Positions 1 through 64,000 of a stretch of 64,000 nt of DNA are shown here, piece by piece. The number at the start of each line of letters is the position of its first letter. Position 1 is the first letter of the stretch. Origin of the DNA: a virus (taxonomy: Duplodnaviria; Heunggongvirae; Uroviricota; Caudoviricetes); IMG/VR virus record IMGVR_UViG_2541047680_000004, one strand, 5' to 3'. Both the position numbers and the translations under genes were made by a program. The notes under the pieces are model-generated. The model did no database searches. It was not told the origin of the DNA and was given only the letters and a program-made list of their open reading frames with translations.

Positions 1-175
1 GCGGGCGTTCATGCTCAGAAACAAGGTTGGGACAAGCACTTCCAGGCTAACACAGTCAGAAATCGAAACGTACTCTCAACAGTTCGCTTAGGCATGGAAG
101 TTTTGCGGCATTCTGGCTACACAATAACAAGGGAAGACTTACTCGTGGCTGCAACCCTACTAGCTCAAAATTTAT

Positions 176-487
176 TCACACATGGTTACGCTTTGGGGAA
201 ATTATGAGGGGATCTCTCAGCGCACTACATGCCCCCATATAAGCGCCAATTTCGCTGGCATGATTTGACAACAAAGGTTCAGCTGCGAGCTGTTCTAATG
301 AAATGCCATGAACGGCTTGAGCTTTCGGATCTATGTTTCTGCGAGGGTTAAAACGCATCTCCAGACTATCAATATGTCTCTGTGTCTCCAGTTCATAGCG
401 GGTAATTGCGATTTCAATAATTTTATGACCAGCAAGGAAATCCAGTCCCGTAGACTCGATATCGATGCCTGCAACAATCGTTGTCAT
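176..487 (-). CDS. DEDD-family 3'-5' exonuclease-like domain protein (short, possibly truncated)
   Basis: N-terminal GIDIESTGL matches the Exo I motif of DnaQ/RNase T-like exonucleases; ORF stops after 103 aa with no Exo II/III; no continuation seen in other frames toward the window start. Confidence 0.35.
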   Translation of the reverse strand: MTTIVAGIDIESTGLDFLAGHKIIEIAITRYELETQRHIDSLEMRFNPRRNIDPKAQAVHGISLEQLAAEPLLSNHASEIGAYMGACSALRDPLIISPKRNHV

Positions 488-496
488 CAGAACTCC

Positions 497-916
497 TTAC
501 AACTTCTTAGCGCCCTTAAGTAGTGCGCTACGTACAAATTGAGCCGCTTTTTTCAAAGTTTCTTCACTGGTTTCACAGACAATCGGATCTTTCCACTTAC
601 CTGACGCAGTGTTGAGAATATTGATTTGGTTGCTATCCAGACAAACAGAGATATAAAGCACCGTGCCACCAGCCAGCATCAAATGCATAGGAAACAGAGG
701 CTTTTTACTGTCTTCACTGAACTGAGACATGGCGATGTTAATGGCTTCACCTACTTGTGCGCCAACAAGCCCCTGCGCAGTTTCGAATATGGCACGAATA
801 GCCAGGCGAGCCTCTCGATCGCTCATAAGCGACCGGGAATGTTCGTCCGCTACACGAATCAAAGCCTCTGTTGTTTTCCGATCCAGTTCATCTTCAAGCA
901 ACATTTCACTAAACAT
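497..916 (-). CDS. hypothetical protein
   Basis: 139-aa ORF co-oriented and tightly spaced with neighbours; no recognisable motif. Confidence 0.4.
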   Translation of the reverse strand: MFSEMLLEDELDRKTTEALIRVADEHSRSLMSDREARLAIRAIFETAQGLVGAQVGEAINIAMSQFSEDSKKPLFPMHLMLAGGTVLYISVCLDSNQINILNTASGKWKDPIVCETSEETLKKAAQFVRSALLKGAKKL

Positions 917-977
917 TTTTTATCCTTAACCCATTTTGAGAGTTTTATTGTCGCAATGTCGAAGAGGCGAACAATTT

Positions 978-1622
978 CTAATGAACGGTCACTCGGCCAC
1001 AGAACCGGTTTTCTATCTTTTCTACAGCGTTATCTAGCATTCTCATCACTGATCTGGCTCTTGCTTCAACCGTGCGATATCGGTTGGAAACGACGAAGGT
1101 TTGCAGATCCCCCCTTTGCGGATGCAGGTGAATTTTTGTCAGTTCCCCGCACATCAACGCATCAATACGAGCGACATACAGACGGTCTAATGATGCTCGT
1201 TGTGACCGCAAGTAATCTCGCTCTGAGAGAGCGACCCCCGGGCGTAGGCCAGCAATGGCGTTAAAGTTTGAAATAGCAGTTTTGTGGCAAAACTTTTCGA
1301 TATCGAGGGCTAACTCAATACATCGATCTTCATTGGTATGGCCGACCAAATCCAACGTGTAGGCCATAACATCAGCAGGTGTGCGATCGATAACAAAGCC
1401 TTCAACACCACGCGTAAGTAGCTCTATATGCTTTGCTATTTCCATTTGAATCTGAAGCCGCTCATATAGAGGCATAGACTCACCTACTCGAACACCGAGT
1501 CGGCTCATCAAACTTCCGACACCAGCATCCACGTAAGGGATTCCGTAATGTTTGTCGATATATTTTGCCAGGGTTGTTTTCCCACTGCCCTGAGCACCAG
1601 TGATCCCAATCCGGTAATCCAT
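978..1622 (-). CDS. P-loop NTPase, putative (deoxy)nucleotide kinase
   Basis: Walker A GITGAQGSGKTT at N-terminus; stop/start coupled with DHFR gene at 1622; sits in nucleotide-metabolism operon. Confidence 0.55.
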   Translation of the reverse strand: MDYRIGITGAQGSGKTTLAKYIDKHYGIPYVDAGVGSLMSRLGVRVGESMPLYERLQIQMEIAKHIELLTRGVEGFVIDRTPADVMAYTLDLVGHTNEDRCIELALDIEKFCHKTAISNFNAIAGLRPGVALSERDYLRSQRASLDRLYVARIDALMCGELTKIHLHPQRGDLQTFVVSNRYRTVEARARSVMRMLDNAVEKIENRFCGRVTVH

Positions 1623-2098
1623 TACGACCTTCTGTATACGATCTGCGAAAAGCCAGGCTCTTCCTCGCTGGCTCGTTGGGTAAAAACTGTTTCAACAGGC
1701 ACAAAGCCTAAATTACGCATCATGCTTGCCGGGAAGAATGCATCGGCGTTTGGCACATCAACGCCGATGTGGGAGAGCCAAATCTCTTCAACATGCGGCA
1801 TGAATAGCGAGTAAATTTGTTCCCCGCCAATCACCCACACAGGCTCTGGTAATCGCAACACATCATCCACACCAGCAGGGTAGAATCCATTTGGTACAAA
1901 GCCATGAGAGCGCGTCAAAACGAGGTTATGACGCTCTGGAAGAGGGCGTTTGAGACTTTCCATCGTTTTACGCCCCATAACGACAGTGGCGTTTTTGGTG
2001 AGTCTCTTAAATAGCTTCAGATCGGTAGAACAACGCCAGGGCAGTTCGTTCGCTATGCCGATCTCATAGTTACGGCCAACAGCAGCTATCATCTTCAT
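1622..2098 (-). CDS. folA: dihydrofolate reductase
   Basis: MIAAVGRNYEIGIANELPW ... VVMGRKT pattern typical of DHFR; 158 aa; ATGA overlap with upstream ORF. Confidence 0.85.
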   Translation of the reverse strand: MKMIAAVGRNYEIGIANELPWRCSTDLKLFKRLTKNATVVMGRKTMESLKRPLPERHNLVLTRSHGFVPNGFYPAGVDDVLRLPEPVWVIGGEQIYSLFMPHVEEIWLSHIGVDVPNADAFFPASMMRNLGFVPVETVFTQRASEEEPGFSQIVYRRS

Positions 2099-2556
2099 TT
2101 GCTCACCTCATAGATGACCGGTCTATGATGAGAGTCAGCTAAAGCGGCACGGAGTCGAGGATCGTGCACCAGCGCAGCGATAAGCAGATCGCCTTTATGC
2201 TCCGCTAATGTGCGCTTAATATGCTTCTCATAACTGGTGCCATTCGGTACGAGATGAAGCCAGTCGTAATCAACGCCAAAATCTTTCAGCCATCGTTTAG
2301 TGGGCGCTTCAAGAGTTTCAGAGCGGCTACTGATAAGCACCACTTCAGCCCCTGAGCGAGCAAAACCACGCAACATACGGCTGGTGGGGAAAATGAGTTC
2401 ATCACCGGCAATGAGCTGGCCTGCATCCGCGTCAGATACAGATTTACGATGGCTGGTATTTGCCAGCACACCTTCAATTTCGCATAAGACATACATACCT
2501 CTTGCCATATCACACCGCCACTGGAACCTTGATCCACGGTAGAGGGTCATAGCCAA
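2095..2556 (-). CDS. hypothetical protein in thyA-folA operon (start uncertain, possibly 2508)
   Basis: ORF overlaps thymidylate synthase 3' end by 46 nt if first Met is used; an internal Met at about 2508 would give a coupled start; no motif recognised. Confidence 0.4.
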   Translation of the reverse strand: MAMTLYRGSRFQWRCDMARGMYVLCEIEGVLANTSHRKSVSDADAGQLIAGDELIFPTSRMLRGFARSGAEVVLISSRSETLEAPTKRWLKDFGVDYDWLHLVPNGTSYEKHIKRTLAEHKGDLLIAALVHDPRLRAALADSHHRPVIYEVSK

Positions 2557-3640
2557 GAATCAGAATATCGTCCCATTTGAAATCATCCAGCTCAGACCAT
2601 TCATGAGGGAAAATAACGACCGGATCTGAATGCTCTGGAGCCTGTCGTTTCATTAGCTCACACACACCTTCCATGTGGTTGTTGTACAAATGCACGTCAA
2701 AGCCAAAATGTACAAATGCACCGGCCATGTGACCCGTAATCTTCGCGAGAAAATGAGTGAGAATGCCATAGCCAGCAATATTGAATGGCATACCAACAAA
2801 AGTGTCTACGCTACGCTGTACGAGGCAGGAGTTGAGGATGCGTTTGGGGATTCCAAGTTCATCCAGTTCAGTTTCAGTAACACTGCCGTCCATCTCCAGA
2901 TCGTATAGCATCTTGGTGTAGATAGACTCATAACCGAGGCGACTGTGTTGAAGACCAATGTCAGTTGCCATCGTTAAACGGGTTTCAAAATCAAGCTCAC
3001 GACTCCACAAAGAGAAGACAAAGTGGCAAGGTGGCAGTTTCATATCCTCAAGCTCGCCTACGTTCCATGCGTTAAGCATGATACGACGATCGGTGGGGTT
3101 CGTGCGCAGTGTATCGACAATACGCTGTAGCTGATCGATTTCACGGGACAGCACTACGCGATCTTCACTGATACCCAGGTATCCCTCGACTTTGTACCCG
3201 CGTTCACGGAAAGTATCGATCTTGCTCAGATATTCACTATGGCTCACGATGCGGGTATCTTCCCATCGACGCCACTGCTTACCGTAAACCGGCCCCAAAT
3301 CGCCATTCTCATCGGCCCATGCATCCCAAATCTTAACGCCGTTATCCTTGAGAAATTGGATGTTGCCCGTGCCTTTCAGATACCACTCAAGTTCGACAAG
3401 CAGTGGCTTAAGATTTACCGCCTTTCCAGAAATAAGCGGCACAGTCCCACCAGTAAGCATGTAGTAAGAGGGAACGTAGCAGGTGCTTAAAGTACCAGTG
3501 CCTGTGCGATCATCAGCCTGCACGCCGCTTTTAAGCACCGTCTCAATAACTTTTGCATACGATGCGTTTGTTACCTGACCGTTCGTATGCTCACGATTCA
3601 AAAGGAGTGACACAAAAACCTCACAAAGATAAGTAACCAC
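2510..3640 (-). CDS. thyA: thymidylate synthase (long form with insertion)
   Basis: DRTGTGT, YGKQWRRW and LPPCH (catalytic Cys) motifs; GTG start; 376 aa is longer than the roughly 264-aa bacterial enzyme. Confidence 0.85.
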   Translation of the reverse strand: MVTYLCEVFVSLLLNREHTNGQVTNASYAKVIETVLKSGVQADDRTGTGTLSTCYVPSYYMLTGGTVPLISGKAVNLKPLLVELEWYLKGTGNIQFLKDNGVKIWDAWADENGDLGPVYGKQWRRWEDTRIVSHSEYLSKIDTFRERGYKVEGYLGISEDRVVLSREIDQLQRIVDTLRTNPTDRRIMLNAWNVGELEDMKLPPCHFVFSLWSRELDFETRLTMATDIGLQHSRLGYESIYTKMLYDLEMDGSVTETELDELGIPKRILNSCLVQRSVDTFVGMPFNIAGYGILTHFLAKITGHMAGAFVHFGFDVHLYNNHMEGVCELMKRQAPEHSDPVVIFPHEWSELDDFKWDDILILGYDPLPWIKVPVAV

Positions 3641-3690
3641 TTATTCCTTAAGTGAGTTTACATTTATTGAGGGAACAAGGCCAGATAGAT

Positions 3691-3720
3691 AAAAAAATGG
3701 TGGCCATAGGCCACCAAAAA
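3691..3720 (-). terminator. rho-independent terminator-like hairpin (bidirectional appearance)
   Basis: tggtggcc-ata-ggccacca stem-loop flanked by A7 and A5 runs; lies just downstream of the 3785..4654 gene on the minus strand. Confidence 0.55.
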
Positions 3721-3784
3721 CGAATAGTTGTTTCAGAAATTTAACGCGCCAACGCAATATACACAGATAGATAACTACCTACAA

Positions 3785-4654
3785 TTATTTTTTGATCATT
3801 CCGTACATTGCTGAGGCTTTAGCTTGCTCAACAAAGGAGGATAAATCGACATCACTATAGGTTGGAGACTTCAGAATCTTTCCATCGGAAATTCGAAAAC
3901 CGATCATCTTATCGGTGCCATCAGCATGGCGAAATCCCAGGTCAGAAGAGTCGTATTTGCAGTTGGCCACAGCATGGCGACGCTCTTCGGCATCTGCAGG
4001 CCATAATTTTGTCATGTTGGACCGATGAATTTCGCCAACCAGCTCGACGACATTGATACCGAGGAAATCAGCCAGTCGATAGGTCATCATGCACGCCACA
4101 TAGATTTTGTTCATTACACGGCGCAGTTCCTGAATCAGCTCAGAATCCTTAACAGTCTTGTTCTCAAGTTTATCTGCCAGCTCTTCGAGCATACATGACG
4201 CCTCACGAGCTTCCTGAAATGGCATTGCCATATCATCGAAAACAGTGTTACCAGGCACAAAAATTGTCTGCATAAAGCGATCAATGCTCTGTTCCTGCGT
4301 GTAATAGGTCATGCCGGTAGAAATACCACCTTTGATGGCGACCATCGTACCAACACCAACGTATAAAAAGTCGGCCATTGCATCCAGCAGTTGCTCAATA
4401 TCCCCATTCATTGCGGCTGGAATACCTTCCACTACAGCTTCTTCATGAATCAGGCTTGCACGGAGACGAAGCAGCTCTGGTGTCGGCATAACGCGTCTCG
4501 GATGCTGGAAGAGTTCATGAAACTGATCGACCATCTTGTAAATACTTTCAGTAGCTACACCATGACCTTCATGCAACTCATATGGTTCTGGCTTAAATCC
4601 AATGAGTCGATCGGTGGCAAGTTTCAGGTGGTCAGTCAGTTTGGTAAAGTTCAT
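3785..4654 (-). CDS. putative all-alpha NTP pyrophosphohydrolase (MazG / dimeric dUTPase-like)
   Basis: Acidic EE..E...D-type motif region (HEEAVVEGIPAA ... DIEQLLDAMADFLYV) reminiscent of the MazG/HisE superfamily; context next to nrdAB/thyA. Confidence 0.4.
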   Translation of the reverse strand: MNFTKLTDHLKLATDRLIGFKPEPYELHEGHGVATESIYKMVDQFHELFQHPRRVMPTPELLRLRASLIHEEAVVEGIPAAMNGDIEQLLDAMADFLYVGVGTMVAIKGGISTGMTYYTQEQSIDRFMQTIFVPGNTVFDDMAMPFQEAREASCMLEELADKLENKTVKDSELIQELRRVMNKIYVACMMTYRLADFLGINVVELVGEIHRSNMTKLWPADAEERRHAVANCKYDSSDLGFRHADGTDKMIGFRISDGKILKSPTYSDVDLSSFVEQAKASAMYGMIKK

Positions 4655-4731
4655 GCTAGTTTTGTTCCTTCTTAATTCTTGTGATCCATTGTGGCCCAGC
4701 GTTGCCAGGCCACATAATGCTTTGTATCGGT

Positions 4732-5874
4732 TTACAGGTCTGCAAACTGGCTTAGAGAAGCCTTATCCACGGTAGAATCGATCTGACCTACCAGATATGT
4801 GCTTTGCTCTGCCTCTTGTGGTGCAATTTGCAGTGTGTCGGTTAACAACCACTTGTTCATCCAGACCAGCGGATCTGTGGTAACTTCTGGAAATAAAGCC
4901 TTCAGGCCAAGACGATTCATAGCCAGATTGGTGCGGTATTTTACATAGGTCTTCAGAATATCCGCGTTTAAACCAATCATCGAACCGTCTTTGAAGAGAT
5001 AGTCTGCCCAGTTCATTTCTTGTTCGGCGACTGATTTCATGGTGTCGTAAATGACGTTTTCTTCATCAGCAGCAATCTCTTTCCACAATAAACCTTCGCG
5101 ACCGGTACGCATGAAGCGGATCATGCGTTCAGTTCCTTCGCAATGCAGAGCTTCATCACGGGCAATAAAGCGCATAATTTTGGTGTTGCCCTCAAGCAAC
5201 TTCCGTTCGCCAAAGGCAAACGTACATGCAAAACTTACATAGAAACGGATCGCCTCAAGCGCATTAATGGACACCAACGTGCGGAAAAGCTGACGGTGCA
5301 AAGGGTATGGCTCCCAGCCATATTCATTTACGTACAGACGTTCAAACTCTTTCTCACCTAACGACTGGCGCTCGCAGGTCATCCCATAAAGCCTGTCATA
5401 TTCAGCAGAGATACTGATCGCTCGGTTGATGATTTCTTCATCCGTAACAATACCGTTAAAAACAATGCTCGGATCGTCCACCATGCCACGAATAATGTGG
5501 GTGTAGCTGCGGCTATGGATAGTCTCAGAGAAAGACCATGTTTCAACCCACGTTTCCAGTTCAGGAATAGAGATAAGCGGCAGCAGCGTTGCATTTGGGC
5601 TACGTCCCTGAACTGAATCGAGTAACGTTTGATAACGGAGATTGCTCAGAAAAATGTGACGTTCGTGGTCCCGCAGCTTCGTGTTGAAGTCGATACGATC
5701 GCTCGAAATATCAACTTCTTCCGGCCGCCAGAAGAAAGACAATTGACGTTCAATCAACTTTTCAAAATCACGGTATTTTTGCTGATCGTAACGTGCCACG
5801 TTGACAGATTGTCCGAGGAACATAGGCTCTTTGGTTGCATCATTAGCACCCAAACGGAACGTTGAATATGACAT
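4732..5874 (-). CDS. nrdB: ribonucleotide reductase small (beta) subunit
   Basis: [14 protein letters not shown] and EALHCEG iron-ligand/tyrosyl-radical region motifs; 380 aa; adjacent to nrdA. Confidence 0.9.
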
Positions 5875-5978
5875 GTGTTTTCCTTTTGCTTATTGATGTG
5901 TTTAAACAAGTTGTTATCTTATTTGTTTAAACAAGGTTTACAAATCAAAGAGAAGGTGGGGATATCCCCCACCATATG

Positions 5979-8294
5979 TCAGATTTTGCAGGCTCCGTCG
6001 CACTCATCTTCTGGCTCGACGGCTACAGCTTGCGTCAGTGGATTCTGCGGTTCGTCGTCATCACGCTTTCCTGCCCCATCTCTGGTGTTGTGGTAGTAAA
6101 GCGTTTTAACTCCCATCTTGTAGGCGAGAAGCAAATCTGACAGTAGCGTCATCATTGGGACTTTATCGCCTTCAAAGCGAGAAGGGTCATAGTTGGTATT
6201 GGCTGAAATAGCCTGGTCAAAGAACTTCTGGATGATCGCCACCTTTGTCAGATAGCCGCGGTTGTCCGGCATATCCCACAGGTATTCATACTGTTCCTTC
6301 AGTTTTTCAAACTCAGGCACGACCATCTTAACGATGCCGTCCTTAGAAGATTTCACCGACACCGGGCCACGAGGCGGTTCGATGCCGTTGGTGGAATTAG
6401 TGATCTGGCTGGAAGTCTCGCATGGCATTTGTGCCGTCAGTGTGGAGTTGCGAAGGCCGTATTTTGCAATACGTTCACGCAGTTCTTCCCACGGCATCTT
6501 TAACTCAAAGTTGGTTTCGCCACTTTCGTCTAATGAAGAACGGTAATGGTCGATCGGCAACTGACCAATTGCGTACTTGGTCTGCTCAAACCAGTCACAC
6601 TCACCTTTTGCTTCAGCAAGTCGGCAGCTGGCATCAAGAAGGTAATACTGGATAGCTTCGAACGTTTCATGCACCAGTTTATTGCCAGCGGTATCAGAAT
6701 AACGAACGCCATTCTTTGCCAGGTAATAAGCAAAGTTGGTTACACCAATTCCCAAGCTACGACGAGCTTTGGCAGGCACTGCGGCTGCCTCCATCGGATA
6801 GTCTTGATAATCCAGTAACGAATCCAGTGCAGCAACGGCATAGAACGCCACCTCTTTAAGAGACTCCAGTGAACGGATGGCTCCGAGGTTAAAAGCGGAT
6901 AAAGTGCATAGCGCGATCTCACCGTTCGGTTCGTCGGTAAATGCCAGTGGACGAGTGGGTAGAGTGATCTCCATGCACAGGTTTGACTGGCGGACAGGTG
7001 CAAGAGCAGGAATGAAAGCGCCATGCTCATTAATATGATCGACGTTCGCAATATAAATTCGGCCCGTGGACGCTCGTTCCTGCATCAGAGATGAGAACAG
7101 CTCAATGGCAGACACTGACTTCTTGCGAATTGAATCATCGGCTTCGTATTTATGGTACAGCTTTTCAAACAGATCCTGGTCTGTGAAGAAGGCTTCGTAC
7201 ATATCAGGCACATCATGCGGGCTGAACAGAGTGATGTTCTCGCTTCTGACGAGTCGACGGTACATTAGACGGTTACTCATGACGCCGTAATCAAGATGGC
7301 GAACGCGGTTTTCATCAATACCACGGTTATTTTTCACCACCAGCAGACTTTCAACTTCAAGATGCCAGATCGGGTAAAACGCTGTTGCTGCGCCACCACG
7401 AACACCACCTTGCGAACAAGATTTAACAGCCGTCTGGAAATGCTTCAGGAATGGAATAACTCCGGTATGGGTGGCTTCACCATTGCGGATCTCGCTGCCC
7501 AGCGCACGGATACGGCCAAAACCAATACCAATTCCAGCACGACGTGAAACGTAGTCGATAATTGCGGCTGAAGCTGCACTAATCCCTTTCAGACTATCGC
7601 CAGACTCAATCAGCACACAACTGGAGAACTGACGGGTTGGAGTACGGACGCCGGCCATGATTGGTGTGGGCAGAGACAGTTTGAACGTACTTGTAACGTC
7701 ATAGAAACCTTTGACCATCTCCATACGTGTTTTGCCAGCGCAGTCGTCTTCCCAATTCTGGAACAGACACATGCCTACCAGCATATAGATATGTTGCGGC
7801 CCCTCATGAATCTCACCAGTAACACGGTTTTGAACGAGGTATTTGCTTTGCAACTGCACCGTAGCTGCATAGCCAAAAAGATCGTCACGTTTCGGCTTAA
7901 TGTAATTGCCGAGTTCTTCGATCTCTTCAAACGAATAATGTGTCAGCAAATCCTTGTCATAAACGCCCTTGTTAACGTTCTTGACAATGTGTTGGTAGAA
8001 GTTCGGATAGTCGTAACGACCGAAGGCATCTTTGCGGATTTTAAAAATGTTCAGGCGGGCAGCCACCTGTGAGTAATTTGGTGCTTCTGGTGAGATCAAA
8101 TCAGCGGCAGATTTAACCAAAGCCTCATGCAACTGGCTGGTGGTAATCCCATCAAAAATGCTGGCCGCAGCTCCCATTGCTACAGCGGATGCGCTTACAC
8201 CACGAATGCCTTCTACGCCATACATTACGACGCGGTTGTATTTTTCTTCGGATAACGGCTCTGTTTGGCCGTTACGTTTTACGATGCTTATCAT
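5979..8294 (-). CDS. nrdA: ribonucleotide reductase large (alpha) subunit
   Basis: N-terminal ATP-cone (VKRNGQTEPL), SNLCMEI active-site motif, 771 aa. Confidence 0.92.
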   Translation of the reverse strand: MISIVKRNGQTEPLSEEKYNRVVMYGVEGIRGVSASAVAMGAAASIFDGITTSQLHEALVKSAADLISPEAPNYSQVAARLNIFKIRKDAFGRYDYPNFYQHIVKNVNKGVYDKDLLTHYSFEEIEELGNYIKPKRDDLFGYAATVQLQSKYLVQNRVTGEIHEGPQHIYMLVGMCLFQNWEDDCAGKTRMEMVKGFYDVTSTFKLSLPTPIMAGVRTPTRQFSSCVLIESGDSLKGISAASAAIIDYVSRRAGIGIGFGRIRALGSEIRNGEATHTGVIPFLKHFQTAVKSCSQGGVRGGAATAFYPIWHLEVESLLVVKNNRGIDENRVRHLDYGVMSNRLMYRRLVRSENITLFSPHDVPDMYEAFFTDQDLFEKLYHKYEADDSIRKKSVSAIELFSSLMQERASTGRIYIANVDHINEHGAFIPALAPVRQSNLCMEITLPTRPLAFTDEPNGEIALCTLSAFNLGAIRSLESLKEVAFYAVAALDSLLDYQDYPMEAAAVPAKARRSLGIGVTNFAYYLAKNGVRYSDTAGNKLVHETFEAIQYYLLDASCRLAEAKGECDWFEQTKYAIGQLPIDHYRSSLDESGETNFELKMPWEELRERIAKYGLRNSTLTAQMPCETSSQITNSTNGIEPPRGPVSVKSSKDGIVKMVVPEFEKLKEQYEYLWDMPDNRGYLTKVAIIQKFFDQAISANTNYDPSRFEGDKVPMMTLLSDLLLAYKMGVKTLYYHNTRDGAGKRDDDEPQNPLTQAVAVEPEDECDGACKI

Positions 8295-8311
8295 GTATCA
8301 CCAAATAAAGA

Positions 8312-8333
8312 GGGCCACTAAATATAGTGGCCC
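8312..8333 (-). terminator. terminator-like hairpin between resolvase gene and nrdA
   Basis: gggccacta-aata-tagtggccc 9-bp stem; downstream of the 8368..8937 gene on the minus strand. Confidence 0.45.
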
Positions 8334-8367
8334 ATGTTAATAGATAAGCACTTACCTATCAACGAGA

Positions 8368-8937
8368 TCAAATGAGAGACTTGAGAACATCGCGCACCTG
8401 GCGAAACTGATCTGTTTGCATACCGGTATGGATGGCAGCCACCGCATCAGCCAAATGTTCGTTTTTGTTCACGAGAACATCCTGTCCAGATTGCTTACGA
8501 CGCAGCCACGGTGCTTTAGGGTATTTTTTCGTAGCCCACTGGATAATCTCTTCTTTCGATGTAGTAAGTTTATTGCCGACAAAATGCTTGATTTCGTTTG
8601 GAGTAACCTGGATCAATGGCTTATCCACACACGCAAGTACACCGATACAAATACCGTAAGACGTCTGCGAACGAGAGTTTTGGCTCCCAACCGGTAGCTC
8701 ACAAAAAACCATATTTGCCTTATCAATGATTGGCTTCGCAACACGCCATATTTCACTGGCTCGGCGCAGATCGTCACTGTTCACACGAACGGTCTTTTTG
8801 TTACTCCCCGCTTTAGTCTCAACAAGAGTAAGGCCGTGAATCTCAAGTTCGTCCGTCTCAAGGTCTAAAGTGCCCACAGCAAGCCCAAAGTTGCTCATTG
8901 AGGGATCAACACCAACTACGCTGATTTTTTTACTCAT
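8368..8937 (-). CDS. RuvC-like Holliday junction resolvase
   Basis: N-terminal VVGVDPSMSNFGLAV and C-terminal EHLADAVAAIHTG resemble the RuvC/YqgF catalytic fold; follows sbcCD-like genes. Confidence 0.6.
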   Translation of the reverse strand: MSKKISVVGVDPSMSNFGLAVGTLDLETDELEIHGLTLVETKAGSNKKTVRVNSDDLRRASEIWRVAKPIIDKANMVFCELPVGSQNSRSQTSYGICIGVLACVDKPLIQVTPNEIKHFVGNKLTTSKEEIIQWATKKYPKAPWLRRKQSGQDVLVNKNEHLADAVAAIHTGMQTDQFRQVRDVLKSLI

Positions 8938-8946
8938 ATAGTCTCC

Positions 8947-9690
8947 TTACCATGTTCCCCATATAGGGTTTTCCAATAATCTCGCCTCCAACGAATTGGC
9001 TACTATTGCCGTTTGCAACGTTGGTTGGGGATAGTTTGCAAAGTCTGAATACTCATTTTCCTGCGTGACACGTTTATCTGCGGCATGTTTAACACCACTT
9101 GCTATGAAATGACGCATGATGCCCAACAGCCTCCGACTGTCTGCACTATCGTTTGCTAAAACATGAGGGAGCTGAAGTTCGATTTCTACCATTTCTCCAT
9201 ACTTACCAACAAACTGTAGTTTGTCCGCACTGTACTTTTTATCCCTCCTTTGGATAAGGAAACCAGTAAAAGCATCACCTGGCGATGCCAAACTATCCGC
9301 CCGCTTATTGGCAAGTCGAATAAGGTTCGTGAAAGCCATACAGAGATGCGCATCCATTGCCCCAAAGAACCCTTCGCTATTAATGTTAAGATCTTCAGTT
9401 TCATGGGTTGCGATAAACCCAGGTCCGACGTTGGGAAGATATCCCCCCTCAACAAAAGGATTAATCAAGATCGGCGCAATACATCCAGACGGCAGTGATT
9501 CCAAACTTTGCATCAATGGTGTCTCGGATATTAGACCAAGCAACGGGGCGAATTGTGCTTTGTCAATATTATTGCTGCCCCACAGAATACGTGGAGCCGC
9601 ACTATTGGAAGTATGCCCATTGATCAGTTTTATCGACTGCATCACTGCAAACACCTGCAAAAACTGCGAGCGGCTTAATTTAAACGACAT
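8947..9690 (-). CDS. hypothetical protein
   Basis: 247-aa ORF, start overlaps SbcC-like stop by 11 nt; no motif recognised. Confidence 0.4.
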   Translation of the reverse strand: MSFKLSRSQFLQVFAVMQSIKLINGHTSNSAAPRILWGSNNIDKAQFAPLLGLISETPLMQSLESLPSGCIAPILINPFVEGGYLPNVGPGFIATHETEDLNINSEGFFGAMDAHLCMAFTNLIRLANKRADSLASPGDAFTGFLIQRRDKKYSADKLQFVGKYGEMVEIELQLPHVLANDSADSRRLLGIMRHFIASGVKHAADKRVTQENEYSDFANYPQPTLQTAIVANSLEARLLENPIWGTW

Positions 9691-11596
9691 AGCTGCGCCC
9701 CTCTTTAACTTCCAGCGTAATAGTTTCGCGGAACCATGACTTCATCTCTTTATGGGAGATAATCAGCACAGTGCCCCGTTCGCGAGCTTTGGACTCCAGA
9801 ATACCCATGAGGCGTTCAAGACCGGCTGTATCGAGTGCATCGTCAATTTCGTCGCCGATAAACAAATCGATGTTTTTACTCGCCCGGTTACTAACCAGAT
9901 CCTGCAATGCCAAAGAACACGCAATGCGAACCTTCCGCTTCTCACCACCAGAGAGGGTCTGGAACGACTTACTTGAACCTTTCTTCTGCACACTAATGTT
10001 GAATTTGTCGCGATACTCACCTTTTTTAGTGACATCCATCGTCGACCACTCAGCAGTAATATTCCCGTCAGACAACGTATTGAGATACTCGGCTGTGCGT
10101 GTATTCAGGAAAGGCGTAACAGACGTCAAAATATGAGAACGCACCCCGGCAGGAGAGTAGACCTGACGAGCTTTTTCCAATAGCAACGTTTGTTCCTGAA
10201 TAGCCTTCAACTCATCTTTTAAGGACTTGAAGGTAGACTTACTGGATACCAGGTTATCTTCGTGTCTGGCGATAAGAGCAATAAACGGATTAATCTCTTT
10301 TGATATACGATCGACCTCAGTACGAGCACGAGTAACAAGAGACTCAATAGCAACAACCTCCTTCTCACGATGACGCAAAGATGAGAGTTGTTTAGTAAGT
10401 TCTTCAATCCGGGCAATGATAGCCGTTACATCAGGTGTCGTTTTAACAAGGGCAGACTCAATGCTTAACGCCTTCTCAAGATTCGTTTTGTGTTTAGCCA
10501 TTGCCTCTGCAAGTGTCTTCGCCTGACCAATTTCCTGACGTGCTTGTTCAATGAAATTCTCCTTCACCGTTGATAGATCTTTTTCGCAGTAGGCTTTGCC
10601 ACAAGTAGGGCATGGTGATCCTACTTTAGTACCAACCTCTTCTGCTTTGGTCTTAAAATTGCGCGCGCGGCTCATTGCATCAGCCTGACTATTTTCTGTA
10701 GCTTTGATGCTTGCCCGAATATCAGTTATCGCTCCACGCACTTTGAGCAACTTGGCGTCATGTTCTTCTTTTGAGGCTAACTTTTTGCGCTCACTTTCGA
10801 TTGCCTTCTCGGTATCACAGATCTGTTCGGGAAGAGTGCGGATCTCAAGTTCAACTTCTGTTAACTCAACTTCGGCACTTGCCAGCCCAGCCAGGGCATC
10901 GTCATAACGTTTAGAACGCTCTTGTTCCCATGATTCAGAGGAGGCTTTCGCGGACTCAATTTCTGACTGTGTTGCCTCAATGGTCGAGATTGTCGACTCC
11001 AATTTGGTTTTAACCACGTCCATACGTGCGGCAGCTGCGTTAGCTCGTTCACGAGCAATAGCGTAGGCGCGTGTCAGTCTGTCAACGCCAGCGGCTTCTT
11101 CTACGATGGTTTTGAGGTTTTTGTCGGACATTCCAGGTAGATCTGGCATAGCTTCTTGGCTTGCATAGATGGAAGCCATGAAAACCTCTTTAGATGCACC
11201 GATCAGACGTTCGACGAACTCTTGCGTCAGCGCATCTTTGCCTTTCGTCATATCGCCGTCTTCACCACGAACGATAAGCCGATTTTTGAACTCTTTGTGT
11301 TTACGGTGACGAATGATCGCATATCTCTTGCCTTCATCCTCGATGGTTACTGCAACACGACAGTTCTTTTCATGGTCGGTAGACAACACATCGTCCCCCT
11401 TCACACCATGAGCTGTTTCACCATAAAGACACCACATCAGGCTATTCATTAGAGTTGACTTTCCAGAGCCATTACTTGATGCGGAACTATCATCACTATT
11501 AACGCCCTGAATTAACACTAAACCACGCTGATCTAACTCGACCTCCGCGCTGGCGATAGCCATAAAATTCTCAACCTGGAGTTTTAAAAACTTCAT
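9680..11596 (-). CDS. SbcC/Rad50-like recombination ATPase
   Basis: N-terminal FMAIASAEVELD ... GVNSDDSSASSNGSGKST (Walker A), long central coiled coil with CPTCG zinc hook, C-terminal LSGGEKRKV signature and DE Walker B. Confidence 0.8.
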   Translation of the reverse strand: MKFLKLQVENFMAIASAEVELDQRGLVLIQGVNSDDSSASSNGSGKSTLMNSLMWCLYGETAHGVKGDDVLSTDHEKNCRVAVTIEDEGKRYAIIRHRKHKEFKNRLIVRGEDGDMTKGKDALTQEFVERLIGASKEVFMASIYASQEAMPDLPGMSDKNLKTIVEEAAGVDRLTRAYAIARERANAAAARMDVVKTKLESTISTIEATQSEIESAKASSESWEQERSKRYDDALAGLASAEVELTEVELEIRTLPEQICDTEKAIESERKKLASKEEHDAKLLKVRGAITDIRASIKATENSQADAMSRARNFKTKAEEVGTKVGSPCPTCGKAYCEKDLSTVKENFIEQARQEIGQAKTLAEAMAKHKTNLEKALSIESALVKTTPDVTAIIARIEELTKQLSSLRHREKEVVAIESLVTRARTEVDRISKEINPFIALIARHEDNLVSSKSTFKSLKDELKAIQEQTLLLEKARQVYSPAGVRSHILTSVTPFLNTRTAEYLNTLSDGNITAEWSTMDVTKKGEYRDKFNISVQKKGSSKSFQTLSGGEKRKVRIACSLALQDLVSNRASKNIDLFIGDEIDDALDTAGLERLMGILESKARERGTVLIISHKEMKSWFRETITLEVKEGRSYVV

Positions 11597-11825
11597 ATAA
11601 CACCTTTGATACCGTGTGTTAGCTTTTGACCTTCTTTCAATCTGAACTCCGTATGCGCCGGGAAGGATCTGCGCCTCAATACGCCTTTTCTGGTTAACCT
11701 TCCAAGATAAAACGCTACGGGATTTCCTTGTGGCGGGTAGGGCTTGTGAAACATCACCGTCTGGCCTCGTTCAAGTCTTTTCATCGTGATGGCAAAGTCT
11801 CGAAAGCTCCCATAACGACTTTGCC

Positions 11826-12941
11826 TCACACAGCCTCCGAACTCTCCGCTTCGGTGAGGATTTCCTGACACAAAATATCCAACTTGCTCAGATCAAATCC
11901 GCCGTCAGTATCGTGGACAATCTTGCAATAAGCAGATACCGACTCTCCCAGGCTATCGATTTTGCTGGTTTCCGTTGTGCTTGCTGTCCCTTCCATCATT
12001 GATGACTTACGGATGAAGTTGCACACAACACCTTTTGCACCCATTGTTTTGAGGATGTTCTGGTACTTAATGCCTTCTTCGTCGTTCTCGATTACGGCGC
12101 GGAAACGCACGTAGTTGCCGCGAATTTGGTCATCAGCAACATAATCTTCCAGGTTAATGAATTTAGGCGCACTGGTTTCGTAGTGACTGAAACTGCCGTC
12201 CGGGTTTACGATCATGTAACCAGCCAGAGATCCAACATCTCCCCAATTTTGATGGGTCAGTGCACCGACACTGATAACTCCAGGAATGACCTCTTTGTGG
12301 TTGTGGTAATGCCCACTAAGCACGAGACGAAAGCCGATATCCTTTAACTCCTGCGCATCGATACCGACGTCAGGCATTGTTGGAATGGCTTTGTTAATGG
12401 ATGTATGGATAACAACATCATGATTATCACCTTCTACGCTCTTACGTAATGCTTTCAGATCGCTGATAAGCTCTGCATGATTGTTACGCCAGCTAATCAG
12501 GTGGACAGTCACATCACCAATTTTTATTGAGTGTGGGCGCTTGCCACATACGATTACCACGCCGATAGAACTCAGCGATGCTGCTGCGTTGGCGCTATAT
12601 ACTGAATCGTTGGTTTCAAGATCGTGATTACCGGCCAGCATTACTACTGTCAGATCAAGCTCGTTGATAATCCACTTGTACGTTTCAGTTACGTAATGCA
12701 AAACAGAAGGGGACACAGTTCCTCGGACGTGAAATGTATCACCGGCAACCAACATGTACTTACAACCGGCCTTCTTCATGGCGATGGCTGCTTCTTTCGT
12801 TGCTTCCAACTGTATTTCAAGTCTGGAGTTAAGCCCCTCAGCGTTCGTCGTGGAGAACGCATCCCATTTGTGGTAGTGGCAGTCAGAAATGACGCCGTAT
12901 GGCAAAGTCATGTGTTTTTCCTTTGTGGTTATTTGATACAA
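11826..12941 (-). CDS. SbcD/Mre11-like nuclease (calcineurin-like phosphoesterase)
   Basis: Metallophosphatase motifs ISDCHYH, AGDTFH, GNHD and GHYH; upstream partner of the SbcC-like gene. Confidence 0.8.
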   Translation of the reverse strand: MYQITTKEKHMTLPYGVISDCHYHKWDAFSTTNAEGLNSRLEIQLEATKEAAIAMKKAGCKYMLVAGDTFHVRGTVSPSVLHYVTETYKWIINELDLTVVMLAGNHDLETNDSVYSANAAASLSSIGVVIVCGKRPHSIKIGDVTVHLISWRNNHAELISDLKALRKSVEGDNHDVVIHTSINKAIPTMPDVGIDAQELKDIGFRLVLSGHYHNHKEVIPGVISVGALTHQNWGDVGSLAGYMIVNPDGSFSHYETSAPKFINLEDYVADDQIRGNYVRFRAVIENDEEGIKYQNILKTMGAKGVVCNFIRKSSMMEGTASTTETSKIDSLGESVSAYCKIVHDTDGGFDLSKLDILCQEILTEAESSEAV

Positions 12942-13232
12942 ATCTTAAGCTTGCTCGAGAGGTGAGCAACCAAGACAGCACGGCACAGAAGAACATCAAC
13001 AGGCATAGTATTACAAAATAAATAGGTAAGTGAATACCTACCAAAATTGTTGAATGGATTGCTTACAAGGCGGCTAGAGTTTCATTGAAGTGCTTAGATG
13101 TATATGGTAGGCAAAAGTCTCATCGTTACATATGAATGAACTATCTCATGGGTCATGTATCATTTGATATTTTTATTATCAACAATTACTGTATAAGAGG
13201 AATTTTCCAAATTGAAAAAGGATTGATTATCA

Positions 13233-13490
13233 ATGGCTATTGATGAAAGAAATATTGTTGTTGGTGGATTGTACAAGACCCATACGAATCAAGAACGGGT
13301 CGTTCTAGAAATAAAAGATGATGAAGTGAAATACGCTCCTCGAGGTGGAAATGTAGAAAATAAATTTGACCATATGCAAAAAGCCAAATTGATCACATTT
13401 GCAGGAGCATGTTCAGAAAAAATTAAAGATTTACCCTCCGATGAATTTAATAAAATTCGACAACTATTTGTGGATAGAAAACTTATTTAA
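13233..13490 (+). CDS. hypothetical small protein (plus-strand moron-like)
   Basis: 85-aa ORF in AT-rich region, opposite strand to neighbours, followed by a terminator. Confidence 0.35.
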   Translation: MAIDERNIVVGGLYKTHTNQERVVLEIKDDEVKYAPRGGNVENKFDHMQKAKLITFAGACSEKIKDLPSDEFNKIRQLFVDRKLI

Positions 13491-13581
13491 ATAGTTGTAT
13501 TAGTTTTGAGGGTTTGTCTCTTAAAGGATTACCATTACTTGGATGAGTAAATTTTAAACAGGAAAAGTTCTAAAAGCCAAT

Positions 13582-13611
13582 GAGCGCCTATGTAACGAGC
13601 GCTCTTTTTTT
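13582..13611 (+). terminator. rho-independent terminator
   Basis: gagcgc ... gcgctc stem followed by T8 run. Confidence 0.5.
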
Positions 13612-13637
13612 GTTTGTGGATGGGCCTACTAAACCAT

Positions 13638-14291
13638 TTAAATCGTGTCGGAGGGCTTTTTACGCGCGTTACGCGCTGCGTTTATGCTTATGACGCCAGC
13701 TTTTGGACGTGGGTCAACAAGGTTAAGCTCTTCTTCACTGTGGTATTCGAGGTCGAACTCACGTTTTACATGTCTGATGTAGATTGCGGTGAGCAGGCTA
13801 TCTTTGGTTAGGAAGTGTCCGTAGGATTTGCGGATCACTTCTTCTACCTTCTCGATTTTCTCACCCCCCATACAGAGATGATTAAACCGGCTGTGTTTTC
13901 GCAACATTTCGTCTACTGGACCTGAGTAAACCTTGTCTACTTTCCCAAAACGGATGATTTTCCCTGTGTCTGCGGATACAAGGCAAATCAGCTTGTCTGG
14001 TGATAAACGATCTCGCCACGTCACACCTGAACGGAGTGTGTTGAAGTAGGGGGCATCCAATCCGATGATCGGTTTACGAAATGCGAGCAATGGAACGTAC
14101 CTGATGCAACTGTTTAAATGAAAATTCACACCAGCCTTATCAAGTTTAATTCTGGTTTCGTAGATCGGGCACTTCGCCGCTATACCGCAGATGTCACAAA
14201 GCAACTTCTGCTTATTCAGGTTGGAATTTGATTCGATAGTGTAGGAGCCGTCTTCAAGACGACGAACCCAGCGCGTGCGTTTTAGATCCAT
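13638..14291 (-). CDS. hypothetical protein
   Basis: 217-aa ORF with several Cys/His residues; no confident family assignment. Confidence 0.4.
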   Translation of the reverse strand: MDLKRTRWVRRLEDGSYTIESNSNLNKQKLLCDICGIAAKCPIYETRIKLDKAGVNFHLNSCIRYVPLLAFRKPIIGLDAPYFNTLRSGVTWRDRLSPDKLICLVSADTGKIIRFGKVDKVYSGPVDEMLRKHSRFNHLCMGGEKIEKVEEVIRKSYGHFLTKDSLLTAIYIRHVKREFDLEYHSEEELNLVDPRPKAGVISINAARNARKKPSDTI

Positions 14292-14490
14292 ATGTCATTT
14301 TTCTGTGATTGTTAGCCGAGGCAACGATAACCCACCAGGTGCGCCGAAGGTAGTAAATGCCTGTTTTAATTATTCACATATCCACAGGATAGATCCTAAT
14401 AAAGAGATCCATAGATAGATCCTTGTATAGATCAAATAAGATCCCCGATCGCTGTAAGCCGCGCCACGACTGGTCTGAAGCCATGTTCAT

Positions 14491-14593
14491 GTATGCTACC
14501 AGCGGTAATTGATAGTCTGTCAACGGTTCGCCGTATGCTGCCAACTGTTTTTGGTATGCTGCCAGCGGCAAATCAAGTATGCTGTCAGCGGTT
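14491..14593 (+). repeat. iteron cluster I (4 direct copies of a 16-bp repeat, consensus RTATGCTRYCAGCGGT)
   Basis: Copies at about 14491, 14533 (degenerate), 14554 and 14578; core GCTGNCAGC is itself palindromic. Confidence 0.8.
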
Positions 14594-14612
14594 GAATGAC
14601 AAAGGTGTCCAC

Positions 14613-15707
14613 ATGTCCACAAAAAATAAAAAAGGTAAAAATAACAAAGAAGTAGAAGATAATCTCGACAACTTTGAAGAAGGTTCCCTTGAATTGTACA
14701 CAGGGGAACTTGTCCCTAATAGCAACAATACAGTCCAACCAATTGCGTTGATGCGGCTGGGGTTGTTCGTGCCCACGCTCAAGGGGACAAAATACAGCAA
14801 GCGTAACAAGCCAAATGAGATCGATGCTTCAAAGGAGCTTGTTCAGCTCGAAGTAGCCCGTTCTGAAGGTTATTCCGATATCAAGATAACCGGTCCTCGT
14901 CTCGACATGGATCATGATTTCAAAACGTGGGTGGGCGTTGTGCGTTCGCTGGCAGAATACGGCGAACCTAACGGTCGTGTCGAGTTAAGCATCACGAAAT
15001 TTGCGAAGTTTTGTGGCTATCCATCGTCACAGATCCGCAAAACACTCCGCGACCGGCTTACAAACAGTCTTTTGAAGATCATGCGTACAACTCTGTCTTT
15101 TCAGAGAACGTATGAAGAAAAGAACGTCGACGGCTCTAACAAGATCTCGCTTCTGATGGTGCACCTCATCAATAGCGTGGACTACAACGAGCAGAAAGAT
15201 ACGGTGGTGTTCTATGCAGAACCGAAGCTGGCCGAACTATATCGCTTTGACCATAAGGTTCTTTTGCAGTTAAAGGTTATCAATAAGCTACCACGCAAAG
15301 AAACAGCACAGGCTCTGTACACCTTCATCGAAAGTCTTCCAACCAAGCCTGCGCCGGTATCGCTTGCTCGATTACGTGCGCGACTCAATTTGAGTAGCAG
15401 GAATGTCAGCTCGCAGAATCAGACTATACGTAACGGCTTAAAAGCTCTCCAAGATTTGGGCTATCTCGAATACAGCGAGATTAAGCGAGGGCGGTCGATC
15501 TATATCCAGATTCACAGCCGCAATCCAAAACTCAAAGTCGCACCGCCAAAACCTGAAGACATCGAACCCAAAAAACCAGATGAGAAAGCTGGGGAAATTG
15601 ATGCCAAACAGAACATTATCAACAAGATAACCGAACTTTCGCAGAATTTGACGCCTGAAAATATCAAGATGATTGAGATCCTTTCCAATAGTCTCAAACT
15701 GCTTTGA
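14613..15707 (+). CDS. putative iteron-associated DNA-binding / replication-initiator-like protein
   Basis: Plus-strand ORF (ATG at 14613; the ORF-track start 14493 lies inside the iterons) flanked on both sides by the 16-bp direct repeats; basic N-terminus; family not confirmed. Confidence 0.4.
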   Translation: MSTKNKKGKNNKEVEDNLDNFEEGSLELYTGELVPNSNNTVQPIALMRLGLFVPTLKGTKYSKRNKPNEIDASKELVQLEVARSEGYSDIKITGPRLDMDHDFKTWVGVVRSLAEYGEPNGRVELSITKFAKFCGYPSSQIRKTLRDRLTNSLLKIMRTTLSFQRTYEEKNVDGSNKISLLMVHLINSVDYNEQKDTVVFYAEPKLAELYRFDHKVLLQLKVINKLPRKETAQALYTFIESLPTKPAPVSLARLRARLNLSSRNVSSQNQTIRNGLKALQDLGYLEYSEIKRGRSIYIQIHSRNPKLKVAPPKPEDIEPKKPDEKAGEIDAKQNIINKITELSQNLTPENIKMIEILSNSLKLL

Positions 15708-15824
15708 TATGCTGTCAGCGGTGAAATGTATGCTATCAGCGGCTATTTTTCTGAAAAGTATGCTGTGAACGGTTAAAGATATGCTACCAGCGGTATAGTG
15801 AGATAAACGTATGCTGTGAGCGGT
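15708..15824 (+). repeat. iteron cluster II (5 direct copies, 21/30-bp spacing)
   Basis: Copies at about 15708, 15728, 15758, 15779 and 15809, same orientation as cluster I. Confidence 0.8.
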
Positions 15825-15984
15825 AAATCATCTATCACCACTCAATGCTCTGGCATACCTCCCCAGTGGTTACTAACCTCGAAGAGTGCATTCCATATAG
15901 GTTTGCGCTCACTAACATTCTATTGCCGTTGCGCTGATTGCTTGTAGTGAAAGGCATTTATTGCCTGCTGCTCCCTGATAGAAC

Positions 15985-16239
15985 GTATGCTGTCAGCGGT
16001 GTTTTATTGAGGAATTTTTGTTTGGATATGCTATCAGCGGTAATTAATGGTATATGTCAGACCTTCGTATGCTGCCAGCGGTAATTTTGTTCTGGTTATA
16101 ACCATACCGGTACACATTATTCATGCAATGTCTTAAGTATGCTGTCAGCGGTAAAAAATCGAGTAAAGTATGCTGTGAGCGGTGAGATAAACTCTCGATA
16201 TGCTATCAGCGGTAATTGATTGTGTATGCTGTCAGCGGT
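15985..16239 (+). repeat. iteron cluster III (7 direct copies)
   Basis: Copies at about 15985, 16026, 16067, 16137, 16168, 16198 and 16224, spaced 26 to 70 bp. Confidence 0.8.
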
Positions 16240-16255
16240 GACGACTATGAAATAT

Positions 16256-16277
16256 GACTGCGGCACGTGCCGCAGTC
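16256..16277 (-). terminator. perfect 22-bp palindrome, terminator-like
   Basis: gactgcggcac/gtgccgcagtc; directly downstream of the minus-strand gene ending at 16287. Confidence 0.45.
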
Positions 16278-16286
16278 AGTTTGCAT

Positions 16287-16499
16287 TTAGTGTATTTTCT
16301 TTAACAGACCCCAAAGTGTTCCGGCTTTTGTAGTCAGTTTTCCTGTTTCTGGATCGTACATACGCCATTCACGCCGCTGGTGGACGATATACCCATCTTC
16401 ACGTTCCAGACGCTCAAGAATGCCAGGCTGCTTGAAACCCTTAGCACGCCAGTAGCCGCTTGTTTTCTCGATTTCCAGACCTGCCAGTGTTAATGCCAT
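16287..16499 (-). CDS. hypothetical protein
   Basis: 70-aa ORF, start coupled to the stop of the upstream gene. Confidence 0.35.
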   Translation of the reverse strand: MALTLAGLEIEKTSGYWRAKGFKQPGILERLEREDGYIVHQRREWRMYDPETGKLTTKAGTLWGLLKKIH

Positions 16500-16834
16500 T
16501 ATCCAACCTCCTTGCAGTCATCGAAAAGGTAGCTTTGCTGAGAAGCGTGAACGCCATAGAAGCCCTTGTATTTGTTGTATACGAAGTGGTCTTCTCCGAC
16601 GCCGGTTAATTTGCCATTACGGTTTGTGAGATATGGGGATGACAATACTCGATCGTCACGCACTACATAGAACTGGTCGCCGCTGTCTACGACCATCGCG
16701 CCATATGGTGCTTTTATGACGTCGGTAAAAGCGCCATTCTTAATGTCGGCTACAGACATTTCACACTGATAAACAGTGGTGTCGGCCACAACGATCGAAG
16801 AAAGGAACAACAAAGCGAATGGGATGGCCTTCAT
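16499..16834 (-). CDS. secreted hypothetical protein (signal peptide)
   Basis: N-terminal MKAIPFALLFLSSIVVA looks like a Sec signal peptide. Confidence 0.45.
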   Translation of the reverse strand: MKAIPFALLFLSSIVVADTTVYQCEMSVADIKNGAFTDVIKAPYGAMVVDSGDQFYVVRDDRVLSSPYLTNRNGKLTGVGEDHFVYNKYKGFYGVHASQQSYLFDDCKEVG

Positions 16835-17010
16835 GCTGCCACCTCTTTGATTACATCAAATGCTGAATTAAATACGAGCACGATAGCCAAAGCGTTTATG
16901 ACTACTTCGTTCACCGGGGAAAATACTTTACGAATGACACCAGTGAAAATGCAGTCGATGACAAAAGCTATTGACACGATGAGTAACAAGTATTCAATAA
17001 AAATCTTCAT
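16831..17010 (-). CDS. small hydrophobic membrane protein (below ORF-track size cutoff)
   Basis: Manual translation gives a 57-aa hydrophobic peptide (MKIFIEYLLLIVSIAFVIDCIF ...); its TGA overlaps the ATG of the 16499..16834 gene. Confidence 0.3.
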   Translation of the reverse strand: MKIFIEYLLLIVSIAFVIDCIFTGVIRKVFSPVNEVVINALAIVLVFNSAFDVIKEVAA

Positions 17011-17049
17011 GATAGGTAGATACTAACTTATATAAATTTTACTGTAAAC

Positions 17050-17325
17050 TCACTCAAAAGTGCTGATGCTTAAAATACGCTCAAGATGTGCGGCATCTTC
17101 ATCACTGATTTGTTGAGTCTCTTCTACGTACCAACAGTTGCCGTTATGCCAACAAACACCATCATCATCAACCATCACTGAATCAGCGTCATGACCTGTA
17201 TATTCAACGAGAATGTGCTGGATCAGCGCGTCAGTTTCTTCGTCGTTAAGGCCATCGGCTTTGACCATAAAAAGCGGAAACACGTCATAGACAGTGCTGG
17301 TAACGATTCGAACTAAAACTCTCAT
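17050..17325 (-). CDS. hypothetical acidic protein
   Basis: 91-aa ORF preceded by the conserved translation-initiation sequence (finding at 12942-12975). Confidence 0.4.
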   Translation of the reverse strand: MRVLVRIVTSTVYDVFPLFMVKADGLNDEETDALIQHILVEYTGHDADSVMVDDDGVCWHNGNCWYVEETQQISDEDAAHLERILSISTFE

Positions 17326-17380
17326 GTGTTTTTCCTTTTGTGGTTAGTGTTTACTTATTTTGTTAGTTATGAATAGGCGA

Positions 17381-17806
17381 TCAATCTTCTTGTTTAGGGA
17401 AAAACTGTTCAATAACTCTGTCAACGGCTGTGTCTATATGGAGTAGATGCCACACAACCATATCTTTGCTTCCCATGCCTTGTGTGAATATCACGTCATA
17501 CTTACGCCATGCGCAGTGGAACCAATATGCTGAGTCATCAATTGGTAAATCCTCTCCCGCCTCTTTGAAGTATTTCAGCAGCATTGCCTGCTCTGCCGTT
17601 GGCGTTGGACCTATTTCCTGAGCGTACATACGGATGAATCGCTGCCAGTCTGTCTCGTCGGGGGTTGGATCTGGTGGGGTCATTTCTGCGATAGCGTTTC
17701 GTAGCTGATGCGCCCAATCAGGTTCAGGAAAGCCTTTTGCTACTTCATCATCAATAACATCCAGAGCCACGTTTGCGGCATCGTAGAGTTTCTTAATAGC
17801 TGCCAT
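17381..17806 (-). CDS. hypothetical protein
   Basis: 141-aa ORF; palindromic motif B immediately upstream. Confidence 0.4.
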   Translation of the reverse strand: MAAIKKLYDAANVALDVIDDEVAKGFPEPDWAHQLRNAIAEMTPPDPTPDETDWQRFIRMYAQEIGPTPTAEQAMLLKYFKEAGEDLPIDDSAYWFHCAWRKYDVIFTQGMGSKDMVVWHLLHIDTAVDRVIEQFFPKQED

Positions 17807-17856
17807 GTTTTCTTATCCTTTTAAACAAATTGTTTTCTTAATAAGATAATTGCGAT

Positions 17857-17890
17857 AAAAAAGGCGTCCAACTGGACGCCTGAACTTTTT
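17857..17890 (-). terminator. rho-independent terminator (bidirectional hairpin)
   Basis: ggcgtcc-aact-ggacgcc stem-loop with A6 upstream and T5 downstream on the plus strand. Confidence 0.6.
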
Positions 17891-17897
17891 AGGGGAG

Positions 17898-18728
17898 TTA
17901 TTTCACTGTAATGAAAGGAGTGTTAGCCCCTTGAGTCATGTACTGCGGTAACTGGCCATTCCATTTATTGATGGCTTCCAGTTCCATAACGTTCGGGTTT
18001 TGACGCAGAGCTTCACCGCGCAGACGAATGGCGTCTGCTTCTGCTTGCGCACGAGCACGGATAGCATCAGCTTCACCATTAGCCTGTTCACGTAGCATAT
18101 TCGCCTCAGCTTTACGTTGTTCAACTTCCTGCTGACGTTGCAGAGTACGCTGGTTAGCCGTTACTTTGGCGTTAATAGATTCAATGACAGTTTTTGGGTA
18201 ATCAGGCTTTCCAACCCATGACAGGCTCAGTACCTCAATACCAACCGGAGACATCTCTTTCTGAATATCTTTCAGTGCGTTGTCCAGCAATTGTGCCTTA
18301 CCACCGTCGATAAATGAGTCAGTGGTCATACGGCTGGCCAAACGGTTTAGAGAGTCGGCAATTTTCTGACGCAGATCTGATTCGGTGATATCGTCTACGC
18401 CTTTGCGATAGGTCTGGAACACCGTCGTTACCTTGTCACGATTAACCAGATACGCAACGCCAATTTTGTGACCAATAGCAGTACCGTCACTCATCTGGAA
18501 TGTGAACGGCTCGTCGTAGGTCTTCATTTGTTTGAAGGTCGGGAATACGTAAAGTTCGGTGTTAAGACCTGTCCATTGGCGACCAACGCCAACCACTTCA
18601 CCAATCCCTTTGTCTTCACCTAATTTGTTTACTTTGATGCCAACGTATCCAGGCTCCACGCGATCGCAGCCAGTAAGACCCATTGTGCAAATAGCCGCCA
18701 GAGCAACTGCAAGTAAACCTTTCTTCAT
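17898..18728 (-). CDS. SPFH/band-7 (stomatin/prohibitin-like) lipoprotein
   Basis: Lipobox LTGC after signal peptide; central band-7-like region; C-terminal Ala/Glu/Arg/Gln-rich coiled coil typical of HflK/C-like proteins. Confidence 0.65.
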   Translation of the reverse strand: MKKGLLAVALAAICTMGLTGCDRVEPGYVGIKVNKLGEDKGIGEVVGVGRQWTGLNTELYVFPTFKQMKTYDEPFTFQMSDGTAIGHKIGVAYLVNRDKVTTVFQTYRKGVDDITESDLRQKIADSLNRLASRMTTDSFIDGGKAQLLDNALKDIQKEMSPVGIEVLSLSWVGKPDYPKTVIESINAKVTANQRTLQRQQEVEQRKAEANMLREQANGEADAIRARAQAEADAIRLRGEALRQNPNVMELEAINKWNGQLPQYMTQGANTPFITVK

Positions 18729-18731
18729 TAC

Positions 18732-18932
18732 TTATTTCCCCTTTGCTTTGATTAATGAGTTGATAAACTTACGACCAGCAATAAGACCGATTACAGGAGC
18801 ACCAAAACCAACGATAACTCCAAACATGACGGCTAAATCACTCTTGGTAGAAATCAGCGACGGAACCAGTAAACCGTAGATGAGAGCCACTGAAAGGCCT
18901 GTGGCTACTGCCAATAGATAGATTTTGAGCAT
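18732..18932 (-). CDS. small membrane protein (possible NfeD-like partner of the SPFH protein)
   Basis: 66-aa ORF with two hydrophobic helices, ends 4 nt before the SPFH gene start. Confidence 0.45.
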   Translation of the reverse strand: MLKIYLLAVATGLSVALIYGLLVPSLISTKSDLAVMFGVIVGFGAPVIGLIAGRKFINSLIKAKGK

Positions 18933-18994
18933 GTGTTTTCCTATGTGGTTGTTATGCGAAAATAATAAGTAAGCACTTATATATTTTCAAGAGA

Positions 18995-19020
18995 TAAAAA
19001 AGGCGTCCTGTGGACGCCTT
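18995..19020 (-). terminator. rho-independent terminator
   Basis: ggcgtcc-tgt-ggacgcc hairpin followed on the minus strand by a T-run; downstream of the recA-like gene. Confidence 0.6.
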
Positions 19021-19024
19021 GTGT

Positions 19025-20098
19025 TTACTCTTCTACTGACTCGGTGGGGTTGTCTTTTGCTCTTCGGTCGTCGATTGCCTGCAAAGCCGCAATGATTTCA
19101 GCCAGTGGCTTCTCCCGATACATCTCGACGATCTGCGATTTGGTGTATTTCTTGTCACCAATTTCAACTCGCCCGCTGGCGTTCTTTGGCAGGTATCCTT
19201 CTTCCAGCATGTACTCGACGAGCGATTCGATAACGTCGAGGCCACGAGTAGGATCGAAGTAGAATTTCCAGGTGCATTTGCCATACGGTGGTGCAACTTT
19301 GTTTTTGATGCATTCTGCGCCTACGTCCTGGCCGATCTTCTCTTTACCATCCTTCATCACCGATGCACCAAGACGGATACGTACAGAAGCGTAGAACTTC
19401 GGTGAATCTCCACCTGGCGACGTAGTAGGGTCGCCAAACATTACACCGATTTTTGTGCGAACCTGATTCAAGAAGATGATGCAGGCGTTGTATTTGCGTG
19501 CCCACAAAGCCAGAGTAGGGAAGTTCGCACTTGTCGCACGAGCCAGTGCCGTATTGTCGTTCATGTTTAGCTGATCTTTGTCTTTGGCAGTGCCTTCAGC
19601 CATCTTTTCGAACTTCTCGGCTTTGGTGTTCGGAACCATAGACGCAAGTGAGTCAGCCACGATACAGATAGGTGCTGATTCAGGGATAAGCTCTTCATCA
19701 CGTACCAATTTAAGTATTGTGCCGATCAACTCTACAGAGTCTTCGAAGGTGTCAGGCTGCTTGTATACCCACTGACCGTCATCCTCATCTGCGTTCAGGC
19801 CATTGGCTACAGCCAGGCCAACGTCAAAACTGTTTTCATGATCGAGGAATACCGCCAGACCATCTTGTTTTTGAGCGGAGATCATCGCTGCTGTCGCAAG
19901 GAACGTTTTCCCTGCACTTGGAGGACCGAATACTTCGACGATACGACCACATGGGAAGCCGCCATCGTAACGACCGGAAATAGCTTTGTTTAACGGTGGA
20001 AAGCCTGTATCAATCCAATGAGTTACTTTCTGAATTTCGTCGTTGCTACCGATTTTCTTTTTCAGAGCAAGTGCCAGTGCGGATTTTCCTTTTGCCAT
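19025..20098 (-). CDS. RecA-like recombinase
   Basis: GRIVEVFGPPSAGKTFLA (Walker A), ICIVADSLASM (Walker B region) and FLNQVRTKIGVMFGDPTTSPGG match the RecA core closely; 357 aa. Confidence 0.8.
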   Translation of the reverse strand: MAKGKSALALALKKKIGSNDEIQKVTHWIDTGFPPLNKAISGRYDGGFPCGRIVEVFGPPSAGKTFLATAAMISAQKQDGLAVFLDHENSFDVGLAVANGLNADEDDGQWVYKQPDTFEDSVELIGTILKLVRDEELIPESAPICIVADSLASMVPNTKAEKFEKMAEGTAKDKDQLNMNDNTALARATSANFPTLALWARKYNACIIFLNQVRTKIGVMFGDPTTSPGGDSPKFYASVRIRLGASVMKDGKEKIGQDVGAECIKNKVAPPYGKCTWKFYFDPTRGLDVIESLVEYMLEEGYLPKNASGRVEIGDKKYTKSQIVEMYREKPLAEIIAALQAIDDRRAKDNPTESVEE

Positions 20099-20100
20099 GA

Positions 20101-20373
20101 TCAGGCTCCTTTTGTTTCGTTGATTCGTTTTAAAGCGGCGGATTCGTCGAATACAATCGCATCGTGATTAAGGAGTCTGGATACACGAGCGAGGATTTTT
20201 ACGACCTGCTCGCTGACTAATCCAAACTCGCGATCTGTCGCTTTCATTCCGGCAGCGCCCAGAATTGACGGCAGTGCGATGACAGCGTACTCACCGTGAT
20301 AAAAGACAATCTCTTTTGCCAGTTGGGTGGGGGTGGTTGTAGCGCCATTAATAATCGATTTAAGCATTAGCAA
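20101..20373 (-). CDS. hypothetical protein
   Basis: 90-aa ORF between recombinase and flap endonuclease genes. Confidence 0.35.
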   Translation of the reverse strand: MLMLKSIINGATTTPTQLAKEIVFYHGEYAVIALPSILGAAGMKATDREFGLVSEQVVKILARVSRLLNHDAIVFDESAALKRINETKGA

Positions 20374-21362
20374 TACCTTTCGAATGGAAGAACAAACACT
20401 TCAAGGTCTTCAAGGAACGAACGGAAATTCAGCTCGTAGCACAGTTGCTCGAATGCTTTCACGTCACGATTGCCTTTGATTGTTTCGATTTCGGTAGGCG
20501 GAAACTTCGTCTCAATCAGGTTCATTAGCGTGATGTTTCTCTTGAACGCTTCGAGCATTCGACAGCCTGTTTTCTCGTTGAAGGCATTCTTCGCTAGTTT
20601 GTTGAAGGCGGTCTTATGGCGTCCTTTGTCAACCACGATTGAGCCGTCGTTGATGCCGCGTACCATCGTTGCGACACTTCCCCATTCATGCAGCAGCTCT
20701 TTCGCACCGCCAGCACCAATGCCACCAACACCGCTAATGTTGTCCGATTTATCGCCTTGTAATGCTTTTGCTTCCAAAAATGCGCGAGGAGTAGCGAATC
20801 CTGTCAGCTCCGCAAATTGCTCAAAATTAACCTGCTTGTTTTTGGCGTCTTCGCGCAGGCTTACCCAGCTTACGTTTTCGCGAACTAACTGAAGCCAGTC
20901 GCTATCGCCTGTTAACAGATAGATGTGTTCAACGGTTGGCTGCGCTGCCATGCGGGATACCAGCAGCCCGGCCAGATCATCCGCTTCTGCATCTTTTGCA
21001 ATGAGTTGGGTAACTCCAAGCGCGGTCATCATTTTGAGGATGTATGGCTTCTGGATAGCAAAGCCTTCCTTCATCTTTTTCATATCAGGATCGTCGTCGC
21101 GATTTGCTTTGTAGTCCGGGTAAAAGTCGCGACGCTTGTCACTAAATCCATCCCAAAGAATCATAGGTCGGGCATGGAGGATGGAGGCATAACGACGGAC
21201 GTTCTTAACAAAGCCGAAAGCAGCCTGTACTTCCATTTCGCCGTTGTGCAATTTGTCAGATTGTTGGTGGTAATAACCCAGGCTATTGCCATCTACGAAG
21301 AGATAATTCACCGGTACATTCCTTCCAAAAAGTAAGGCGTCCGTAGACGCCTTACTGGTCAC
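20367..21362 (-). CDS. flap endonuclease / 5'-3' exonuclease
   Basis: VDGNSLGYY N-terminus, GDKSDNISGVGGIGAGGA helix-hairpin-helix region; 331 aa. Confidence 0.85.
   Translation of the reverse strand: MTSKASTDALLFGRNVPVNYLFVDGNSLGYYHQQSDKLHNGEMEVQAAFGFVKNVRRYASILHARPMILWDGFSDKRRDFYPDYKANRDDDPDMKKMKEGFAIQKPYILKMMTALGVTQLIAKDAEADDLAGLLVSRMAAQPTVEHIYLLTGDSDWLQLVRENVSWVSLREDAKNKQVNFEQFAELTGFATPRAFLEAKALQGDKSDNISGVGGIGAGGAKELLHEWGSVATMVRGINDGSIVVDKGRHKTAFNKLAKNAFNEKTGCRMLEAFKRNITLMNLIETKFPPTEIETIKGNRDVKAFEQLCYELNFRSFLEDLEVFVLPFERYC
21331..21356 (-). terminator. terminator-like hairpin
   Basis: 11-bp stem agtaaggcgtc/gacgccttact with cgta loop, T-run on the minus strand; overlaps the annotated 5' end of the flap endonuclease ORF. 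Confidence 0.45.
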
Positions 21363-21371
21363 GTAATGGGA

Positions 21372-22400
21372 TTACAGAGAGTCCAGCTCTCTCAGTAGGT
21401 CATCCAGACCTTCATCTTCCGTCGCAGATGCGGTTGCTACAGATGTCGCTGCGACTGCTTCAGACTCTTTGACTGATACGGCAACGGCAGCGGAACTTGC
21501 CTCTGGTTTAAATTCAGTTTCAACGGCACGGAGGATTTCTTCATCAACCAGACTGGTTGGTTCAGAAGCCGGTGTGTGCGCGGTTGCTACAGCCGTCGCT
21601 CCTTCTGTATGACCAGTGACAGAGCCAAATCCAGGTAGTGCCGCAGCCGATGTTTTCGCGGTTGAGGAAATTGCTGGTGCAGATGCTGCGGCAGTTGGTG
21701 CAGCGATGCCAATCAGACGACCCATAGTGCGAACTGTCGACAGAAGACGAGTTTCATCAGCCTGATTTGCGTATGCGATCAGATCATGCTGGGTGTTCCA
21801 GAATTTATCTTCGATATCGCCTTTGTAGACTTTACGCTTAGGCGAGACGTCATATTTGGTATCGCGACCAGAGCCAGTACGTTTAATCAGGAATGCGTAG
21901 CCTTCCTCTTTGCTCAGTGGATTGCCGATATCATCAGCGATGTCTTCGGTGATTGCTTTGCAGATATCATCGAATACAGTAGACGGCAGCTCGATTAACT
22001 GGCATTTCTCAGCATCTGCGAAATCCTCACGAGCAGAAAGAATGCCGTTGACCAGGTAGCGAGGAGTGGCACGCATTTGACCGATGCGTTCTTCCATTGC
22101 TTTGTTACCCTTGTGACGAGCGCGACCTTCCATCACCATTTCGCATAGCTGACAAGCGCGACCGTGAGTATGTTGCTCACAAATATAAGCGTTGGTTGCT
22201 TCTTTACCTTCCTCGTTCTGATACTTAACGTAGTGCATACCGAAAGTCTGGAAGAACTTACCGTTTGGGTCGTCTTTATTCGGGAAGATGCGGATATAGT
22301 TGACGCCGTCTTTTAAGCGAGTCAGATCAACGTTGTTACCACGTTTGGCGGCAATGTCTTCACGAGTTTTGTTAAGCAAATCAAGTAATGTCTTAGACAT
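21372..22400 (-). CDS. single-stranded DNA-binding protein (T4 gp32-like)
   Basis: IRIFPNKDDPNGKFF ... CEQHTHGRACQLC resembles the gp32 Zn-binding OB-fold region; Ala/Ser-rich linker and acidic C-terminal tail DEGLDDLLRELDSL. Confidence 0.55.
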   Translation of the reverse strand: MSKTLLDLLNKTREDIAAKRGNNVDLTRLKDGVNYIRIFPNKDDPNGKFFQTFGMHYVKYQNEEGKEATNAYICEQHTHGRACQLCEMVMEGRARHKGNKAMEERIGQMRATPRYLVNGILSAREDFADAEKCQLIELPSTVFDDICKAITEDIADDIGNPLSKEEGYAFLIKRTGSGRDTKYDVSPKRKVYKGDIEDKFWNTQHDLIAYANQADETRLLSTVRTMGRLIGIAAPTAAASAPAISSTAKTSAAALPGFGSVTGHTEGATAVATAHTPASEPTSLVDEEILRAVETEFKPEASSAAVAVSVKESEAVAATSVATASATEDEGLDDLLRELDSL

Positions 22401-22517
22401 GTGTTTCTCCTTGTTGTGATTTGGCCGATGGCGCTATGCGCGTTGGGCTTTCGTTCATTCGTGGCTCTTTCGAGCTGTTAAATGATAGATCAGTACTTAC
22501 TTATTATCTATCAAAAA

Positions 22518-22973
22518 TCAACGGGGAGTAATAAAGCGTTCAGAGCCTAATCGCTCTAATTCAACGATGGCCATCTTTGACGCCTGAACGATCATGTCTC
22601 GGCGATGCGAAAAGGCGGCGACAGCATGTTTGTATATGTCTGCGATGTGCCGTGCTTCATCCAACTTCTGCCGTTTAGACAGATACTGTGGGTTTGTTTT
22701 AACCTTAGCGTCCAGTACAGATTCGTTGAACTTAATGCCGTTCATACTCAAGTTCTTACGCTCTGTGTCGTATAGCTTTGCTTCAACAGCTTCAAGGTTA
22801 AGTTTTGCTTCTGCGACACTTCTTTCTGCATGGGCGAGTTTTGAGCCATATTCCATCAACAGGCGGGGTTGTCTACGCCAGACTTCTTCCAGATTGTCTC
22901 GGTCAAACTCGAGATCAGACATTATTTTCTCGTAAATATCGGCGATCATGCACATTTCCTTATCACTTATCAT
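22518..22973 (-). CDS. hypothetical protein
   Basis: 151-aa ORF, predicted helical; no motif recognised. Confidence 0.4.
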   Translation of the reverse strand: MISDKEMCMIADIYEKIMSDLEFDRDNLEEVWRRQPRLLMEYGSKLAHAERSVAEAKLNLEAVEAKLYDTERKNLSMNGIKFNESVLDAKVKTNPQYLSKRQKLDEARHIADIYKHAVAAFSHRRDMIVQASKMAIVELERLGSERFITPR

Positions 22974-23044
22974 TTTGTATTGATTATATCATTGTAATGA
23001 TGAGGCAATGAGCTTGAAGATAGGGGGGGGTGAGGGGATAAGGG

Positions 23045-23069
23045 AAAACATGGCCTTTATGGCCATGTT
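23045..23069 (-). terminator. rho-independent terminator
   Basis: aaacatggcc-ttta-tggccatgttt hairpin immediately downstream of the polymerase gene. Confidence 0.55.
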
Positions 23070-23076
23070 TATTGGA

Positions 23077-26000
23077 TCACGTCTTAATAGTTTCTGCTAC
23101 GTCGGCTAATATCGCTTCTAGTCGTTCTCCCTCTTCAGGTCTGAAGTAAAGAATGTTGGGGTTAAACCCGTAAAAGACAGTAACGTCAAGGTCTGGAAGA
23201 TACTCCTTCCTGCCGACCAAATCGGATGGCTTGTTTTTGTTGTTAAACAATGCCGTTGCCCGGCTGCCACACGTCAGCACATAGGTCGGACGCACCAGAT
23301 TGATCTCTTCACGTATAAAGTCGGTGAACTGGCCGATCTCGTCTTTGGTGTAGTCTTTTTCTTTGTCTTTAACCTTCTTGCAAACGCCTGTGACATAGAG
23401 ATCGCCCATGCGTAAATCTCCAGCCGTCAATAGCTTGGCCTTAAAGTCGTCGTATCCGTTCTCCATAAAGTAACCGGTTCGAGCATCATTGCCGTTCGCA
23501 TTGTCCAGAATGATCATGATTTTCGGCTTAATACCAATGCTGGGGCGGATTAGTTCATCACCTAAGCCCATTTCAGCCGCCATCCGCGTCATGAGTACGT
23601 TAATTTCAGCCGAACGTTTGGGGTTCATCTCAAACGGACGTGAGGCTTTAACTGCGTCTATGACAAGATTTCCCATCAATTCAGCCTGGTCGCGTAGGCG
23701 CTCTGGAGCAGTTGCTGGCAGACTACCTGGCTCGATGGATGCAAACGCCCCTACTTTTTGCAGCGATTCGCGCACTCGACTATTACAGGCACGTTTCTCG
23801 ACAGCTTCTTCGAATTGCGCCAGTGACTCGAATTTGCCGCCAACTTTTTCTCGCGCTCTCATGATGGCTTGGCAGCCATTCTCAGAACACCCCTTCACAG
23901 CAGAGAATGGCGCATACAGCACCTGGCTGCCATCTTCAAGCGTGCGGATCTCGATTCGGTTAGATGACACGTTAACGTCTGGTGGCAATACGCGAATGCC
24001 ATAGGTCAGCGCATCTTTAACCAGCCCCTGGTGTTTATCTTCGCCAAGAATAGTGAGAGCAGCAGCGAAAAACTCTGCGGGATAATGAGTTTTCAACCAC
24101 ATAGATTGATAACTGATTAAGGAGTAAGCAACAGAGTGTGATTTGTTGAACTGGTAGGCACCATTTTTTTCGAATGCGGTCCAGATCTCCTTCGCTTTCA
24201 TCTCTGATAGCCCTGGATGTGACGCTGTAACGCGTACTGCGTTTATAGGTAGTTTTGCGCCGTGCTCAAGTGCCTCTTCGACAGTTTTCAGAGTTCCGTC
24301 TTCGCATTTAAAATGTTCCGCACGGTGAATGCGCTGTGTAGTGCCATCTTCCAGCTCAACGTCTATCCAGCCAGCTTGAGCCTGAACGATGAACTTCTCG
24401 CCCATGCTCTTCATTTTTTCCATGTTCTTCTTACCGATTGCGGAACGCACAGCGTCAGCTTCAGCCATTGTGAAGCCGGCAAGCAATCGAGTCGCGTTCA
24501 TCGTCTGTTCCTGATAGAGAATCACGCCATTTGTTTCCGCGGTAAGTTCATCAAGAACGGGGTGTAATGATTCCGGCGTCATAAAGCCTTTGGCGACAGA
24601 AACATAGTCATCCAACATGCCTGATTGAATTGGCCCTGGCCGGAAGAGCGCAGTCGTAGCGACGACCGTTTTAAAGCTCATTGGCTCAATTCCACCACCT
24701 AAATCTTTAAGCAGCTTGCGCATTGGGCCTGATTCAAGCTGGAAAACACCTTGAGTATACCCAGCAGCAAAACCATCCAGCACCTTGCGATCTTCAAGAG
24801 AAATGGCATCAAGATTGATATCTTCACCTGTGTTCTCTTTTATGTAGCGTTTTGCACTATCGAGCAAATCGAGAGTTGCCAGGCCAAGCACGTCCAGCTT
24901 AATTAGGCCCATAGCCTCGCAGTAACGCTTGTCAAATGCGATACAACGCGCGTCACCACGGCGCTCAACCGGTGTACGTTCTGTCAGAGGAACACCTGCT
25001 ACGATCATCCCTGCCGCATGTCTACCAAAGCCACGCATAAGGCTTTGTAACTTGCAGGCTGCATTGAATGCATCAGGATATTTTGTTGCGTATTTGTCGA
25101 GACTTGCCAGTTGTTCGCGCAGCTCTTCCAATGGAAGGCTATCATCCTCGACGTTCTTCAGTTCTTTTGATACCGCCATATCTGCGGACTCCACACCATA
25201 AATACGAGCGGTATCACGTAGTGCAGAGGCTGCGCCCAGGTAGGTGAAGTTCGGAATGCCTGCAACGTAATCTTCGCCGTAGCGTTCATTCAGATACTCG
25301 ATCACTTCATGGCGACGTGCCTGGCTGAAGTCCAAATCCGCATCCGGCAAGTCGAGACGCTCAGGGTTGATGAAACGTTCAAACAGAAGACCGTGACGGA
25401 TTGGGTCGACGTTGGTTATGCCTATGCACCATGCCACCAGAGATCCAGCGGAGGAACCACGACCAGGCCCGACAGGAATGCCAGTTTCACGGCTGTGATT
25501 CATCAGATCGCGTACCATCAGGAAGTAACCACAAAATCCCAGGCGAGTCAGCGTGTCCATTTCGTACTTTAGCCGCTCAACATAAACCCTGTTCTCAGAA
25601 GCAGGTGGTGTGTAGCCAAACTCTTTTGTGGTAAGACGTTTACGCAGCCCTGCAACAGCCAGTTTCATAAGCGTTGCAGGCTCGTCGTCTGCCATCTTTG
25701 GCAGTGCTGGCGGCAATTCATGCCAGCGCCATGTGCAGGCATCGATAATGGTATCCTGCGTTGTTGAGGCCATTGCAGCTGTTACCGGCACATCCATGCG
25801 AACGGAGAAGGCTTTAAGCGCCTCAAGGAGATGGCGGCGACCATTGACGGCGTTATCTCGCTGGTGGGGGATACGCAGACGATGCGGCTGGTCGATTTTG
25901 ATGTTGTTCGTAACCATGTGCGCAATGTCTTTAATGTCTGCATCGTCGATCGATTCGTAATAAGCGGGATAGAACGCCACTGGCTCTATTTTCAATGCGC

Positions 26001-26595
26001 TGGCGACTTTCATCGCCCGGACGTTAATCTGGTCGTAGAATGGGGTAGGGTGCGGATAAACCACACTATAGAAGTTGTCTTTTCCACCCGCTGTAATCAG
26101 TGTGCTTATGATTTTTGCAAAATCGTTGCGTTGGAACACGCTACCGATGTCGGAAGTAAGCAGGATGATGTTGCCTTTGGCATATGTAGAAACCAACTGT
26201 TCGAGCGAGAGACGCGGTACAAAGTAGAACTGTTCTCGTGTGTTGGCCGCCGTCATTAGTTCGCAGATGTCGCGATATCCTTTCTCATTTTTAATTAGAG
26301 CGGTAAACGAGTAGTTACGTCCTCGCTCTAATGATTCCATACATCCCTTAGATTCTTTAGCAAGTTTAGCCCGGTGCTCGTATGTGGGATCATCAACGAT
26401 ATTTAGTTTCACACCACAAATAACCGCCATGTCGTCACCAGCGGCACGTTGTAGTGGAATAACACTCGCAATATTCATGCTATCTGCTGAAATTACAGCG
26501 GTGTAGCCAGCTTCTCTGGCAATCTTCACCGCGTTTTCTGCTTTTAAAGCCGACTCCCCAAGTGAGAAGTCAGTTCGAACCATCAGTGCCTTCAT
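23077..26595 (-). CDS. dnaE: DNA polymerase III alpha-like replicative polymerase (DnaE family)
   Basis: N-terminal PHP-like region and the GPGRGSSAGSLVAWCIGITNVDP ... LLFERFINPER signature of DnaE-family polymerases; 1172 aa. Confidence 0.85.
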   Translation of the reverse strand: MKALMVRTDFSLGESALKAENAVKIAREAGYTAVISADSMNIASVIPLQRAAGDDMAVICGVKLNIVDDPTYEHRAKLAKESKGCMESLERGRNYSFTALIKNEKGYRDICELMTAANTREQFYFVPRLSLEQLVSTYAKGNIILLTSDIGSVFQRNDFAKIISTLITAGGKDNFYSVVYPHPTPFYDQINVRAMKVASALKIEPVAFYPAYYESIDDADIKDIAHMVTNNIKIDQPHRLRIPHQRDNAVNGRRHLLEALKAFSVRMDVPVTAAMASTTQDTIIDACTWRWHELPPALPKMADDEPATLMKLAVAGLRKRLTTKEFGYTPPASENRVYVERLKYEMDTLTRLGFCGYFLMVRDLMNHSRETGIPVGPGRGSSAGSLVAWCIGITNVDPIRHGLLFERFINPERLDLPDADLDFSQARRHEVIEYLNERYGEDYVAGIPNFTYLGAASALRDTARIYGVESADMAVSKELKNVEDDSLPLEELREQLASLDKYATKYPDAFNAACKLQSLMRGFGRHAAGMIVAGVPLTERTPVERRGDARCIAFDKRYCEAMGLIKLDVLGLATLDLLDSAKRYIKENTGEDINLDAISLEDRKVLDGFAAGYTQGVFQLESGPMRKLLKDLGGGIEPMSFKTVVATTALFRPGPIQSGMLDDYVSVAKGFMTPESLHPVLDELTAETNGVILYQEQTMNATRLLAGFTMAEADAVRSAIGKKNMEKMKSMGEKFIVQAQAGWIDVELEDGTTQRIHRAEHFKCEDGTLKTVEEALEHGAKLPINAVRVTASHPGLSEMKAKEIWTAFEKNGAYQFNKSHSVAYSLISYQSMWLKTHYPAEFFAAALTILGEDKHQGLVKDALTYGIRVLPPDVNVSSNRIEIRTLEDGSQVLYAPFSAVKGCSENGCQAIMRAREKVGGKFESLAQFEEAVEKRACNSRVRESLQKVGAFASIEPGSLPATAPERLRDQAELMGNLVIDAVKASRPFEMNPKRSAEINVLMTRMAAEMGLGDELIRPSIGIKPKIMIILDNANGNDARTGYFMENGYDDFKAKLLTAGDLRMGDLYVTGVCKKVKDKEKDYTKDEIGQFTDFIREEINLVRPTYVLTCGSRATALFNNKNKPSDLVGRKEYLPDLDVTVFYGFNPNILYFRPEEGERLEAILADVAETIKT

Positions 26596-26776
26596 GTGTT
26601 TTTACCTTTCTGGTTTTTTTTGATTTTGTCATTTGGGAAGCCTACGAACTTCCCATGCATCGAAATCGCAACTTCTTTTGCTGATTGGTGACAATCAGGC
26701 TTGTCTGGACACACCAGACAAGCCTGACCAGTTTCAGAAGCAGCGATAAGAGAGCCGAAACATCCTTTACGCACGA

Positions 26777-28012
26777 TCAACCAAATATTTTTTGAACAAC
26801 TTCACGAGCCGCTTGTGCAGAAGCTGAAGGGAGTTTGTTAATGAAAGAACGCTCAATACCTGTCACAAAGTCGCCTCGCATCATTCCAATCTTGGCCGAC
26901 AACAAAAGTTCACGAGGGCCAATTGGCTGACTGATAAGGTGTTCTTCGTATCCATCGCGAACGATACCGGCAAACTTAACCATCTTTTCTGCGTATTCAT
27001 CCACGATACCGGCATTTATCAACATGTTGATCTCTGCCTCTTTGCTCATGTATTTCACATTCGAAACGATGCCAAAACGCGAAAAGTTCGCGGCGTTCTG
27101 GATGTTTGTACCCTGGTACAAGCCGGTTTCATCACCAGATCCGTTCGTGTTGCCAGTGCCAATGAAAGCAAACCGTTCATGCGGAGTAATGCGACGCCAT
27201 TCTGGAGTTGCCTCTTTGATGACCAACGCTTCACCTTCCAGCACTGGCTGATACACGCCAAGAATTTGTGGAAACGCAAAGTCGTATTCATCCGCGAGGT
27301 AAACCCAGCCATGCTTCATTGCGAGCGCAAGCAAGCCAGGTTCGAAATACGTAGAGCCATCACGCGCCAGAATTTGCCCCGTAACATGTGCCTCTTCCAT
27401 TGATGCTGTATGTTGGGCACGGATCAACGGACGATTGAGCAAAGCACATAGCTGTGTAGGCAATGACGATTTGCCTGTTCCTGCATGACCCCACAAATAG
27501 CCAGGTATGCCAAGTTCAAGCATCATGAAAATATCTTTGATCAGTTCGAAGTCGCCATATACGTAGCCTTTCTTCACTTCGGGAACGAACTCTGGATACG
27601 GCGTATTGACGTTGACGCTAACCATGAGCGGCGTCCCACGTTTTGTTCCGAGTTCTTCCACCGTTACGTTTAGCAGTTCGTGAGCTGCGACCAGATCTGT
27701 CTTGTACTCAACTGTGCCTGTGTAGCCAGGGCTACTGGTCAAGCCAGAAGATTTGGCCATTTCGCTTTTTTGCTCGGCACGTTTAGCTTGAATTGCATCA
27801 AGTGCCTTTTTCGATAGCGTTGGTTCATCTGGAAACTGCGTTGTGTACATTTTCAGTACGGTGTCAGGATCGGCATCTTTTACTGACTCAGGAATGCCCT
27901 CGCAATTACCATTGGCTACATGGGACTTAAAATAGTGAAATGATTTGCCGCACCACTTGCAAACAAGGTAATCAGAAGGATTTTTTTCATTTTGCAGTGC
28001 AGTAGTCGTCAT
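26777..28012 (-). CDS. CobS/MoxR-like AAA+ ATPase
   Basis: Walker A GHAGTGKSS, Walker B VYLADEYD; N-terminal Cys/His cluster; followed upstream by a vWA-domain partner. Confidence 0.65.
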   Translation of the reverse strand: MTTTALQNEKNPSDYLVCKWCGKSFHYFKSHVANGNCEGIPESVKDADPDTVLKMYTTQFPDEPTLSKKALDAIQAKRAEQKSEMAKSSGLTSSPGYTGTVEYKTDLVAAHELLNVTVEELGTKRGTPLMVSVNVNTPYPEFVPEVKKGYVYGDFELIKDIFMMLELGIPGYLWGHAGTGKSSLPTQLCALLNRPLIRAQHTASMEEAHVTGQILARDGSTYFEPGLLALAMKHGWVYLADEYDFAFPQILGVYQPVLEGEALVIKEATPEWRRITPHERFAFIGTGNTNGSGDETGLYQGTNIQNAANFSRFGIVSNVKYMSKEAEINMLINAGIVDEYAEKMVKFAGIVRDGYEEHLISQPIGPRELLLSAKIGMMRGDFVTGIERSFINKLPSASAQAAREVVQKIFG

Positions 28013-28107
28013 GCGTTTTTCCTTTGTTCTCTAATGAGCGTTCAACTTCTTATATAAATATATCATTATCTATCGTAAGTGGTTACTTATCGTTGAGGCT
28101 GTTTTGT

Positions 28108-30216
28108 TCACTTTAAAATGATACGAGATAGTTCAGTAACTACAGATGAACCAAGACTATCAACGCTCGTTACCAGGGCATGATTTGAGTAAAATCTTTC
28201 CGGTGCGTCAGTCATGATGCCAATTGCCATCAAATCAATATCAGTCTGCGTTTCAATTTGCTTCGCAACTGAACGCAAATGAGCGTCAAAACCTCTCCCA
28301 ACAGCCCACGGCGCGCCATCACTCAGAACAAGCATGATCTTCCTGTCCTCCAAGCGACCGGAAAATAACGATGCAAGGCTGGCTATGCTTTCACCATCCA
28401 CGTTATTAAGAAGTGGGAATGTGTAGCCTACGCACCCCATACGTGAGCGAACTTCGCGAGAATTTACCTTTTCATTCCAATTTTTGATGATAGGTAGCAT
28501 TAAAGATTCAAAGCGAGAGAACTCATACTTGACAGCCTTAAGTTCTCCTGCCGCCATATGACTACCAAATGTAGTGAAGCCGGTGATAATGTTGGGAACA
28601 TTTATTCGATCAAGGGCATCTGCGATGGTATATGCACTTGCAAGAGCCAATTGTATCGTTATACCACTCATTGAACCTGATAAATCAATCACTTGTTGAA
28701 CACAGGCGTTAACGGCTTTAGATTCTTCTTTTTTACGAAACACGCGATCATCATTCATTGCTAATCTGTAGATACTAGAACCATGAATGCGCCCCCGACG
28801 CTGGCCCGGTATAAACTGAACTCTGTTTCTGCTTGCTATTGCTCGCTCCAGGTCTTTTGCCAGCGTCGACGAAACACCTGACGAAAGATGCTTTTCAATA
28901 TATTTGTCGAAGAGCTGGTTGCCTTCAGGAACGATGCGATAGCGGCTGATTGGATATCCTCCTAAATCAATATCGGAGAATGTTTTAATAAGCCGTTTGA
29001 TATGGGCTTCTGCCTGATCAATCGAGCCGATGAAGTCGTATGAGCGATTGTATGGCCTGTATTCGCTTTTCGAGCTTTCTGTTAACTCGCTTTTAATCGT
29101 TTCGGATAGAGCATCTTCTGTCATGCCTCCGACTTCATCTTCTATGCTATCCAGCTCCTCTAAAGCCTCTTCCAGACTCATTTTTGACGGAGTTGGAATA
29201 TCTGAAGAGCCGTCTTCTGTCGTTTTTCTTTTTTCGTGGTCAGCGATAAATGATTCTGACACCGCGTTATCAGAAGCATCAGAATCTGATACCTCTTTAT
29301 CATTTTCTGTATCATCGAATATTGTTTCTGATGATTCAGAATTATCTGAATCATCACTGTCGTTATTATCATGTTTGTGCTTACTGTGTGATTCTGATTT
29401 GATAGATTTGTGATTATCTAACGCTGAGGGTGTCTCATGATCTTCGTTGTCTTCATTGTTTTCTCCAGAGGCATCCGTCTGGTCAGCGTCTGAAGGATCG
29501 GAAGTTTTTCCCGGAGCTGACTCCTTACCTTTGCTTTCACTTTCAGTGTCTTTGAGGATCTTAGCTATGGTCGCAGCCACCTTTACACAATCCTCGGTGC
29601 AAGACATGTTACGCACGGCCACATCGATACCATGTTCTTTTAATAATGAAATTGGTTTCTCAATGACAGGCCAATATTCATCCATGAAATCTACGAACGG
29701 TGCTTGGCCATCCCAGGCTCTTACAACCGGACAGAGAAAGAAGTTTAGAAAAAGCGCGCGCTGATCTTTGCCACAATAAGCAATAGCCTCTGAAGCCTTT
29801 GGTTTAAAGACTTTTTCGATTATAAGGCGCTGAGTTGCCATCAGATTACGTCTTGTTCCGTTAAAGACCTGACCCATTTTTCGCTCGATGAACACGTCTT
29901 CTAAGGCATTCCATAGCGACCAGGAAGGAACGCGTCCTTTTTCTCTCATTTTGTTGGACACACGAATATCGGTAAACAAAATGTGAGCAACCTCATGATC
30001 GAGAAATCCGCGCACAGCATTCATCAATGCCGGTGTTGCGTTATCCGGGATTGATGGGATGTTTACGAGAATTGGCTCTCCATCATCGTTATAGCGTACA
30101 TAAGCGTCGTCCCCTCGTTCTGCAACAGGGATGTTTTTACCTGAAAGGAGAGCGACTACTCGTTTTACACTGTCACGGAAGTCCTGAACCTCTTTGATAG
30201 AACGTTTTTTAGACAT
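28108..30216 (-). CDS. CobT-like von Willebrand factor A domain protein
   Basis: Central highly acidic Ser/Asp/Glu-rich low-complexity region and C-terminal vWA domain with MIDAS motif DLSGSMSG. Confidence 0.65.
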   Translation of the reverse strand: MSKKRSIKEVQDFRDSVKRVVALLSGKNIPVAERGDDAYVRYNDDGEPILVNIPSIPDNATPALMNAVRGFLDHEVAHILFTDIRVSNKMREKGRVPSWSLWNALEDVFIERKMGQVFNGTRRNLMATQRLIIEKVFKPKASEAIAYCGKDQRALFLNFFLCPVVRAWDGQAPFVDFMDEYWPVIEKPISLLKEHGIDVAVRNMSCTEDCVKVAATIAKILKDTESESKGKESAPGKTSDPSDADQTDASGENNEDNEDHETPSALDNHKSIKSESHSKHKHDNNDSDDSDNSESSETIFDDTENDKEVSDSDASDNAVSESFIADHEKRKTTEDGSSDIPTPSKMSLEEALEELDSIEDEVGGMTEDALSETIKSELTESSKSEYRPYNRSYDFIGSIDQAEAHIKRLIKTFSDIDLGGYPISRYRIVPEGNQLFDKYIEKHLSSGVSSTLAKDLERAIASRNRVQFIPGQRRGRIHGSSIYRLAMNDDRVFRKKEESKAVNACVQQVIDLSGSMSGITIQLALASAYTIADALDRINVPNIITGFTTFGSHMAAGELKAVKYEFSRFESLMLPIIKNWNEKVNSREVRSRMGCVGYTFPLLNNVDGESIASLASLFSGRLEDRKIMLVLSDGAPWAVGRGFDAHLRSVAKQIETQTDIDLMAIGIMTDAPERFYSNHALVTSVDSLGSSVVTELSRIILK

Positions 30217-30314
30217 GGCTAATCCTTTGTTATGAAAACAAATTATTTACTAGTGTGTTTAATGTAGCACTGCGCGAACAGGGAACTAAGCCATTCGCGC
30301 AGGGAGAAGAGGGG

Positions 30315-30527
30315 TTAACAGATTCTGACGGCTAAAGACCCGGAGCCGGTATTGAGAAGCGTGAAGCGTTTGTTGTTAAGTTCGAATATAAAGCCAGTTG
30401 TGTCATTCACACCAACCTGAATCTGCTCATTCGGTAGATCGGTGAGGATGTCAGCTACACACTCATCAGCTAATTTCTGTACGTGTCCGATCTCAAGAGC
30501 GATTAGGCTGGAAATAGTGGTGTTCAT
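30315..30527 (-). CDS. hypothetical protein
   Basis: 70-aa ORF upstream of the CobT-like gene. Confidence 0.3.
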   Translation of the reverse strand: MNTTISSLIALEIGHVQKLADECVADILTDLPNEQIQVGVNDTTGFIFELNNKRFTLLNTGSGSLAVRIC

Positions 30528-30778
30528 TCAATCAATCCATTCTAACTTATACTATGGTAAGGAATACTACTAAAATTTGTATCAATACTGAATACATTCA
30601 TATCATATGCAAGTTAATTTTCTTACCTATTTTGGGCTAGTTTTTCTCCGTGCAATGGCCTTTAACCGGTCTTTTAAGTGCCTATCGAAAAAAATGATAA
30701 TAGCTTTACAACCCTAACCTTTGATGTAATATCGGTAAGCACTTACCAGAGAGAATTGAACGCGCAAAGGTTGTAACC

Positions 30779-31165
30779 ATGTCTGATAACAAGATTGAAT
30801 TTATAGAAAGTCGCTACGCTGCTTTTATCGCAGGGTTGATTGAATCCTCACCTATGAGCCAGTCCCAGATAGCCAAAACAATTGGGTATAAAAACGCCAA
30901 CAACCTTTCTTTAATTAAAAGCGGCAAAATTCCTTTGCCTATCGATAAGGTTCGTCCGCTGGCGCTGGCACTGGGTATTGAGCCAAGTCGTCTTATGATG
31001 ATGGTGCTGGAAGAACGCCAACCCGAACTCGCAGCATTTTTATACAAAGAAGGCACTGCTCCTCTTAACGAGGACGAAAAACAGGTTCTTGCTGCATATA
31101 ACGAGCGATTCGGTAAAGAGAAAGGCGCATCACAAAAGGTTGTTGAGGCCATAAAGTCTCTATGA
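30779..31165 (+). CDS. helix-turn-helix transcriptional regulator (XRE/Cro-CI-like)
   Basis: SQSQIAKTIGYKNANNLSLIKSGK HTH motif; plus-strand gene with palindromic motif A (ggtaagcacttacc) about 40 nt upstream. Confidence 0.6.
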   Translation: MSDNKIEFIESRYAAFIAGLIESSPMSQSQIAKTIGYKNANNLSLIKSGKIPLPIDKVRPLALALGIEPSRLMMMVLEERQPELAAFLYKEGTAPLNEDEKQVLAAYNERFGKEKGASQKVVEAIKSL

Positions 31166-32263
31166 AAAATTTACACGAATAAGCTCTGTTGATAGACGAT
31201 CTCCCTTAAATTTGTGGTCAATTTCGTCTAAATCCGGTTGCTCTACGATTGATGCGATGTACGTCGAGAAACTTTCTAAGGCGTCTCGCATCTCGTCCAT
31301 ATAATCGTGCCGGTCGTAGACCCGATCTATCCCCTCAAGACTGTGGTTCATGATTTTACGTGATACCTCCTGGCTTATGCCTAATGCTGGGAAGTAACTA
31401 CGCGCAGTACGGCGCAAATCTCGGGGTGTAAATGGCTCAAGCTCCATCAGTTCTGGTCGTTCCAGAATACGACGTAATGCCTGGGCTATTGCCACTTTAG
31501 ACATAGGAAGGTCTTTCCCGATTTTTTTATTCGAAGGCACGAGCCACTGGCTGTCTTTACCGTATTCGAACAACTCTTCAATGCATGTGCGCATTAATGT
31601 GCTTAAAGGCAGCGAATGCTCACGTGCTGACTTGTTTCTCTTGCCTTGATTCCAAACCCCACGCTTAAGATTGAACTCACTTTTTTTAGCCCGCAGTACT
31701 TCGTCAGGTCGTCTTGCTGATACAAGACACAGTCTGGCCGCCCATTTTGTACCAGCGCACACATTGAAGTAGTCCCATATATTCCAGAACACCCATACCT
31801 CTGCGTCAGTCAGCTTCCGCTCGCGGGGCGTGGGCTTTGCGCCACCGGCAACTTTGTTAAGTGACATATCGTTTAACGGTGACACGTCTATCATCCCCTG
31901 GAAGGCGCACCAGCTAAGGAACTGCTTCATCAGAGAGAAAACGCGGCGGCCCATAACAATTTTGCCATCCAGTATTAGTGGGTTGACCAGTTGGTTCACC
32001 ATGAACCTATTAATGTCACTTACTTTTACATCGGCAATGTGCGGCAAAACATGTATCAAAATACAATGAACAGCGATCTCTGGCCGACGTCTGGTTATCA
32101 GCAGAGATAAGCGAGTGAATAACAGGAATGCGTCCGAGAATCTCATGTCATTGCTGACCTGGGAGATCATAACGGCCTGCATTTGAGATGCTCTTTCGAG
32201 ATACTCTATCGCCTCTTTTGAGGTGTTCTCCGCAGCGCGTGCTCTGTCAAAGCTATTTTTCAT
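31160..32263 (-). CDS. tyrosine site-specific recombinase (integrase/Cre/Xer family)
   Basis: C-terminal catalytic signature: R..PDEVLR, HSLP, PRDLRRTARSY (box II), IMNHS, VYDRHDY (nucleophile Tyr). Confidence 0.75.
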   Translation of the reverse strand: MKNSFDRARAAENTSKEAIEYLERASQMQAVMISQVSNDMRFSDAFLLFTRLSLLITRRRPEIAVHCILIHVLPHIADVKVSDINRFMVNQLVNPLILDGKIVMGRRVFSLMKQFLSWCAFQGMIDVSPLNDMSLNKVAGGAKPTPRERKLTDAEVWVFWNIWDYFNVCAGTKWAARLCLVSARRPDEVLRAKKSEFNLKRGVWNQGKRNKSAREHSLPLSTLMRTCIEELFEYGKDSQWLVPSNKKIGKDLPMSKVAIAQALRRILERPELMELEPFTPRDLRRTARSYFPALGISQEVSRKIMNHSLEGIDRVYDRHDYMDEMRDALESFSTYIASIVEQPDLDEIDHKFKGDRLSTELIRVNFS

Positions 32264-32361
32264 ATGACAATCACCGAGTTACGCCGATGCACTGTATAAG
32301 TAAACAGTATATTAGGCATAGATTCTTATAGGATCAAGAGTAAAAGTAACTCATTTTCAGC

Positions 32362-32396
32362 AATGATTCCATACATAGTAGGTATGGAATCATTTT
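32362..32396. promoter_or_regulatory. lox/dif-like candidate recombination site: 13-bp inverted arms with 7-bp spacer
   Basis: aatgattccatac-atagtag-gtatggaatcatt, perfect inverted repeat about 100 bp upstream of the tyrosine recombinase gene. Confidence 0.5.
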
Positions 32397-32473
32397 GACG
32401 TTGTTTTTTGAATTTTAAGGGAAATGGGAGTGAGTTTGGTGGGAATAAAAACGGCTCCTGTGAGCCGTTAAAA

Positions 32474-32719
32474 TCAGAGGGTGCTGACGTATGCAGCCAG
32501 TTCTGTGTATCCGCCAATCGGCTGGCCTTCGATCAGCACCTGGGGGATAGTCTCTACCGGTTTACCAACAATTTCACTTAGTTTTTCCTTGTCGATACCG
32601 GCAGTGGTGATGTCGATGTACTCATAATCACCGTAGCCATGTCCCTTTAGTTGCTTCGCTAGCTCGACCGCACGTTTGCAGTATGAGCAGTTATCTCGTC
32701 CGTAGATAGTGATCGTCAT
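32474..32719 (-). CDS. glutaredoxin / NrdH-like redoxin
   Basis: MTITIYGRDNCSYCKRA with CxxC active site near the N-terminus and thioredoxin-fold length; start taken at the internal Met with GAGG RBS. Confidence 0.7.
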   Translation of the reverse strand: MTITIYGRDNCSYCKRAVELAKQLKGHGYGDYEYIDITTAGIDKEKLSEIVGKPVETIPQVLIEGQPIGGYTELAAYVSTL

Positions 32720-32893
32720 TGTTACCTCATAGAATTGATATGCAACTTTACTCACAAAGAAGATAGGTATGTGCATACTTATCTTTGCAGTCTGCATTAT
32801 AAAGCTATTAAAGCCTCGATCAATCTATTAATTAAGGCATTGTTTGGTTAACATTACCCTAATATTTTATAGTTAGTAGAGTGAAATACATAC

Positions 32894-34156
32894 ATGCCTT
32901 TTTTAATTTTCATTATTATACTACTGCTCACCGTGATTTTTTGGGATTGGGTTGTTTTAAATGGTCAAATTGTTGGAACATTGGCTACAGCATTTGCTTT
33001 TATAGCAACAGCATGGAATGCCTACGAAGCGAGAAAAAGTGCAAAAGCAGCTTTTTCAGCCCTTCAATTAACAACAGAATCATTGTTCGAAATGCGAAAG
33101 AGTGCATTTAAACAATGGTTTGATTCCTTATTAAATCAACATGATGAGCTATGTCTTCTTGCAAAACAAATTATCGATAAACGCAAAATTAATTTAAACA
33201 GCGATGAGTTACATAGACTATATTACCCATTGGTAAAACAGCATGAGGTAATACAGTATGTGAAGCATATTATTAATATTTTTGAGTATGTGGATAGTTC
33301 ATTTTATATTGATGGGGAATGTCTAAAGGAAAAAAGAGCGTATGTGTCACAATTAATTTTCAAAATCCCACCTCAGATGAAGTTGATCATTGCTATCTTT
33401 GGATTAAAGATCGATTATTGTGAACATATTAATTCGGGAAAACTGTGTTGTTTATTAAATAAATATGATTTTTTCAATGATGAAATATTTTTTGATGATG
33501 CTTATTCAGATATGCCTTATCTGGATGCATTCATAAACCTTAGATTCAACAAAATATTCAAATCTCGAATGATAAATTATTTTGATAATATCATTAAAAG
33601 TTATTATGTTCCATCGGACGTTAAAAGGGACTGGATGTTTCGAGACCCAAAGCTCGTACCGTCGGTTCTTATGAATTATAAAACTCCTTGTTCTCCTATA
33701 ATTAATGATTACTTTGAGAAGTTGCCTTTACATGTAAGAAACTACTTTGAGGAACTACTTAAAACCGCGAATGATAGAGTTACTCATTTTGACGTTTACA
33801 TCCCACGCCTTATTGGTTGTTCAATCGTGCAACATTACGAAGATGTGCCTTCCGAAAAAAACAGGTTAAATGACAGGAATGATGTAATAGCTATGGCTGA
33901 AGATTACATCGAGAAAAGAAAATCTAATCAACTAGATTACATACTTGAAGATATATACTTCAAGAGTGACGAAGATATAATCCCAGGCCACCATTTGATT
34001 GTGGCATTTGATGACTATGAATTTAAATTATCACTCATTAAGATAAATGAGAATAAAGATAGCGATAATCTTTTAAATCGAATTTATACTGAATCCAGTA
34101 GCATGGTTAAAGAATATAAGCGCGAAATATTAAAACTGGGCGACTATGTAAAGTAA
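32894..34156 (+). CDS. AT-rich membrane-anchored hypothetical protein (candidate accessory/defence-type gene)
   Basis: 420-aa ORF on the opposite strand to its neighbours; two N-terminal hydrophobic helices; sequence visibly more AT-rich than flanking genes; own terminator downstream. Confidence 0.5.
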   Translation: MPFLIFIIILLLTVIFWDWVVLNGQIVGTLATAFAFIATAWNAYEARKSAKAAFSALQLTTESLFEMRKSAFKQWFDSLLNQHDELCLLAKQIIDKRKINLNSDELHRLYYPLVKQHEVIQYVKHIINIFEYVDSSFYIDGECLKEKRAYVSQLIFKIPPQMKLIIAIFGLKIDYCEHINSGKLCCLLNKYDFFNDEIFFDDAYSDMPYLDAFINLRFNKIFKSRMINYFDNIIKSYYVPSDVKRDWMFRDPKLVPSVLMNYKTPCSPIINDYFEKLPLHVRNYFEELLKTANDRVTHFDVYIPRLIGCSIVQHYEDVPSEKNRLNDRNDVIAMAEDYIEKRKSNQLDYILEDIYFKSDEDIIPGHHLIVAFDDYEFKLSLIKINENKDSDNLLNRIYTESSSMVKEYKREILKLGDYVK

Positions 34157-34174
34157 ATTGCACTGTTCAACAAA

Positions 34175-34200
34175 AAAGGGGCCGAAGCCCCTTTGAATTT
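34175..34200 (+). terminator. rho-independent terminator
   Basis: aaggggc-cgaa-gcccctt hairpin followed by tgaatttt. Confidence 0.55.
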
Positions 34201-34348
34201 TGCGCTGAAAAAAGTGTTGCTAGGATGTTAGCAAGCTATGGTTAAGAACGTCTGCCGTAATTATCTATCACAGCGTTGAGCGGTCTGGTTTATGTTAGCG
34301 GAGTCTTAATCGAGTTGATTAAAAGGCCAAACCGCTCAACGCTGTGTC

Positions 34349-34435
34349 TGGCGGAGAGTAATGGAATCGAACCATCATCGTTTGCACAATGGGACGGTTT
34401 TCAAGACCGCTTGAGCACCATGCTCCCTACTCTCC
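34349..34435 (-). tRNA. tRNA-Ser (anticodon UGA), long variable arm
   Basis: Manual fold of the reverse complement: acceptor ggagagt/actctcc, anticodon loop cuUGAaa, T-arm ggttcgattcc, encoded CCA; about 87 nt. Confidence 0.6.
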
Positions 34436-34755
34436 AGCTATTGTGATGGTCGGTGCTGAACTCCGACACAGGGTTGTAGCAAGCCCCGCAAAGCGCGCAC
34501 TACTGTAGTTGCGGCACATCAGCCTGTGCATTCATCACAATGGTAAGATCACTACCTTTCGACCAGTCATTGTGCACATGAACGACGATTAACCGTAATG
34601 ATATTATCGTTGTGTTGTGAAGCCAGATGCTTATCTTCTGGTTGCTTCAAAGAGCTGCACTTCCTCACAACGGTAAGAGCACTGGTCTGACTCTATCGAT
34701 TTACGGCCTTGTGGGTCAGTATCGCCGATTCGCCCAATGCTCTTACCTGTTGTGT

Positions 34756-34831
34756 TGGTGCCGGTTAACGGACTTGAACCGCTGGCCATTCGCTTACAAA
34801 ACGACTGCTCTACCAACTGAGCTAAACCGGC
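34756..34831 (-). tRNA. tRNA-Thr (anticodon UGU)
   Basis: Reverse complement gccggtttagctcagttggtagagc ... ttUGUaa ... ggttcaagtcc ... aaccggcacca; one mismatch at the top of the anticodon stem. Confidence 0.55.
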
Positions 34832-34835
34832 AATT

Positions 34836-34922
34836 TGGTGGGGAGTGATGGAGTCGAACCACCCGAGTCGCCATGACAGTAGATTTACAGTCTACACCGC
34901 TACCTCTACGGACTAACTCCCC
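34836..34922 (-). tRNA. tRNA-Tyr (anticodon GUA), long variable arm
   Basis: Reverse complement ggggagt ... actGUAaatc ... ggttcgactcc ... actccccacca. Confidence 0.6.
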
Positions 34923-34927
34923 TAAAT

Positions 34928-35002
34928 TGGCGATGGTGGGTGGATTCGAACCACCGACCAGTTGGTTAACAGCCAACTGCTCTACCGCTGAGCTACACCA
35001 TC
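34928..35002 (-). tRNA. tRNA-Asn (anticodon GUU)
   Basis: Reverse complement gatggtgtagctcagcggtagagc ... ctGUUaa ... ggttcgaatcc ... caccatcgcca. Confidence 0.65.
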
Positions 35003-35780
35003 AATTCAGCACTGCCAGTATTTATTACTCAACAGTGCCAATCGCGACGGTTTAGTTTCTGCCAGGAAACGCACCGCTACTTGCACTTTTCGTTAGTGCC
35101 AGACGCTTTCGACTTCGCTCAATAGTAGAAGGCAAAATCTTTAAGTAGATGATGTTTCTGAGGACAGCACCTACTTTGTAATTTATACAATGTGATGTAT
35201 GGAATCATTTGTTGTGAAAACAGGCACCAATGGCAACAGTGGTTAAACCTACACAACAATCCCGTCTTCACAACGTTGAGGCCACTACTCCGATTGAATG
35301 TTTGCCCAACATGTTACATATCAACGCTCGCCGGTATCTCTGTGAATAGAACCTTAGAATTGATAAAAATGTAATGGCCTCAACGTTGTGTGCTGGCTAA
35401 CCATACCAGCCGGGCTACGTCGCCGCTTTTTAACCCAGTATAAACGACATAATTGAACAAAATGACGTAACAGGATGGGCGGTCAGTGGCTAAGAATCCG
35501 GGAGTCATATGGAGTTGAAAATATACCAACCGCCCATTCTGTTACTTCATCGGAGGGAACATGAATGTTCCCTCCTGCGTTCTGCAATCACACTCGCTCA
35601 GTGTGTCCCATTTCGGTAACGAGGCTGGAAACTGACCTCGCTGGTGTTTGGCTTATTAGGCTACTGCCAGATAGACTTCTTCGTTTGCACTTGTATTTAA
35701 GTTCAAACAGTCGCGTCTCAACGAAAACAAAGTCATCTTATACACAAAAGATAAGTAAGTAAATACTTATCATTGTATTT

Positions 35781-36071
35781 TTATTCGGTTGTGACTTTTT
35801 TGATCAAGGCCACTCTACGACTAGGTGTTCTTGTGATGGTGGCAGTGAATCGTTTCGCCTGGATAGTAATGGTTTCGTTCTCCTTAAGTTGCCCGTAGCG
35901 AGTTTCCACCAGGGTGCCAAGACGCCACAGACCATCATCGATACGTTTATGACTAGCAAATTTAATCAGCAACAGTTTTACGACTAACTGACCTACGTAA
36001 AAGGCGAATGCGACTCCGGCCGCTAAGAAATAGGTGGCCAACCACCAGTCCCAAGAAGTTAAATTGCTCAT
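35781..36071 (-). CDS. small membrane-anchored hypothetical protein
   Basis: 96-aa ORF with N-terminal hydrophobic helix. Confidence 0.35.
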   Translation of the reverse strand: MSNLTSWDWWLATYFLAAGVAFAFYVGQLVVKLLLIKFASHKRIDDGLWRLGTLVETRYGQLKENETITIQAKRFTATITRTPSRRVALIKKVTTE

Positions 36072-36591
36072 TTTCTAACCTTTGTTTCATGAACTACCCG
36101 ATACACACGCTTTCCGATACACAGTGTTTTGGTTTTAAGTTCCTGCTTAATTAAATCACGACAGATGCCGAAGCCGATAAGGAAGCCACCCATAAAAGCT
36201 AATGAGATGTATGGAATCATTTTAACACTCCTGATTCTACTAATTGCTGTAGCAATACTTTCCCTTTATCAGTTAACTGGTAGTTGGCCGAACACTTCGT
36301 TTCAGAAACGTTTGCAACCAACCCTAACCGCTCTAACTTAGCTCGCGTTTTAGGCTTCCAGTACTCAGGGAACTCCGGCCACTTACTGATTTCATGAAGC
36401 GTTTCCTTCTCCCGTTTACTTAATACGATCATCCTTAATCTCCTTCACGGTGTTGGTTATTTCTACAATGCGATAAATGCGACCTCGTCTTTCTATAACA
36501 CCGTTTTTAATGTAGTCATTAATGCAACTGGACATCACCACAATACCGATGAAAAAACCAACTGCTAAAAATGCAATCATCCAGCCGAGCA

Positions 36592-37914
36592 TCATTCTTT
36601 ATCTCCGATTCGATCTTCTGTATCGCGTAAGCAACGCGGCCATTTCAGTCGTGGGTGGCGTAAGCTGCCATCCGGCGTTTTCTCGTGACAATGAACCTCG
36701 ACAATACGACCACGGTACTTCTCTTTGTTGTTCCAGATCTCGTCCAGATATTTATGCTTAATGCCGCTCGCACGAACAATCACACCGTTTTCAAGGCGAA
36801 TAACAATTTTTCCAAGCGTGTTGGCAAAACCAGAGTCCGGGTCGCCCGGCTCAAAGTCGATAATTTCACCATCTTCTGAATCTTCGTCTTTTAACTTCCA
36901 CCAGCTGCGGGTACGTTTAAACTCGTAAACAGAGTTCGGATCTTTGCCCATCTCCCCTTCTTCGTTATCGTCCAGGCGTTTCATGAAGCGTTCGATGAAA
37001 TCTTCGTGGCTATGGATGATATAGAACGGATGCAGGTGAATGTCTTGTGCGTAGCCTTCACTGCGATCGTTTTTAAACAACGCCACCAGCATAGCCAGGC
37101 GCTCTTTCAGCTTCATACCTGTCTTTGCATACTCTTTGGATTTAGCCTGTGCCCGCCATTCCGGTAGGAAGAAGTCGAAAACATGATAAATAGCGCCAAT
37201 TGCCTGCACGTTCTTTTTGCGCAATGCAGATACGGACTGGTTAAATGAACCGGCTGTTCCTTCACCATCGAAGAAGATGTGTTTGTGGCCTGAAAGTTTG
37301 CCTAATTCGAGCATTGCTGGCTTTAGGTGATCGAGAGACGTGATTGGATTACCAGTACGAGAAAGGAAGTTAACCTCTTCCTCGTCAACAATAACCTCGC
37401 AAATTACTCGCAAACCATCGAGCTTAAGACTGCCAATCATCGGCCATTTTGCTTTAGGATTTGGCTTGAAGGGGTATTTGTCGCCTTTTTCTTTATACGG
37501 TGACGCCAGCTGCACCTCGAATTTCGGAATGGGATTTTCAAAAACCTTGTTGCATAGGCTAATCCCAACACCTGCTTTCGGGTCTTTTAAGAGGAAACGA
37601 CGGAACACGTCCTGCCCATCGGCGCACATTGACGCCACGATAGACTCAACAGCTGCTATTGCTGCGTTCCCCGTTAGCTCGCGAGAGGCCAGCTTATTCA
37701 GTATATCAATGGCTTTTTCGTCACTTGGGACGGACTCACTAAGCGGCTCTGCCACTTTGTATTTCTTTACCCCAAAACGGATGAAAGGGTTGAGCATCAA
37801 TGAAACCATGCTTTGTTCAAAGTCATCCATGTTGGCCAATGCCTCTTTTTTTGCATTGGTTCCCATAGCTTTCATTTCGTCCAGCTTATGCTTAAGTGCG
37901 ATCAACTTTTTCAT
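36592..37914 (-). CDS. ATP-dependent DNA ligase
   Basis: Adenylation motif I KLDGLR, motif III FFDGEG, motif V WWKLK; 440 aa. Confidence 0.8.
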   Translation of the reverse strand: MKKLIALKHKLDEMKAMGTNAKKEALANMDDFEQSMVSLMLNPFIRFGVKKYKVAEPLSESVPSDEKAIDILNKLASRELTGNAAIAAVESIVASMCADGQDVFRRFLLKDPKAGVGISLCNKVFENPIPKFEVQLASPYKEKGDKYPFKPNPKAKWPMIGSLKLDGLRVICEVIVDEEEVNFLSRTGNPITSLDHLKPAMLELGKLSGHKHIFFDGEGTAGSFNQSVSALRKKNVQAIGAIYHVFDFFLPEWRAQAKSKEYAKTGMKLKERLAMLVALFKNDRSEGYAQDIHLHPFYIIHSHEDFIERFMKRLDDNEEGEMGKDPNSVYEFKRTRSWWKLKDEDSEDGEIIDFEPGDPDSGFANTLGKIVIRLENGVIVRASGIKHKYLDEIWNNKEKYRGRIVEVHCHEKTPDGSLRHPRLKWPRCLRDTEDRIGDKE

Positions 37915-38381
37915 TGTTGTTTTGCCTCCATATGTTGATCGATTTGCTCATGTGTTTCTTTTGTTGTTTCTTCAAGCAACGCCGCATACACGTCAGTGAT
38001 CGCTGTTTGTGATGTGGCGCTCTTCTTAACCATGCTATTAATCGTTACACTGTCACGTTTTCGTTTTATAGTTCTGGCTTGTTTATTCCGTTCTTCAACC
38101 TCCTTAATGAGTGCGGTCATATCTTCAAAATACAGAGATTCTCCTTTACGAATCTCTTCAACCATCATTTTTAACGCCTTGCATTTGCCTGCTTTAATAG
38201 CGGTTGCGCACGACTGGAAAGAAGTTCGAGGAAGACGGTTTTCTTTGAAGGCAAGAATGGTGTGCTGGCAAACGGAATAGCTGCAATATGCCGACTCACC
38301 GTTTATCTTTACTTCCTCACAACGAAGTGAATAACTGTTATTTCCTGAAATAGAAGGGATTTTTGACAAATCAGCTTTCAC
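37911..38381 (-). CDS. hypothetical protein
   Basis: 156-aa ORF with GTG start; palindromic motif A about 20 nt upstream. Confidence 0.4.
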   Translation of the reverse strand: MKADLSKIPSISGNNSYSLRCEEVKINGESAYCSYSVCQHTILAFKENRLPRTSFQSCATAIKAGKCKALKMMVEEIRKGESLYFEDMTALIKEVEERNKQARTIKRKRDSVTINSMVKKSATSQTAITDVYAALLEETTKETHEQIDQHMEAKQQ

Positions 38382-38448
38382 AATTACCGCCAGAAATAAT
38401 CTTGTGCTTACCTATCATTATTTGCGTAAAAAACGACACACAGAGAGC

Positions 38449-39225
38449 TTACCAACTTCCCCAGCTAATCATCTTGCGCTGATCGCTTTCTAAGCGATAA
38501 GGGGCAAGAAGCTCTGTGACATGATTGGTGGCGTATGATTTAGCCTCTTGCTTAATCATCGGTAATTCGTTAGCAATCCTGACCATCTTCCCAGCAAATT
38601 CCGCCATTACGCCATCACAAGCCTTCCCCGCATCAACAACGATATGCACAAGATCCAACTGGCTTTTGCACATATCCCAAAGAGACGCGTATTCACTCTC
38701 TCTGATTACATTTACGGCACTATTAGCCCCTTTATTAATCAAAACTTCCAACAGATTTTTCGGGGTAACGAAATCTGCTTTCAGAGATAATGTCTTTTCA
38801 CCACTTATCGAACGCAAGTACTCTTCGTAGTTATTCTTCATCAAACCGCTGCTGCGCATTGCTAGAACTGCTTCTTGAATGGCCGCTTCAATAGTTTCGT
38901 CGTTTGAAAGACAAAAAACGGTATTTGTGTAGATCACTCTGCCATCAAGCCATGCTCCAACCTGCACTTTAAGACTGAGCGGGTTTTCTTTGCTAATAAA
39001 AACAACTAATGCAGAACGCCGTGCACAAGAAGGTTCGCCCCATACGTGTAACTCAACTTTCAGATAAGGCAACCCTGGTAGCGGGATCTCGTCCATACGA
39101 GCAGCGATATGATTCATTGCTGTATTGACGACCTTTCCAATGATGTCTAGTCGACTGCCCTCGCTGATTTCTAAACCTGTTTTATCAATGATGTCACAGG
39201 CCAATTTCTGAATTTCGTCTTTCAT
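38449..39225 (-). CDS. hypothetical protein
   Basis: 258-aa ORF; no motif recognised. Confidence 0.4.
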   Translation of the reverse strand: MKDEIQKLACDIIDKTGLEISEGSRLDIIGKVVNTAMNHIAARMDEIPLPGLPYLKVELHVWGEPSCARRSALVVFISKENPLSLKVQVGAWLDGRVIYTNTVFCLSNDETIEAAIQEAVLAMRSSGLMKNNYEEYLRSISGEKTLSLKADFVTPKNLLEVLINKGANSAVNVIRESEYASLWDMCKSQLDLVHIVVDAGKACDGVMAEFAGKMVRIANELPMIKQEAKSYATNHVTELLAPYRLESDQRKMISWGSW

Positions 39226-39350
39226 ACCAACTCCTAGCTAACAGATGAAAGTATTCTTACAAAAAACTAAGTATGTATCTACTTATCATTTTAGGCGCAA
39301 TAGTTCCCTATACGAAGATGCCGGGCTTATAGTCTGCCCGGCATTCACCA

Positions 39351-39764
39351 TTAATGAGCTACAGCCTCACTGTTGCACATCTTTCTGTAGACCTGCTTAT
39401 AACGCTGTAAGTCATGAGGATCATTAGGTGCCAACGACTTCGATAGGATTTTGTATACCACCCCTTTCGAAAACATGCCCTTTGGCTTCATTTCGAGTTC
39501 AACAACATATGAGTGATAGCCCACGTATGCACCAAAGCCATTTTTGGCGTTCAATTCTCCGCACACAAAGCCTGTCACACTCCCATCGTCATGATCAGTC
39601 CTGACAAACTTATCTTTCCTAAACATCACCGACGTGGGATCTTTCATATCATCCGCAATTGCTTGTTGGCCCAGAGCAATAGCCTTCTCGTCTGTAGGCT
39701 TACACCCCACTAAAGCAAACAAAGACAATAAAGCTCCTGTTAAAATCAGCTTATTTTTGCTCAT
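39351..39764 (-). CDS. putative lipoprotein
   Basis: Signal peptide with lipobox LVGC (MSKNKLILTGALLSLFALVGC). Confidence 0.5.
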   Translation of the reverse strand: MSKNKLILTGALLSLFALVGCKPTDEKAIALGQQAIADDMKDPTSVMFRKDKFVRTDHDDGSVTGFVCGELNAKNGFGAYVGYHSYVVELEMKPKGMFSKGVVYKILSKSLAPNDPHDLQRYKQVYRKMCNSEAVAH

Positions 39765-39996
39765 GTTGGCTTCCCTTTATTTATATTTATCGCAGGTATT
39801 AGTTAATCAAAACACGAGCAGTGCCACAATAATTAAATGGCGTACTATTTCTTATGGTTATTAGTTTCCCAGTAACTTTACCGACCATAAACTAAATCAA
39901 CAAAGCTGACATATTAACTAAATTTAAGTACCCTTTTTCGCACACTTGACGCTTGCCGCGTCTAAACTGTTCATCCTATATCAACAGAAAAAAAAC

Positions 39997-41142
39997 ATGA
40001 AATACATAAAATCTTCATCGTTGCTGGCATTAACTTTGCTTTTTAACTCTGGATTCGTTAACGCAGACAATAAACAAACGCTGATAGAAGCCGCTACCGC
40101 AGGGGATACCGCAGCACAAAGTGAGTTAGGTACAAATTATTTTGATGGTGTCAATGGTTTTGATAAGGATGTAGTTGAGGCCAAGAAGTGGATTGATCTA
40201 GCTGCAGAAAAGGGAGATAAAGTAGCATATTATGCACTTGGAGTTATGTACACATTTGGCGAGGGTGTAGATAAAGACCTAAATAAAGCTGTTGAGTACT
40301 ACAAACTTGCGGGGGATGCTCGTGAAGGTAGAGCCTACAACAATCTTGGTGCTATTTATCAAAAGGGGATGCTTGGTAAAGTAGATCATGCACTCGCCAT
40401 TAAATACTTCAAACTAGCCTCTGATGCCGGGTATGTTAAAGCAACTTCAGTTCTTGGGGCGTATTACCAATATGGTAAAGGCGTTAAAAAGAATTATAAA
40501 AAGGCTTTTACTTATTACAAAAAGGCGGCAGACCAAGGCAGTTCAGAAGCTATGATAGGATTAGGAATACTATACGATGATGGGTTAGGCGTTAAACGCA
40601 ATGATGCAGAAGCAGTTAAGTGGTATAAAAAGGCAGCGGAACTTGGAAACGCCGACGCCATAACCAATCTTGGCATTATGTATGAGAATGGGGAAGGTGT
40701 AAAAAAGGACTATAAAAAAGCAGCCGACCTTTATCAGACTGCTTGCGATAAAGGAGAAAAAAGAGGCTGCGATTACATTGCAGAACTGAAAGAAAGCGGC
40801 AAATATCGAGCGCCGGCTTCCAAAGCCAAAACAAAATCCGCCACCCAGCGACTTATTGCTAAATCCATTGATAAGGGCGTTAACGCTACATTTACCTGGC
40901 AGGGTGATGATGCTACCTTCACCGCTAATGATGGCAAAGTTGACTGCACCTTCCTGAAGGATTTTTCAGAGAAAGGAGGCAATCTGGCTACCTCGTTTGT
41001 TTGCACCGATAACGTTCAAATCATCCTGAAGCAATTCAGAGATACCAAGAATGCCTACCTCGCGGTAATGACTGACAACTTCAATACAGAAGTTAAATCA
41101 TTTTCGGTCAATGTGTATGTGACTAATACTGGTTCAAACTAG
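39997..41142 (+). CDS. secreted Sel1-like repeat (TPR-like) protein
   Basis: Signal peptide MKYIKSSSLLALTLLFNSGFVNA followed by at least 7 Sel1-type repeats (A..YY.LG.MY..G.GV.KD...A..WY.KAA pattern); plus strand, opposite to neighbours. Confidence 0.7.
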   Translation: MKYIKSSSLLALTLLFNSGFVNADNKQTLIEAATAGDTAAQSELGTNYFDGVNGFDKDVVEAKKWIDLAAEKGDKVAYYALGVMYTFGEGVDKDLNKAVEYYKLAGDAREGRAYNNLGAIYQKGMLGKVDHALAIKYFKLASDAGYVKATSVLGAYYQYGKGVKKNYKKAFTYYKKAADQGSSEAMIGLGILYDDGLGVKRNDAEAVKWYKKAAELGNADAITNLGIMYENGEGVKKDYKKAADLYQTACDKGEKRGCDYIAELKESGKYRAPASKAKTKSATQRLIAKSIDKGVNATFTWQGDDATFTANDGKVDCTFLKDFSEKGGNLATSFVCTDNVQIILKQFRDTKNAYLAVMTDNFNTEVKSFSVNVYVTNTGSN

Positions 41143-42315
41143 TGCTGCAATGCCTTTCACCTTGCTTAAGAGTTCAAGCTGTCGTGAATAAGGTTTTGCG
41201 CAATAGTAGGCTTTGATAATCTGCCCCGGTGTCGCATCGCCGGGGTCGAGTCCTTCCTCGCCCAAACACGCAACTTTGACATTAAGACCAATACTTGTGA
41301 GTCGCCTGGCTGCGGCCATAGTGTTGCGTATAGCTTGCTTTTCACTATCCCACATCATGATCACATTACGTAATCCACGCGCCTTGAGCGTCAGGAACGC
41401 GCCCAGCTGATCTTCTGCATCCTGAGTGGTGTTGCCAGATAGATGCATCCCGAACGTTCCTATTGGTTCCACGTAATCACGTAATGTTTCTTCGTCAAAA
41501 ATAGCTCGTTTAACTCCCATAACATCGAACGCCCCCTCACAGACAACTACAGTCTGTTTGCCAACTGCATTATGGCCGTTGTAGAGAAACTTACCTGAAG
41601 CTGGAAGCTGCATAGGAAAGAGGTAGCGGCGGTCTGCTGTACCGGTAATGTCTCGTCCCTGAAATGTCTTCATTACCCCATCCAGATCGTAAACCGGTAT
41701 CAGTACTCGCATATCGAATATCTGTCCTTTTACCTGATCTGTATACGGATCTACATAAGCGTGCTTGCCTTCGACGCAGTATCGTAGGTCAAAATACTTT
41801 GCCATTTCAGGCGATATGTTTCGTTCAACCAGATAGTCTGGAAGACGGCCATCTATAGGAAGTTCGTAATGACGAGGGAGTGCAAGTGGTCCCTCTAACT
41901 CGACTGTGCTTGTAAGCACTATCTCTTCTTTCTTTGGTGCCCACCCCTGGGAAAGAAGAGCGTTCTGCACATATTCCTCGAACTGTCGTCGTGATTTACC
42001 GCTGTAGTACTTGAGGAAGACCAGCTTATTGAACTGAATCTCTTCGGGATGATCACCAGCGAAGCATTTGCCGACGCCACTGGTCAGATTGAAATATACC
42101 TTCCAGTTGGAGCTGCCGCATACCGGACACTCCTTGATATTCACTTCACGACCGCGAGCACTCACGCCTCCACGTCGATAAACGATACCTTCAGTGTCCA
42201 ACCATTGTTCAAAATCTAATTCGGTAATTAGCTCTTTCAGCTCGCTCACGATAATTCCACTTTTAACAGGCAATATTGTGACCAACCTAAATGTTGATAT
42301 AACATAAAGGCTCAT
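41134..42315 (-). CDS. DNA primase (zinc-ribbon + TOPRIM)
   Basis: CPVCGSSNW ... C zinc ribbon and TOPRIM VVVCEGAFDVMG; start placed at the Met preceded by the conserved RBS (ORF track extends to 42387). Confidence 0.7.
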   Translation of the reverse strand: MSLYVISTFRLVTILPVKSGIIVSELKELITELDFEQWLDTEGIVYRRGGVSARGREVNIKECPVCGSSNWKVYFNLTSGVGKCFAGDHPEEIQFNKLVFLKYYSGKSRRQFEEYVQNALLSQGWAPKKEEIVLTSTVELEGPLALPRHYELPIDGRLPDYLVERNISPEMAKYFDLRYCVEGKHAYVDPYTDQVKGQIFDMRVLIPVYDLDGVMKTFQGRDITGTADRRYLFPMQLPASGKFLYNGHNAVGKQTVVVCEGAFDVMGVKRAIFDEETLRDYVEPIGTFGMHLSGNTTQDAEDQLGAFLTLKARGLRNVIMMWDSEKQAIRNTMAAARRLTSIGLNVKVACLGEEGLDPGDATPGQIIKAYYCAKPYSRQLELLSKVKGIAALV

Positions 42316-42396
42316 GTGTTTTTCTTTTGTGGTTTGGCAAAAGAAAAGTTGTTTCACCAATGAATCAAGCGTGGAGGTGTTCTCCACGCTTATTTT

Positions 42397-43737
42397 TTAG
42401 GTAACGTCTAAGATCCGCTCAATGAAGCGCATTTGTTCGAGGTTTTGTTTAACACGAATGCTGATCCCTCCCTGCTGGTTACGTGAACCAGCAAAGTAGA
42501 GACGAGCCTCTCCTTTCGCTTCTTCTTCTTCGGTTTTGTTGATCGTTATTACCAGGTCAGCAATACGTACTTTTTCGATGTTGTCGGCGGCGTGCATCAT
42601 TGTGGCAACTTCTGACGCGCCACCTTCACGGTTTGTCTGCGATGCCGTGATTCCAGCAACGTTATGTTTGTCATAAAGAGCACGTAAATCGGTGTAGATA
42701 CTACGAATGTTGGCGCGATCATCACGAAGGTCATAACTGGCACGCATCAAATCTGCGTAGTCGACAACAAGCATGTCAGGCACCATGCCATTGGCTTTCA
42801 TACTGTTAAGCATACGGTCCAGATCTGCCGGTGACATACTTCCTGACGGACGCTCAACCACCCACAAACTACCAATCCCCTTCGTGGCTCCCAACTCTGC
42901 CAACTTACGATGAACCTCATCGCGCCGTTCCACCAGCTTGGACATTTCTGTCTCCGACAATCTTGCATCAAAACGGTCGGATAAAATGGTGGTGTGAACC
43001 TCCAGCGAAAGATACAGAACATTGTAGCCAGCAAGCGTTGCATTTATGGAAAATTCACCCATTGCGGTCGATTTACCGGATTTAGCGAACCCCATGAAGA
43101 GCACCATTTCACGCTTCGCCCAGCCTTTTTGGTACAGCAACCTATCGAGCAGAGGGAGTCCAGTTGTAATGCTGTTTGGCACATACTCCTCTGAAGCCTC
43201 ATATTCACGCGCTTTCAATCGCTCACTTGCGGAGGTGTAGTAGTCATAGATTCCGGTCGCTTCGTTCGATCCAATCTGCTGAACCTTGGCCATGATTGCC
43301 ATCGCCCCCTGAAAGTCGCCTTTCTCTTTCAGTTCAGCAGCCTTAATCAGAGCATCATCAAACGCTACACTTTTTGCGAAGGTTGATACCTGGTCAACCA
43401 TGTACGAGGTATCGGACAATTTTTCTGCAAGAATGCGCTTAAACGCAGCAACAACATCGGCGAATAGTTCCTCACGGATAGTCTTATCGCGTTTCGCACG
43501 CTTAAGCATATCCAGAATTGCAGATGAAGAGGGCGCGCTCTTGTACATACGGTAATAGCCCGAAACCATATTAACCAATATGGCATTGGCCGCATTGGCA
43601 AATTGGCTAGGCACAACCAGATCTCCCGCACGAGTAAGAAACTCGTGATCACGACAAAAATATGCCGTCAGTCTGTTCTGGAAATCTTCATCAAACTCTT
43701 CGGACAGCCCGCGTCCTGTATGGCAAAGTTCTGTCAT
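42397..43737 (-). CDS. DnaB-like replicative helicase
   Basis: RecA-like C-terminal domain with Walker A LFMGFAKSGKST and Walker B MLVVDYADLM; 446 aa. Confidence 0.8.
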   Translation of the reverse strand: MTELCHTGRGLSEEFDEDFQNRLTAYFCRDHEFLTRAGDLVVPSQFANAANAILVNMVSGYYRMYKSAPSSSAILDMLKRAKRDKTIREELFADVVAAFKRILAEKLSDTSYMVDQVSTFAKSVAFDDALIKAAELKEKGDFQGAMAIMAKVQQIGSNEATGIYDYYTSASERLKAREYEASEEYVPNSITTGLPLLDRLLYQKGWAKREMVLFMGFAKSGKSTAMGEFSINATLAGYNVLYLSLEVHTTILSDRFDARLSETEMSKLVERRDEVHRKLAELGATKGIGSLWVVERPSGSMSPADLDRMLNSMKANGMVPDMLVVDYADLMRASYDLRDDRANIRSIYTDLRALYDKHNVAGITASQTNREGGASEVATMMHAADNIEKVRIADLVITINKTEEEEAKGEARLYFAGSRNQQGGISIRVKQNLEQMRFIERILDVT

Positions 43738-43780
43738 GTGCTTTCCTTTGTTTTTTAAACAAATTGTTTTCTAGTATTAG

Positions 43781-44530
43781 TTAATTAGATAGGGGATCAA
43801 TAAACCGCCGTGCTTCTTCCAGTTCTTCTGGAAAGTGGGCGGAAATAAGGCGCTCTGGAACGATTTCCATTAGCCAGATAGCGGAGAAAATTGCGCGTAT
43901 GCGCTTGCTGCGAGGGATGGTGCGCAAACGCTCCAGAATCCACTCAAAATAGCTTTCCTGAATCGGGTTGAACTGCATGTCTCCCATATGCTTAAAGCTA
44001 ACAAGAGAGTCATCCAGACGGGTTGTTGCGCGTCTGGCTAATTTCTCTTCGAATATCTCAACCAGCTCTGGCTGCCACAAATGCTGTGGGCGCGGCAGCT
44101 TGTCCCACAGCCGTCGTGCAGCTGCGGAAAGAACGGTGGAGATAAAGTAGTCGTATGAGCAGCAATAGCGGTCAGCAAACTGGCGTGCTTTCCATAGAGA
44201 CGTTTTATTGGCAGTCGACAACTCCTGATAAGGCAGGCGTTTTAACCCGGTGGTGAACGGAGCTGTTTCAAAGTGTTCGCGACCGTGCGTCAGCATGATA
44301 TTTGAGTACTGACGTTTGTATGCCTCCGTAAACAGACAGGTGGCCATAAGAGGATGCATGTCTCGGTAATCAAACCACTTCGTCTCGAAGAGTTCAGCCT
44401 CGTCTTTACAGCGCGACAAACCAATGTTTTCAGCGACCCACTTGTCCATAACAGCGGTATTCCACTCTGTCATGAAGTCGTACTGGTCGTTGTCGATGGT
44501 ATCGAAAAAGATTTGGCTCATGTGGCTCAC
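43781..44530 (-). CDS. hypothetical protein
   Basis: 249-aa ORF; motif A immediately upstream. Confidence 0.4.
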   Translation of the reverse strand: MSHMSQIFFDTIDNDQYDFMTEWNTAVMDKWVAENIGLSRCKDEAELFETKWFDYRDMHPLMATCLFTEAYKRQYSNIMLTHGREHFETAPFTTGLKRLPYQELSTANKTSLWKARQFADRYCCSYDYFISTVLSAAARRLWDKLPRPQHLWQPELVEIFEEKLARRATTRLDDSLVSFKHMGDMQFNPIQESYFEWILERLRTIPRSKRIRAIFSAIWLMEIVPERLISAHFPEELEEARRFIDPLSN

Positions 44531-44795
44531 CTGGTAGGTAGTTACTTACTTATCACGATGGACGGATGATAGCGACTGGTGTCAGTTTTTGGAAGTGAAA
44601 ACGGAAGGGAGTTGTTCTGGTGGTGTCTTTTAAAAGACCTGCTTCCGTATATATTTAATAAGTTACTTATTATTTATATACAGAAACAGGCTCCTAATGG
44701 ATACCAAGAACAACATAATTTGACTCCAACTCCAGATGCTATGTCATTGACAGATTTATCAAGGGAGATCATGTTAGAATTAGTGTTTTAGCCTC

Positions 44796-45869
44796 GTGGA
44801 TATTGTCACCATGCGCATGAATAGACTTCCAGGATATGGCCTTCCCGAACTGGCTTTTTGGCCTCAGCCTAAATATGAACGGAATAAATGGTCGATGTTC
44901 TGTCTGAAACTCCGTAATGATGGAACCCTTGCTTGGTATCGGCGATATGTTGATCGTGGTATGCCAAACCACGCTGTTGATGACGACTACGATAACTATC
45001 CTGAAGCAAGAAAAGCGGCATTAGAGCTGAATAAAAACGTGAGCTTTGACATTGAAAAACTTCCTCTATCTATGTTTCAAAAGAAGTCATTGCGTTTGAA
45101 AGTTGACAAAGCACTCAAAGCCAAATCACGTCTCATGGATGAAGAGTATATAATGCTCAACGAAGCAATTAAGGCACACGCCAACGATCCGCGAGTGACA
45201 TTAAATGAGTTAATAATTAACCCAGATTACGAAACTTTGCGTCAACCCCTTTTTGACGTGCTAAGCGAGATGCCTTACTTACATTTTGTTTTTCTTCCCA
45301 AATTCCAAGTTTCACTTCAACTCGTTGCTCCTAACACTTGGGAATGTTCATATAACAACAAAGCTAAGACAGCGAAGATCTGCTACCAAGAACGCATAGC
45401 CAGAGGTTTTGGTTTATCAGGTGCTGCACATTGGGGAAAAACAAAAGCGACTATTCGCTCAATGCTTCTGCCGCGTGCTAACCGGTTACTGCAACTCGCC
45501 AGCGTAAAAAGAATGCTGGATGAAGCTCTCAGGAATGGGCAAAAGGTACTGGTTGTTGGCAACTTTGTTTTCTGGTTTGAGGACAAAAATCAGGTAGGTT
45601 GGAGTGTTAAAGTTGCTAGCGAAAGCGAAACCACCTCAAGAGGCAATACGCTCTGGAAAGAAGGAACTATCATTTCAAAAAATCACGGTCGAATTGTCGT
45701 GCTGCCGTATACAAAAGAAAACGGTAAACATGTAAAAGGTTATACCAAGAATGCCCCTAACGACGGCAATGCAATTCCTAGACATAAGGATGAGTATGTT
45801 GAGTTGCCCTTTGAAATTTTGGATGGTGACTTGATGTTCAGTCTGTTCGGTGAGCTTAACTACGAATAG
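44796..45869 (+). CDS. hypothetical protein (plus-strand insert)
   Basis: 357-aa ORF on the opposite strand to the surrounding replication and partition genes. Confidence 0.45.
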   Translation: MDIVTMRMNRLPGYGLPELAFWPQPKYERNKWSMFCLKLRNDGTLAWYRRYVDRGMPNHAVDDDYDNYPEARKAALELNKNVSFDIEKLPLSMFQKKSLRLKVDKALKAKSRLMDEEYIMLNEAIKAHANDPRVTLNELIINPDYETLRQPLFDVLSEMPYLHFVFLPKFQVSLQLVAPNTWECSYNNKAKTAKICYQERIARGFGLSGAAHWGKTKATIRSMLLPRANRLLQLASVKRMLDEALRNGQKVLVVGNFVFWFEDKNQVGWSVKVASESETTSRGNTLWKEGTIISKNHGRIVVLPYTKENGKHVKGYTKNAPNDGNAIPRHKDEYVELPFEILDGDLMFSLFGELNYE

Positions 45870-45929
45870 CTTTCATAGAACGAAATATTTCTAAGGCTGT
45901 CCAATGCAGACCAGCCTTAGAGATTTATA

Positions 45930-46289
45930 TCAACCTTTCTTCATTAACTCGCGTTTAATTTCATCGGTACGCATCGTGACATCGGCAGCAGTGATCGCCT
46001 CGTTCAGCTTCACGATGTCCTCGATTTCCTGCGGTGTCTTCTCCGCAAGATGGAAAATAGCAGCACGAATCACATCAGAGCGGGTGAATTTCTCGAAGCG
46101 AGGGATGAACTTCATCATCTCCAGCAGTTCGAAGTATTCGTCTTCCAGTGACATTGTGCGGCTTTTAATTTTCTCTTTGCCACGAGTCGGGCGTCCCTGT
46201 GGTCTGACTGGTTGGCGCAAAGGAGTTGTGTTCTTAGCCGGTGCATCAGGCTCTTTGCGCTTTGCTAGGTCACCCATTTTCATGGACAT
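45930..46289 (-). CDS. small partition-associated DNA-binding protein (ParB/ParG-like candidate)
   Basis: 119-aa basic protein translationally coupled (ATGA-type overlap at 46289) to the ParA-like gene; arrangement typical of type Ib partition loci. Confidence 0.45.
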   Translation of the reverse strand: MSMKMGDLAKRKEPDAPAKNTTPLRQPVRPQGRPTRGKEKIKSRTMSLEDEYFELLEMMKFIPRFEKFTRSDVIRAAIFHLAEKTPQEIEDIVKLNEAITAADVTMRTDEIKRELMKKG

Positions 46290-46957
46290 TATTCTTCTTC
46301 CTCCAGACTCAACAGATAATCTACAAATTCTTCAAACTCGGCTTCCGCCTTTTTGTCGCGCTCGCTACCGGTCATTTCAAAGATAGAACGACCAGACTCT
46401 TCCGCATCATCATAGACGTTGCGGTTATATAGATTGACTGGCGCAGACTCGATGCCAAACGTCTCAACAATCTCTTTAGCCGCCAGAATGCGAGACACTT
46501 GTGATGGCAAAGCCGGGCACTGGTTCATGACCGCGCGGACCTTCACTTTATCGTTTACATTACGAACATTGTCGATAATAGGATCGATGTCACGCAGAGA
46601 TTTCAAATCACGACGCTTAGGACGAAGCGGGATAATGATAACGTCGGCCATCAGCATCGCTTGTCGCTGAATTTCGGAGTCAAAGCCACCAGCATCTACC
46701 ACTACATACTCAGCTCTACCCTGAAGCGATTTTAGGTGCTTAATGATGTCATCCTGAACGTATGCAAAAGGAATCAGCTCAAGGTCTTCGTTCTGTCGAC
46801 GGTCTTCACACCAGCTCGTTGTCGTGCGCTGAATATCTATATCGGTGATATAAACCTTCTTCTTCTTTTTGACTTTCAGGCAAACGGCAATTTGCTGGGC
46901 TACGGTGGATTTGCCTGGCCCGCCCTTTGTGCCGCCAACCACAAAGATCTTGGTCAT
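46289..46957 (-). CDS. parA: ParA/Soj-family partition ATPase
   Basis: Deviant Walker A KIFVVGGTKGGPGKST at N-terminus; 222 aa (small ParA class). Confidence 0.8.
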   Translation of the reverse strand: MTKIFVVGGTKGGPGKSTVAQQIAVCLKVKKKKKVYITDIDIQRTTTSWCEDRRQNEDLELIPFAYVQDDIIKHLKSLQGRAEYVVVDAGGFDSEIQRQAMLMADVIIIPLRPKRRDLKSLRDIDPIIDNVRNVNDKVKVRAVMNQCPALPSQVSRILAAKEIVETFGIESAPVNLYNRNVYDDAEESGRSIFEMTGSERDKKAEAEFEEFVDYLLSLEEEE

Positions 46958-47087
46958 TGGAGAGTTCCCTTTGCGTATATAATTATCGTCTGAAACAACT
47001 TGTTTTCTTATATGTGATATAGCCTAAATGCCTACGGCTGTGGTGTAAAGGTTTAATGATAGGTACATAGGTGGGCTTAATAACAAA

Positions 47088-47107
47088 AAACCCGCCGTAG
47101 CGGGTTT
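47088..47107 (-). terminator. rho-independent terminator (bidirectional hairpin)
   Basis: aaacccgc-cgta-gcgggttt with A6 upstream and T-rich downstream. Confidence 0.6.
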
Positions 47108-47879
47108 ATTGATTCATAGATCGTTTACTCAGAATGTTCACTATATGAGTACAAGCACCTGGGGTGAGATTGATTTTATTAGTCCCCCACTCTTCACGTC
47201 TTCGCATCTGGCCTCCGTCAGACTTACCGATATCCCACGGAATAAAACCACTTACGCCACAGGCATCCTCACCCAATTCCTCTATAAAATTTTCGTTCTT
47301 CGTATCGTAAATTTCGACCAGTCCATGTTTGCGCATACTCACAGCCCAAAGAGTTGCGCCTTTTATCGTCTGTAACGTATCGCAAACCAAGTACTGATAC
47401 TTATCTACGAGATAAAGGTAAGCAAAACTTGCGATGCCTAATCCCATATAATCAGCATGAGTAAAAACCCCTCTAATCTGCTTGGCGCTGACTTTTACTC
47501 CAGATTTATCCTTGATTGGAAACTCGCAGTAGGCCACGCGGAAGACTGTTTGGACTGGCTGCCCCACATGCAACTTGTAGGATTCAATTTCTGCTCCTAT
47601 CTCAAGAGGTGTGTAACCAGCACGTTTGAGTCGCTTAACTTCCTGCTCTTGGTAATCAGGATCACATGACTCAAGACACTCGCCAACAATACAGCGTTCA
47701 TAGGCCGAATCAACAAGCTCGTATTCGGTAAATCGAATTAGATCGAAACCTCGGGAGATAAAATAGAACTCACCGAGAGCGATAATTCTCGTCGCTCTCG
47801 GCATTTCAGACAAGACCTTGCTGTAGTCTTCTATTTCAGGGATTAATCTGTTCGCCTGACCAATTAGAGATGGTGCCAT
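47106..47879 (-). CDS. hypothetical protein
   Basis: 257-aa ORF; no motif recognised. Confidence 0.4.
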   Translation of the reverse strand: MAPSLIGQANRLIPEIEDYSKVLSEMPRATRIIALGEFYFISRGFDLIRFTEYELVDSAYERCIVGECLESCDPDYQEQEVKRLKRAGYTPLEIGAEIESYKLHVGQPVQTVFRVAYCEFPIKDKSGVKVSAKQIRGVFTHADYMGLGIASFAYLYLVDKYQYLVCDTLQTIKGATLWAVSMRKHGLVEIYDTKNENFIEELGEDACGVSGFIPWDIGKSDGGQMRRREEWGTNKINLTPGACTHIVNILSKRSMNQ

Positions 47880-48283
47880 GAAGTATTCTGTGCCGTTGAT
47901 GGTTCCATATCATCGATTTTACAGAATTTCTTCATAAAAGACTCTACAACTTGTTTGATTCGTGAAGAAATATCACGATCTAAACACTTCAAGTCAGGAT
48001 ATTGTTCAGCAACATCTAAAACAAAAGAGGTTCGTTTACCGTTAGCGACAACCTCGGCCAACGGTTTAACCAGTGACGTAGAATTAGAGACCTTTTCGGC
48101 ACGCGCCACATCGCTCTTAAAAGTGACGATGAAGTGCTGGCGGTTAGCTGATTCACGGCACAACATACGTCGCACTTCTACTGCGTCTTCACTGTTGTGA
48201 ATACGCATAGGAAAGCTGTCGATAACCGCAGTATTGGTGCGGATCGTCTGCATAGAACGCGTATTGTCATGATAATTTAGCAT
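47864..48283 (-). CDS. hypothetical protein
   Basis: 139-aa ORF overlapping the downstream gene start. Confidence 0.35.
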   Translation of the reverse strand: MLNYHDNTRSMQTIRTNTAVIDSFPMRIHNSEDAVEVRRMLCRESANRQHFIVTFKSDVARAEKVSNSTSLVKPLAEVVANGKRTSFVLDVAEQYPDLKCLDRDISSRIKQVVESFMKKFCKIDDMEPSTAQNTSWHHL

Positions 48284-48492
48284 ATATCCACCTTAGCCGT
48301 TAACACAAGTGTCATTGCGGCACCCCTCTCGGGGTTGAAGGCTACGAGAATGCGTAGCCTGTATGTGCCCACTTACGTGGATGCCTAATAAATCTACATC
48401 AAATTACTAAATGATTCAACATGAGCTTGAGTGAACAGGCGTGTATATGAGTGAAGATGCCATCTTTAGGATAAAAGGTAAACTGAGATCAA

Positions 48493-48729
48493 TCATCGAC
48501 TCAGTTCAGGTGCCCCCCACTCACACAGCCTTTCACCTATCGTATTGTGGATAAGCAACTGTCGCTCCGTTTCCTCAGTCATAAAATCCTCTCTACTCAC
48601 ATAGATAGGATTTGCAGCATCGCAGAATAGCACGCCTGGAGCCTGCGTCTTAATCACGCACCCATTTATCAAACAGCTCGCGATGAACACCAGAGGCATC
48701 TTTTTGCCGCACTTCATTAACCGTTTCAT
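48493..48729 (-). CDS. o-spanin-like outer-membrane lipoprotein (Rz1-like), overlapping the i-spanin gene
   Basis: Internal start gives MKRLMKCGKKMPLVFIASCLINGC with lipobox; begins inside the 3' end of the upstream Rz-like ORF in another frame. Confidence 0.45.
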   Translation of the reverse strand: MKRLMKCGKKMPLVFIASCLINGCVIKTQAPGVLFCDAANPIYVSREDFMTEETERQLLIHNTIGERLCEWGAPELSR

Positions 48730-48901
48730 TTTTGACATCCACTGTGCTTTGAAGTCGTTTTCTGTCTTCCTGTTTTGCCTTCTCTTCCATTGCTCGTCGC
48801 GCCGCATTCCCGCCCATCGTGTAAGCGCCGACCAGAACGAAAAGAACGGCAGCCAGCGTAATCAAAGCAACTTTTAGCTTTGTCATCAGGCTGCCTAGCA
48901 T
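48650..48901 (-). CDS. i-spanin-like protein (Rz-like)
   Basis: N-terminal TM helix then charged helical periplasmic region; directly downstream of the putative endolysin. Confidence 0.4.
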   Translation of the reverse strand: MLGSLMTKLKVALITLAAVLFVLVGAYTMGGNAARRAMEEKAKQEDRKRLQSTVDVKNETVNEVRQKDASGVHRELFDKWVRD

Positions 48902-48902
48902 A

Positions 48903-49622
48903 TTAGACCATCCCTTTCTGGTGTTTTCTTACCTGCGACCAGGCAATGAATCCTGCCACAACAATAGTGGCAATACCGAAGATGATGCGTACTGTATCCC
49001 CGCTAGAGATATGACCTTGTGCTTTATCCATAGCAGCGGAAACCTGTGGCATAACATCGGCCAGCTGTGCCAGACCAATACCTGCTGTAACAGTTGCGCC
49101 TGCGGTTTCTTTAGTTACAGGAACAGCCTTCACGGTTTTCACCGGCTTAACGACGCCAGCTCGACGCAGACCTTCCTCAATAACTTCTGCCGCATACCAG
49201 GTGTTCAGCGTTTTTAGCGGACCTCGCCCATTCTCATGGCGAATGATTGCCTCAACCAAAGGTCGAAGGATGTCGTAATCATGCAGATCGATGATCATGT
49301 CTGCGGTTACACCAACGGCTTTAGACACCTCATTAATGTAGGCGTCAGTGTTGTTTTCATTCGGCGGTGCCCAACGTTCAATAACTTCACGAATGGTATC
49401 GATACTTGAGCCGTCTTTTGCGCGACGTTTGTCGTGGTAGGTAATTAGAGTCACCGCCAGCGCACGAATCCCCCAAACAGGGTCTTTAAACGTGCAAAAG
49501 CGCGGTTCGTCTGGATTCGCAACCAGACCTTGCCACGGTGATCCTTTATCAAGATTACCGGGGTTATTATTACGAATGCCTCTCGGAGTCTTCATCCTTG
49601 ATCTCCTGTTATTGCAGTCCAT
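48903..49622 (-). CDS. putative lysis protein / peptidoglycan hydrolase with C-terminal membrane anchor
   Basis: Position between holin-like and spanin-like genes; conserved N-terminal GIRNNNPGNL motif; C-terminal hydrophobic helix; catalytic class not established. Confidence 0.3.
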   Translation of the reverse strand: MDCNNRRSRMKTPRGIRNNNPGNLDKGSPWQGLVANPDEPRFCTFKDPVWGIRALAVTLITYHDKRRAKDGSSIDTIREVIERWAPPNENNTDAYINEVSKAVGVTADMIIDLHDYDILRPLVEAIIRHENGRGPLKTLNTWYAAEVIEEGLRRAGVVKPVKTVKAVPVTKETAGATVTAGIGLAQLADVMPQVSAAMDKAQGHISSGDTVRIIFGIATIVVAGFIAWSQVRKHQKGMV

Positions 49623-49944
49623 TTTTTACGCCATACGCGGCTAACCCCAAAAGCAGTGCAGTAATAATGAACGACGTTATTTTAGAAACAATGCCGCCAA
49701 AGAACCCACTGGAGATGGAATCTAACCGGTTAAGGAGTTTGTCCAGATTGGAGTGTTGAATACTATGTTGCGCCGGGGTCATATCACCAAAGTAGGTTTT
49801 CAGCTGATCATTGACCTCTTGGCCAATTTCTTCACGTAGCTCTTTACCTAATTTACCAACAACCTCCCGAGCAACGATCGCGGCAATACGCTCAACTTGC
49901 TCTGTTGTAACGCCCGCCATCTCGTTCGACATATTTTCCTCCAT
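49609..49944 (-). CDS. holin-like small membrane protein
   Basis: 111-aa protein with C-terminal TM segment, first gene of the putative lysis cassette. Confidence 0.35.
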   Translation of the reverse strand: MEENMSNEMAGVTTEQVERIAAIVAREVVGKLGKELREEIGQEVNDQLKTYFGDMTPAQHSIQHSNLDKLLNRLDSISSGFFGGIVSKITSFIITALLLGLAAYGVKNGLQ

Positions 49945-50013
49945 GAAAAGTCAAATCGGGATGGCGGATTTATATCACATTTCACCCTTTTGTTGTAGGT
50001 GTGTGCTTACCTA

Positions 50014-50244
50014 TCATTCAGCATTGCAACGGACTGATGAGAAAGCACCTACTCCAACCCATCGCCAGTTATAGATGCTACCCGCTTTGTATAAGGTATA
50101 GTCGTTCACTTTTTTAACAGCATATATGGGTATGACTGTCTCCTGTCCACCAATGATAGCCTCACCATAACATATAGGTGTCGGCAATTTCTGGCAGCCA
50201 GTAAGAGAGAGAACAACAGCTATTGTTAGAAATAATCTTTTCAT
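50014..50244 (-). CDS. small lipoprotein (Llp-like superinfection-exclusion candidate)
   Basis: 76-aa precursor with lipobox LTGC; sits immediately downstream of the tail-fibre genes, as phage T5 llp sits beside its receptor-binding gene. Confidence 0.45.
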   Translation of the reverse strand: MKRLFLTIAVVLSLTGCQKLPTPICYGEAIIGGQETVIPIYAVKKVNDYTLYKAGSIYNWRWVGVGAFSSVRCNAE

Positions 50245-50254
50245 CGTTTACTCA

Positions 50255-50863
50255 TCAGTTATACAGATTTCTATTTATTACCGGTACTCTGCCATTTACA
50301 CTAAAACTATGGCCGCCATTAAGTTGGTTTACGAATATAGAGCTAACAGTATTTCCATATGCCGCATATCCATAAACCATTGTCATGGCCCCGCCCGGTA
50401 CTGGAACCGCGAACACATTTGCATATGTTGGGATTATCGCTGGCGGGTAATCAAAAACATGCCCTCCAGAACTGTTCCACTCCGTATTATTAAGAAAGGT
50501 AAATGAAAGTGGGATATTTGCCGTATTATAGATCTCCTCTCCTCGCGCATTGAAAAAACTCATGCCCCAAGTTTCTTTTTTGGCTATACCTTTCGAAAAT
50601 ACGTATATCGTGGCACTAGAGTCGCTACCCTGACCTCCGAAACTGTAAATCACCTGGTTGTTACGCACTATTCTGTTGGCTATTAATGAAACAGCTTTCG
50701 AATAGGCAACAAAAATCATCGGTGAACGATCTGGAGATATTTGGGTGTTAAACTCTGTCCCGCCGGACAAAGAAACAACCTGCTTTCTCTGAAAAACGAT
50801 AGGAGACAAAGAAGGAGACATCCAGACCTTCCCGTCAGATCGATATATCTTGCTTCCGTACAT
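50255..50863 (-). CDS. tail-fibre-associated hypothetical protein
   Basis: 202-aa Gly/Ser/Asn-rich ORF coupled (TAATG) to the upstream 84-aa ORF, downstream of the L-shaped fibre gene. Confidence 0.4.
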   Translation of the reverse strand: MYGSKIYRSDGKVWMSPSLSPIVFQRKQVVSLSGGTEFNTQISPDRSPMIFVAYSKAVSLIANRIVRNNQVIYSFGGQGSDSSATIYVFSKGIAKKETWGMSFFNARGEEIYNTANIPLSFTFLNNTEWNSSGGHVFDYPPAIIPTYANVFAVPVPGGAMTMVYGYAAYGNTVSSIFVNQLNGGHSFSVNGRVPVINRNLYN

Positions 50864-51117
50864 TATTTTTGAAAAACCAATATGTTTAAATTACCACTAG
50901 CTCCAGACCACGAAATGGTATTTCCAGAAACCGTAAGACTTGTGTATTTTCCATTGGTTACGTCCATTATGTAATAGTCGATTCCCAATCCCGCCTCAAC
51001 CTCATATGTTCTACTTCCTGAACCAGAGGGAGTAAAATAATCGAGGTAATAAACAGGGGCCAACGCATCGACCATCTCCTGTCTTGATGGCGACCAAACC
51101 TGTGCACCATAGCTCAT
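50863..51117 (-). CDS. hypothetical protein
   Basis: 84-aa ORF between the fibre gene and the 50255..50863 gene. Confidence 0.35.
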   Translation of the reverse strand: MSYGAQVWSPSRQEMVDALAPVYYLDYFTPSGSGSRTYEVEAGLGIDYYIMDVTNGKYTSLTVSGNTISWSGASGNLNILVFQK

Positions 51118-51177
51118 AAATATATCCTTATACTTTTAAGCAGGGGCTGGTTTAGTTCCAGCCCCGATTGAAGTTGT

Positions 51178-54100
51178 TTATTCTTTAGGTGAATTTAACT
51201 TCGTTTCAAGCTCCTCAACCCTTTTGGTCAATTGCTGAATATGATGAATGAGTGGTACAACCAAACGCTCATACATCACTCCTTCAGCGACCATACCATT
51301 TGAGGAAATATCTCCTGGAGAATCATTATTTGTTGGTTCACGCCAATGGACATATTGCGGGGCAATCTCACCAACCTCTTCAGCAATAAGGCCGTAATAC
51401 CCCCAATCCTTTCGGTCACCTCGACAAATTGAACGATACCAAACAGGTCTTAATGACAAAAGTTCATCAGCATATCGATCTTGTAATGTTTCAATATCCT
51501 TTTTATAGCGCCTTGAAGATGTTGAACGCCAAACTGTATTGATACCTGGGTTTGGATCAATGTACATATTGGCACCGCTAGTAGTTGTGCCAATATCCCA
51601 TATAGCAAACCCTCCACTACCGCCTGATTTGACAACCAGTGTTTCAGCAATAATATCCAGGTTGCCACTATAGCCTGTCAGTGATGATCTGCTTGCATAG
51701 GAACTTAGAAGGTTTGTTACCTCTGTTTTCGTATAAGCATTAAGGTTAGCCGCAGTCAAAGTAATATCGGCAGAGCCATCAAACGCCACACCAGCAATTT
51801 TCCTTGCTGTCTGCAATTTTGTGGCTGTTGCGGCATTACCAGTAGTATTCTGATTACCGGTTGTATTCACACCAGGGATTGAATCCTTAGCGGTATATAC
51901 CTGCGCCCACGCTGACCATGCCGCATCAGTGGTATCTCTTCTGGAGCGAATGAAAACCGGCGCATGTGCACCGCTCGTACCACTCCAGCCAATAAGCAAC
52001 TCGCCCTCACCAGCAGCACTCGCACCTTTCATGTGCAATACGTTGCCATACGTGGTCGGGTAGCTATTGTTGTACGCCTCGTACATTTGAATGCCAGCAG
52101 TACCTTGAGTAGAACCGCTTAAAGCCGTAACTCGACCACGAGAAACCAATGTATTAATATTGATATCACCTGAACCATCAAACTTAACACCATTGATGTT
52201 TCTCGCTGTTTGCAACTTCGTAGCTGTTGAAGCATTGCCATTCAAGCTACCATTTACGCCACCAGTAACATTTAGTCCATTACCAATAGACACAACACCG
52301 CTGCTATTATTAATTATAATCGGTCGCAAACTGTTCCATGAACCTAACGTATCTCCTGATGCTGTTAGCATGAAATATGTGCTGCCGCCGTCATTACGGA
52401 TAAAGAACCCGTAGTTACCGTAAGCAATGCGGAAACCATTTGCATATTTTGAAACGATCTCACCAGAAGACGTCAACCCTCCAGATAATGTGCCACCTGA
52501 AAGCGGTAATGCTCCTACATCAGAAGCTGTTGGTTTGTTTCTAGTGTTATAAGAACGACGCCAGCCTGGCGCATAATCACTCCCATTGTACACATAAATA
52601 AATTCCGCATTATTAACACCACCATGACCTGATGTTGTTGCCGTTGTAACACGAATAGTGTAGTGGCTTGTTGCCTTATTACTAAACACCTCAATCACGG
52701 AACCAGATAGATCGATCCTACCGCAACCAGTGTCGTCTATATAATTATTGTTGGCGTAAGTCCATGAGCACCGTGCGATCCAATGTTTGTTTGTAAATGC
52801 CCCCTGATTGTTTAGCCAAGTTATAAATTGAGCAGTCGTAAATGCCGTTCCGTTACCACTATTTAACCATCCAGCGGCAGCGGTTGGTGCGTTTATATCA
52901 GCCGGCTGAGGCATAAATCCAGTCGTGTAAACCTGCTCCCAACCACTTTCAAAACCATAGCCATCTCTTGAGGAACGGTAGAACAGACCACCATTTTTAT
53001 AGTGAGCTTTAATTTGAAGCGTACGGCAACTACCTACACCGGTATAAAAGTTGGCAAGAATATAACTGGCGCCTGTTCTAGTTACATTGTAAGCACCAGA
53101 TTCAGCATTCCACGGCACGCCACCATCAGCATCCGCATATGACCCTGTTGCCCTTCTTGCGAAAGCGGCAACATGCGCAGCGGTTAAAGTGATATCAGTA
53201 GAACCATCAAATGGAACACCGGATATTTTTCTTGCAGTCTGAAGTTTTGTAGCAGTTGCAGCATTACCAGTGGTGTTCTGATTACCCGTAGTGTTTACAC
53301 CTGGAAGGTTGATATTTGCAGAACCGTCGAAACCAACTCCACCGATAGATCTTGCCGTCTGCAATTTCGTTGCTGTACTTGCATTACCATTTAATGTTCC
53401 GGTGATCCCACCAGTAACAGACAACGGACCTGAAACTGTTCCTCCGGTTGTTGGCAGTGCTCCAATATCTAACGGCGTCGGTTTCTGATGTGTGCTATAC
53501 ATCGTATAAACAACACCATCGGTAACGCTGGAAGGCTTACTCGCTGAATATGTTGGCGATGTATAAACAGAAACTGACGCATTTGCAGTACAATCCCAAT
53601 GGATATTTACACTCGTCGCATAATTGCCAATTTCAACGTAAATATCATATGTATCGCCGGATGTGTTGATCCAGGCGAAATTCGTTAATCCGACAGCTGT
53701 ACGCTTCCACAAAGCACCTGTAATCCCTTTGGGGTTTCCATTGCCTGCTCGTAGAACCAGTTCTGAAATGCCTGCCTGATGTGGGGAGCCGACGTTGTAA
53801 CCAGCGCCACCAATCAATGCGATGTAAACGATGGAACTCGCTTGTGGCATTGTAACAGTAGCCAGTTTGAACCACCCGGCCCCGCCAGAGAAAGACATCG
53901 TTATTGAATTTAAAGTACCAATATCTTTCGGCGTTAATGTGATATCCGCAGTCAGTGCTTTCCCGTTAATTTTTCGGTTAGATGGCACCCTGCTGTTCGC
54001 ATTGTCATTGACTACTTTAACTGCTTTTGGCGTTGCGGCCAGCGATTCACTGGTGCTGTCGACAGCACTGCTAAGTTTCACAACACCTTTAGTTGTAAGG

Positions 54101-55476
54101 CTTGCGTCTTCCATCGCAACTGCACCGGCAATCTCTTCAGCACGATCAGCAGCAGCTTCCGCACGGGTCGCAGCGGATTCAGCAGCAGTTTTGCTCTGAG
54201 ATGCTGCCGTCGCACTGCCTGCCGCCTCTGTTGCTTTCGTGGATGCCGTCGTGGCGCTGCCCTTCGCTGCTGACGCCTGTCTGGTCGCCTCATCTTTTGA
54301 AGCAGACGCAGATGATGCCGATGACGCTGCCGAACTGGCGGACGATGCGGCTGCCGTTTTTGAGGATTCTGCACGGGTTTCCGACGCTTTCGCGTTCGTT
54401 TCGGATGTCTTCGCTGCGGAAGCAGACCTCGCTGCTGCGCTGGCCTGTTCAGTGGCTTCGCCAGCCTTCGTTGTGGCTGTTGAAGCAGATGATGCGGCAC
54501 TTTCTGCCGATTTTCCGGCGGCGGTGGCACTGGCTGAGGCCTGCCCGGCACTTGTTGACGCGGCACTGGCAGACGACGCAGCCGCTGTTTTTGAGCCTGC
54601 CGCAGCCGAGGCGCTCTGTCCCGCTGCCGTTTCAGAAGACCTGGCGTTCGTCTCGGACGTTTTTGCCGCCTTCGCGGAATTTCCTGCCGCCGTTGCCGAG
54701 GAAGCGGCATTACTGGCGCTCGAGGCTGCGCTCGTTTCTGATGATTTCGCTGCCTCTTTTGAGGCCGCCGCATCCCGGGCTGAGGTGGCAGCTTCTGACG
54801 CCTTCGTGGTCGCGGTGGATGCAGAAGTGGCTGCAGATTTTTGTGACGCTGCAGCATTCGTTTCAGACGTTTTCGCGGCACCGGCACTGGTGGCCGCCGC
54901 GCTTTTTGAGGACTCTGCAGCGGATGCACTTTGAGACGCTTGAGAGGCTTTTTCTCCAGCGGTATTGGCGCTTTCTGCTGCTGCGGCAGCACTGGCCGCC
55001 GCCTCACGAGCTTTGTCGCCAGCAGCATCAATCGCGTCAGTGTTATTTTTATACCACTCAACGTTTTCGTTGTGCTCGTTGACGATCTGCATTAGCGGCT
55101 TAACGGTCACTTCTGTACCGTCTTCACGCTCGATTGTCACCTCATCCAGAGCAGTCAACCAACTGCGCATGGACTTGGAATCAGCCGACATACGCGACAT
55201 TAGTGCTGTAAAGCGCGCGCTAAACTGTGTTAAGTCGCCTTCATAGGTCGTAATGATTCGGCACGGAACTTCAGACTGAGTTTCGCCGGTATAGGGTTCT
55301 GAGAGAACAATGTTCGTATCACTGGTTACGCGCTTGATCTCATACAGCTTATTGTCGGGGCCAATGACGATCATCCCCGGCAACACACCATTAGCTGTTA
55401 CGTTCCAGGCTGTCCCTGCCCCAACCAGAGTATTGCTGCCCTGTGTAAATGTGATAGTACCTTCCCTGTACCACAT
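51178..55476 (-). CDS. long tail fibre with C-terminal intramolecular-chaperone (peptidase S74-like) domain
   Basis: 1432 aa; Ala/Ser/Thr-rich stalk; triplicated GNASTATKLQTAR ... FDGS modules; C-terminal SRRYKKDIETL ... chaperone/autoproteolysis-like domain as in T5 pb1-type fibres. Confidence 0.75.
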   Translation of the reverse strand: MWYREGTITFTQGSNTLVGAGTAWNVTANGVLPGMIVIGPDNKLYEIKRVTSDTNIVLSEPYTGETQSEVPCRIITTYEGDLTQFSARFTALMSRMSADSKSMRSWLTALDEVTIEREDGTEVTVKPLMQIVNEHNENVEWYKNNTDAIDAAGDKAREAAASAAAAAESANTAGEKASQASQSASAAESSKSAAATSAGAAKTSETNAAASQKSAATSASTATTKASEAATSARDAAASKEAAKSSETSAASSASNAASSATAAGNSAKAAKTSETNARSSETAAGQSASAAAGSKTAAASSASAASTSAGQASASATAAGKSAESAASSASTATTKAGEATEQASAAARSASAAKTSETNAKASETRAESSKTAAASSASSAASSASSASASKDEATRQASAAKGSATTASTKATEAAGSATAASQSKTAAESAATRAEAAADRAEEIAGAVAMEDASLTTKGVVKLSSAVDSTSESLAATPKAVKVVNDNANSRVPSNRKINGKALTADITLTPKDIGTLNSITMSFSGGAGWFKLATVTMPQASSIVYIALIGGAGYNVGSPHQAGISELVLRAGNGNPKGITGALWKRTAVGLTNFAWINTSGDTYDIYVEIGNYATSVNIHWDCTANASVSVYTSPTYSASKPSSVTDGVVYTMYSTHQKPTPLDIGALPTTGGTVSGPLSVTGGITGTLNGNASTATKLQTARSIGGVGFDGSANINLPGVNTTGNQNTTGNAATATKLQTARKISGVPFDGSTDITLTAAHVAAFARRATGSYADADGGVPWNAESGAYNVTRTGASYILANFYTGVGSCRTLQIKAHYKNGGLFYRSSRDGYGFESGWEQVYTTGFMPQPADINAPTAAAGWLNSGNGTAFTTAQFITWLNNQGAFTNKHWIARCSWTYANNNYIDDTGCGRIDLSGSVIEVFSNKATSHYTIRVTTATTSGHGGVNNAEFIYVYNGSDYAPGWRRSYNTRNKPTASDVGALPLSGGTLSGGLTSSGEIVSKYANGFRIAYGNYGFFIRNDGGSTYFMLTASGDTLGSWNSLRPIIINNSSGVVSIGNGLNVTGGVNGSLNGNASTATKLQTARNINGVKFDGSGDININTLVSRGRVTALSGSTQGTAGIQMYEAYNNSYPTTYGNVLHMKGASAAGEGELLIGWSGTSGAHAPVFIRSRRDTTDAAWSAWAQVYTAKDSIPGVNTTGNQNTTGNAATATKLQTARKIAGVAFDGSADITLTAANLNAYTKTEVTNLLSSYASRSSLTGYSGNLDIIAETLVVKSGGSGGFAIWDIGTTTSGANMYIDPNPGINTVWRSTSSRRYKKDIETLQDRYADELLSLRPVWYRSICRGDRKDWGYYGLIAEEVGEIAPQYVHWREPTNNDSPGDISSNGMVAEGVMYERLVVPLIHHIQQLTKRVEELETKLNSPKE

Positions 55477-55567
55477 GTTGAATATGCTCCTTGATTTGGT
55501 GGGCTATCCTTGCCCCCATTAAGTGTGTACCTACTTATTTTTACCGATATAAATATTTTTTTCTACA

Positions 55568-58500
55568 TTACAGAAGGCCAATTCTTACTCGTAGGACGTT
55601 GTTATCGTCATAAACGTCAATCCGCTGACCATTTATGACCAGTCGCCCATTACCCCCGCTATTACCGTTGATCTCAAGCGTTCCATTTTTGCCGAACCGC
55701 CATCCAGATCTACCGCTAACAAAATTGGTAGATTGCAGATCGCCTACTTTTGCATTGGTGATTGTGCCATCCTTGATATACGCACCATTCATATAGGCGA
55801 TACTGTTTTCGATAACAAATGGCGTGGTGATCTTCCCGTTAACAGAGTTGACCAAACCAAACCTGTCAGCCTGCACCAAAAACTGAGAAAGGCCAGTGGT
55901 GTCGATACCAAGCGCAATACCAGCAACATACTTCTGCCCTCCGCTCGTTGAAGTTTCCATTTTCAACGTCCACGCGGTTGACACTTTTTTGTTGGTATCA
56001 GCAATAGCTGTTGCCTGCTGTTGAATTGTCGCGGTATTTCCATCCACCTCTGCTTTCAGAGTATCGATTCGCCCACTCAGAGCATTATCTGCCTGCGTTC
56101 TCGCTGTCGTTTCAGTTGTTACCGCCGCGGAAATGTTGGCTGCCGTTTGAGACTCTAAGTTTGTGATTTGAGTCGCCAATGCAGCATCTTGCTCTGTACG
56201 CGTTTTCGTTTCGGTTGCTACAGCCGCTTTAATATCCTCTTTGTATTGAGAGGTCAGCTTGGTGATCTGAGACGACAACGCCGAGTCAGCATCAGTTCGA
56301 GCCTGCGTTTCAACTGCAACGGCCGCACTAATATCTTTCGCTGTCTGTGCTTTTAAACTTGAAACCTCTTTTGTTAAAGCGGTATCACCATCAGCACGAG
56401 CCGTTGTTTCTCTGGCAAGAGATGCCTCGAGATCATTAGCTTTTGCTGTAAGAGACGAAATCTGAGTGGACAATGCACTATCGGCATCAGTCCTTGCCTT
56501 TGTCTCTACAGCAACCGCTGCGGCAATATCAGTTCCGGTTTGTGCTCGCAGGCTGTTAATTTCTCGTGAGAGCGCCTGGTCAGCACTTGCTCTGGCCTCC
56601 TGCTCCTGAGTGATGGCAGCGGATATATCACCGTCAACCTTTGACTGAAGCTGGTTTATTAGTTTGGCTAACGCAGAGTCCCCGCTTGCTCGGGCCTCCT
56701 GCTCACTACGTATTGCAGCAGAAATATCATCATCAACCTTTGCCTGAAGTTGGGTGATCTGGCTTGCCAGAGCCGAATCTTCCGTTGCTCGGGCTTCTTG
56801 CTCTTCCTTAATAGCTGCGACGATATCGTTGCTTACTTTCGACTCAAGCTGAGTGATCTGTGTCGTCAGAGCTTCATCGGCAGATGTGCGAGCCTCCTGC
56901 TCTGTACTAATCGCCGCGCTGATATCTCCTTCAAACTTAGATTGCAGCTGAGTGACACGCTTTGCCAACGCTTCATCGCCATCGGCACGAGCGGTGGACT
57001 CTTCCAGAATACTGGCCTTAATGTCTTCGCCAATTTCTACGCGAATTTCCTCAACCTTCGTGGCCATTGCAGACATATCATCAGCAAAGGTTTTCTGTGT
57101 TGTTGCGATCTTCGCGTTATTGACCATCTGCTTGTGCTGGTCTTCATCTTGACGAAGAGCCAGGTCAATATTTGTTTTGGCTAACGCCTCAATGTTCGTA
57201 GTCAGTTCTGCACTGGCACGATCGACCTCTGCAACCGTCTTTTTCATTTCTTCAACGGCAGCGGAGCTTTCCTCTACCGTTGACTGCAACACTTCCAGTT
57301 GTTTAGCGTTTGCAGCATCGCCTTCAACACGAGCCTCGCTTTCCTTAGCAATAAGAGCCGCCGCTTCATCTCTTGCAGCCTTTATTGCCTCGACTGTATT
57401 AGCGAGAGCTTTATCGTGTTCAGATACGGTGTTTTCGATTTCAACAATTGCAGCATCAGTGGCATCAATTTTTTCAAACGCTTCATTGACCTTGTCGATC
57501 GTTGCCGAAACCTCACCTTTAAGCTCGGTTTGTGCGTTCTCCAAAGCATCGCTACGCTCGTTGAATTTTATTTCAAAACCCGCGAGGTTATCGCTGAACT
57601 GCTTATCTAATTCAGCTATATCTTCCTTAACGTCGTTTACCGACCCCTCCAAAGATTCGACGCTCTGGTTGATATGCTCATTTAACTCGTCAACTGCTTC
57701 TTGAGAGGCTTTGCTGTTGATGTCCTCAAGCAGAGCCTGACCAAGCTCGGAAGATGTAATTTTGCCAGCCAGGAACGACAGTACATCGCGAGTTGTCGCC
57801 TCTGTACCCAAGTTTGAGTTCGGAGGGCTTAACATACCTCGCTTGTTCGATGCTCGAACCCAGTAATACCACGTTTCGCTATCCCCAAGACCAGCATGTG
57901 TAAAGGTGGTGCTTGCAGACTCTGCGATCAGTTTCGCCGTATCCAGATTGTTGGTCTGGGATGCGTAAACATTAATGTGATCAAGGTCTACCGAATCTGG
58001 ATTAACCCAATTCAGTATCACATTACGATAGTCTCCAACGGCCGTTAATGACGTTGGGGCATCCGGCGGTGTCATTGTGCCCAACACCTGATAAACGGTA
58101 CTGATAATCTCTGTTTTTTTACCGTTGAATGAAACCGCATACAGTTGGAAGTCGTAGCGTCCATTCTCCGCGACATTAACGATTTCGTATTGCTCTTCGG
58201 TTACACGCGCCGATTGCCAGTTCGATACATTGTTTTCATCAGAACGTCGCCAACTGATCCAATACTCTGGAGATTTTCCTTCCCATGTTGCAGTCAGTTT
58301 TACTGACAGGTTGCCCGGGCTTGAGAGATAAGTCCCTTCAGTGATTTGCAGATTAGATGGCTTGGAGTAAGTTGGGTCCAATACCGTCGTATTCTGCGGG
58401 ATCAGCGTTGCACCATTGTCGATTGCCTCATATTTAGACGGATTGTTCTCAACAGCGGTGATGTCAAAGCTACCCGGCGTTTCCCCCTGCGCGATGTTAA

Positions 58501-60298
58501 CGATGCGAACGCGCATAGGTTCGAGATCTGGTTCTGTAATTGTCCAGACACCGTTCAAAACAGGCGTTTCCGCTGACGACAGGGCTTTTGAAAACGTAAC
58601 CTTTGTTATGTTTTCGCCAGTTTCAAGAACATCGCGTTCAACGATTTTGCCTTCCTGATTCAATATCCGAATAAAGCTGCCGCTTTTAGCTAACGACACA
58701 GGCGCATCGAGAGTGATGCTGTTTTTGGTAAACTCCACAATTCGACCGGAGTTACGTTTACCTGCACGATATTTGTTCTGAATCAGAACGGTTTCACCGG
58801 GCATCAGAAATGAGGCGTCTAAGCCGGCAGTAAATGTAATTACATCCGACTCCATTCTGGCGGTATACAAAAGCCACAAACCAACTCGGTGAGCCTGGCC
58901 TCGGCTTGTACATCCAAATGCTACGACTTCTGTTTTACGCTCACCATAACGGCGCATTGCGTCCTGATCTTCAACGTACTCGATGTTTTGCTTATAACCG
59001 TCCTCCTTGTTGTTGTAGGTTACGAGCGCAACGGATGGGCGATCTTTACGCGCAGAACCTTTATAGGTAAACAGTCCATCTTTGACGTTGGAGTTGGTAA
59101 ACATCATTACCGGATCTGATGGGCTATCCTGCATGATGTTAACCATGCCACCAGCCCAAAACACCATGCCGCGGAATGCACCGGCAATATCCTGAATTAA
59201 TCGGTATGCGTCTTGTCGACTGGTGATCTGCGTATTGATTGCAAAGCGTTTCTCTTTACCCCCAAAGCCATCATCGACCTCTTCGTCACAATATCGACCA
59301 ATCTGGTAGAGCTGGCCGAGGTCAATCATGGATTCCGACACAAATTGCCCAAGACCATACCGAGTATTGGTAAGCAAATCGTAGAGAATCCACGCAGGGT
59401 TTGAAGAAGACAACAGCTTAAAAGTACCGTCCCATACGCCGACATAAGTATTGGTGTATTCGTTGTAGTTTGACGGTACTCGGATTTTGATACCGCGCAC
59501 CAAATACGAACGGGAAGGCATTGTGCTACCAAACTGCTCTGAATTGACCTTCAAGCCAACAAGAGCAGAGTTAGGGTAGTTCATTGGCGTGTCGACAATC
59601 TCACCGATGGAATCAACCCATGTGTCGTTGTAGAGGTACTGGCTACTATTATCATCTGTAAGACGAATCACCCTAACCTTGTATGCACGACCAGGCTTAG
59701 GCAGTTTCAGCTCATAGCTACGGTAATACACGCCGGTTTTCTTTGCCGTTAGCGTGATATCAACGCTTTTCTCACCTTCTGCCACTACATCAGAAAATGT
59801 TGCGTCTGCGTTGGCGATCTGGAATTTGTACTTCACCGTAGTGCCATTTGTATCGCCAGAGCTTTTATCAACGCTACGTAAAGAGGGGAATTTCATGATG
59901 ACACGAACGCGATCAGCTTCATCGTTATCGATTGAAACCGTAACGTCGTGTGTTTTTTTAAGCTGAATATTTACGGACTTAGGCGTTTCGACAAAATCAA
60001 AACCAGCCATTGGCGTCTGATCTTGTGAGCCGTCACGAAAATCCCATGTAATACCGCTGAAGTTGGAAGAGCCATCTTCATTCAAGATCGGTAAATCGTC
60101 GATGAAGATCGACTTTGCGCCATTTACCAGGCCACCGATAACCCCCTCGCCAAGAAGGTCGAGGATGGCTGCCATAGCACGAGAATTGACAGTATCATCA
60201 GCTTCAACCGGGGTACGGCTGGAGCTTTTACTTTTCTTGCCACCAGCACCGGCAATAAGAAGCGGTAATTTTTTCTTCTTGAACTGTTCCATGTCCAA
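55568..60298 (-). CDS. lambda J-like central tail fibre / tail tip protein with C-terminal coiled-coil repeat array
   Basis: N-terminal and central regions align in motif order with lambda gpJ (SRSYLVRGIKIRVPSNYN, WDGTF, FGCTSRGQAHRVGLWLL, fibronectin-like segment); about 12 tandem 29-aa repeats in the C-terminal third. Confidence 0.8.
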   Translation of the reverse strand: MDMEQFKKKKLPLLIAGAGGKKSKSSSRTPVEADDTVNSRAMAAILDLLGEGVIGGLVNGAKSIFIDDLPILNEDGSSNFSGITWDFRDGSQDQTPMAGFDFVETPKSVNIQLKKTHDVTVSIDNDEADRVRVIMKFPSLRSVDKSSGDTNGTTVKYKFQIANADATFSDVVAEGEKSVDITLTAKKTGVYYRSYELKLPKPGRAYKVRVIRLTDDNSSQYLYNDTWVDSIGEIVDTPMNYPNSALVGLKVNSEQFGSTMPSRSYLVRGIKIRVPSNYNEYTNTYVGVWDGTFKLLSSSNPAWILYDLLTNTRYGLGQFVSESMIDLGQLYQIGRYCDEEVDDGFGGKEKRFAINTQITSRQDAYRLIQDIAGAFRGMVFWAGGMVNIMQDSPSDPVMMFTNSNVKDGLFTYKGSARKDRPSVALVTYNNKEDGYKQNIEYVEDQDAMRRYGERKTEVVAFGCTSRGQAHRVGLWLLYTARMESDVITFTAGLDASFLMPGETVLIQNKYRAGKRNSGRIVEFTKNSITLDAPVSLAKSGSFIRILNQEGKIVERDVLETGENITKVTFSKALSSAETPVLNGVWTITEPDLEPMRVRIVNIAQGETPGSFDITAVENNPSKYEAIDNGATLIPQNTTVLDPTYSKPSNLQITEGTYLSSPGNLSVKLTATWEGKSPEYWISWRRSDENNVSNWQSARVTEEQYEIVNVAENGRYDFQLYAVSFNGKKTEIISTVYQVLGTMTPPDAPTSLTAVGDYRNVILNWVNPDSVDLDHINVYASQTNNLDTAKLIAESASTTFTHAGLGDSETWYYWVRASNKRGMLSPPNSNLGTEATTRDVLSFLAGKITSSELGQALLEDINSKASQEAVDELNEHINQSVESLEGSVNDVKEDIAELDKQFSDNLAGFEIKFNERSDALENAQTELKGEVSATIDKVNEAFEKIDATDAAIVEIENTVSEHDKALANTVEAIKAARDEAAALIAKESEARVEGDAANAKQLEVLQSTVEESSAAVEEMKKTVAEVDRASAELTTNIEALAKTNIDLALRQDEDQHKQMVNNAKIATTQKTFADDMSAMATKVEEIRVEIGEDIKASILEESTARADGDEALAKRVTQLQSKFEGDISAAISTEQEARTSADEALTTQITQLESKVSNDIVAAIKEEQEARATEDSALASQITQLQAKVDDDISAAIRSEQEARASGDSALAKLINQLQSKVDGDISAAITQEQEARASADQALSREINSLRAQTGTDIAAAVAVETKARTDADSALSTQISSLTAKANDLEASLARETTARADGDTALTKEVSSLKAQTAKDISAAVAVETQARTDADSALSSQITKLTSQYKEDIKAAVATETKTRTEQDAALATQITNLESQTAANISAAVTTETTARTQADNALSGRIDTLKAEVDGNTATIQQQATAIADTNKKVSTAWTLKMETSTSGGQKYVAGIALGIDTTGLSQFLVQADRFGLVNSVNGKITTPFVIENSIAYMNGAYIKDGTITNAKVGDLQSTNFVSGRSGWRFGKNGTLEINGNSGGNGRLVINGQRIDVYDDNNVLRVRIGLL
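56000..57300 (-). repeat. tandem repeat array of roughly 87 bp inside the J-like gene
   Basis: Repeating DNA units encoding ...DISAAI.(E/T)EQEARA(S/T)(A/G)D.AL...I..L..K... ; boundaries approximate. Confidence 0.6.
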
Positions 60299-60309
60299 AA
60301 AATCCTTGA

Positions 60310-60900
60310 TTACATAAGCTGGTCGATGGTGATAGAAGAACTCACGACCTGTGAGCCAACTAAAATTTCCTCGCCATAGATAAGCTGTACAGGGTTCCCC
60401 TGGTTTGTTGTGTTTTGAGGTCCATCAAAGTAATAAGAGTTCGAGTTATCCGCCTGCCTCACACTTTCGTTAGTGGCTTGCGGAGATATGATTTGCGCTA
60501 TACCGCCCATCATCAGTGACAAACCGAGAGGCGCAAGAGCGGGCACCCATATCGAGGCAACCATTAATACTGCTCCAACAACCGTCTGAAACCATCCAAA
60601 AGCAGATCCACCACTTCCTCGCGGAACAGGGGTAATGCGGATTTTTGCAATATTGTCAGACTGCCCCATCATCTGATATTCACTCTCGTCCACAGACCAC
60701 TTGTGGCCCTGTTTATTGGTGATCTGGATGTGGTATCTGTCATAGGTTTTGATATTGCGCTTCATCCATGCTTTAAACCCAGGCTTGTTGGCCTCAATTA
60801 AATCCAGAGCCTGTTTTGTATTACGCACCTTTAGATGCCAGTGGCGGCCAAAATGTTTGGCCATAGGGCCGCCAAGCTGCACATGAACTAACTCAGACAC
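60310..60900 (-). CDS. tail assembly protein (lambda gpI-like)
   Basis: 196-aa protein with hydrophobic stretch, positioned between K-like and J-like genes as in lambda. Confidence 0.55.
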   Translation of the reverse strand: MSELVHVQLGGPMAKHFGRHWHLKVRNTKQALDLIEANKPGFKAWMKRNIKTYDRYHIQITNKQGHKWSVDESEYQMMGQSDNIAKIRITPVPRGSGGSAFGWFQTVVGAVLMVASIWVPALAPLGLSLMMGGIAQIISPQATNESVRQADNSNSYYFDGPQNTTNQGNPVQLIYGEEILVGSQVVSSSITIDQLM

Positions 60901-61712
60901 GTCTCATCTCCCTTGAGCAAGTCTCTGTGACGCAAGTGATGCGTCGTATGTTTCTGATACATCCCGCCGTAATAAGCACGACAACTAAGGCGGTCGATCT
61001 GGTGATGAAGAATCATTCCATCGCCGATATAAACCGCACAGTGGTCAGGCATTTTTCCGTATTGGATAAAGAAGACGTCCCCACGTTGAGGTTCTGTTCC
61101 GGGCGCAAGCCGTACCAATCCTTCGTTTCGGTAGTTCTGATCGAGAATGTCGTTATCGCCGGTGTACCACGATGGAATATGCAGGTGTGCGTTCGGGTTT
61201 AGTTCGACGTTAAACTCACGCTTCAAATAGTCCCGACACAACATCCAGCAATCAAATACGCCAAATACATACGGTCTGCCCAGGTATGGCATTTCGAAAC
61301 CATCAGGTGTGATCACATTCATCTCGCTAAAATGGAAAGGGGCATCTCCCTCAACATTCTTGCGAATAGCCAGAATCATCCACGGAACTTCCGTCGCTTC
61401 GCAGCCTGCACGATCGGCATAAGATGCTTCTGCTGATTCATCAGTATGTGAATGCCAGATTGCGATAACATCACCCGCATCCTCTGCCGCCATAATGTCG
61501 TCAACGTGCATTACAAAAGTGTTCTGCGGGTTCTCCGAAACATTCCGCGCTTCCATAAAGCGATATTTGTCGCCATTAGTTCTAACCAGAAAGCCACACG
61601 CTTCATTAGGGTAGCGATTTATGGCGCAGAGATAGATTTGCTGCATAACGTCAGAGCCAAGCTCAGGGATTGCTTTATTACCCATACCGCGTAGCTCCAA
61701 TAAATCCGCCAA
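60888..61712 (-). CDS. tail assembly protein (lambda gpK-like; MPN/JAMM + NlpC/P60)
   Basis: JAMM-like HSHTD motif and C-terminal NlpC/P60-like Cys/His region; 274 aa. Confidence 0.7.
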   Translation of the reverse strand: MADLLELRGMGNKAIPELGSDVMQQIYLCAINRYPNEACGFLVRTNGDKYRFMEARNVSENPQNTFVMHVDDIMAAEDAGDVIAIWHSHTDESAEASYADRAGCEATEVPWMILAIRKNVEGDAPFHFSEMNVITPDGFEMPYLGRPYVFGVFDCWMLCRDYLKREFNVELNPNAHLHIPSWYTGDNDILDQNYRNEGLVRLAPGTEPQRGDVFFIQYGKMPDHCAVYIGDGMILHHQIDRLSCRAYYGGMYQKHTTHHLRHRDLLKGDETCLS

Positions 61713-62409
61713 AATGGATCACACCGTCGGCAAAATAATTCCGACGCGCATTACAGGCGTCATAACGTTTTGTGCAGTAATCCGCACCAGACATAGACGT
61801 CTGCTGGTTATTTTTGTCGAAATATGGACCGGTATAGCCGCATTCTGGCCCTCGGTATTTCCACGGGCAGGTGTTTTTAATGATCTGACGATACGGCAGT
61901 TGCACCCCCATCAAATCGAACACACTGGACAATTCAAACTCGACAACCTGATGAGTTTCGAGAGTTTTCTGTTCGATAAACCACATTTCATCCGGGAAAT
62001 GTTGGTTTGGATCTGCTGTTGGGTTGCCGTCTTTAAAATTAACGGCATCGAGGAAGCGAGCCAGCGTCATCTTGCGAATAATGCGGCAGCCAACAAGATC
62101 GTCGTTCGCCTGAACTTCCGCAGAGACGGTTCCGGCAAAGTTCGATACCTGAATTTTTGGACGTGGCAACGTTCCCTGGCCAGTTTTGTCAAAGCCTGAT
62201 GCTTTGATTGGCCACGGCTCGTATGTCACTCCTTGCCAGACGACCGGTTGCATCAGTTCGTTTGTTCCGGCGTGGAAGAATAGCTTCCCCCCTGAAGTTG
62301 TGTTCGACATATCCAGTACGAACAACTCAATGAGTGCAGAGGGAGATAAGCTCTGAATATCAGCTTTAATTCCCATTGTTTCATCCTTGAAATAAGTAGG
62401 CGCTAACAT
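61678..62409 (-). CDS. minor tail protein (lambda gpL-like)
   Basis: 243 aa with C-terminal Cys cluster (CPWKYRGPECGY ... C ... C) like the gpL iron-sulfur region; synteny M-L-K-I-J. Confidence 0.65.
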   Translation of the reverse strand: MLAPTYFKDETMGIKADIQSLSPSALIELFVLDMSNTTSGGKLFFHAGTNELMQPVVWQGVTYEPWPIKASGFDKTGQGTLPRPKIQVSNFAGTVSAEVQANDDLVGCRIIRKMTLARFLDAVNFKDGNPTADPNQHFPDEMWFIEQKTLETHQVVEFELSSVFDLMGVQLPYRQIIKNTCPWKYRGPECGYTGPYFDKNNQQTSMSGADYCTKRYDACNARRNYFADGVIHFGGFIGATRYG

Positions 62410-62458
62410 CCTGTCAGCGCCACAATGATAGTAAATTAGTACTTACTTATCCAGATAC

Positions 62459-62794
62459 TTAAGCCTCAAATACTTGTCTGAATGTAGCAGTTAAGACACA
62501 GTACCCCTGATATCGCTTGACCGTATGACTGTCACATACAACTACAATCTGCTTGCCTCTTGGATTAACCCAATAGAACGATTCAACACCTGATCGCTCA
62601 GTCAGGAAGTCATCGATTGCATTAATTTCGTTGTATGATCTGGTAAAGGTTAACGACCATTCTTCTTTAATACGATTAAGACCTTGAGCCTGTCGCTGCT
62701 CGTAGTCATCACCAAAATTAAGTACCGTTACATTCGGTTTTACGCTCTTTTCAGATTCGTAATCTGGATACCAATTAAACGTTTGTCTTTCCAT
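62459..62794 (-). CDS. minor tail protein (lambda gpM-like)
   Basis: 111 aa; FGDDYEQR and SFYW segments parallel lambda gpM (FGDGYSQR ... SFLW); immediately downstream of tape-measure gene. Confidence 0.65.
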   Translation of the reverse strand: MERQTFNWYPDYESEKSVKPNVTVLNFGDDYEQRQAQGLNRIKEEWSLTFTRSYNEINAIDDFLTERSGVESFYWVNPRGKQIVVVCDSHTVKRYQGYCVLTATFRQVFEA

Positions 62795-62836
62795 CTCACA
62801 TCCTTGTGAGACTGCCCCGGTCGGGGCAGTCGATAG

Positions 62837-64000
62837 TTAGTTACGTTGAGTGTTTGGGTTGAGTGATCCGCCAGGGCGTTTCTCTTGAGCGATAGTCTCA
62901 AGCGCGATTGCTTTCATCCGTTGAGCGGCATTGTTCCATATGCTTTCTGTATCGCCGGATTCTGTCGTGCTACCGTCACTATGGACGTTGATCTCAATTG
63001 ATACAGGAGAAAGAACATTTCCGCCTCCACTCATACCATCGGTACTGAGCGTTACAGGGATTGTTCGGCCATCAGGCAATGGAACATACGCCTCATTCAT
63101 AGAACCTTCCCCAAACAACGCTAATTGAGGCGAGTTAGCAATACCGCCTTTCTGGTATGCCCCGAGCGGGATCACGCCGTCTTTTCCGAATATTCCTCCA
63201 TTTGCAAACTTCGGGATTGCAGGAATGCCTTTAGTTCCGTCAGCCACACTGCTGGTTGCGGTTTTAGCAGAGCTTGATGTCACGCTGTCGAAACCACCGC
63301 CAGCCCAAGCTGAAACAAGACCAGATGCAACCGTTGCTCCAAAACTCAACCACTTATTACCAGAGCCGGAAGCATTAGCTCCAAGCATTGCAAACGCGGC
63401 AGACAGCGCGCCGGTAACAGAGCTGAGGTTCTGCATCGAGAAGATGGAGTCCTTCACGGCTTTTGTCTCGGCATCTTTGGCTTCAGTGCTATCAAATAGC
63501 CCTGATACCCAGCTACCAATCGCATTTGTTGCAGTGCCAATTGCGCTGGTGGTCTGCTGTGTTGTTTGCCCCAATCCAGTTACCGAACTGGACGTCTCCT
63601 TCGTGGCTTCTCCTACCGACTTGTCGCCGTTAACAGTGTTGCCCATTCGTACCCCTTGATTGGCAACGGCGGAAGCAACCCCGGTCAGCAAATTACCACT
63701 CTGTGAACTACCAGCTGCGGTGGTTCCCATCCCCAACATGTTCATTAGAGGCAGCGTGATTTGCGACTTCACGACCATATTGGTGATATCTTTCAAAATG
63801 GACTGAGATAGGCTGGAGAAGCTCATCTTCCCGTTAATAACGAAATCAGTCAGGACATCAGTTAAGCCACTAAACAAATCAGTCCAGGTGCTTTCGATCT
63901 GCTCTGCCAAGTTTTCGTATTCCAGTGCCAACTTCTGCGTCGCAGTCCCCGTCTCTTTAATAAGCGCGGTATTGCCAGCAGCAATCAGTTGATTGATTTT
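62837..64000 (-). CDS. tail tape-measure protein, C-terminal part (gene continues beyond window end)
   Basis: Open frame runs to the window edge; Gly/Ser/Ala/Thr-rich sequence typical of tape-measure C-terminal regions; upstream of M/L/K/I/J-like genes. Confidence 0.6.
   Translation of the reverse strand, partial: KINQLIAAGNTALIKETGTATQKLALEYENLAEQIESTWTDLFSGLTDVLTDFVINGKMSFSSLSQSILKDITNMVVKSQITLPLMNMLGMGTTAAGSSQSGNLLTGVASAVANQGVRMGNTVNGDKSVGEATKETSSSVTGLGQTTQQTTSAIGTATNAIGSWVSGLFDSTEAKDAETKAVKDSIFSMQNLSSVTGALSAAFAMLGANASGSGNKWLSFGATVASGLVSAWAGGGFDSVTSSSAKTATSSVADGTKGIPAIPKFANGGIFGKDGVIPLGAYQKGGIANSPQLALFGEGSMNEAYVPLPDGRTIPVTLSTDGMSGGGNVLSPVSIEINVHSDGSTTESGDTESIWNNAAQRMKAIALETIAQEKRPGGSLNPNTQRN

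What the first reader, a model, noticed from the sequence alone, without database searches (positions are those of the whole stretch)
176..487. DnaE-type polymerase without obvious attached proofreading domain, plus a short stand-alone DEDD-like exonuclease fragment
The replicative polymerase here is DnaE-like (GPGRGSSAGSLV signature) rather than the family-A or -B enzymes of classic virulent coliphages, and DnaE normally relies on a separate epsilon subunit. The only DEDD-like candidate in the window is this 103-aa ORF, which has an Exo I motif (GIDIESTGL) but terminates before Exo II/III, and I could not find a continuing frame. It may be a degenerate remnant, or the proofreader is encoded elsewhere or supplied by the host.
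Basis: partly seen in the sequence, partly recalled or inferred. Interest (0 to 1): 0.4.

Follow-up and report, generated by a model that had tools for sequence, protein, structure and literature searches.

The report
Proofreading exonuclease gene cut by IS10
The 103-residue "exonuclease fragment" is the first half of a normal 185-residue proofreading-type exonuclease gene of an SSU5-like E. coli phage-plasmid, cut after codon 89 by an IS10 insertion that is also where the draft contig ends, so this is an ordinary insertion mutation.

Summary
ORF 176-487 (-) encodes a DEDDh/epsilon-like N-terminus with Exo I only. The polymerase at 23077-26595 (-) is DnaE-type.

The cause of the truncation is simple. 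Window 1-220 is the end of IS10 (ISVsa5). Codons 1-89 of the ORF are identical to an intact 185-aa 3'-5' exonuclease found in near-identical E. coli phage-plasmids. Codons 90-103 and the stop are read from the IS10 terminus.

The window is the first 64 kb of contig KE698814.1 from E. coli HVH 3. That contig starts inside IS10, so there is no upstream sequence to inspect.

Intact relatives carry Exo II (D99) and Exo III (H155, D160). 167 of 176 related PLSDB plasmids carry the gene uninterrupted.

The DnaE PHP domain keeps none of the nine metal ligands needed for intrinsic proofreading. All 31 phage records whose DnaE matches over essentially its full length (29 of them through the UDG-like tail) also carry this exonuclease.

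The best reading is that the exonuclease is the trans-acting proofreader of the element's own DnaE, and that it has been knocked out in this one strain.

Interest is low. The family, the gene and the IS are all already known.

The parts
1..220 (+). Terminal 220 bp of IS10 (annotated ISVsa5, IS4 family). This is the end that carries the transposase C-terminus (frame runs to the stop at 205-207) and the terminal repeat ...GGGGATCTCTCAG, which ends at 220. It is the 'inside' end as arranged in Tn10.
   Evidence: 99.5% identical to the IS10 transposase region of phage CL707 (H7). 100% identical over 1-220 to copies annotated 'IS4-like element ISVsa5 family transposase'; 1007 of 5426 complete E. 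coli genomes hold a match covering at least 80% of these 220 bp. In L006 the same end abuts the Tn10 tetC/tet region and the transposase CDS ends 13 bp before the IS end.
221..487 (-). Native 5' part (codons 1-89) of the phage-plasmid 3'-5' exonuclease gene (DEDDh, epsilon-like). It contains Exo I (D9, E11) only.
   Evidence: 89/89 residues identical to the intact 185-aa protein. Homology to intact plasmids and phages starts at 221 (at 223 in one record). Codon 89 occupies 221-223. Pfam RNase_T 1.5e-8. PHROG 192 'DNA polymerase exonuclease subunit' 1.1e-21.
176..220 (-). IS10-encoded tail of the ORF: 14 foreign codons (LRDPLIISPKRNHV) plus the stop codon.
   Evidence: Codon 90 = CTG at 218-220, which is the first three bases of the IS10 terminus. 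The alignment with the intact protein breaks here.
221..229 (.). The 9 bp next to the IS end (CGCACTACA). This is the presumed target site, which would be duplicated on the other side of IS10.
   Evidence: Inference from the known 9-bp target duplication of IS10. The other junction is not in the window or at this contig end, so this is not verified. The sequence is contiguous in the uninterrupted gene.
497..916 (-). Conserved 139-aa gene of unknown function immediately upstream of the exonuclease gene, on the same strand with a 9-bp gap.
   Evidence: PHROG 5373, E=9.3e-88, function unknown. Same position in PhiR41_1 and NZ_CP027358.1.
23077..26595 (-). DnaE-type (C-family) DNA polymerase, 1172 aa. 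Domains: PHP, palm/NTPase, fingers, HhH, then a C-terminal UDG-like domain.
   Evidence: Pfam PHP, DNA_pol3_alpha, DNA_pol3_finger and HHH_6. TIGR00594 630 bits against a cut-off of 434. Best PDB matches are Taq, M. tuberculosis and E. coli Pol III alpha. PHROG 405 matches over the full length.
26068..26580 (-). PHP domain of the polymerase (residues 6-176). It is catalytically dead: the nine metal-ligand positions read M5, R7, E14, S39, K63, S96, S148, P210, Y212 (the last two lie just beyond the Pfam match).
   Evidence: MAFFT alignment with E. coli DnaE and with Taq and M. tuberculosis DnaE1 segments. HMMER pairwise alignments agree.
23092..23439 (-). C-terminal family-4 UDG-like domain of the polymerase (residues 1053-1168), sitting where bacterial DnaE has its OB fold and tau-binding tail.
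   Evidence: TIGR00758 E=2.8e-7 (30 bits, below the cut-off of 125). Pfam UDG E=0.015. This part is conserved in the Rhizobium and Pseudomonas phage homologues, whose matches reach query residue 1168-1170; the Stenotrophomonas matches end at 1150 and the Xanthomonas match at 986.

Best explanation
The window is the first 64 kb of a roughly 110-kb SSU5-like phage-plasmid of E. coli HVH 3. In this family a 185-aa DEDDh exonuclease of the DnaQ/epsilon type is encoded separately from the element's own DnaE-type polymerase. That polymerase has a PHP domain with no metal-binding residues left. The exonuclease is therefore most likely its trans-acting 3'-5' proofreader.

In this strain an IS10 (ISVsa5) copy inserted between codons 89 and 90 of the exonuclease gene. 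The ORF that remains encodes 89 native residues plus 14 residues read from the IS end. It has only two of the five catalytic residues and about half of the fold, so it cannot be an active exonuclease. The short-read assembly broke inside the repeated IS, which is why the window begins there and no continuation is visible.

Shown: the IS identity, the exact junction, identity to the intact gene, the missing motifs, the dead PHP domain, and the co-occurrence of the exonuclease with this DnaE type.

Inferred: that the exonuclease proofreads for this DnaE; that the 3' half of the gene lies beyond the IS at the other end of the contig; and that the element tolerates the loss because plasmid-state replication uses its Rep initiator with the host replisome.
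For: IS10 identity of window 1-220: (H7).

Junction: homology to intact phage-plasmids begins at 221 in nearly all records (223 in one), between codon 89 and the IS terminal CTG.

Identity to the intact gene: 89/89 residues.

Catalytic motifs in the intact protein: D9/E11, HNGEAFD (D99), H155-x4-D160. It aligns with E. coli epsilon 1J53 at E=1.5e-10. The top NCBIfam hits are Pol III epsilon models. PHROG 192 'DNA polymerase exonuclease subunit' scores 9e-51.

Source contig: KE698814.1 of E. coli HVH 3, protein EQM97886.1. Window position 1 is contig position 1.

No second half of the gene anywhere in the window.

PHP ligands: 0 of 9.

Only one 3'-5' exonuclease is annotated within positions 1-100,000 (of 110,001) of a near-identical plasmid.

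The gene is uninterrupted in 167 of 176 PLSDB plasmids.

All 31 phage records whose DnaE matches over essentially its full length (E. coli, Salmonella, Klebsiella, Rhizobium, Pseudomonas, Stenotrophomonas, Xanthomonas) also carry an exonuclease homologue; 29 of these DnaE matches run through the C-terminal domain. Protein identity falls to about 35-44% in the distant ones.
Against: The second IS10 junction and the 3' half of the gene were not seen, so an IS-mediated deletion or rearrangement, rather than a simple insertion, is not excluded (searches found nothing usable).

The 9 bp next to the IS (CGCACTACA) match the IS10 hot-spot consensus NGCTNAGCN at only 3 of 6 specified positions (my own reading of the sequence).

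No physical or functional link between the exonuclease and the DnaE has been shown. The protein lacks the C-terminal tail through which E. coli epsilon binds alpha. It scores far below the curated cut-offs of the epsilon models. The two genes lie 22 kb apart. PADLOC also matches it with a generic CRISPR-associated DEDDh model.
Confidence: 0.9

Rival explanations
1. Assembly artefact. The IS10 sequence at the contig start is a mis-join or read-through at a repeat, and the exonuclease gene is intact in the real plasmid.
For: The junction lies 220 bp from a contig end of a short-read draft assembly. No complete E. coli genome and none of the listed PLSDB plasmids shows this junction, and no species-representative genome contains it.
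Against: The break in homology falls exactly at the last base of the IS10 terminal repeat and between two codons. That is what transposition produces, and a random chimera would not be expected to do so. Contigs ending a few hundred bases into a multicopy IS are the normal outcome when an IS sits in a plasmid. An independent IS (IS1203) insertion in the same gene exists in a finished plasmid, pRM9975-1, so such events do occur.
Confidence: 0.05
2. The intact gene is not a polymerase proofreader. It could be a DEDDh nuclease with another role, such as a defence or CRISPR-accessory nuclease or a nucleotide-salvage nuclease. In that case its loss says nothing about replication fidelity.
For: PADLOC DEDDh (Cas-associated) model E=8.7e-25 and PDC-S48 3.4e-19. 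A survey of phage-plasmids lists DEDDh proteins among predicted defence genes of the SSU5 supergroup (bioRxiv 10.1101/2025.09.12.675607). The gene sits beside nucleotide-metabolism genes (DHFR, thymidylate synthase, RNR, an AAA_28 kinase-like ATPase), not beside dnaE. It has no epsilon C-terminal tail.
Against: No CRISPR-Cas genes are annotated within positions 1-100,000 of the related plasmid. The PADLOC model is a 139-position generic DEDDh domain. The best solved-structure and NCBIfam matches are Pol III epsilon and the PolC exonuclease domain. The gene co-occurs with the DnaE in all 31 phage records with an essentially full-length DnaE match, across distant hosts. That DnaE has no proofreading site of its own.
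Confidence: 0.12
3. The 103-aa product is a functional short protein, for example a naturally truncated or recoded variant or a dominant-negative polymerase-binding fragment, rather than a dead remnant.
For: The native promoter side, start codon and 89 native residues are untouched.
Against: This exact protein was found on a single contig of the public collection. In its 90%-identity cluster (551 members, 40 read) the listed complete members are 185 aa and the shorter ones are annotated as partial. Its tail is IS10 sequence. It lacks D99, H155 and D160 and half of the RNase_T domain. Other short variants in the database are frameshifts or contig-edge partials ending at unrelated positions.
Confidence: 0.02

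Closest known systems
3'-5' exonuclease of SSU5-like phage-plasmids (e.g. WP_021520508.1 in E. coli plasmid NZ_CP027358.1; 'DNA polymerase III epsilon subunit' XSB42444.1 of Escherichia phage PhiR41_1; SSU5 'putative exonuclease')
   Same: Residues 1-89 are identical. The flanking genes are the same and colinear. DNA identity is 98.8-100% from window 221 onward.
   Different: The window copy is interrupted after codon 89 by IS10 and lacks Exo II and Exo III. The reference genes are 558 bp and uninterrupted.
E. coli DNA polymerase III epsilon subunit (DnaQ; PDB 1J53, 5FKV)
   Same: Same DEDDh fold family. The catalytic residues align: D12/E14 with D9/E11, D103 with D99, H162/D167 with H155/D160. 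It is a stand-alone exonuclease encoded apart from a DnaE whose PHP domain is inactive.
   Different: About 29% identity. 185 aa against 243 aa. No C-terminal alpha-binding segment. Scores of 71.5 and 65.7 bits against curated cut-offs of 196 and 222.7. Binding to its polymerase, if any, must therefore use another interface.
IS10 / ISVsa5 (IS4 family; the flanking IS of Tn10)
   Same: Window 1-220 is 100% identical to annotated copies, including the transposase C-terminal coding region and the terminal repeat.
   Different: Only the last 220 bp are present because the contig starts inside the element. The rest of the IS, the second junction and the 9-bp duplication are not available.
IS1203 insertion in the same gene of plasmid pRM9975-1 (NZ_CP028433.1)
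   Same: An independent IS insertion into the same exonuclease gene of a related E. coli phage-plasmid.
   Different: A different IS (IS3 family) at a different site, near codon 12-14 at the 5' end. It was seen in a finished assembly with both junctions.
Bacterial DnaE / Pol III alpha (E. coli 2HNH, Taq 2HPI, M. tuberculosis DnaE1 5LEW)
   Same: PHP, palm, fingers and HhH architecture with the GPGRGS motif. E-values of 1e-109 to 1e-122.
   Different: The PHP domain has 0 of 9 metal ligands. E. coli keeps 4 unchanged, and Taq and M. tuberculosis keep all nine (seven of the Taq positions fell inside the aligned fragment; the rest is from my own knowledge). The C-terminal OB/tau region is replaced by a family-4 UDG-like domain. 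It scores below the equivalog cut-off (677 against 1002).

Membership tests
DEDDh exonuclease superfamily (Pfam RNase_T PF00929) | Exo I motif D-x-E | tested here: met
   D9-I-E11 is present in the window ORF. It aligns with D12/E14 of E. coli epsilon.
DEDDh exonuclease superfamily (Pfam RNase_T PF00929) | Exo II aspartate (H-N-x-x-F-D) | tested here: not met
   Absent from the window ORF, which leaves the native sequence after residue 89. Present as HNGEAFD 93-99 in the intact homologue.
DEDDh exonuclease superfamily (Pfam RNase_T PF00929) | Exo III motif H-x4-D | tested here: not met
   Absent from the window ORF and from all six frames of the window. Present as H155...D160 in the intact homologue.
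DEDDh exonuclease superfamily (Pfam RNase_T PF00929) | Match over the whole domain above the gathering score | tested here: inconclusive
   The window ORF scores 35.8 bits against a cut-off of 24, but covers only profile positions 3-81 of 164. The intact homologue scores 75.3 bits over positions 3-162. The window ORF is therefore a fragment of a true member.
DNA polymerase III epsilon subunit proper (TIGR01406 / NF004316 / TIGR00573) | Score at or above the curated cut-off | tested here: not met
   Intact homologue: 71.5 against 196 (NF004316), 65.7 against 222.7 (TIGR01406), 52.7 against 71.5 (TIGR00573).
DNA polymerase III epsilon subunit proper (TIGR01406 / NF004316 / TIGR00573) | C-terminal segment that tethers epsilon to the alpha PHP domain (about residues 190-243 of E. 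coli epsilon; established knowledge) | tested here: not met
   The intact phage-plasmid protein ends at residue 185, level with the end of the exonuclease domain of epsilon. No tail is present.
DNA polymerase III epsilon subunit proper (TIGR01406 / NF004316 / TIGR00573) | Binds a DnaE polymerase and removes its misincorporated 3' nucleotides | not testable with these tools
   Only indirect support: co-occurrence with the DnaE in all 31 phage records with an essentially full-length DnaE match, and a PHP domain without metal ligands.
IS10 / ISVsa5 (IS4 family insertion sequence) | Sequence identity to the element, including the transposase 3' coding region and terminal repeat | tested here: met
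   100% over window 1-220 to annotated ISVsa5 copies. 99.5% to the IS10 of phage CL707. The position of the transposase stop relative to the IS end is the same as in L006.
IS10 / ISVsa5 (IS4 family insertion sequence) | 9-bp direct target duplication flanking a complete 1.3-kb element | not testable with these tools
   The contig begins inside the IS. The second junction could not be fetched.
C-family replicative polymerase (DnaE, TIGR00594 superfamily) | PHP-palm-fingers-HhH architecture above the curated cut-off | tested here: met
   TIGR00594 scores 630.2 bits against a cut-off of 434.35. Four Pfam domains above their cut-offs.
C-family replicative polymerase (DnaE, TIGR00594 superfamily) | PHP-domain exonuclease: nine metal ligands (H14 H16 D23 H48 E73 H107 C158 D226 H228, M. 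tuberculosis DnaE1 numbering; the list is from my own knowledge, the positions were checked on the print-out) | tested here: not met
   The equivalent residues are M5, R7, E14, S39, K63, S96, S148, P210 and Y212, so none is identical.
SSU5-like phage-plasmids | Colinear genome with phage structural genes plus plasmid replication and partition genes | tested here: met
   76% DNA identity to SSU5 over about 90% of window 1-3000, and 99-100% to E. coli phage-plasmids. The window is colinear with NZ_CP027358.1 over 64 kb. A Rep3-type initiator, ParA-like ATPase, integrase/recombinase, tail genes, DnaB-like helicase and primase are present.

The most novel reading that the evidence does not exclude
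Because its dedicated DnaE has no intrinsic proofreading site, a phage-plasmid whose only 3'-5' exonuclease is knocked out could replicate its own DNA with low fidelity during lytic growth. It would then be a natural, element-restricted mutator, comparable to engineered orthogonal error-prone replication systems. Recurrent IS hits in this gene (IS10 here, IS1203 in pRM9975-1) might then reflect occasional selection for such variants rather than neutral damage.
Probability: 0.07. Interest if true: 0.45.

Novelty: already known. Interest (0 to 1): 0.1.

Why it matters
It matters little beyond correct annotation. G683_05079 (EQM97886.1, 'hypothetical protein') should be labelled as an IS10-disrupted 3'-5' exonuclease pseudogene.

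The case is also a caution for sequence-only reading. An ORF that 'stops early with no continuing frame' near a contig edge is often an IS junction.

A modest biological point follows. The element persists in its host without the exonuclease, and a second, independent IS insertion exists in a finished plasmid. This suggests the gene is not needed for plasmid-state maintenance. Its presence in 167 of 176 related plasmids, and in every phage whose DnaE matches over essentially its full length, argues that it is needed for productive or faithful phage replication.

Tried and rejected
1. Looking for the 3' half of the gene inside the window. blastn of the intact flank and an HMM/phmmer scan of all six-frame ORFs found nothing.

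2. Finding the same junction elsewhere. No complete E. coli genome, none of the listed best-matching PLSDB plasmids and no species-representative genome (exact 31-mer) has it.

3. Reaching the far end of contig KE698814.1.
- It exists in the protein collection only on contigs of 862 bp or less, from another strain.
- So the second junction remains unseen.

4. Testing whether truncated database entries share the same break point. They do not. They are frameshift variants or contig-edge partials ending at scattered positions.

5. AlphaFold2 of the DnaE C-terminal 213 residues without an alignment gave mean pLDDT 40. That is unusable, so no fold search was run.

6. Literature.
- The phage-plasmid survey PMC7969092 does not mention the polymerase or the exonuclease.
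- A search for DnaE-UDG fusions returned only a preprint on A-family polymerase-UDG fusions.

7. Rejected readings.
- Frameshift or sequencing error: the sequence after codon 89 is IS10, not shifted native sequence.
- Intron or homing-endonuclease insertion: this was my first guess from the converging ORF at 1-207, and it was replaced by the IS10 match.

Full report
**What is at 176-487**

The minus strand carries a 103-codon ORF, MTTIVAGIDIESTGLDF.... It matches Pfam RNase_T (PF00929) at E=1.5e-8, but only over profile positions 3-81 of 164. It matches the N-terminal third of the NCBIfam Pol III epsilon models. It also matches PHROG 192 'DNA polymerase exonuclease subunit' at 1.1e-21. The observation of an Exo I motif followed by early termination is therefore correct and is not a chance match.

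**Why the ORF stops**

A megablast of window 1-3000 against phage records split the sequence at position 220/221.
- Positions 221-3000 are 99.7% identical to Escherichia phage PhiR41_1 and 76% identical to Salmonella phage SSU5.
- Positions 1-210 are 99.5% identical to the IS10 transposase region of phage CL707.

Window 1-220 is 100% identical to copies annotated 'IS4-like element ISVsa5 family transposase'. ISVsa5 is, from my own knowledge, an IS10R isoform. 1007 of 5426 complete E. coli genomes hold a match covering at least 80% of these 220 bp. In one such copy inside Tn10 (L006), the transposase CDS ends 13 bp before the IS end and the IS end faces the tet genes. The window therefore holds the 'inside' end of IS10.

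In PhiR41_1 and in plasmid NZ_CP027358.1 the exonuclease gene is 558 bp (185 aa). The window protein is identical to it over residues 1-89 and unrelated afterwards. Codon 89 (GCG) occupies 221-223. Codon 90 (CTG) is the first three bases of the IS10 terminus CTGAGAGATCCCC.... The last 14 residues, LRDPLIISPKRNHV, and the stop codon are IS10 sequence.

The intact protein carries all DEDDh catalytic residues: D9/E11, HNGEAFD (D99) and H155-x4-D160. The window product keeps only the first two.

**Why no continuation can be found**

The exact 103-aa protein is on record on one contig only: NCBI GCA_000456045.1 KE698814.1, 109,855 bp. It is annotated as 'hypothetical protein G683_05079' of E. coli HVH 3 (4-7276001). 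The first 10,487 bases of that contig are identical to the start of the window. The window is therefore contig positions 1-64000, and the contig begins inside IS10.

Drafts usually break at multicopy IS elements in this way. No second half of the gene is present anywhere in the window at the DNA level or in any reading frame.

I could not reach the other end of the contig, where the 3' half and the second IS10 junction should lie if this is a simple insertion into a circular plasmid of about 110 kb. That step is inferred, not shown.

**Context**

The window is colinear with the complete E. coli plasmid NZ_CP027358.1 from its position 38479 onward, at 97-99% identity. The element encodes the following:
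- A Rep3/RepB-type initiator, a ParA-like ATPase and a tyrosine recombinase.
- DnaB-like helicase, primase, gp32-like SSB, a RecA-like protein, a FEN-type 5'-3' exonuclease, an SbcCD-like pair, ligase and RNase HI.
- RNR, thymidylate synthase and DHFR.
- tRNAs and tail genes.

This is an SSU5-type phage-plasmid, a group already described (PMC7969092; bioRxiv 10.1101/2025.09.12.675607). Only one 3'-5' exonuclease is annotated within positions 1-100,000 of the 110,001-bp relative.

**The polymerase**

ORF 23077-26595 (-) is a 1172-aa DnaE-type enzyme. It has PHP, DNA_pol3_alpha, finger and HHH_6 domains, scores 630 bits on TIGR00594 against a cut-off of 434, and carries GPGRGSSAGSLV at residue 376.

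I aligned it with E. coli DnaE and with the Taq and M. tuberculosis DnaE1 segments printed. The nine PHP metal ligands that make up the intrinsic proofreading site in those enzymes correspond to M5, R7, E14, S39, K63, S96, S148, P210 and Y212. None is conserved. E. coli alpha, which relies on epsilon, still keeps four.

The only extra domain is C-terminal (about residues 1053-1168) and resembles family-4 uracil-DNA glycosylases (TIGR00758 E=2.8e-7, below cut-off; Pfam UDG E=0.015). It is not a nuclease.

**Is the exonuclease the polymerase's partner?**

This is inference, with three supports.
1. The closest solved structure and the top curated-family matches are Pol III epsilon and the PolC exonuclease domain.
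2. The DnaE has no proofreading site of its own.
3. In the phage collection, all 31 records whose DnaE matches over essentially its full length also contain a homologue of the exonuclease. These are the 31 best DnaE matches (H135-H165) out of 651 records; the list shows 60. In 29 of them the match runs through the C-terminal domain; the Stenotrophomonas matches end at residue 1150 and the Xanthomonas match at 986. Hosts are E. coli, Salmonella, Klebsiella, Rhizobium, Pseudomonas, Stenotrophomonas and Xanthomonas, and protein identity falls to 35-44% in the distant ones. The listed actinophage DnaE homologues, which lack the C-terminal domain, are not among the exonuclease hits.

There is also evidence against a literal 'epsilon' label.
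- The protein is 185 aa with no counterpart of epsilon's C-terminal alpha-binding tail.
- It scores far below the curated epsilon cut-offs.
- It lies 22 kb from dnaE, next to nucleotide-metabolism genes.

PADLOC matches it with a generic Cas-associated DEDDh model, and a recent survey lists such proteins as predicted defence genes in this supergroup. However, no cas genes are annotated within positions 1-100,000 of the related plasmid.

**How unusual is the disruption?**

Among PLSDB plasmids, 176 match the gene and 167 carry it in one uninterrupted piece. One finished plasmid, pRM9975-1, has an independent IS1203 insertion near the 5' end of the same gene. Frameshifted variants also occur in a few draft genomes.

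The gene is therefore strongly conserved but can be lost without loss of the plasmid. That fits a role in phage-mode replication rather than plasmid maintenance. This last point is inference.

**Verdict**

This is a real feature, correctly spotted, with a mundane cause. An IS10 insertion has inactivated the epsilon-like exonuclease gene of a known type of phage-plasmid, and it is seen at the edge of a draft contig. Nothing here lies outside known kinds.

Noticed in passing
window 23092-23439 (-), residues 1053-1168 of the DnaE ORF 23077-26595: The DnaE-type polymerase ends in a family-4 UDG-like domain (TIGR00758 E=2.8e-7, below cut-off) where bacterial DnaE has its OB fold and tau-binding tail. 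By eye the UDG motifs look altered (GEAPG to LDNAN, HPS to NPN). The DnaE matches in Rhizobium and Pseudomonas phages run through this domain (to query residue 1168-1170); the Stenotrophomonas matches end at 1150. AF2 without an alignment failed (pLDDT 40). I found no paper describing a C-family polymerase-UDG fusion.
   Followed up: partly
window 19025-20098 (-) versus NZ_CP027358.1 56798-59137 (L004 6798-9137): The RecA-like gene (357 aa, Pfam RecA 2.1e-42) is uninterrupted here. The relative has a 779-aa CDS annotated 'LAGLIDADG family homing endonuclease', with 1,270 extra bases at window 19903/19907. The relative probably carries an intein in RecA, and the window has the intein-free allele.
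   Followed up: partly
L007 (NZ_CP028433.1 pRM9975-1) 3001-4778: An independent IS3-family IS1203 insertion lies near the 5' end of the same exonuclease gene in a finished E. coli phage-plasmid. The annotated exonuclease CDS there is shortened to 516 bp.
   Followed up: partly
window 32894-34156 (+), 44796-45869 (+), 45904-46386 (+): Three plus-strand ORFs (420, 357 and 160 aa) lie in segments that do not align with the related plasmid NZ_CP027358.1 and have no Pfam match. These are variable cargo spots of the phage-plasmid with unknown function.
   Followed up: no
window 497-916 (-): A 139-aa gene of unknown function (PHROG 5373, E=9.3e-88) sits 9 bp upstream of the exonuclease gene in all relatives inspected. 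It is a possible accessory partner, but nothing supports a specific role.
   Followed up: no
window 23689-23703 (-), DnaE residues 965-969 (QAELM): Just after the HhH domain the polymerase has QAELM, at about the position where (from my recollection of the E. coli sequence; this region was not aligned) alpha has its internal beta-clamp motif QADMF. The exonuclease family ends in a conserved GFFK(L/I)P. No clamp gene is annotated within positions 1-100,000 of the related plasmid, so the host clamp may be used. This rests on pattern matching only. The scan printed 970, which is an offset error; the residue numbers and coordinates given here are corrected from the printed sequence.
   Followed up: no
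window 1622-2098 (-): The DHFR gene of this element corresponds to the one annotated in the relative as trimethoprim-resistant DfrA51. It was described in phage-plasmids in PMC12217456.
   Followed up: no
Klebsiella phage records CP101896.1, CP101890.1, PQ492289.1 (hits H144-H146): The DnaE match in these records is split into two pieces spanning 4,244 bp instead of about 3,510 bp. This suggests an insertion, possibly an intein, inside dnaE in those phages.
   Followed up: no

What the first reader, a model, noticed from the sequence alone, without database searches (positions are those of the whole stretch)
8344..8360. Palindromic motif family A (GTAAG-n-CTTAC ... TATC) recurring upstream of about 15 minus-strand genes and the HTH regulator gene
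Variants of (G)TAAG(T/C)A-N2-4-(T)ACTTA(C/T)YTATC occur at about 3628, 8344, 13023, 18965, 22489, 28074, 30725, 35750, 38403, 39267, 44534, 44660, 49996, 55523 and 62427. They are nearly always intergenic, 20-100 nt upstream of a minus-strand start codon (nrdA, sbcD-like, ssb-like, cobS-like, fibre, gpL-like and others) and often just downstream of a terminator hairpin. The core is an inverted repeat, implying a dimeric DNA-binding protein rather than a simple sigma-70 promoter. One perfect copy (ggtaagcacttacc, about 30727) sits about 40 nt upstream of the XRE-type HTH gene, the obvious candidate binder.
Basis: seen in the sequence. Interest (0 to 1): 0.6.

Follow-up and report, generated by a model that had tools for sequence, protein, structure and literature searches.

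The report
Operator palindromes of a phage-plasmid repressor
A 22-bp DNA palindrome repeated in front of most lytic gene blocks of this SSU5-like E. coli phage-plasmid is real and is most likely the docking site through which one element-encoded repressor keeps the virus silent while it lives as a plasmid.

Summary
The motif is real. All copies align without gaps to a 22-bp palindrome, GATAAGTAAGTACTTACTTATC. The window holds 18 site clusters with at least 15/22 matches, against 1.5 expected; all sites with at least 16/22 lie between genes or at ORF edges.

The window is an SSU5-like phage-plasmid, 99% identical to Escherichia phage Cyrano (pLF82) over the 3.1-kb segment compared. Cyrano, SSU5 and Klebsiella phage pJN2-26 each carry 28-31 copies at equivalent positions, before early and late lytic operons alike.

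The two halves are conserved independently. There is no strand asymmetry and no hairpin-type covariation, so this is a site for a symmetric DNA-binding dimer.

Distant syntenic relatives carry a variant palindrome (GTCAG/AGTCA). In the four higher-GC (52-64%) ones it directly abuts perfect TATAAT -10 boxes, which is repressor geometry.

The XRE-type HTH gene (30779-31165) is the best candidate binder:
- its homologue is found in 995 plasmids;
- its own promoter carries a conserved core palindrome at +1;
- it is expressed in lysogens;
- it is missing only from the lytic isolate SSU5, a deletion derivative.

Binding itself is not shown, and a residue-to-base covariation test did not hold.

This is a new member of a known kind: a multi-operator prophage immunity regulon.

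The parts
3628..3649 (.). Operator-like palindrome, 16/22, before the thyX-like gene; a terminator (3698-3716) lies upstream in the gene direction
   Evidence: orthologous sites at Cyrano 72594 and SSU5 72510
8339..8360 (.). The flagged copy, 17/22. It lies between the stop codon of the RuvC-like gene (8368) and a conserved terminator hairpin (8312-8333) that precedes the nrdA start (8294)
   Evidence: conserved in SSU5 and Klebsiella pJN2-26 while flanks diverge
13021..13042 (.). Palindrome, 15/22, 79 nt before the sbcD-like gene
   Evidence: orthologues in Cyrano, SSU5 and pJN2-26
17011..17032 (.).
18964..18985 (.). Palindrome, 17/22, directly after terminator 19000-19020. It fills the spacer of the best sigma-70-like site in the window (TTGAAA-17-TATTAT, 10/12)
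22484..22505 (.). Palindrome, 18/22, before the gp32-like ssb gene and its conserved leader of about 85 nt
28070..28091 (.). Palindrome, 15/22, before the cobS-like gene; a conserved TATAAGA element lies 15-17 nt downstream
30705..30732 (+). Predicted promoter of the HTH gene (-35 TTTACA, 16-nt spacer, -10 TAATAT), conserved across lineages
30734..30747 (.). Perfect 14-bp core palindrome GGTAAGCACTTACC over the predicted +1 of the HTH promoter. It is the only exact GTAAG-N2-CTTAC in the window
30779..31165 (+). XRE-type HTH protein (128 aa; equals CYRAN_45, 'putative repressor'); candidate binder
   Evidence: PMC9928086
30315..30527 (-). 70-aa gene (phrog_2627, function unknown) transcribed divergently from the HTH gene; first gene of the leftward lytic array; also absent from SSU5
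32762..32783 (.).
35750..35771 (.). Best copy, 20/22. Conserved TAAGAT/TATAAG -10-like element 7-9 nt downstream, then a conserved non-coding block
38395..38416 (.). Palindrome, 15/22; only the upstream half is good
39266..39287 (.). Palindrome, 17/22; conserved TGTAAGAAT (extended -10-like) 6 nt downstream
44533..44554 (.). Palindrome, 18/22, ending 13 nt before the ATG and abutting the ribosome-binding site
49994..50015 (.). Palindrome, 15/22, before the holin gene; a perfect palindrome in SSU5; conserved TGATATAAA 17-25 nt downstream
55518..55539 (.). Palindrome, 16/22, before the tail-fibre gene; followed by a hairpin that keeps pairing through compensatory changes
62430..62451 (.). Palindrome, 18/22, before tail gene L; followed by a hairpin with compensatory changes in Klebsiella

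Best explanation
The motif is the operator of a phage-plasmid-encoded, symmetric dimeric repressor that holds the lytic genes of this SSU5-like element off while it replicates as a plasmid. About 28-31 copies per genome sit at the head of nearly every co-directional lytic gene block: DNA metabolism, replication, recombination, head, tail and lysis.

The bound repressor would occlude or flank the core promoter. Where a site abuts a ribosome-binding site or precedes a terminator, it could act as a roadblock instead.

The most likely repressor is the XRE-type HTH protein at 30779-31165. It would also shut down its own promoter through the core palindrome at +1.

Shown here:
- the motif family and its statistics;
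- its symmetry;
- its conservation across relatives;
- its placement inside core promoters in distant relatives;
- the distribution of the HTH gene.

Inferred:
- that a repressor rather than an activator binds;
- that the binder is this HTH protein;
- the mode of repression at each individual site.
For: - The motif is real and non-random.
- Copies lie at orthologous intergenic positions in Cyrano (29), SSU5 (28) and pJN2-26 (31). The motif is the best-conserved intergenic block at about 76% overall DNA identity.
- The symmetry tests point to a dimer on DNA, not an RNA hairpin or a directional promoter.
- Sites precede both early and late operons. Apart from the core at the HTH gene's own promoter, none precedes a gene reported as expressed in the LF82 lysogen; there is only a weak 15/22 site 160 nt before CYRAN_81 (PMC9928086 Table 1). 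A shared signal across temporal classes fits a global on/off switch.
- Syntenic relatives have the same layout: HTH gene, divergent small gene, then cobT, cobS and dnaE on one side and integrase, ligase, primase and helicase on the other. They carry the lineage-specific variant (GTCAG/AGTCA-N4-TGACT). In L092 and L101-L103 it directly abuts perfect TATAAT hexamers, either filling the spacer up to -13 or starting right after the -10. In L092 this includes the leftward promoter of the immunity region.
- In the window, 5-6 of 20 minus-strand sigma-70-like hits overlap motif sites, which cover about 1% of the sequence.
- HTH gene: tblastn hits in 995 plasmids with the same taxonomic profile as the ligase (882), next to an integrase in every enterobacterial hit listed. 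The promoter and the +1 palindrome are the main blocks conserved throughout the immunity region across lineages with 57-99% identical HTH. The recognition helix GYKN(A/P)N(N/I)LSLIK(S/K)G is near-invariant over that range. The nearest solved relatives are XRE-type phage immunity repressors.
- CYRAN_45 is transcribed 10-fold above background in the lysogen (PMC9928086).
- SSU5 lacks the HTH gene and the divergent 70-aa gene yet is a viable phage. In all 822 matching plasmid relatives the flanks are split, so SSU5 is a deletion derivative and the module is dispensable for lytic growth.
Against: - No binding or transcript data exist for any site.
- In the enterobacterial genomes no consistent directional -35/-10 pair accompanies the motif.
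- Where a conserved -10-like element can be seen, its distance from the motif varies. The motif centre falls at about -30, -38 or -42, positions that activators also use.
- Several sites sit between a stop codon and a terminator, or 0-16 nt from a start codon, where promoter occlusion is hard to picture.
- The apparent rule linking the residue before helix 3 to operator position 8 (Asn/Lys with A, Arg with C) broke down. L102 (Asn) and L103 (Lys) both use GTCA-type sites. The HTH and the motif therefore co-diverge only as much as the whole elements do.
- Other conserved DNA-binding proteins were not excluded: two ParB-like proteins, CYRAN_114/SSU5_121, and the small proteins CYRAN_37 and CYRAN_62.
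Confidence: 0.6

Rival explanations
1. The palindromes are binding sites for a lytic-cycle transcription activator. They would replace the -35 element of phage-specific promoters, in the manner of T4 MotA boxes or Mu C/Mor sites, and the same protein would shut off the HTH promoter from its +1 site.
For: - At 35750, 39266, 28070 and 49994 a conserved -10-like element (TAAGAT, TGTAAGAAT, TATAAGA, TGATATAAA) lies 6-20 nt downstream, and the palindrome occupies the -35 region with no recognisable TTGACA.
- The inferred motif centres (about -30 and about -41) differ by roughly one helical turn.
- Sigma-70-like hexamer pairs are about 2-fold depleted across the window, as if the element avoids autonomous promoters.
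- SSU5 keeps all its sites.
Against: - In relatives the palindrome fills the spacer right up to a perfect TATAAT, or starts immediately after it. An ordinary activator cannot work from those positions.
- One shared signal for early and late genes gives no temporal order.
- No candidate activator was identified.
- SSU5 is 98-99% identical to HTH-carrying plasmids around the deletion, so its retained sites say nothing about need.
Confidence: 0.17
2. The sites are bound by another conserved element-encoded protein, for example one of the two ParB-like proteins acting like RK2 KorB, or the CYRAN_114/SSU5_121 regulator. The XRE HTH protein would control only its own region.
For: - SSU5 keeps about 28 sites, both ParB-like genes and SSU5_121, but no HTH gene.
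- One site lies immediately before parB (Cyrano 105106).
- Palindromic sites scattered over a plasmid are typical of KorA and KorB (my own knowledge of IncP plasmids).
- Covariation of the HTH with the motif is no better than the phylogeny of the whole elements.
Against: - The core palindrome at +1 of the HTH promoter is conserved in all enterobacterial lineages examined.
- Lineage-specific copies also occur in the immunity regions of L088 and L092.
- I did not examine whether the ParB-like genes or CYRAN_114 co-occur with the motif in the distant relatives.
Confidence: 0.13
3. The element works at the RNA level, as a hairpin for processing, antitermination or translational control.
For: - Many copies would be transcribed as part of 5' leaders or inter-cistronic RNA.
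- Several sit just upstream of hairpins or terminators.
- Site 13021 was even scored as a terminator stem.
Against: - Pairing between mirrored positions is no higher than expected from column composition: observed 147/220, 134/209 and 81/121 paired cells, against shuffle means of 153, 142 and 82.
- Many copies have one poor half.
- Sequence is conserved, not pairing.
- Neighbouring true hairpins do show compensatory changes, so the contrast is informative.
Confidence: 0.04

Closest known systems
Streptomyces phage phiC31 conserved inverted repeats (CIRs) bound by the c repressor (from my own knowledge, not checked in a paper here)
   Same: A short inverted repeat present many times over the genome, in intergenic regions near promoters and terminators. 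It is bound by the prophage repressor and controls many lytic transcription units.
   Different: Unrelated sequence and host. A different repressor family is assumed. Here the sites also cover the late structural and lysis operons, and the element is a plasmid prophage of Enterobacteria.
Mycobacteriophage L5 (Cluster A) stoperators bound by gp71 (PMC9283540 abstract, via the search listing; site details from my own knowledge)
   Same: About 30 repressor sites spread over the whole genome in short intergenic spaces, in early and late operons, giving genome-wide silencing. The lytic relative D29 keeps the sites after losing the repressor, as SSU5 does here.
   Different: Stoperators are asymmetric 13-bp sites read by a monomer, and they act in one orientation by stopping elongation. 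Here the site is a symmetric 22-bp palindrome with no orientation bias. Elongation block is untested.
Phage-plasmid P1 C1 repressor and its dispersed operators (from my own knowledge)
   Same: A plasmid prophage of Enterobacteria in which one repressor controls many scattered operons through well over a dozen operators that overlap promoters.
   Different: P1 operators are asymmetric 17-bp sites, and late genes are controlled separately through Lpa. There is no sequence or protein homology. Here the same site precedes late genes too.
Lambdoid and 434-type CI/Cro switch (XRE-family HTH dimers on palindromic operators)
   Same: - The HTH fold family: weak Pfam HTH_19 and PDB profile hits to an immunity repressor, C.BclI/C.AhdI and 434 repressor.
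- Divergent arrangement of the repressor gene and the first lytic gene.
- A palindromic operator at the repressor's own promoter.
   Different: Lambdoid phages have 2 operator clusters, not about 30 sites. This protein has no S24 peptidase domain. The operator is 22 bp with a doubled 4-bp unit (TAAG TAAG) in each half.
IncP (RK2) KorA/KorB global regulons (from my own knowledge)
   Same: Palindromic operators repeated at many promoters of a plasmid, coordinating most of its operons through one or two repressors.
   Different: These belong to conjugative plasmid functions, use different protein families and have 7-12 sites. No homology was tested.

Membership tests
Prophage immunity repressor with palindromic operators (XRE/CI-type) | Operator is a dyad whose halves are conserved independently, indicating a dimer on DNA | tested here: met
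   Half-site scores are equal (Wilcoxon p 0.15-0.9). There is no excess pairing over column shuffles. The information profile is symmetric.
Prophage immunity repressor with palindromic operators (XRE/CI-type) | Operators overlap core promoter elements (-35, spacer, -10 or +1) | tested here: inconclusive
   Window: clear only at the HTH promoter (+1) and at 18964, 17011, 8339 and 22484, where sigma-70-like pairs enclose the motif. There is no general directional signal. Higher-GC relatives: met, since the palindromes abut perfect TATAAT boxes.
Prophage immunity repressor with palindromic operators (XRE/CI-type) | Repressor gene is transcribed divergently from the lytic genes and carries an operator at its own promoter | tested here: met
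   The HTH gene is on the + strand and the lytic array on the - strand. GGTAAGCACTTACC lies at the predicted +1 and is conserved across lineages. The layout is the same in L088, L091, L092 and L101-L103.
Prophage immunity repressor with palindromic operators (XRE/CI-type) | Repressor is expressed in the lysogen and dispensable for lytic growth | tested here: met
   CYRAN_45 is 10-fold above background in LF82 (PMC9928086). The lytic isolate SSU5 lacks the gene through a deletion.
Prophage immunity repressor with palindromic operators (XRE/CI-type) | The protein physically binds the operator | not testable with these tools
   Needs EMSA, footprinting or ChIP. Residue-to-base covariation was tried as a proxy and did not hold.
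Stoperators (mycobacteriophage L5 gp71) | Asymmetric site of about 13 bp read by a monomer | tested here: not met
   The site is a symmetric 22-bp palindrome.
Stoperators (mycobacteriophage L5 gp71) | All sites lie in one orientation relative to transcription | tested here: not met
   No left/right asymmetry in SSU5, Cyrano or the window.
Stoperators (mycobacteriophage L5 gp71) | About 30 sites in short intergenic spaces of both early and late operons | tested here: met
   28-31 sites per genome, before the portal, tail, fibre, holin, replication and nucleotide-metabolism genes.
Stoperators (mycobacteriophage L5 gp71) | The bound repressor stops elongating RNA polymerase | not testable with these tools
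   Sites between a stop codon and a terminator, or abutting a ribosome-binding site, are compatible with this but prove nothing.
Plain sigma-70 promoter | Directional -35 and -10 hexamers 16-18 nt apart are the conserved part | tested here: not met
   The conserved part is the palindrome itself. -10-like hexamers at its ends occur equally on both strands. No fixed flanking hexamer is seen.
Phage-RNA-polymerase or phage-sigma promoter | A long asymmetric consensus in one orientation, together with a cognate polymerase or sigma gene | tested here: not met
   The site is symmetric. No RNA polymerase is annotated in Cyrano or SSU5. The sigma70_r2-like gene of the Acinetobacter and higher-GC relatives has no tblastn match in Cyrano or SSU5.
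RNA hairpin (terminator, processing or nut-like site) | Pairing is maintained by compensatory changes | tested here: not met
   The number of paired cells is at or below the shuffle mean in all three genomes.

The most novel reading that the evidence does not exclude
SSU5-supergroup phage-plasmids, which are common in clinical E. coli, Klebsiella, Salmonella, Enterobacter, Yersinia and Acinetobacter, use a genome-wide silencing system. A dimeric XRE repressor occupies about 30 palindromes in early and late operons alike.

It would act both by promoter occlusion and as a transcription roadblock: a symmetric, Gram-negative counterpart of mycobacteriophage stoperators. The operator variants (GTAAG against GTCAG/AGTCA) would define immunity groups across the supergroup.
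Probability: 0.3. Interest if true: 0.6.

Novelty: new member of a known kind. Interest (0 to 1): 0.45.

Why it matters
SSU5-like phage-plasmids are among the most common phage-plasmids in Enterobacteria. Homologues of this ligase or HTH gene occur in about 900-1000 PLSDB plasmids, and such elements can carry resistance genes. A 2024 review of phage-plasmid lifecycle control (PMC11652158) lists regulators for VP882, arbitrium elements, GIL01 and N15, and nothing for this group.

An operator consensus plus a named candidate repressor gives a concrete, testable model of how these elements stay silent as plasmids. It also offers:
- a way to predict immunity groups from sequence;
- a handle for curing the elements or inducing them;
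- an explanation for why the therapeutic-cocktail phage SSU5 behaves as a lytic phage, namely that it has lost the module.

Tried and rejected
1. Variable-spacer description (GTAAG-N2-4-CTTAC). Replaced by an ungapped 22-bp palindrome built from doubled TAAG/CTTA units.

2. Upstream half better conserved, hence a directional element such as a promoter or stoperator. This was suggested by eye in the window but is not significant there, and is absent in SSU5.

3. TATCAT at the motif end acting as the -10. It is equally frequent on both strands, so it is part of the palindrome. The same holds for TAAAAT just upstream of the motif.

4. RNA hairpin. No covariation.

5. 'SSU5 has the motif but no HTH, so the HTH is not the binder.' Withdrawn after showing that SSU5 is a deletion derivative of HTH-carrying plasmids.

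6. Asn/Lys with adenine against Arg with C:G at operator position 8. This held in 7 lineages and failed when L101-L103 were added: L102 (Asn) and L103 (Lys) use GTCA-type sites.

7. K. pneumoniae L089, with a 47%-identical HTH, as a heteroimmune test case. Its motif is only marginally shifted, so it is not informative.

8. Distant HTH homologues P0077, P0079 and P0081. These lie in unrelated contexts with no clear operators.

9. Literature. No paper on this motif was found. A 2026 bioRxiv preprint on an SSU5-like phage-plasmid and heteroresistance mentions 'promoter' 49 times but could not be opened. The two SSU5 papers (PMC3457314, PMC3911222) are not held, so SSU5's lytic lifestyle rests on its description as a cocktail phage in PMC7969092 and on my own knowledge.

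10. Rfam. Only the three tRNAs were found.

Full report
**What the window is**

A 3.1-kb segment (5900-9000) is 99.4% identical to Escherichia phage Cyrano (OV696614), the phage-plasmid pLF82 of E. coli LF82. The same segment is about 76-77% identical to Salmonella phage SSU5 and to Klebsiella phage-plasmids. Local alignment to Cyrano is 84-99% identical in blocks, with mosaic gaps.

The window's minus strand is the main coding strand. It carries nucleotide-metabolism, recombination, replication, lysis and tail genes.

**Checking the observation**

Every coordinate listed holds a copy. Read on the gene strand, the copies align without gaps to one 22-bp palindrome, GATAAGTAAGTACTTACTTATC. This is GA(TAAG)2TA(CTTA)2TC.

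| Threshold | Site clusters in window | Markov-1 shuffles |
|---|---|---|
| >=15/22 | 18 | 1.49+-1.24 |
| >=16/22 | 11 | 0.19 |
| >=17/22 | 9 | 0.02 |

- The excess persists when only AT-rich intergenic sequence is modelled.
- The tool's own scan finds the 20/22 copy at 35750, with none expected.
- Intergenic DNA is 8.3% of the window, yet all sites with >=16/22 are intergenic or in over-called ORF ends.
- The 'perfect copy' near 30727 is a 14-bp core at 30734-30747.
- The copy at 44660 is the centre of a distinct 53-bp palindrome.
- The relation to terminators goes both ways. At 3628 and 18964 the order is terminator then motif. At 8339, 62430, 55518 and 22484 it is stop codon, motif, hairpin, ribosome-binding site.

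**Conservation**

Whole-genome scans give 29 sites in Cyrano, 28 in SSU5 and 31 in Klebsiella phage pJN2-26, at equivalent positions. These lie before the portal gene, after the capsid gene, and before the tail genes, fibre, holin, helicase region, cobS, ssb, sbcD, nrdA, thyX, dam and parB. Several Klebsiella and SSU5 copies are perfect palindromes.

In multi-genome alignments of intergenic regions the motif is the best-conserved block, while its flanks diverge. All 80 IMG/VR loci around the ligase gene carry the same motif.

**What kind of element it is**

- The two halves score equally: Wilcoxon p 0.92 in SSU5, 0.24 in Cyrano and 0.15 in the window.
- Complementarity between mirrored positions is no higher than column composition predicts. 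This argues against an RNA or cruciform hairpin and against a directional promoter for a phage polymerase. It argues for a symmetric protein dimer that reads each half-site.
- The -10-like TATCAT at the end of the motif, and TAAAAT just before it, occur as often on the opposite strand. They belong to the extended palindrome (a)tGATAAG...CTTATCa(t).
- No fixed -35 or -10 appears in the flanks.

**Relation to promoters**

In the window, 5-6 of the 20 minus-strand sigma-70-like hexamer pairs coincide with motif sites. The best of them, TTGAAA-17-TATTAT, has the palindrome as its spacer.

At 35750, 39266, 28070 and 49994, a conserved -10-like element lies 6-20 nt downstream of the motif. Other sites abut the ribosome-binding site or precede a terminator. 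So within the enterobacterial genomes alone the geometry is ambiguous.

More distant relatives were more informative. Homologues of the HTH protein lead to syntenic elements in:
- Acinetobacter (L088, L091);
- Photorhabdus (L093);
- four metagenomic or other contigs of 52-64% GC (L092, L101-L103).

These share the layout. The HTH gene faces a small divergent gene, followed by cobT, cobS and dnaE. On the other side lie integrase, guanylate kinase, ligase, primase and helicase.

L091 and Photorhabdus keep a GTAAG-type or TAAGTAA-type palindrome. L088, L092 and L101-L103 have a related variant built on GTCAG or AGTCA-N4-TGACT, again intergenic.

In the higher-GC elements, perfect TATAAT hexamers on the lytic strand are rare and almost all touch a palindrome. 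The palindrome either fills the spacer up to the -10 or begins right after it. In L092 this includes the leftward promoter of the immunity region. That is where repressors sit, not ordinary activators.

**Who binds**

I first thought the HTH protein was excluded, because SSU5 has the sites but no homologue. Three results reverse this.

- The HTH homologue is found by tblastn in 995 PLSDB plasmids. Their taxonomic profile matches that of the ligase (882 plasmids), and the enterobacterial hits listed all lie next to an integrase.
- The SSU5 region between its tRNA and cobT is 98-99% identical to Enterobacter plasmids up to the deletion point. In all 822 matching plasmids the two flanks are separated.
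- SSU5 also lacks the divergent 70-aa gene.

So the phage isolate SSU5 has lost the module that plasmid-state relatives keep. This parallels the lytic mycobacteriophage D29, which retains stoperators.

The HTH promoter (-35 TTTACA, -10 TAATAT) and the core palindrome at +1 are the main conserved blocks of the immunity region. This holds across lineages whose HTH proteins are only 57% identical. The predicted recognition helix is near-invariant over the same range. CYRAN_45 is expressed 10-fold above background in the LF82 lysogen, and Cyrano is induced by ciprofloxacin (PMC9928086). Profile search of the PDB gives XRE-type phage immunity repressors as the nearest solved relatives.

**A test that failed**

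In seven lineages the residue just before helix 3 tracked operator position 8. Asn or Lys went with A, and Arg with C. This would fit Asn-adenine and Arg-guanine contacts.

Adding three lineages broke the rule. L101 (Arg) has GTCA, but so do L102 (Asn) and L103 (Lys). What remains is that HTH clade and operator type co-diverge, and the whole elements do the same. So covariation does not single out the HTH protein.

**Conclusion**

The finding is a genuine, conserved operator family. The best reading, at confidence about 0.6, is a multi-operator immunity regulon. A dimeric repressor, most likely the XRE HTH protein, holds about 30 lytic transcription units off in the plasmid state and autoregulates its own gene.

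Remaining alternatives are an activator, another binder such as a ParB-like protein, and RNA-level function. RNA-level function is the least likely.

The nearest known systems are the phiC31 CIR/c-repressor system, P1 C1 operators and L5 stoperators. It fails the defining stoperator features of asymmetry and orientation, so it is not one, though it may work in part like one.

I found no description of this regulon in the searchable literature. One possibly relevant 2026 preprint could not be opened.

Noticed in passing
window 44638-44690: A 53-bp near-perfect palindrome, CCTGCTTCCGTATATATTTAATAAGT/ACTTATTATTTATATACAGAAACAGG, whose centre resembles the motif core. It has three copies per genome in Cyrano (about 31174, 78098 and 108356, at the genome end), two scored in SSU5 and three in pJN2-26. 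It could be a bidirectional terminator, a centromere or a recombination site.
   Followed up: partly
window 5905-5915, 17824-17834, 43758-43768, 46994-47004: A second palindromic intergenic family, AACAANTTGTT(TAAAC): 4 matches against 0.18 expected. It lies before nrdB, the gene starting at 17806, the helicase and parA. In SSU5 a copy sits directly before cobT, at the deletion joint.
   Followed up: partly
window ~35640-35730 (minus strand): A long non-coding block, TTGTTTTCGTTGAGACGCGACTGTTTGAAC..., conserved in all seven lineages aligned. It starts just after the -10-like element downstream of site 35750, about 640 nt upstream of the three tRNA genes (34759-35002). It has no Rfam match and could be a small RNA or a leader.
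   Followed up: no
window 22401-22483 (minus strand): The leader of about 85 nt of the gp32-like ssb gene is strongly conserved with internal hairpins across E. coli, SSU5 and Klebsiella. This recalls the translational autoregulation of T4 gene 32.
   Followed up: no
window 62399-62421 and 55498-55517: Hairpins between the motif and the tail L and fibre genes keep their pairing through compensatory changes. One example is GGCGC/GCGCC against CAACG/CGTTG, with a conserved loop ACAGGATGT. These are structured RNA or attenuator elements distinct from the motif.
   Followed up: partly
whole window: Sigma-70-like hexamer pairs are about half as frequent as in shuffled sequence: 16, 18 and 11 found against about 30-33 expected per 20 kb.
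   Followed up: no
L003 42596-42765 (SSU5) compared with window ~30200-34700: Phage SSU5 lacks the whole block between the tRNA gene and cobT, which includes the glutaredoxin gene, integrase, HTH repressor and 70-aa gene. All 822 matching plasmid relatives have an insertion there.
   Followed up: yes
L091 6341-7006; L088 14900-15583; L101 5223-5885; window 26592-26780: Acinetobacter and higher-GC relatives encode a protein of about 220 aa, annotated as sigma-70 family or hit by Pfam Sigma70_r2, between the cobS-like ATPase and dnaE. The enterobacterial elements have only a 62-aa ORF at that position (phrog_6337, with a weak match to the N-terminal part of the 222-position phrog_3616 profile), and there is no tblastn match elsewhere in them.
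   Followed up: partly
window 32894-34156: A 420-aa ORF on the + strand with no Pfam hit, in a low-GC (36%) segment that does not align to Cyrano. It looks like a mosaic cargo insertion next to the immunity module.
   Followed up: no

What the first reader, a model, noticed from the sequence alone, without database searches (positions are those of the whole stretch)
14491..16277. Sixteen direct 16-bp iterons flanking a plus-strand Rep-like ORF: candidate plasmid-type replication origin
A 16-bp motif (consensus RTATGCTRYCAGCGGT, with a palindromic GCTGNCAGC core) occurs 16 times in the same orientation within about 1.75 kb: 4 copies just upstream of and overlapping the annotated 5' end of the 14613..15707 ORF, 5 copies starting at its stop codon with alternating 21/30-bp spacing, and 7 more about 160 bp further on. 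The block is closed by a perfect 22-bp palindrome at 16256-16277. Direct repeats at helical-turn spacings around a DNA-binding protein gene are the hallmark of iteron-controlled theta origins (plasmid Rep, lambda O). The enclosed ORF is on the opposite strand to nearly everything else in the window.
Basis: partly seen in the sequence, partly recalled or inferred. Interest (0 to 1): 0.8.

Follow-up and report, generated by a model that had tools for sequence, protein, structure and literature searches.

The report
P1/RepFIB-type plasmid origin of phage-plasmid
The repeats are real and mark the ordinary, already catalogued low-copy plasmid replication module (initiator gene flanked by its binding sites) of a pECOH89/SSU5-like E. 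coli phage-plasmid, built like the textbook origin of phage P1.

Summary
Sixteen copies of RTATGCTRYCAGCGGT (17 with a degenerate in-phase copy at 14512), all on the + strand, flank the ORF 14613-15707; 0.2 are expected by chance.

- **Protein:** the ORF is a Rep_3/WH1-WH2 initiator, 46% identical to P1 RepA and 52% to RepFIB RepA.
- **Layout:** it matches P1 oriR-repA-incA part for part. There are two tandem DnaA boxes, six GATC (Dam) sites in AT-rich heptamers, and five iterons spaced 21/21/21/23 bp. The rep gene follows, then a downstream iteron array that starts at the stop codon.
- **Origin homology:** the left half of the origin is 73% identical in nucleotides to P1 oriR.
- **Covariation:** relatives with diverged Rep proteins carry correspondingly changed iterons.
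- **Database status:** the locus is 99% identical to more than 100 E. coli and E. albertii plasmids, including pECOH89. pECOH89-like plasmids are typed IncFIB(H89-PhagePlasmid).
- **Palindrome:** the 22-bp palindrome is a lineage-specific hairpin at the end of the convergent minus-strand operon. It is not a conserved origin part.
- **GC skew:** uninformative.

Function is inferred by homology. It is a theta origin for the plasmid prophage, with copy-number control by RepA titration and handcuffing. Interest is low.

The parts
14370..14386 (+). Two tandem DnaA-box-like 9-mers (TTATTCACA, ATATCCACA) at the outer end of the origin
   Evidence: Each has 1 mismatch to TTATCCACA. They are the only such pair within 30 bp of each other in 64 kb. 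They are conserved in relatives and align with the annotated DnaA site of P1 oriR.
14392..14450 (.). Six GATC (Dam) sites in AT-rich (A)GATCC heptamers; the predicted unwinding and SeqA-sequestration region
   Evidence: There are 6 GATC sites in 59 bp, and no other 60-bp stretch of the window has more than 2; the segment is 63% A+T. Relatives keep 5-6 of the GATC sites at near-identical spacing. The stretch aligns with the five annotated Dam sites of P1 oriR.
14458..14473 (+). Conserved G+C-rich spacer GCCGCGCCACGACTGG between the GATC cluster and the iterons
   Evidence: GCCGCGCCACG is identical in P1 oriR and in the window's three closest relatives; the Rosenbergiella locus L007 differs there. 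The following CTGG is also shared. Its function was not tested.
14491..14592 (+). Origin iterons, five copies (14491, 14512 degenerate, 14533, 14554, 14577), spaced 21/21/21/23 bp; equivalent to P1 incC; the rep promoter is expected here
   Evidence: P1 incC has the same number at almost the same spacing (21/21/21/22). The Klebsiella, Rosenbergiella and pCFSAN004177P_01 relatives show all five copies at 21/21/21/23. In L008 and L009 four were detected in the same frame (21/42/23), the middle copy falling below the mismatch limit. No + strand consensus promoter was found.
14605..14621 (+). Weak tandem DnaA-box-like sequence GTGTCCACATGTCCACA overlapping the rep start codon
   Evidence: In relatives it reads GTATCCACATGTCCACA, where the first box has 1 mismatch. 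P1 has a DnaA box (CTATCCACA) at the same side of its iterons. In the window each box has 2 mismatches, so this part is weak.
14613..15707 (+). rep (repA), 364 aa, iteron-binding WH1-WH2 initiator of the P1 RepA / RepFIB family
   Evidence: Pfam Rep3_N, 37.5 bits against a cut-off of 22.4. 46% identical to P1 RepA and 52% to RepFIB RepA. Fold matches RctB, RepE and TrfA. The ATG at 14613 is conserved across relatives, whereas the annotated start at 14493 lies inside iteron 1.
15707..15824 (+). Downstream (control, incA-like) iterons, cluster 1: five copies spaced 21/30/21/30 bp, the first starting at the last base of the stop codon
   Evidence: P1 incA also starts at the last base of repA. The same holds in Klebsiella relatives and pCFSAN004177P_01.
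15825..15984 (.). 160-bp spacer without iterons; holds the conserved motif CAGTGGTTACTAACCT (15864-15879)
   Evidence: The motif is present in Klebsiella relatives, but there it lies after the second cluster. It is unique in the window. No Rfam match. Function unknown.
15985..16239 (+). Downstream (control) iterons, cluster 2: seven copies spaced 41/41/70/31/30/26 bp
   Evidence: Copy number varies in nature: phage PhiR41_1 lacks the last three through an 87-bp iteron-to-iteron deletion. The downstream total ranges from 4 to 12 among relatives.
16255..16278 (.). 24-bp perfect palindrome; hairpin and probable bidirectional terminator between rep with its iterons (+) and the convergent minus-strand operon ending at 16287
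   Evidence: The terminator-like scan hits both strands. The RNA hairpin folds at -21.8 and -20.1 kcal/mol, z -3.7 and -4.5. It lies 9 nt beyond the stop codon of the 70-aa minus-strand gene. It has one mismatch in PhiR41_1 and is absent in Klebsiella relatives.

Best explanation
This is the plasmid-prophage replicon of a pECOH89/SSU5-like E. coli phage-plasmid. It is an iteron-controlled theta origin of the P1 oriR / RepFIB type.

**Proposed mechanism (inferred by homology to P1, F and RepFIB, not shown here)**
- RepA monomers (ORF 14613-15707) bind the five iterons at 14491-14592. These are phased two helical turns apart.
- With host DnaA at the tandem boxes (14370-14386, and weaker boxes at 14605-21), they open the adjacent AT-rich stretch that carries six Dam sites (14392-14450). 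The host replisome is loaded there.
- RepA bound to the origin iterons also represses its own promoter.
- The twelve downstream iterons (15707-16239) are not needed for initiation. They titrate RepA and pair with origin iterons ('handcuffing'), in cis and between sister copies.
- This keeps the copy number low and determines incompatibility.
- After initiation the hemimethylated GATC cluster would be sequestered by SeqA.

**What is shown and what is inferred**
- Shown here: the sequence anatomy, the protein family and fold, nucleotide homology of the origin core to P1 oriR, Rep-iteron covariation, and that this is the only typed replicon on the complete circular plasmids inspected.
- Inferred: binding, the site of opening, Dam and DnaA dependence, and handcuffing.
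For: **Repeats**
- The repeats are non-random and in one orientation: 16 to 17 copies against 0.2 expected.

**Rep protein**
- Pfam Rep3_N scores above its cut-off.
- It is 46% identical to P1 RepA over 278 aa (E 4e-86) and 52% identical to RepFIB RepA over 317 aa (E 9e-111).
- The AF2 model (pLDDT 71.5; 80-92 over most of residues 80-200) has best PDB matches to RctB domains 2-3, RepE, a WH1 Rep and TrfA.

**Match to the annotated P1 map**
- Both have two DnaA boxes and 5-6 GATC sites.
- Both have 5 iterons, spaced 21/21/21/22 in P1 and 21/21/21/23 here.
- In both, the rep gene is followed by a control array that starts at the stop codon.
- The left origin half is 73% identical in nucleotides to P1 oriR, against 39% over the iteron part.

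**Covariation**
- Klebsiella relatives with 79-88% identical Rep keep the iteron.
- L008 (Rep 61% identical) has the same phage backbone, but all copies on both sides of rep follow the changed consensus TCTATTCTGTAGGCGGT.
- SSU5 (Rep 48%) uses CTATCCACTGTAG, and P1 uses GATGTGTGCTGGAGGGA.

**Portability and sole-replicon status**
- The same module sits next to parAB on an ordinary 34.7-kb plasmid and in a Rosenbergiella contig.
- It is the only replicon typed (rep_cluster_488) on complete circular records: pEC881_2, pECOH89, and a 63.8-kb E. albertii derivative.

**Literature**
- pECOH89-like plasmids are typed IncFIB(H89-PhagePlasmid) (PMC12838234).
- RepA of pECOH89 was noted in 2014 (PMC3999498).
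- RepFIB has upstream origin iterons and downstream control iterons that act by handcuffing (PMC11983097).
Against: - No experiment on this replicon was found in the searchable library. Function rests on homology.
- No consensus sigma-70 promoter was found on the + strand within the iterons.
- The window's DnaA boxes each carry one mismatch, and those at the start codon carry two.
- GC skew gives no origin signal, either in the window or in the complete relative pECOH89.
- All 12 downstream iterons are direct, whereas six of the nine in P1 incA are inverted. The geometry of pairing may therefore differ.
- The element also encodes its own DnaE, primase and DnaB-like helicase. A second, lytic origin probably exists elsewhere, so this locus need not be the only origin.
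Confidence: 0.93

Rival explanations
1. The locus is, or also serves as, the lytic-phase origin of the phage, in the manner of lambda ori/O, rather than the plasmid-maintenance origin.
For: - The element is a functional phage type: 98% identical to Escherichia phage PhiR41_1.
- It carries many replication genes, including DnaE, primase, a DnaB-like helicase and ligase.
- Iterons around an initiator gene also occur at lambdoid origins (general knowledge).
Against: - The iterons flank the initiator gene instead of lying inside it.
- The protein belongs to the P1 RepA / RepFIB plasmid family, and no lambda-O-type family was hit.
- The identical module maintains non-phage plasmids with parAB and ccdAB and a 63.8-kb deletion derivative.
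- P1, the closest characterised system, uses a separate lytic replicon. This rests on established knowledge and was not tested here.
Confidence: 0.04
2. The repeats are a partition centromere or a transcriptional operator array for a protein other than Rep, and their position next to rep is coincidental.
For: - Plasmid centromeres are also arrays of short direct repeats.
- The ParB-domain genes lie far away in pECOH89 (67-69 kb), so their site is unassigned.
Against: - The repeat sequence changes together with Rep, on both sides of the gene, while the surrounding backbone stays the same (L008 against L009).
- The number, 21-bp phasing and position of the repeats copy the RepA-binding sites mapped in P1.
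- The module travels with rep into unrelated plasmids whose par genes differ.
Confidence: 0.02
3. The upstream set is the origin, but the 12 downstream copies are functionally neutral repeat expansions, not a control locus.
For: - The downstream copy number is very variable: 4, 7, 9 or 12.
- A viable phage, PhiR41_1, lacks three copies.
Against: - A downstream array starting at the stop codon is present in every relative examined, and in P1 and RepFIB.
- The core positions stay conserved.
- In RepFIB the downstream block alone displaces the replicon (PMC11983097).
Confidence: 0.05

Closest known systems
Phage P1 plasmid replicon (oriR - incC - repA - incA)
   Same: - RepA is 46% identical.
- Both have tandem DnaA boxes, a cluster of Dam GATC heptamers and a GC-rich spacer. 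This stretch is 73% identical in nucleotides.
- Both have five origin iterons about 21 bp apart, immediately upstream of repA.
- In both, the control array begins at the repA stop codon, with spacings of about 30 to 41 bp.
- Both are the plasmid-prophage replicon of a phage-plasmid.
   Different: - The iteron sequence differs: a 16-bp core RTATGCTRYCAGCGGT here against the 19-bp GATGTGTGCTGGAGGGAAA of P1.
- There are 12 downstream copies in two clusters, all direct. P1 has 9 (3 direct, 6 inverted).
- Rep has about 30 extra N-terminal and 55 extra C-terminal residues.
- No parAB operon follows the array; a convergent phage operon does.
- The host phage is an SSU5-like siphovirus, not a P1-like myovirus.
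RepFIB replicon of IncF plasmids (P307, F, pO157)
   Same: - It holds the closest Rep among those compared: 52% identical over 317 aa, including the C-terminal tail.
- The rep gene is flanked by upstream origin iterons and downstream control iterons, with a DnaA site (PMC11983097).
- pECOH89-like plasmids are typed as an IncFIB subtype, IncFIB(H89-PhagePlasmid) (PMC12838234).
   Different: - The iteron sequence differs, and RepFIB iterons are less exactly repeated.
- RepFIB Rep starts at a CTG codon (PMC11983097). Here a conserved ATG is the likely start.
- The carrier is a phage-plasmid backbone rather than a conjugative F-like plasmid.
Klebsiella IncpKPHS1 / SSU5-like phage-plasmid replicon
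   Same: - Rep is 85-88% identical.
- The iteron, the DnaA/GATC/5-iteron layout and the neighbouring phage genes are the same.
   Different: - It has 9 downstream iterons (4+5) with an 87-bp gap, no terminal palindrome, and the CAGTGGTYACTAACCT motif placed after the array.
- The published description lists only four iterons downstream of repA and says that RepA matched no known domain superfamily (PMC6735626). Both statements are superseded.
Salmonella phage SSU5 / pLF82-type replicon
   Same: - The phage backbone and the position of rep between the same neighbouring genes are the same.
- The DnaA-box and six-GATC block is the same.
   Different: - Rep is only 48% identical, and the iteron is different (CTATCCACTGTAG, some copies inverted).
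- It is a different replicon allele at the same locus. PMC3999498 likewise reports that pECOH89 RepA is 48% similar to that of pLF82.

Membership tests
Rep_3 / iteron-type plasmid initiators (Pfam PF01051) | Significant match to the WH1 domain model | tested here: met
   Rep3_N scores 37.5 bits against a gathering cut-off of 22.4, E 3.9e-9, residues 118-239. All 120 listed homologues carry PF01051.
Rep_3 / iteron-type plasmid initiators (Pfam PF01051) | Tandem winged-helix (WH1-WH2) fold | tested here: met
   The AF2 model has mean pLDDT 71.5, with a well-modelled core. Foldseek against the PDB gives top hits to RctB domains 2-3 (E 8.5e-8), RepE dimer-DNA (8.7e-5), a WH1 Rep and a RepE54 co-crystal, with TrfA further down. 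Sequence-only searches of the PDB found nothing.
Rep_3 / iteron-type plasmid initiators (Pfam PF01051) | Directly repeated binding sites (iterons) next to the gene, with specificity that covaries with the protein | tested here: met
   There are 17 direct copies. The iteron consensus changes together with Rep divergence in L008, SSU5 and P1.
Rep_3 / iteron-type plasmid initiators (Pfam PF01051) | Rep binds the iterons and supports autonomous replication | not testable with these tools
   This needs EMSA or footprinting and a mini-replicon assay.
P1 oriR-repA-incA / RepFIB replicon class | Initiator homologous to P1 RepA and RepFIB RepA over its full core | tested here: met
   46% identity over 278 aa (E 4e-86) and 52% over 317 aa (E 9e-111).
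P1 oriR-repA-incA / RepFIB replicon class | Five origin iterons about two helical turns apart, directly upstream of rep | tested here: met
   Copies at 14491, 14512, 14533, 14554 and 14577, spaced 21/21/21/23; P1 has 21/21/21/22.
P1 oriR-repA-incA / RepFIB replicon class | Tandem DnaA boxes at the outer end of the origin | tested here: met
   TTATTCACA and ATATCCACA at 14370 and 14378, one mismatch each. They are conserved in relatives and align to the P1 DnaA site.
P1 oriR-repA-incA / RepFIB replicon class | Cluster of Dam (GATC) sites in AT-rich heptamers between the DnaA boxes and the iterons | tested here: met
   Six GATC sites in 59 bp, unique in the window. The stretch aligns to the five annotated P1 Dam sites. 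Methylation dependence itself is not testable here.
P1 oriR-repA-incA / RepFIB replicon class | Second, dispensable iteron array downstream of rep acting as the copy-control and incompatibility locus | tested here: inconclusive
   The array is present and starts at the stop codon, as in P1. Its control function is inferred, not tested. All copies are direct, unlike P1 incA.
P1 oriR-repA-incA / RepFIB replicon class | rep promoter embedded in the origin iterons (autorepression) | tested here: inconclusive
   The consensus scan finds no + strand promoter in 14200-14620. The position is inferred from P1.
Lambda-type origin (initiator O with iterons inside its own gene) | Iterons located within the initiator coding sequence, and an O-protein family match | tested here: not met
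   All iterons lie outside 14613-15704, apart from one weak inverted 3-mismatch match at 14945-14960. Only Rep3_N and PHROG 775 were hit.
Plasmid partition centromere (parS/parC-type repeats) | Repeat array adjacent to and co-inherited with a parAB/parMR operon | tested here: not met
   No par gene lies next to the array in the window. The ParB-domain genes of pECOH89 are about 45 kb away. The repeats follow rep into plasmids with other par systems.

The most novel reading that the evidence does not exclude
The evidence does not exclude that this replicon has a control layer absent from P1 and RepFIB.

- The unusually large, all-direct, two-cluster downstream array (12 copies) is one candidate part.
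- The conserved non-iteron motif CAGTGGTTACTAACCT lies in or next to the array.
- An 18/19-nt inverted repeat links iteron 3 to the rep coding region.

Together these might couple plasmid copy number to the phage's lysis-lysogeny state, for example through a phage- or host-encoded factor that binds the motif and releases handcuffing on induction. Natural gain and loss of iterons (4 to 12 copies) could then tune copy number, and with it the dosage of cargo genes such as blaCTX-M-15.
Probability: 0.1. Interest if true: 0.5.

Novelty: already known. Interest (0 to 1): 0.15.

Why it matters
Very little would change. The locus is the maintenance replicon of a widespread family of E. coli, E. albertii and Klebsiella phage-plasmids that sometimes carry blaCTX-M-15.

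A precise map of the origin has some practical uses:
- correcting the annotated Rep start;
- designing curing or incompatibility cassettes, for which the downstream array is the obvious tool by analogy with RepFIB;
- interpreting copy-number variants.

It does not reveal a new mechanism. It shows that the P1-type origin core is shared by an unrelated phage lineage and has been re-fitted with different Rep and iteron specificities.

Tried and rejected
- **GC skew, window.** There is no sign change at the locus.
- **GC skew, complete relative pECOH89.** The cumulative skew falls monotonically, because nearly all genes lie on one strand. Its extremes reflect only the record's start point. The test is uninformative, neither for nor against.
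- **Sequence-only searches for solved relatives.** A single sequence and a 40-sequence profile returned only chance hits. The fold search was needed.
- **NCBIfam.** No model matched Rep.
- **Rfam, 13000-17500.** Nothing at E<=1, so there is no known antisense-RNA control element.
- **Promoter scan.** No + strand consensus promoter lies in the iterons. My manual attempts to place -35/-10 hexamers gave unsatisfactory spacings, so I make no promoter call.
- **Palindromic iteron core as a dimer site.** Rejected, because the symmetry is lost in covarying relatives.
- **22-bp palindrome as an origin boundary or cruciform.** Rejected as a conserved part. It has a mismatch in PhiR41_1 and is absent in Klebsiella relatives. 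It sits at the end of the convergent operon and folds as a terminator-like hairpin.
- **18/19-nt inverted repeat, 14525-14543 against 14950-14968.** It is not conserved, with only 12-14 of 19 matching in relatives. I left it as unexplained.
- **Preprint on phage-plasmid heteroresistance.** A 2026 preprint (10.64898/2026.08.19.745698) might bear on copy-number control, but it could not be opened.
Full report
**1. The observation**

The motif RTATGCTRYCAGCGGT, allowing two mismatches, occurs 16 times in the 64-kb window. All copies are on the + strand and lie between 14491 and 16239. Dinucleotide-preserving shuffles give 0.21 matches on average and never more than two.

The grouping is as reported.
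- Four copies lie upstream of the ORF.
- Five copies start at 15707, the last base of the TGA stop codon, with spacings 21/30/21/30.
- After a 160-bp gap, seven more run from 15985 to 16239.

Allowing three mismatches adds a degenerate copy at 14512. It sits exactly in the 21-bp register. The upstream set is therefore five copies spaced 21/21/21/23.

A position matrix of the 17 copies shows a 16-bp informative core followed by a weak AA.

The palindrome is real (16255-16278, 10 pairs and a 4-nt loop).

- Two tandem DnaA-box-like 9-mers sit at 14370 and 14378. They are the only such pair lying within 30 bp of each other in the window.
- Six GATC sites lie within 14392-14450. No other 60-bp stretch of the window has more than two.

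**2. What the window is**

The 2.1-kb locus is 99% identical to more than 100 complete plasmids of E. coli, E. albertii and Shigella. It is 98% identical to Escherichia phage PhiR41_1.

The rest of the window matches the same elements, including pECOH89. That is a 111.7-kb 'phage-like plasmid' related to Salmonella phage SSU5 (PMC3999498).

pECOH89 has the same 17 iterons at identical spacings. pECOH89-like plasmids are typed IncFIB(H89-PhagePlasmid) (PMC12838234). Typing tools are reported to include SSU5-group IncFIB rep genes (bioRxiv 10.1101/2025.09.12.675607).

RefSeq annotates the ORF as 'RepB family plasmid replication initiator protein'.

**3. The protein**

The 364-aa product matches Pfam Rep3_N (the WH1 domain) above the curated cut-off. 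It is 46% identical to P1 RepA (E 4e-86) and 52% identical to RepFIB RepA (E 9e-111).

Sequence searches of the PDB found nothing. An AlphaFold model built on 40 homologues has mean pLDDT 71.5, with a well-modelled core. Its best PDB matches are RctB domains 2-3, RepE bound to DNA, a WH1 Rep domain and a RepE54 co-crystal, with TrfA further down the list. All of these are origin-binding initiators.

The ATG at 14613 and the following codons are conserved in relatives. The start annotated in RefSeq (14493, 404 aa) lies inside iteron 1. The 364-aa form is therefore the likely product.

The PHROG label 'replication helicase' for this family is a misnomer.

**4. Anatomy compared with P1**

The curated P1 record annotates the following parts in order.
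- A DnaA site.
- Five Dam sites.
- Five RepA-binding incC iterons, spaced 21/21/21/22 bp.
- The repA promoter inside those iterons.
- repA itself.
- Nine incA iterons, the first starting at the last base of repA.

The window has the same parts in the same order. The stretch from the DnaA boxes through the GATC heptamers to the block GCCGCGCCACG..CTGG aligns with P1 oriR at 73% nucleotide identity. Identity falls to 39% over the iterons.

The origin core is therefore homologous to P1 oriR. The specificity determinants, Rep and its iterons, have diverged.

**5. Relatives and covariation**

- Klebsiella phage-plasmids of the pKPHS1 type (Rep 79-88% identical) keep the same iteron and layout, with nine downstream copies.
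- L008 has the same phage backbone as a Klebsiella-type relative, but a Rep only 61% identical. All of its iteron copies, on both sides of rep, follow the consensus TCTATTCTGTAGGCGGT.
- SSU5 (Rep 48%) uses CTATCCACTGTAG, and P1 uses GATGTGTGCTGGAGGGA.
- The module also occurs next to parAB and ccdAB on a 34.7-kb plasmid, and next to parAB in a Rosenbergiella contig. In both it keeps the DnaA/GATC/5-iteron arrangement.
- It is the only typed replicon on pEC881_2, pECOH89 and a 63.8-kb E. albertii derivative.

This concerted change of the repeats with the protein, and the module's portability, are the strongest in-silico evidence that the repeats are Rep's binding sites and that the module is a self-sufficient replicon.

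**6. Mechanism (inferred)**

The mechanism follows from homology with P1, mini-F and RepFIB (PMC11983097 and the references in it).
- RepA monomers on the five phased iterons, together with DnaA, open the AT-rich Dam-site region for replisome loading.
- Binding at the same iterons autorepresses rep.
- The downstream array titrates RepA and handcuffs origin iterons. This sets a low copy number and determines incompatibility.
- Hemimethylated GATC sites would delay re-initiation.

None of these steps was tested here.

The differences from P1 are as follows.
- The iteron sequence differs.
- There are 12 downstream copies instead of 9, all direct, in two clusters.
- Rep has longer termini. RepFIB shares the C-terminal tail.
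- No par operon lies downstream.

The downstream copy number varies in nature from 4 to 12. One example is an 87-bp iteron-to-iteron deletion in PhiR41_1.

**7. The palindrome**

It lies 9 nt beyond the stop codon of the 70-aa minus-strand gene. That gene was matched to an annotated 'P1 Cra protein'.

The palindrome folds as a strong hairpin on both strands (z -3.7 and -4.5). The terminator scan flags it on both strands.

It carries a mismatch in PhiR41_1 and is absent from Klebsiella relatives. I read it as a bidirectional terminator or insulator between convergent transcription units. It is not a defining origin part.

**8. Tests that did not help**

- GC skew shows no switch at the locus. 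In complete pECOH89 it is monotonic, because almost all genes share a strand.
- Rfam found no match.
- NCBIfam found no match.
- No + strand consensus promoter was found in the iterons.

**9. Verdict**

The element is an ordinary P1/RepFIB-class iteron replicon. It is already in the databases and in replicon-typing schemes.

What appears undescribed in the papers I could search is only the fine map. For the Klebsiella sister group, PMC6735626 listed just four downstream iterons and reported no known domain in RepA.

Interest is low.

Noticed in passing
window 14525-14543 and 14950-14968: An 18/19-nt inverted repeat links the spacer plus iteron 3 to a segment inside rep (codons about 113-118, SLAEYGEP). 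By my own estimate that is far more than chance for these two stretches. Relatives match at only 12-14 of 19 positions, so it is lineage-specific and unexplained.
   Followed up: partly
window 15864-15879 (and 15908-15916): The non-iteron motif CAGTGGTTACTAACCT contains the near-palindrome GGTTAcTAACC. A second ...CTCACTAAC lies about 40 bp further on, in the 160-bp gap between the two downstream iteron clusters. Klebsiella relatives have the same motif, but after the second cluster. It is unique in the window. It may be a binding site for an unknown factor.
   Followed up: partly
window 16137-16223; L002 (PhiR41_1) about 4040: Phage PhiR41_1 lacks three downstream iterons through an 87-bp deletion between iterons. 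Across relatives the downstream copy number runs from 4 to 12. This is a natural series for testing copy-number control.
   Followed up: partly
window 14493-14612: The RefSeq/PGAP start of Rep (14493, 404 aa) lies inside iteron 1 and reads through the origin iterons. The conserved ATG at 14613 is the likely true start, giving 364 aa. The same over-extension appears in many database entries of 393-407 aa.
   Followed up: yes
L006 (SSU5) 780-848 and 1169-1293: SSU5 has a different Rep allele and a different iteron. It still carries the same DnaA-box plus six-GATC block, but about 430 bp further from rep, and a second group of GATC sites lies nearer its own iterons. This suggests that the rep-iteron cassette was exchanged within a conserved origin frame.
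   Followed up: partly
L008 vs L009 (loci from public assemblies): Two contigs have identical GATC positions over about 1.8 kb upstream of rep, which implies a near-identical backbone there. Their Rep proteins are 61% and 79% identical to the window's, and their iterons differ. This is a natural replicon swap within one phage-plasmid lineage.
   Followed up: partly
pECOH89 96014-96607 (L011 46014-46607), about 1.2 kb outside the window's left end by my estimate: The element family encodes its own phage N6-adenine methyltransferase, called dam in PMC3999498. It could keep the six-GATC origin cluster methylated independently of the host.
   Followed up: no
window 9680-12941: SbcC-like (638 aa) and SbcD-like (371 aa) palindrome-specific nuclease genes lie about 1.5 kb upstream of the origin, on the minus strand. 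Their proximity to a locus carrying a perfect 24-bp palindrome is noted only as a curiosity.
   Followed up: no
window 32000-35000: A low-GC island (36-39% against about 46%) with positive GC skew contains a 420-aa + strand ORF (32894-34156). It is probably an accessory insertion.
   Followed up: no
L013 (E. albertii p2014C-4015-1) and similar about 62-kb records: A set of about 62 to 64-kb E. albertii plasmids carries this replicon at 99.2% identity. In the one inspected (p2014C-4015-1) it is the only typed replicon, and an IS911 lies nearby. They look like deletion derivatives of the phage-plasmid that persist as plain plasmids.
   Followed up: partly
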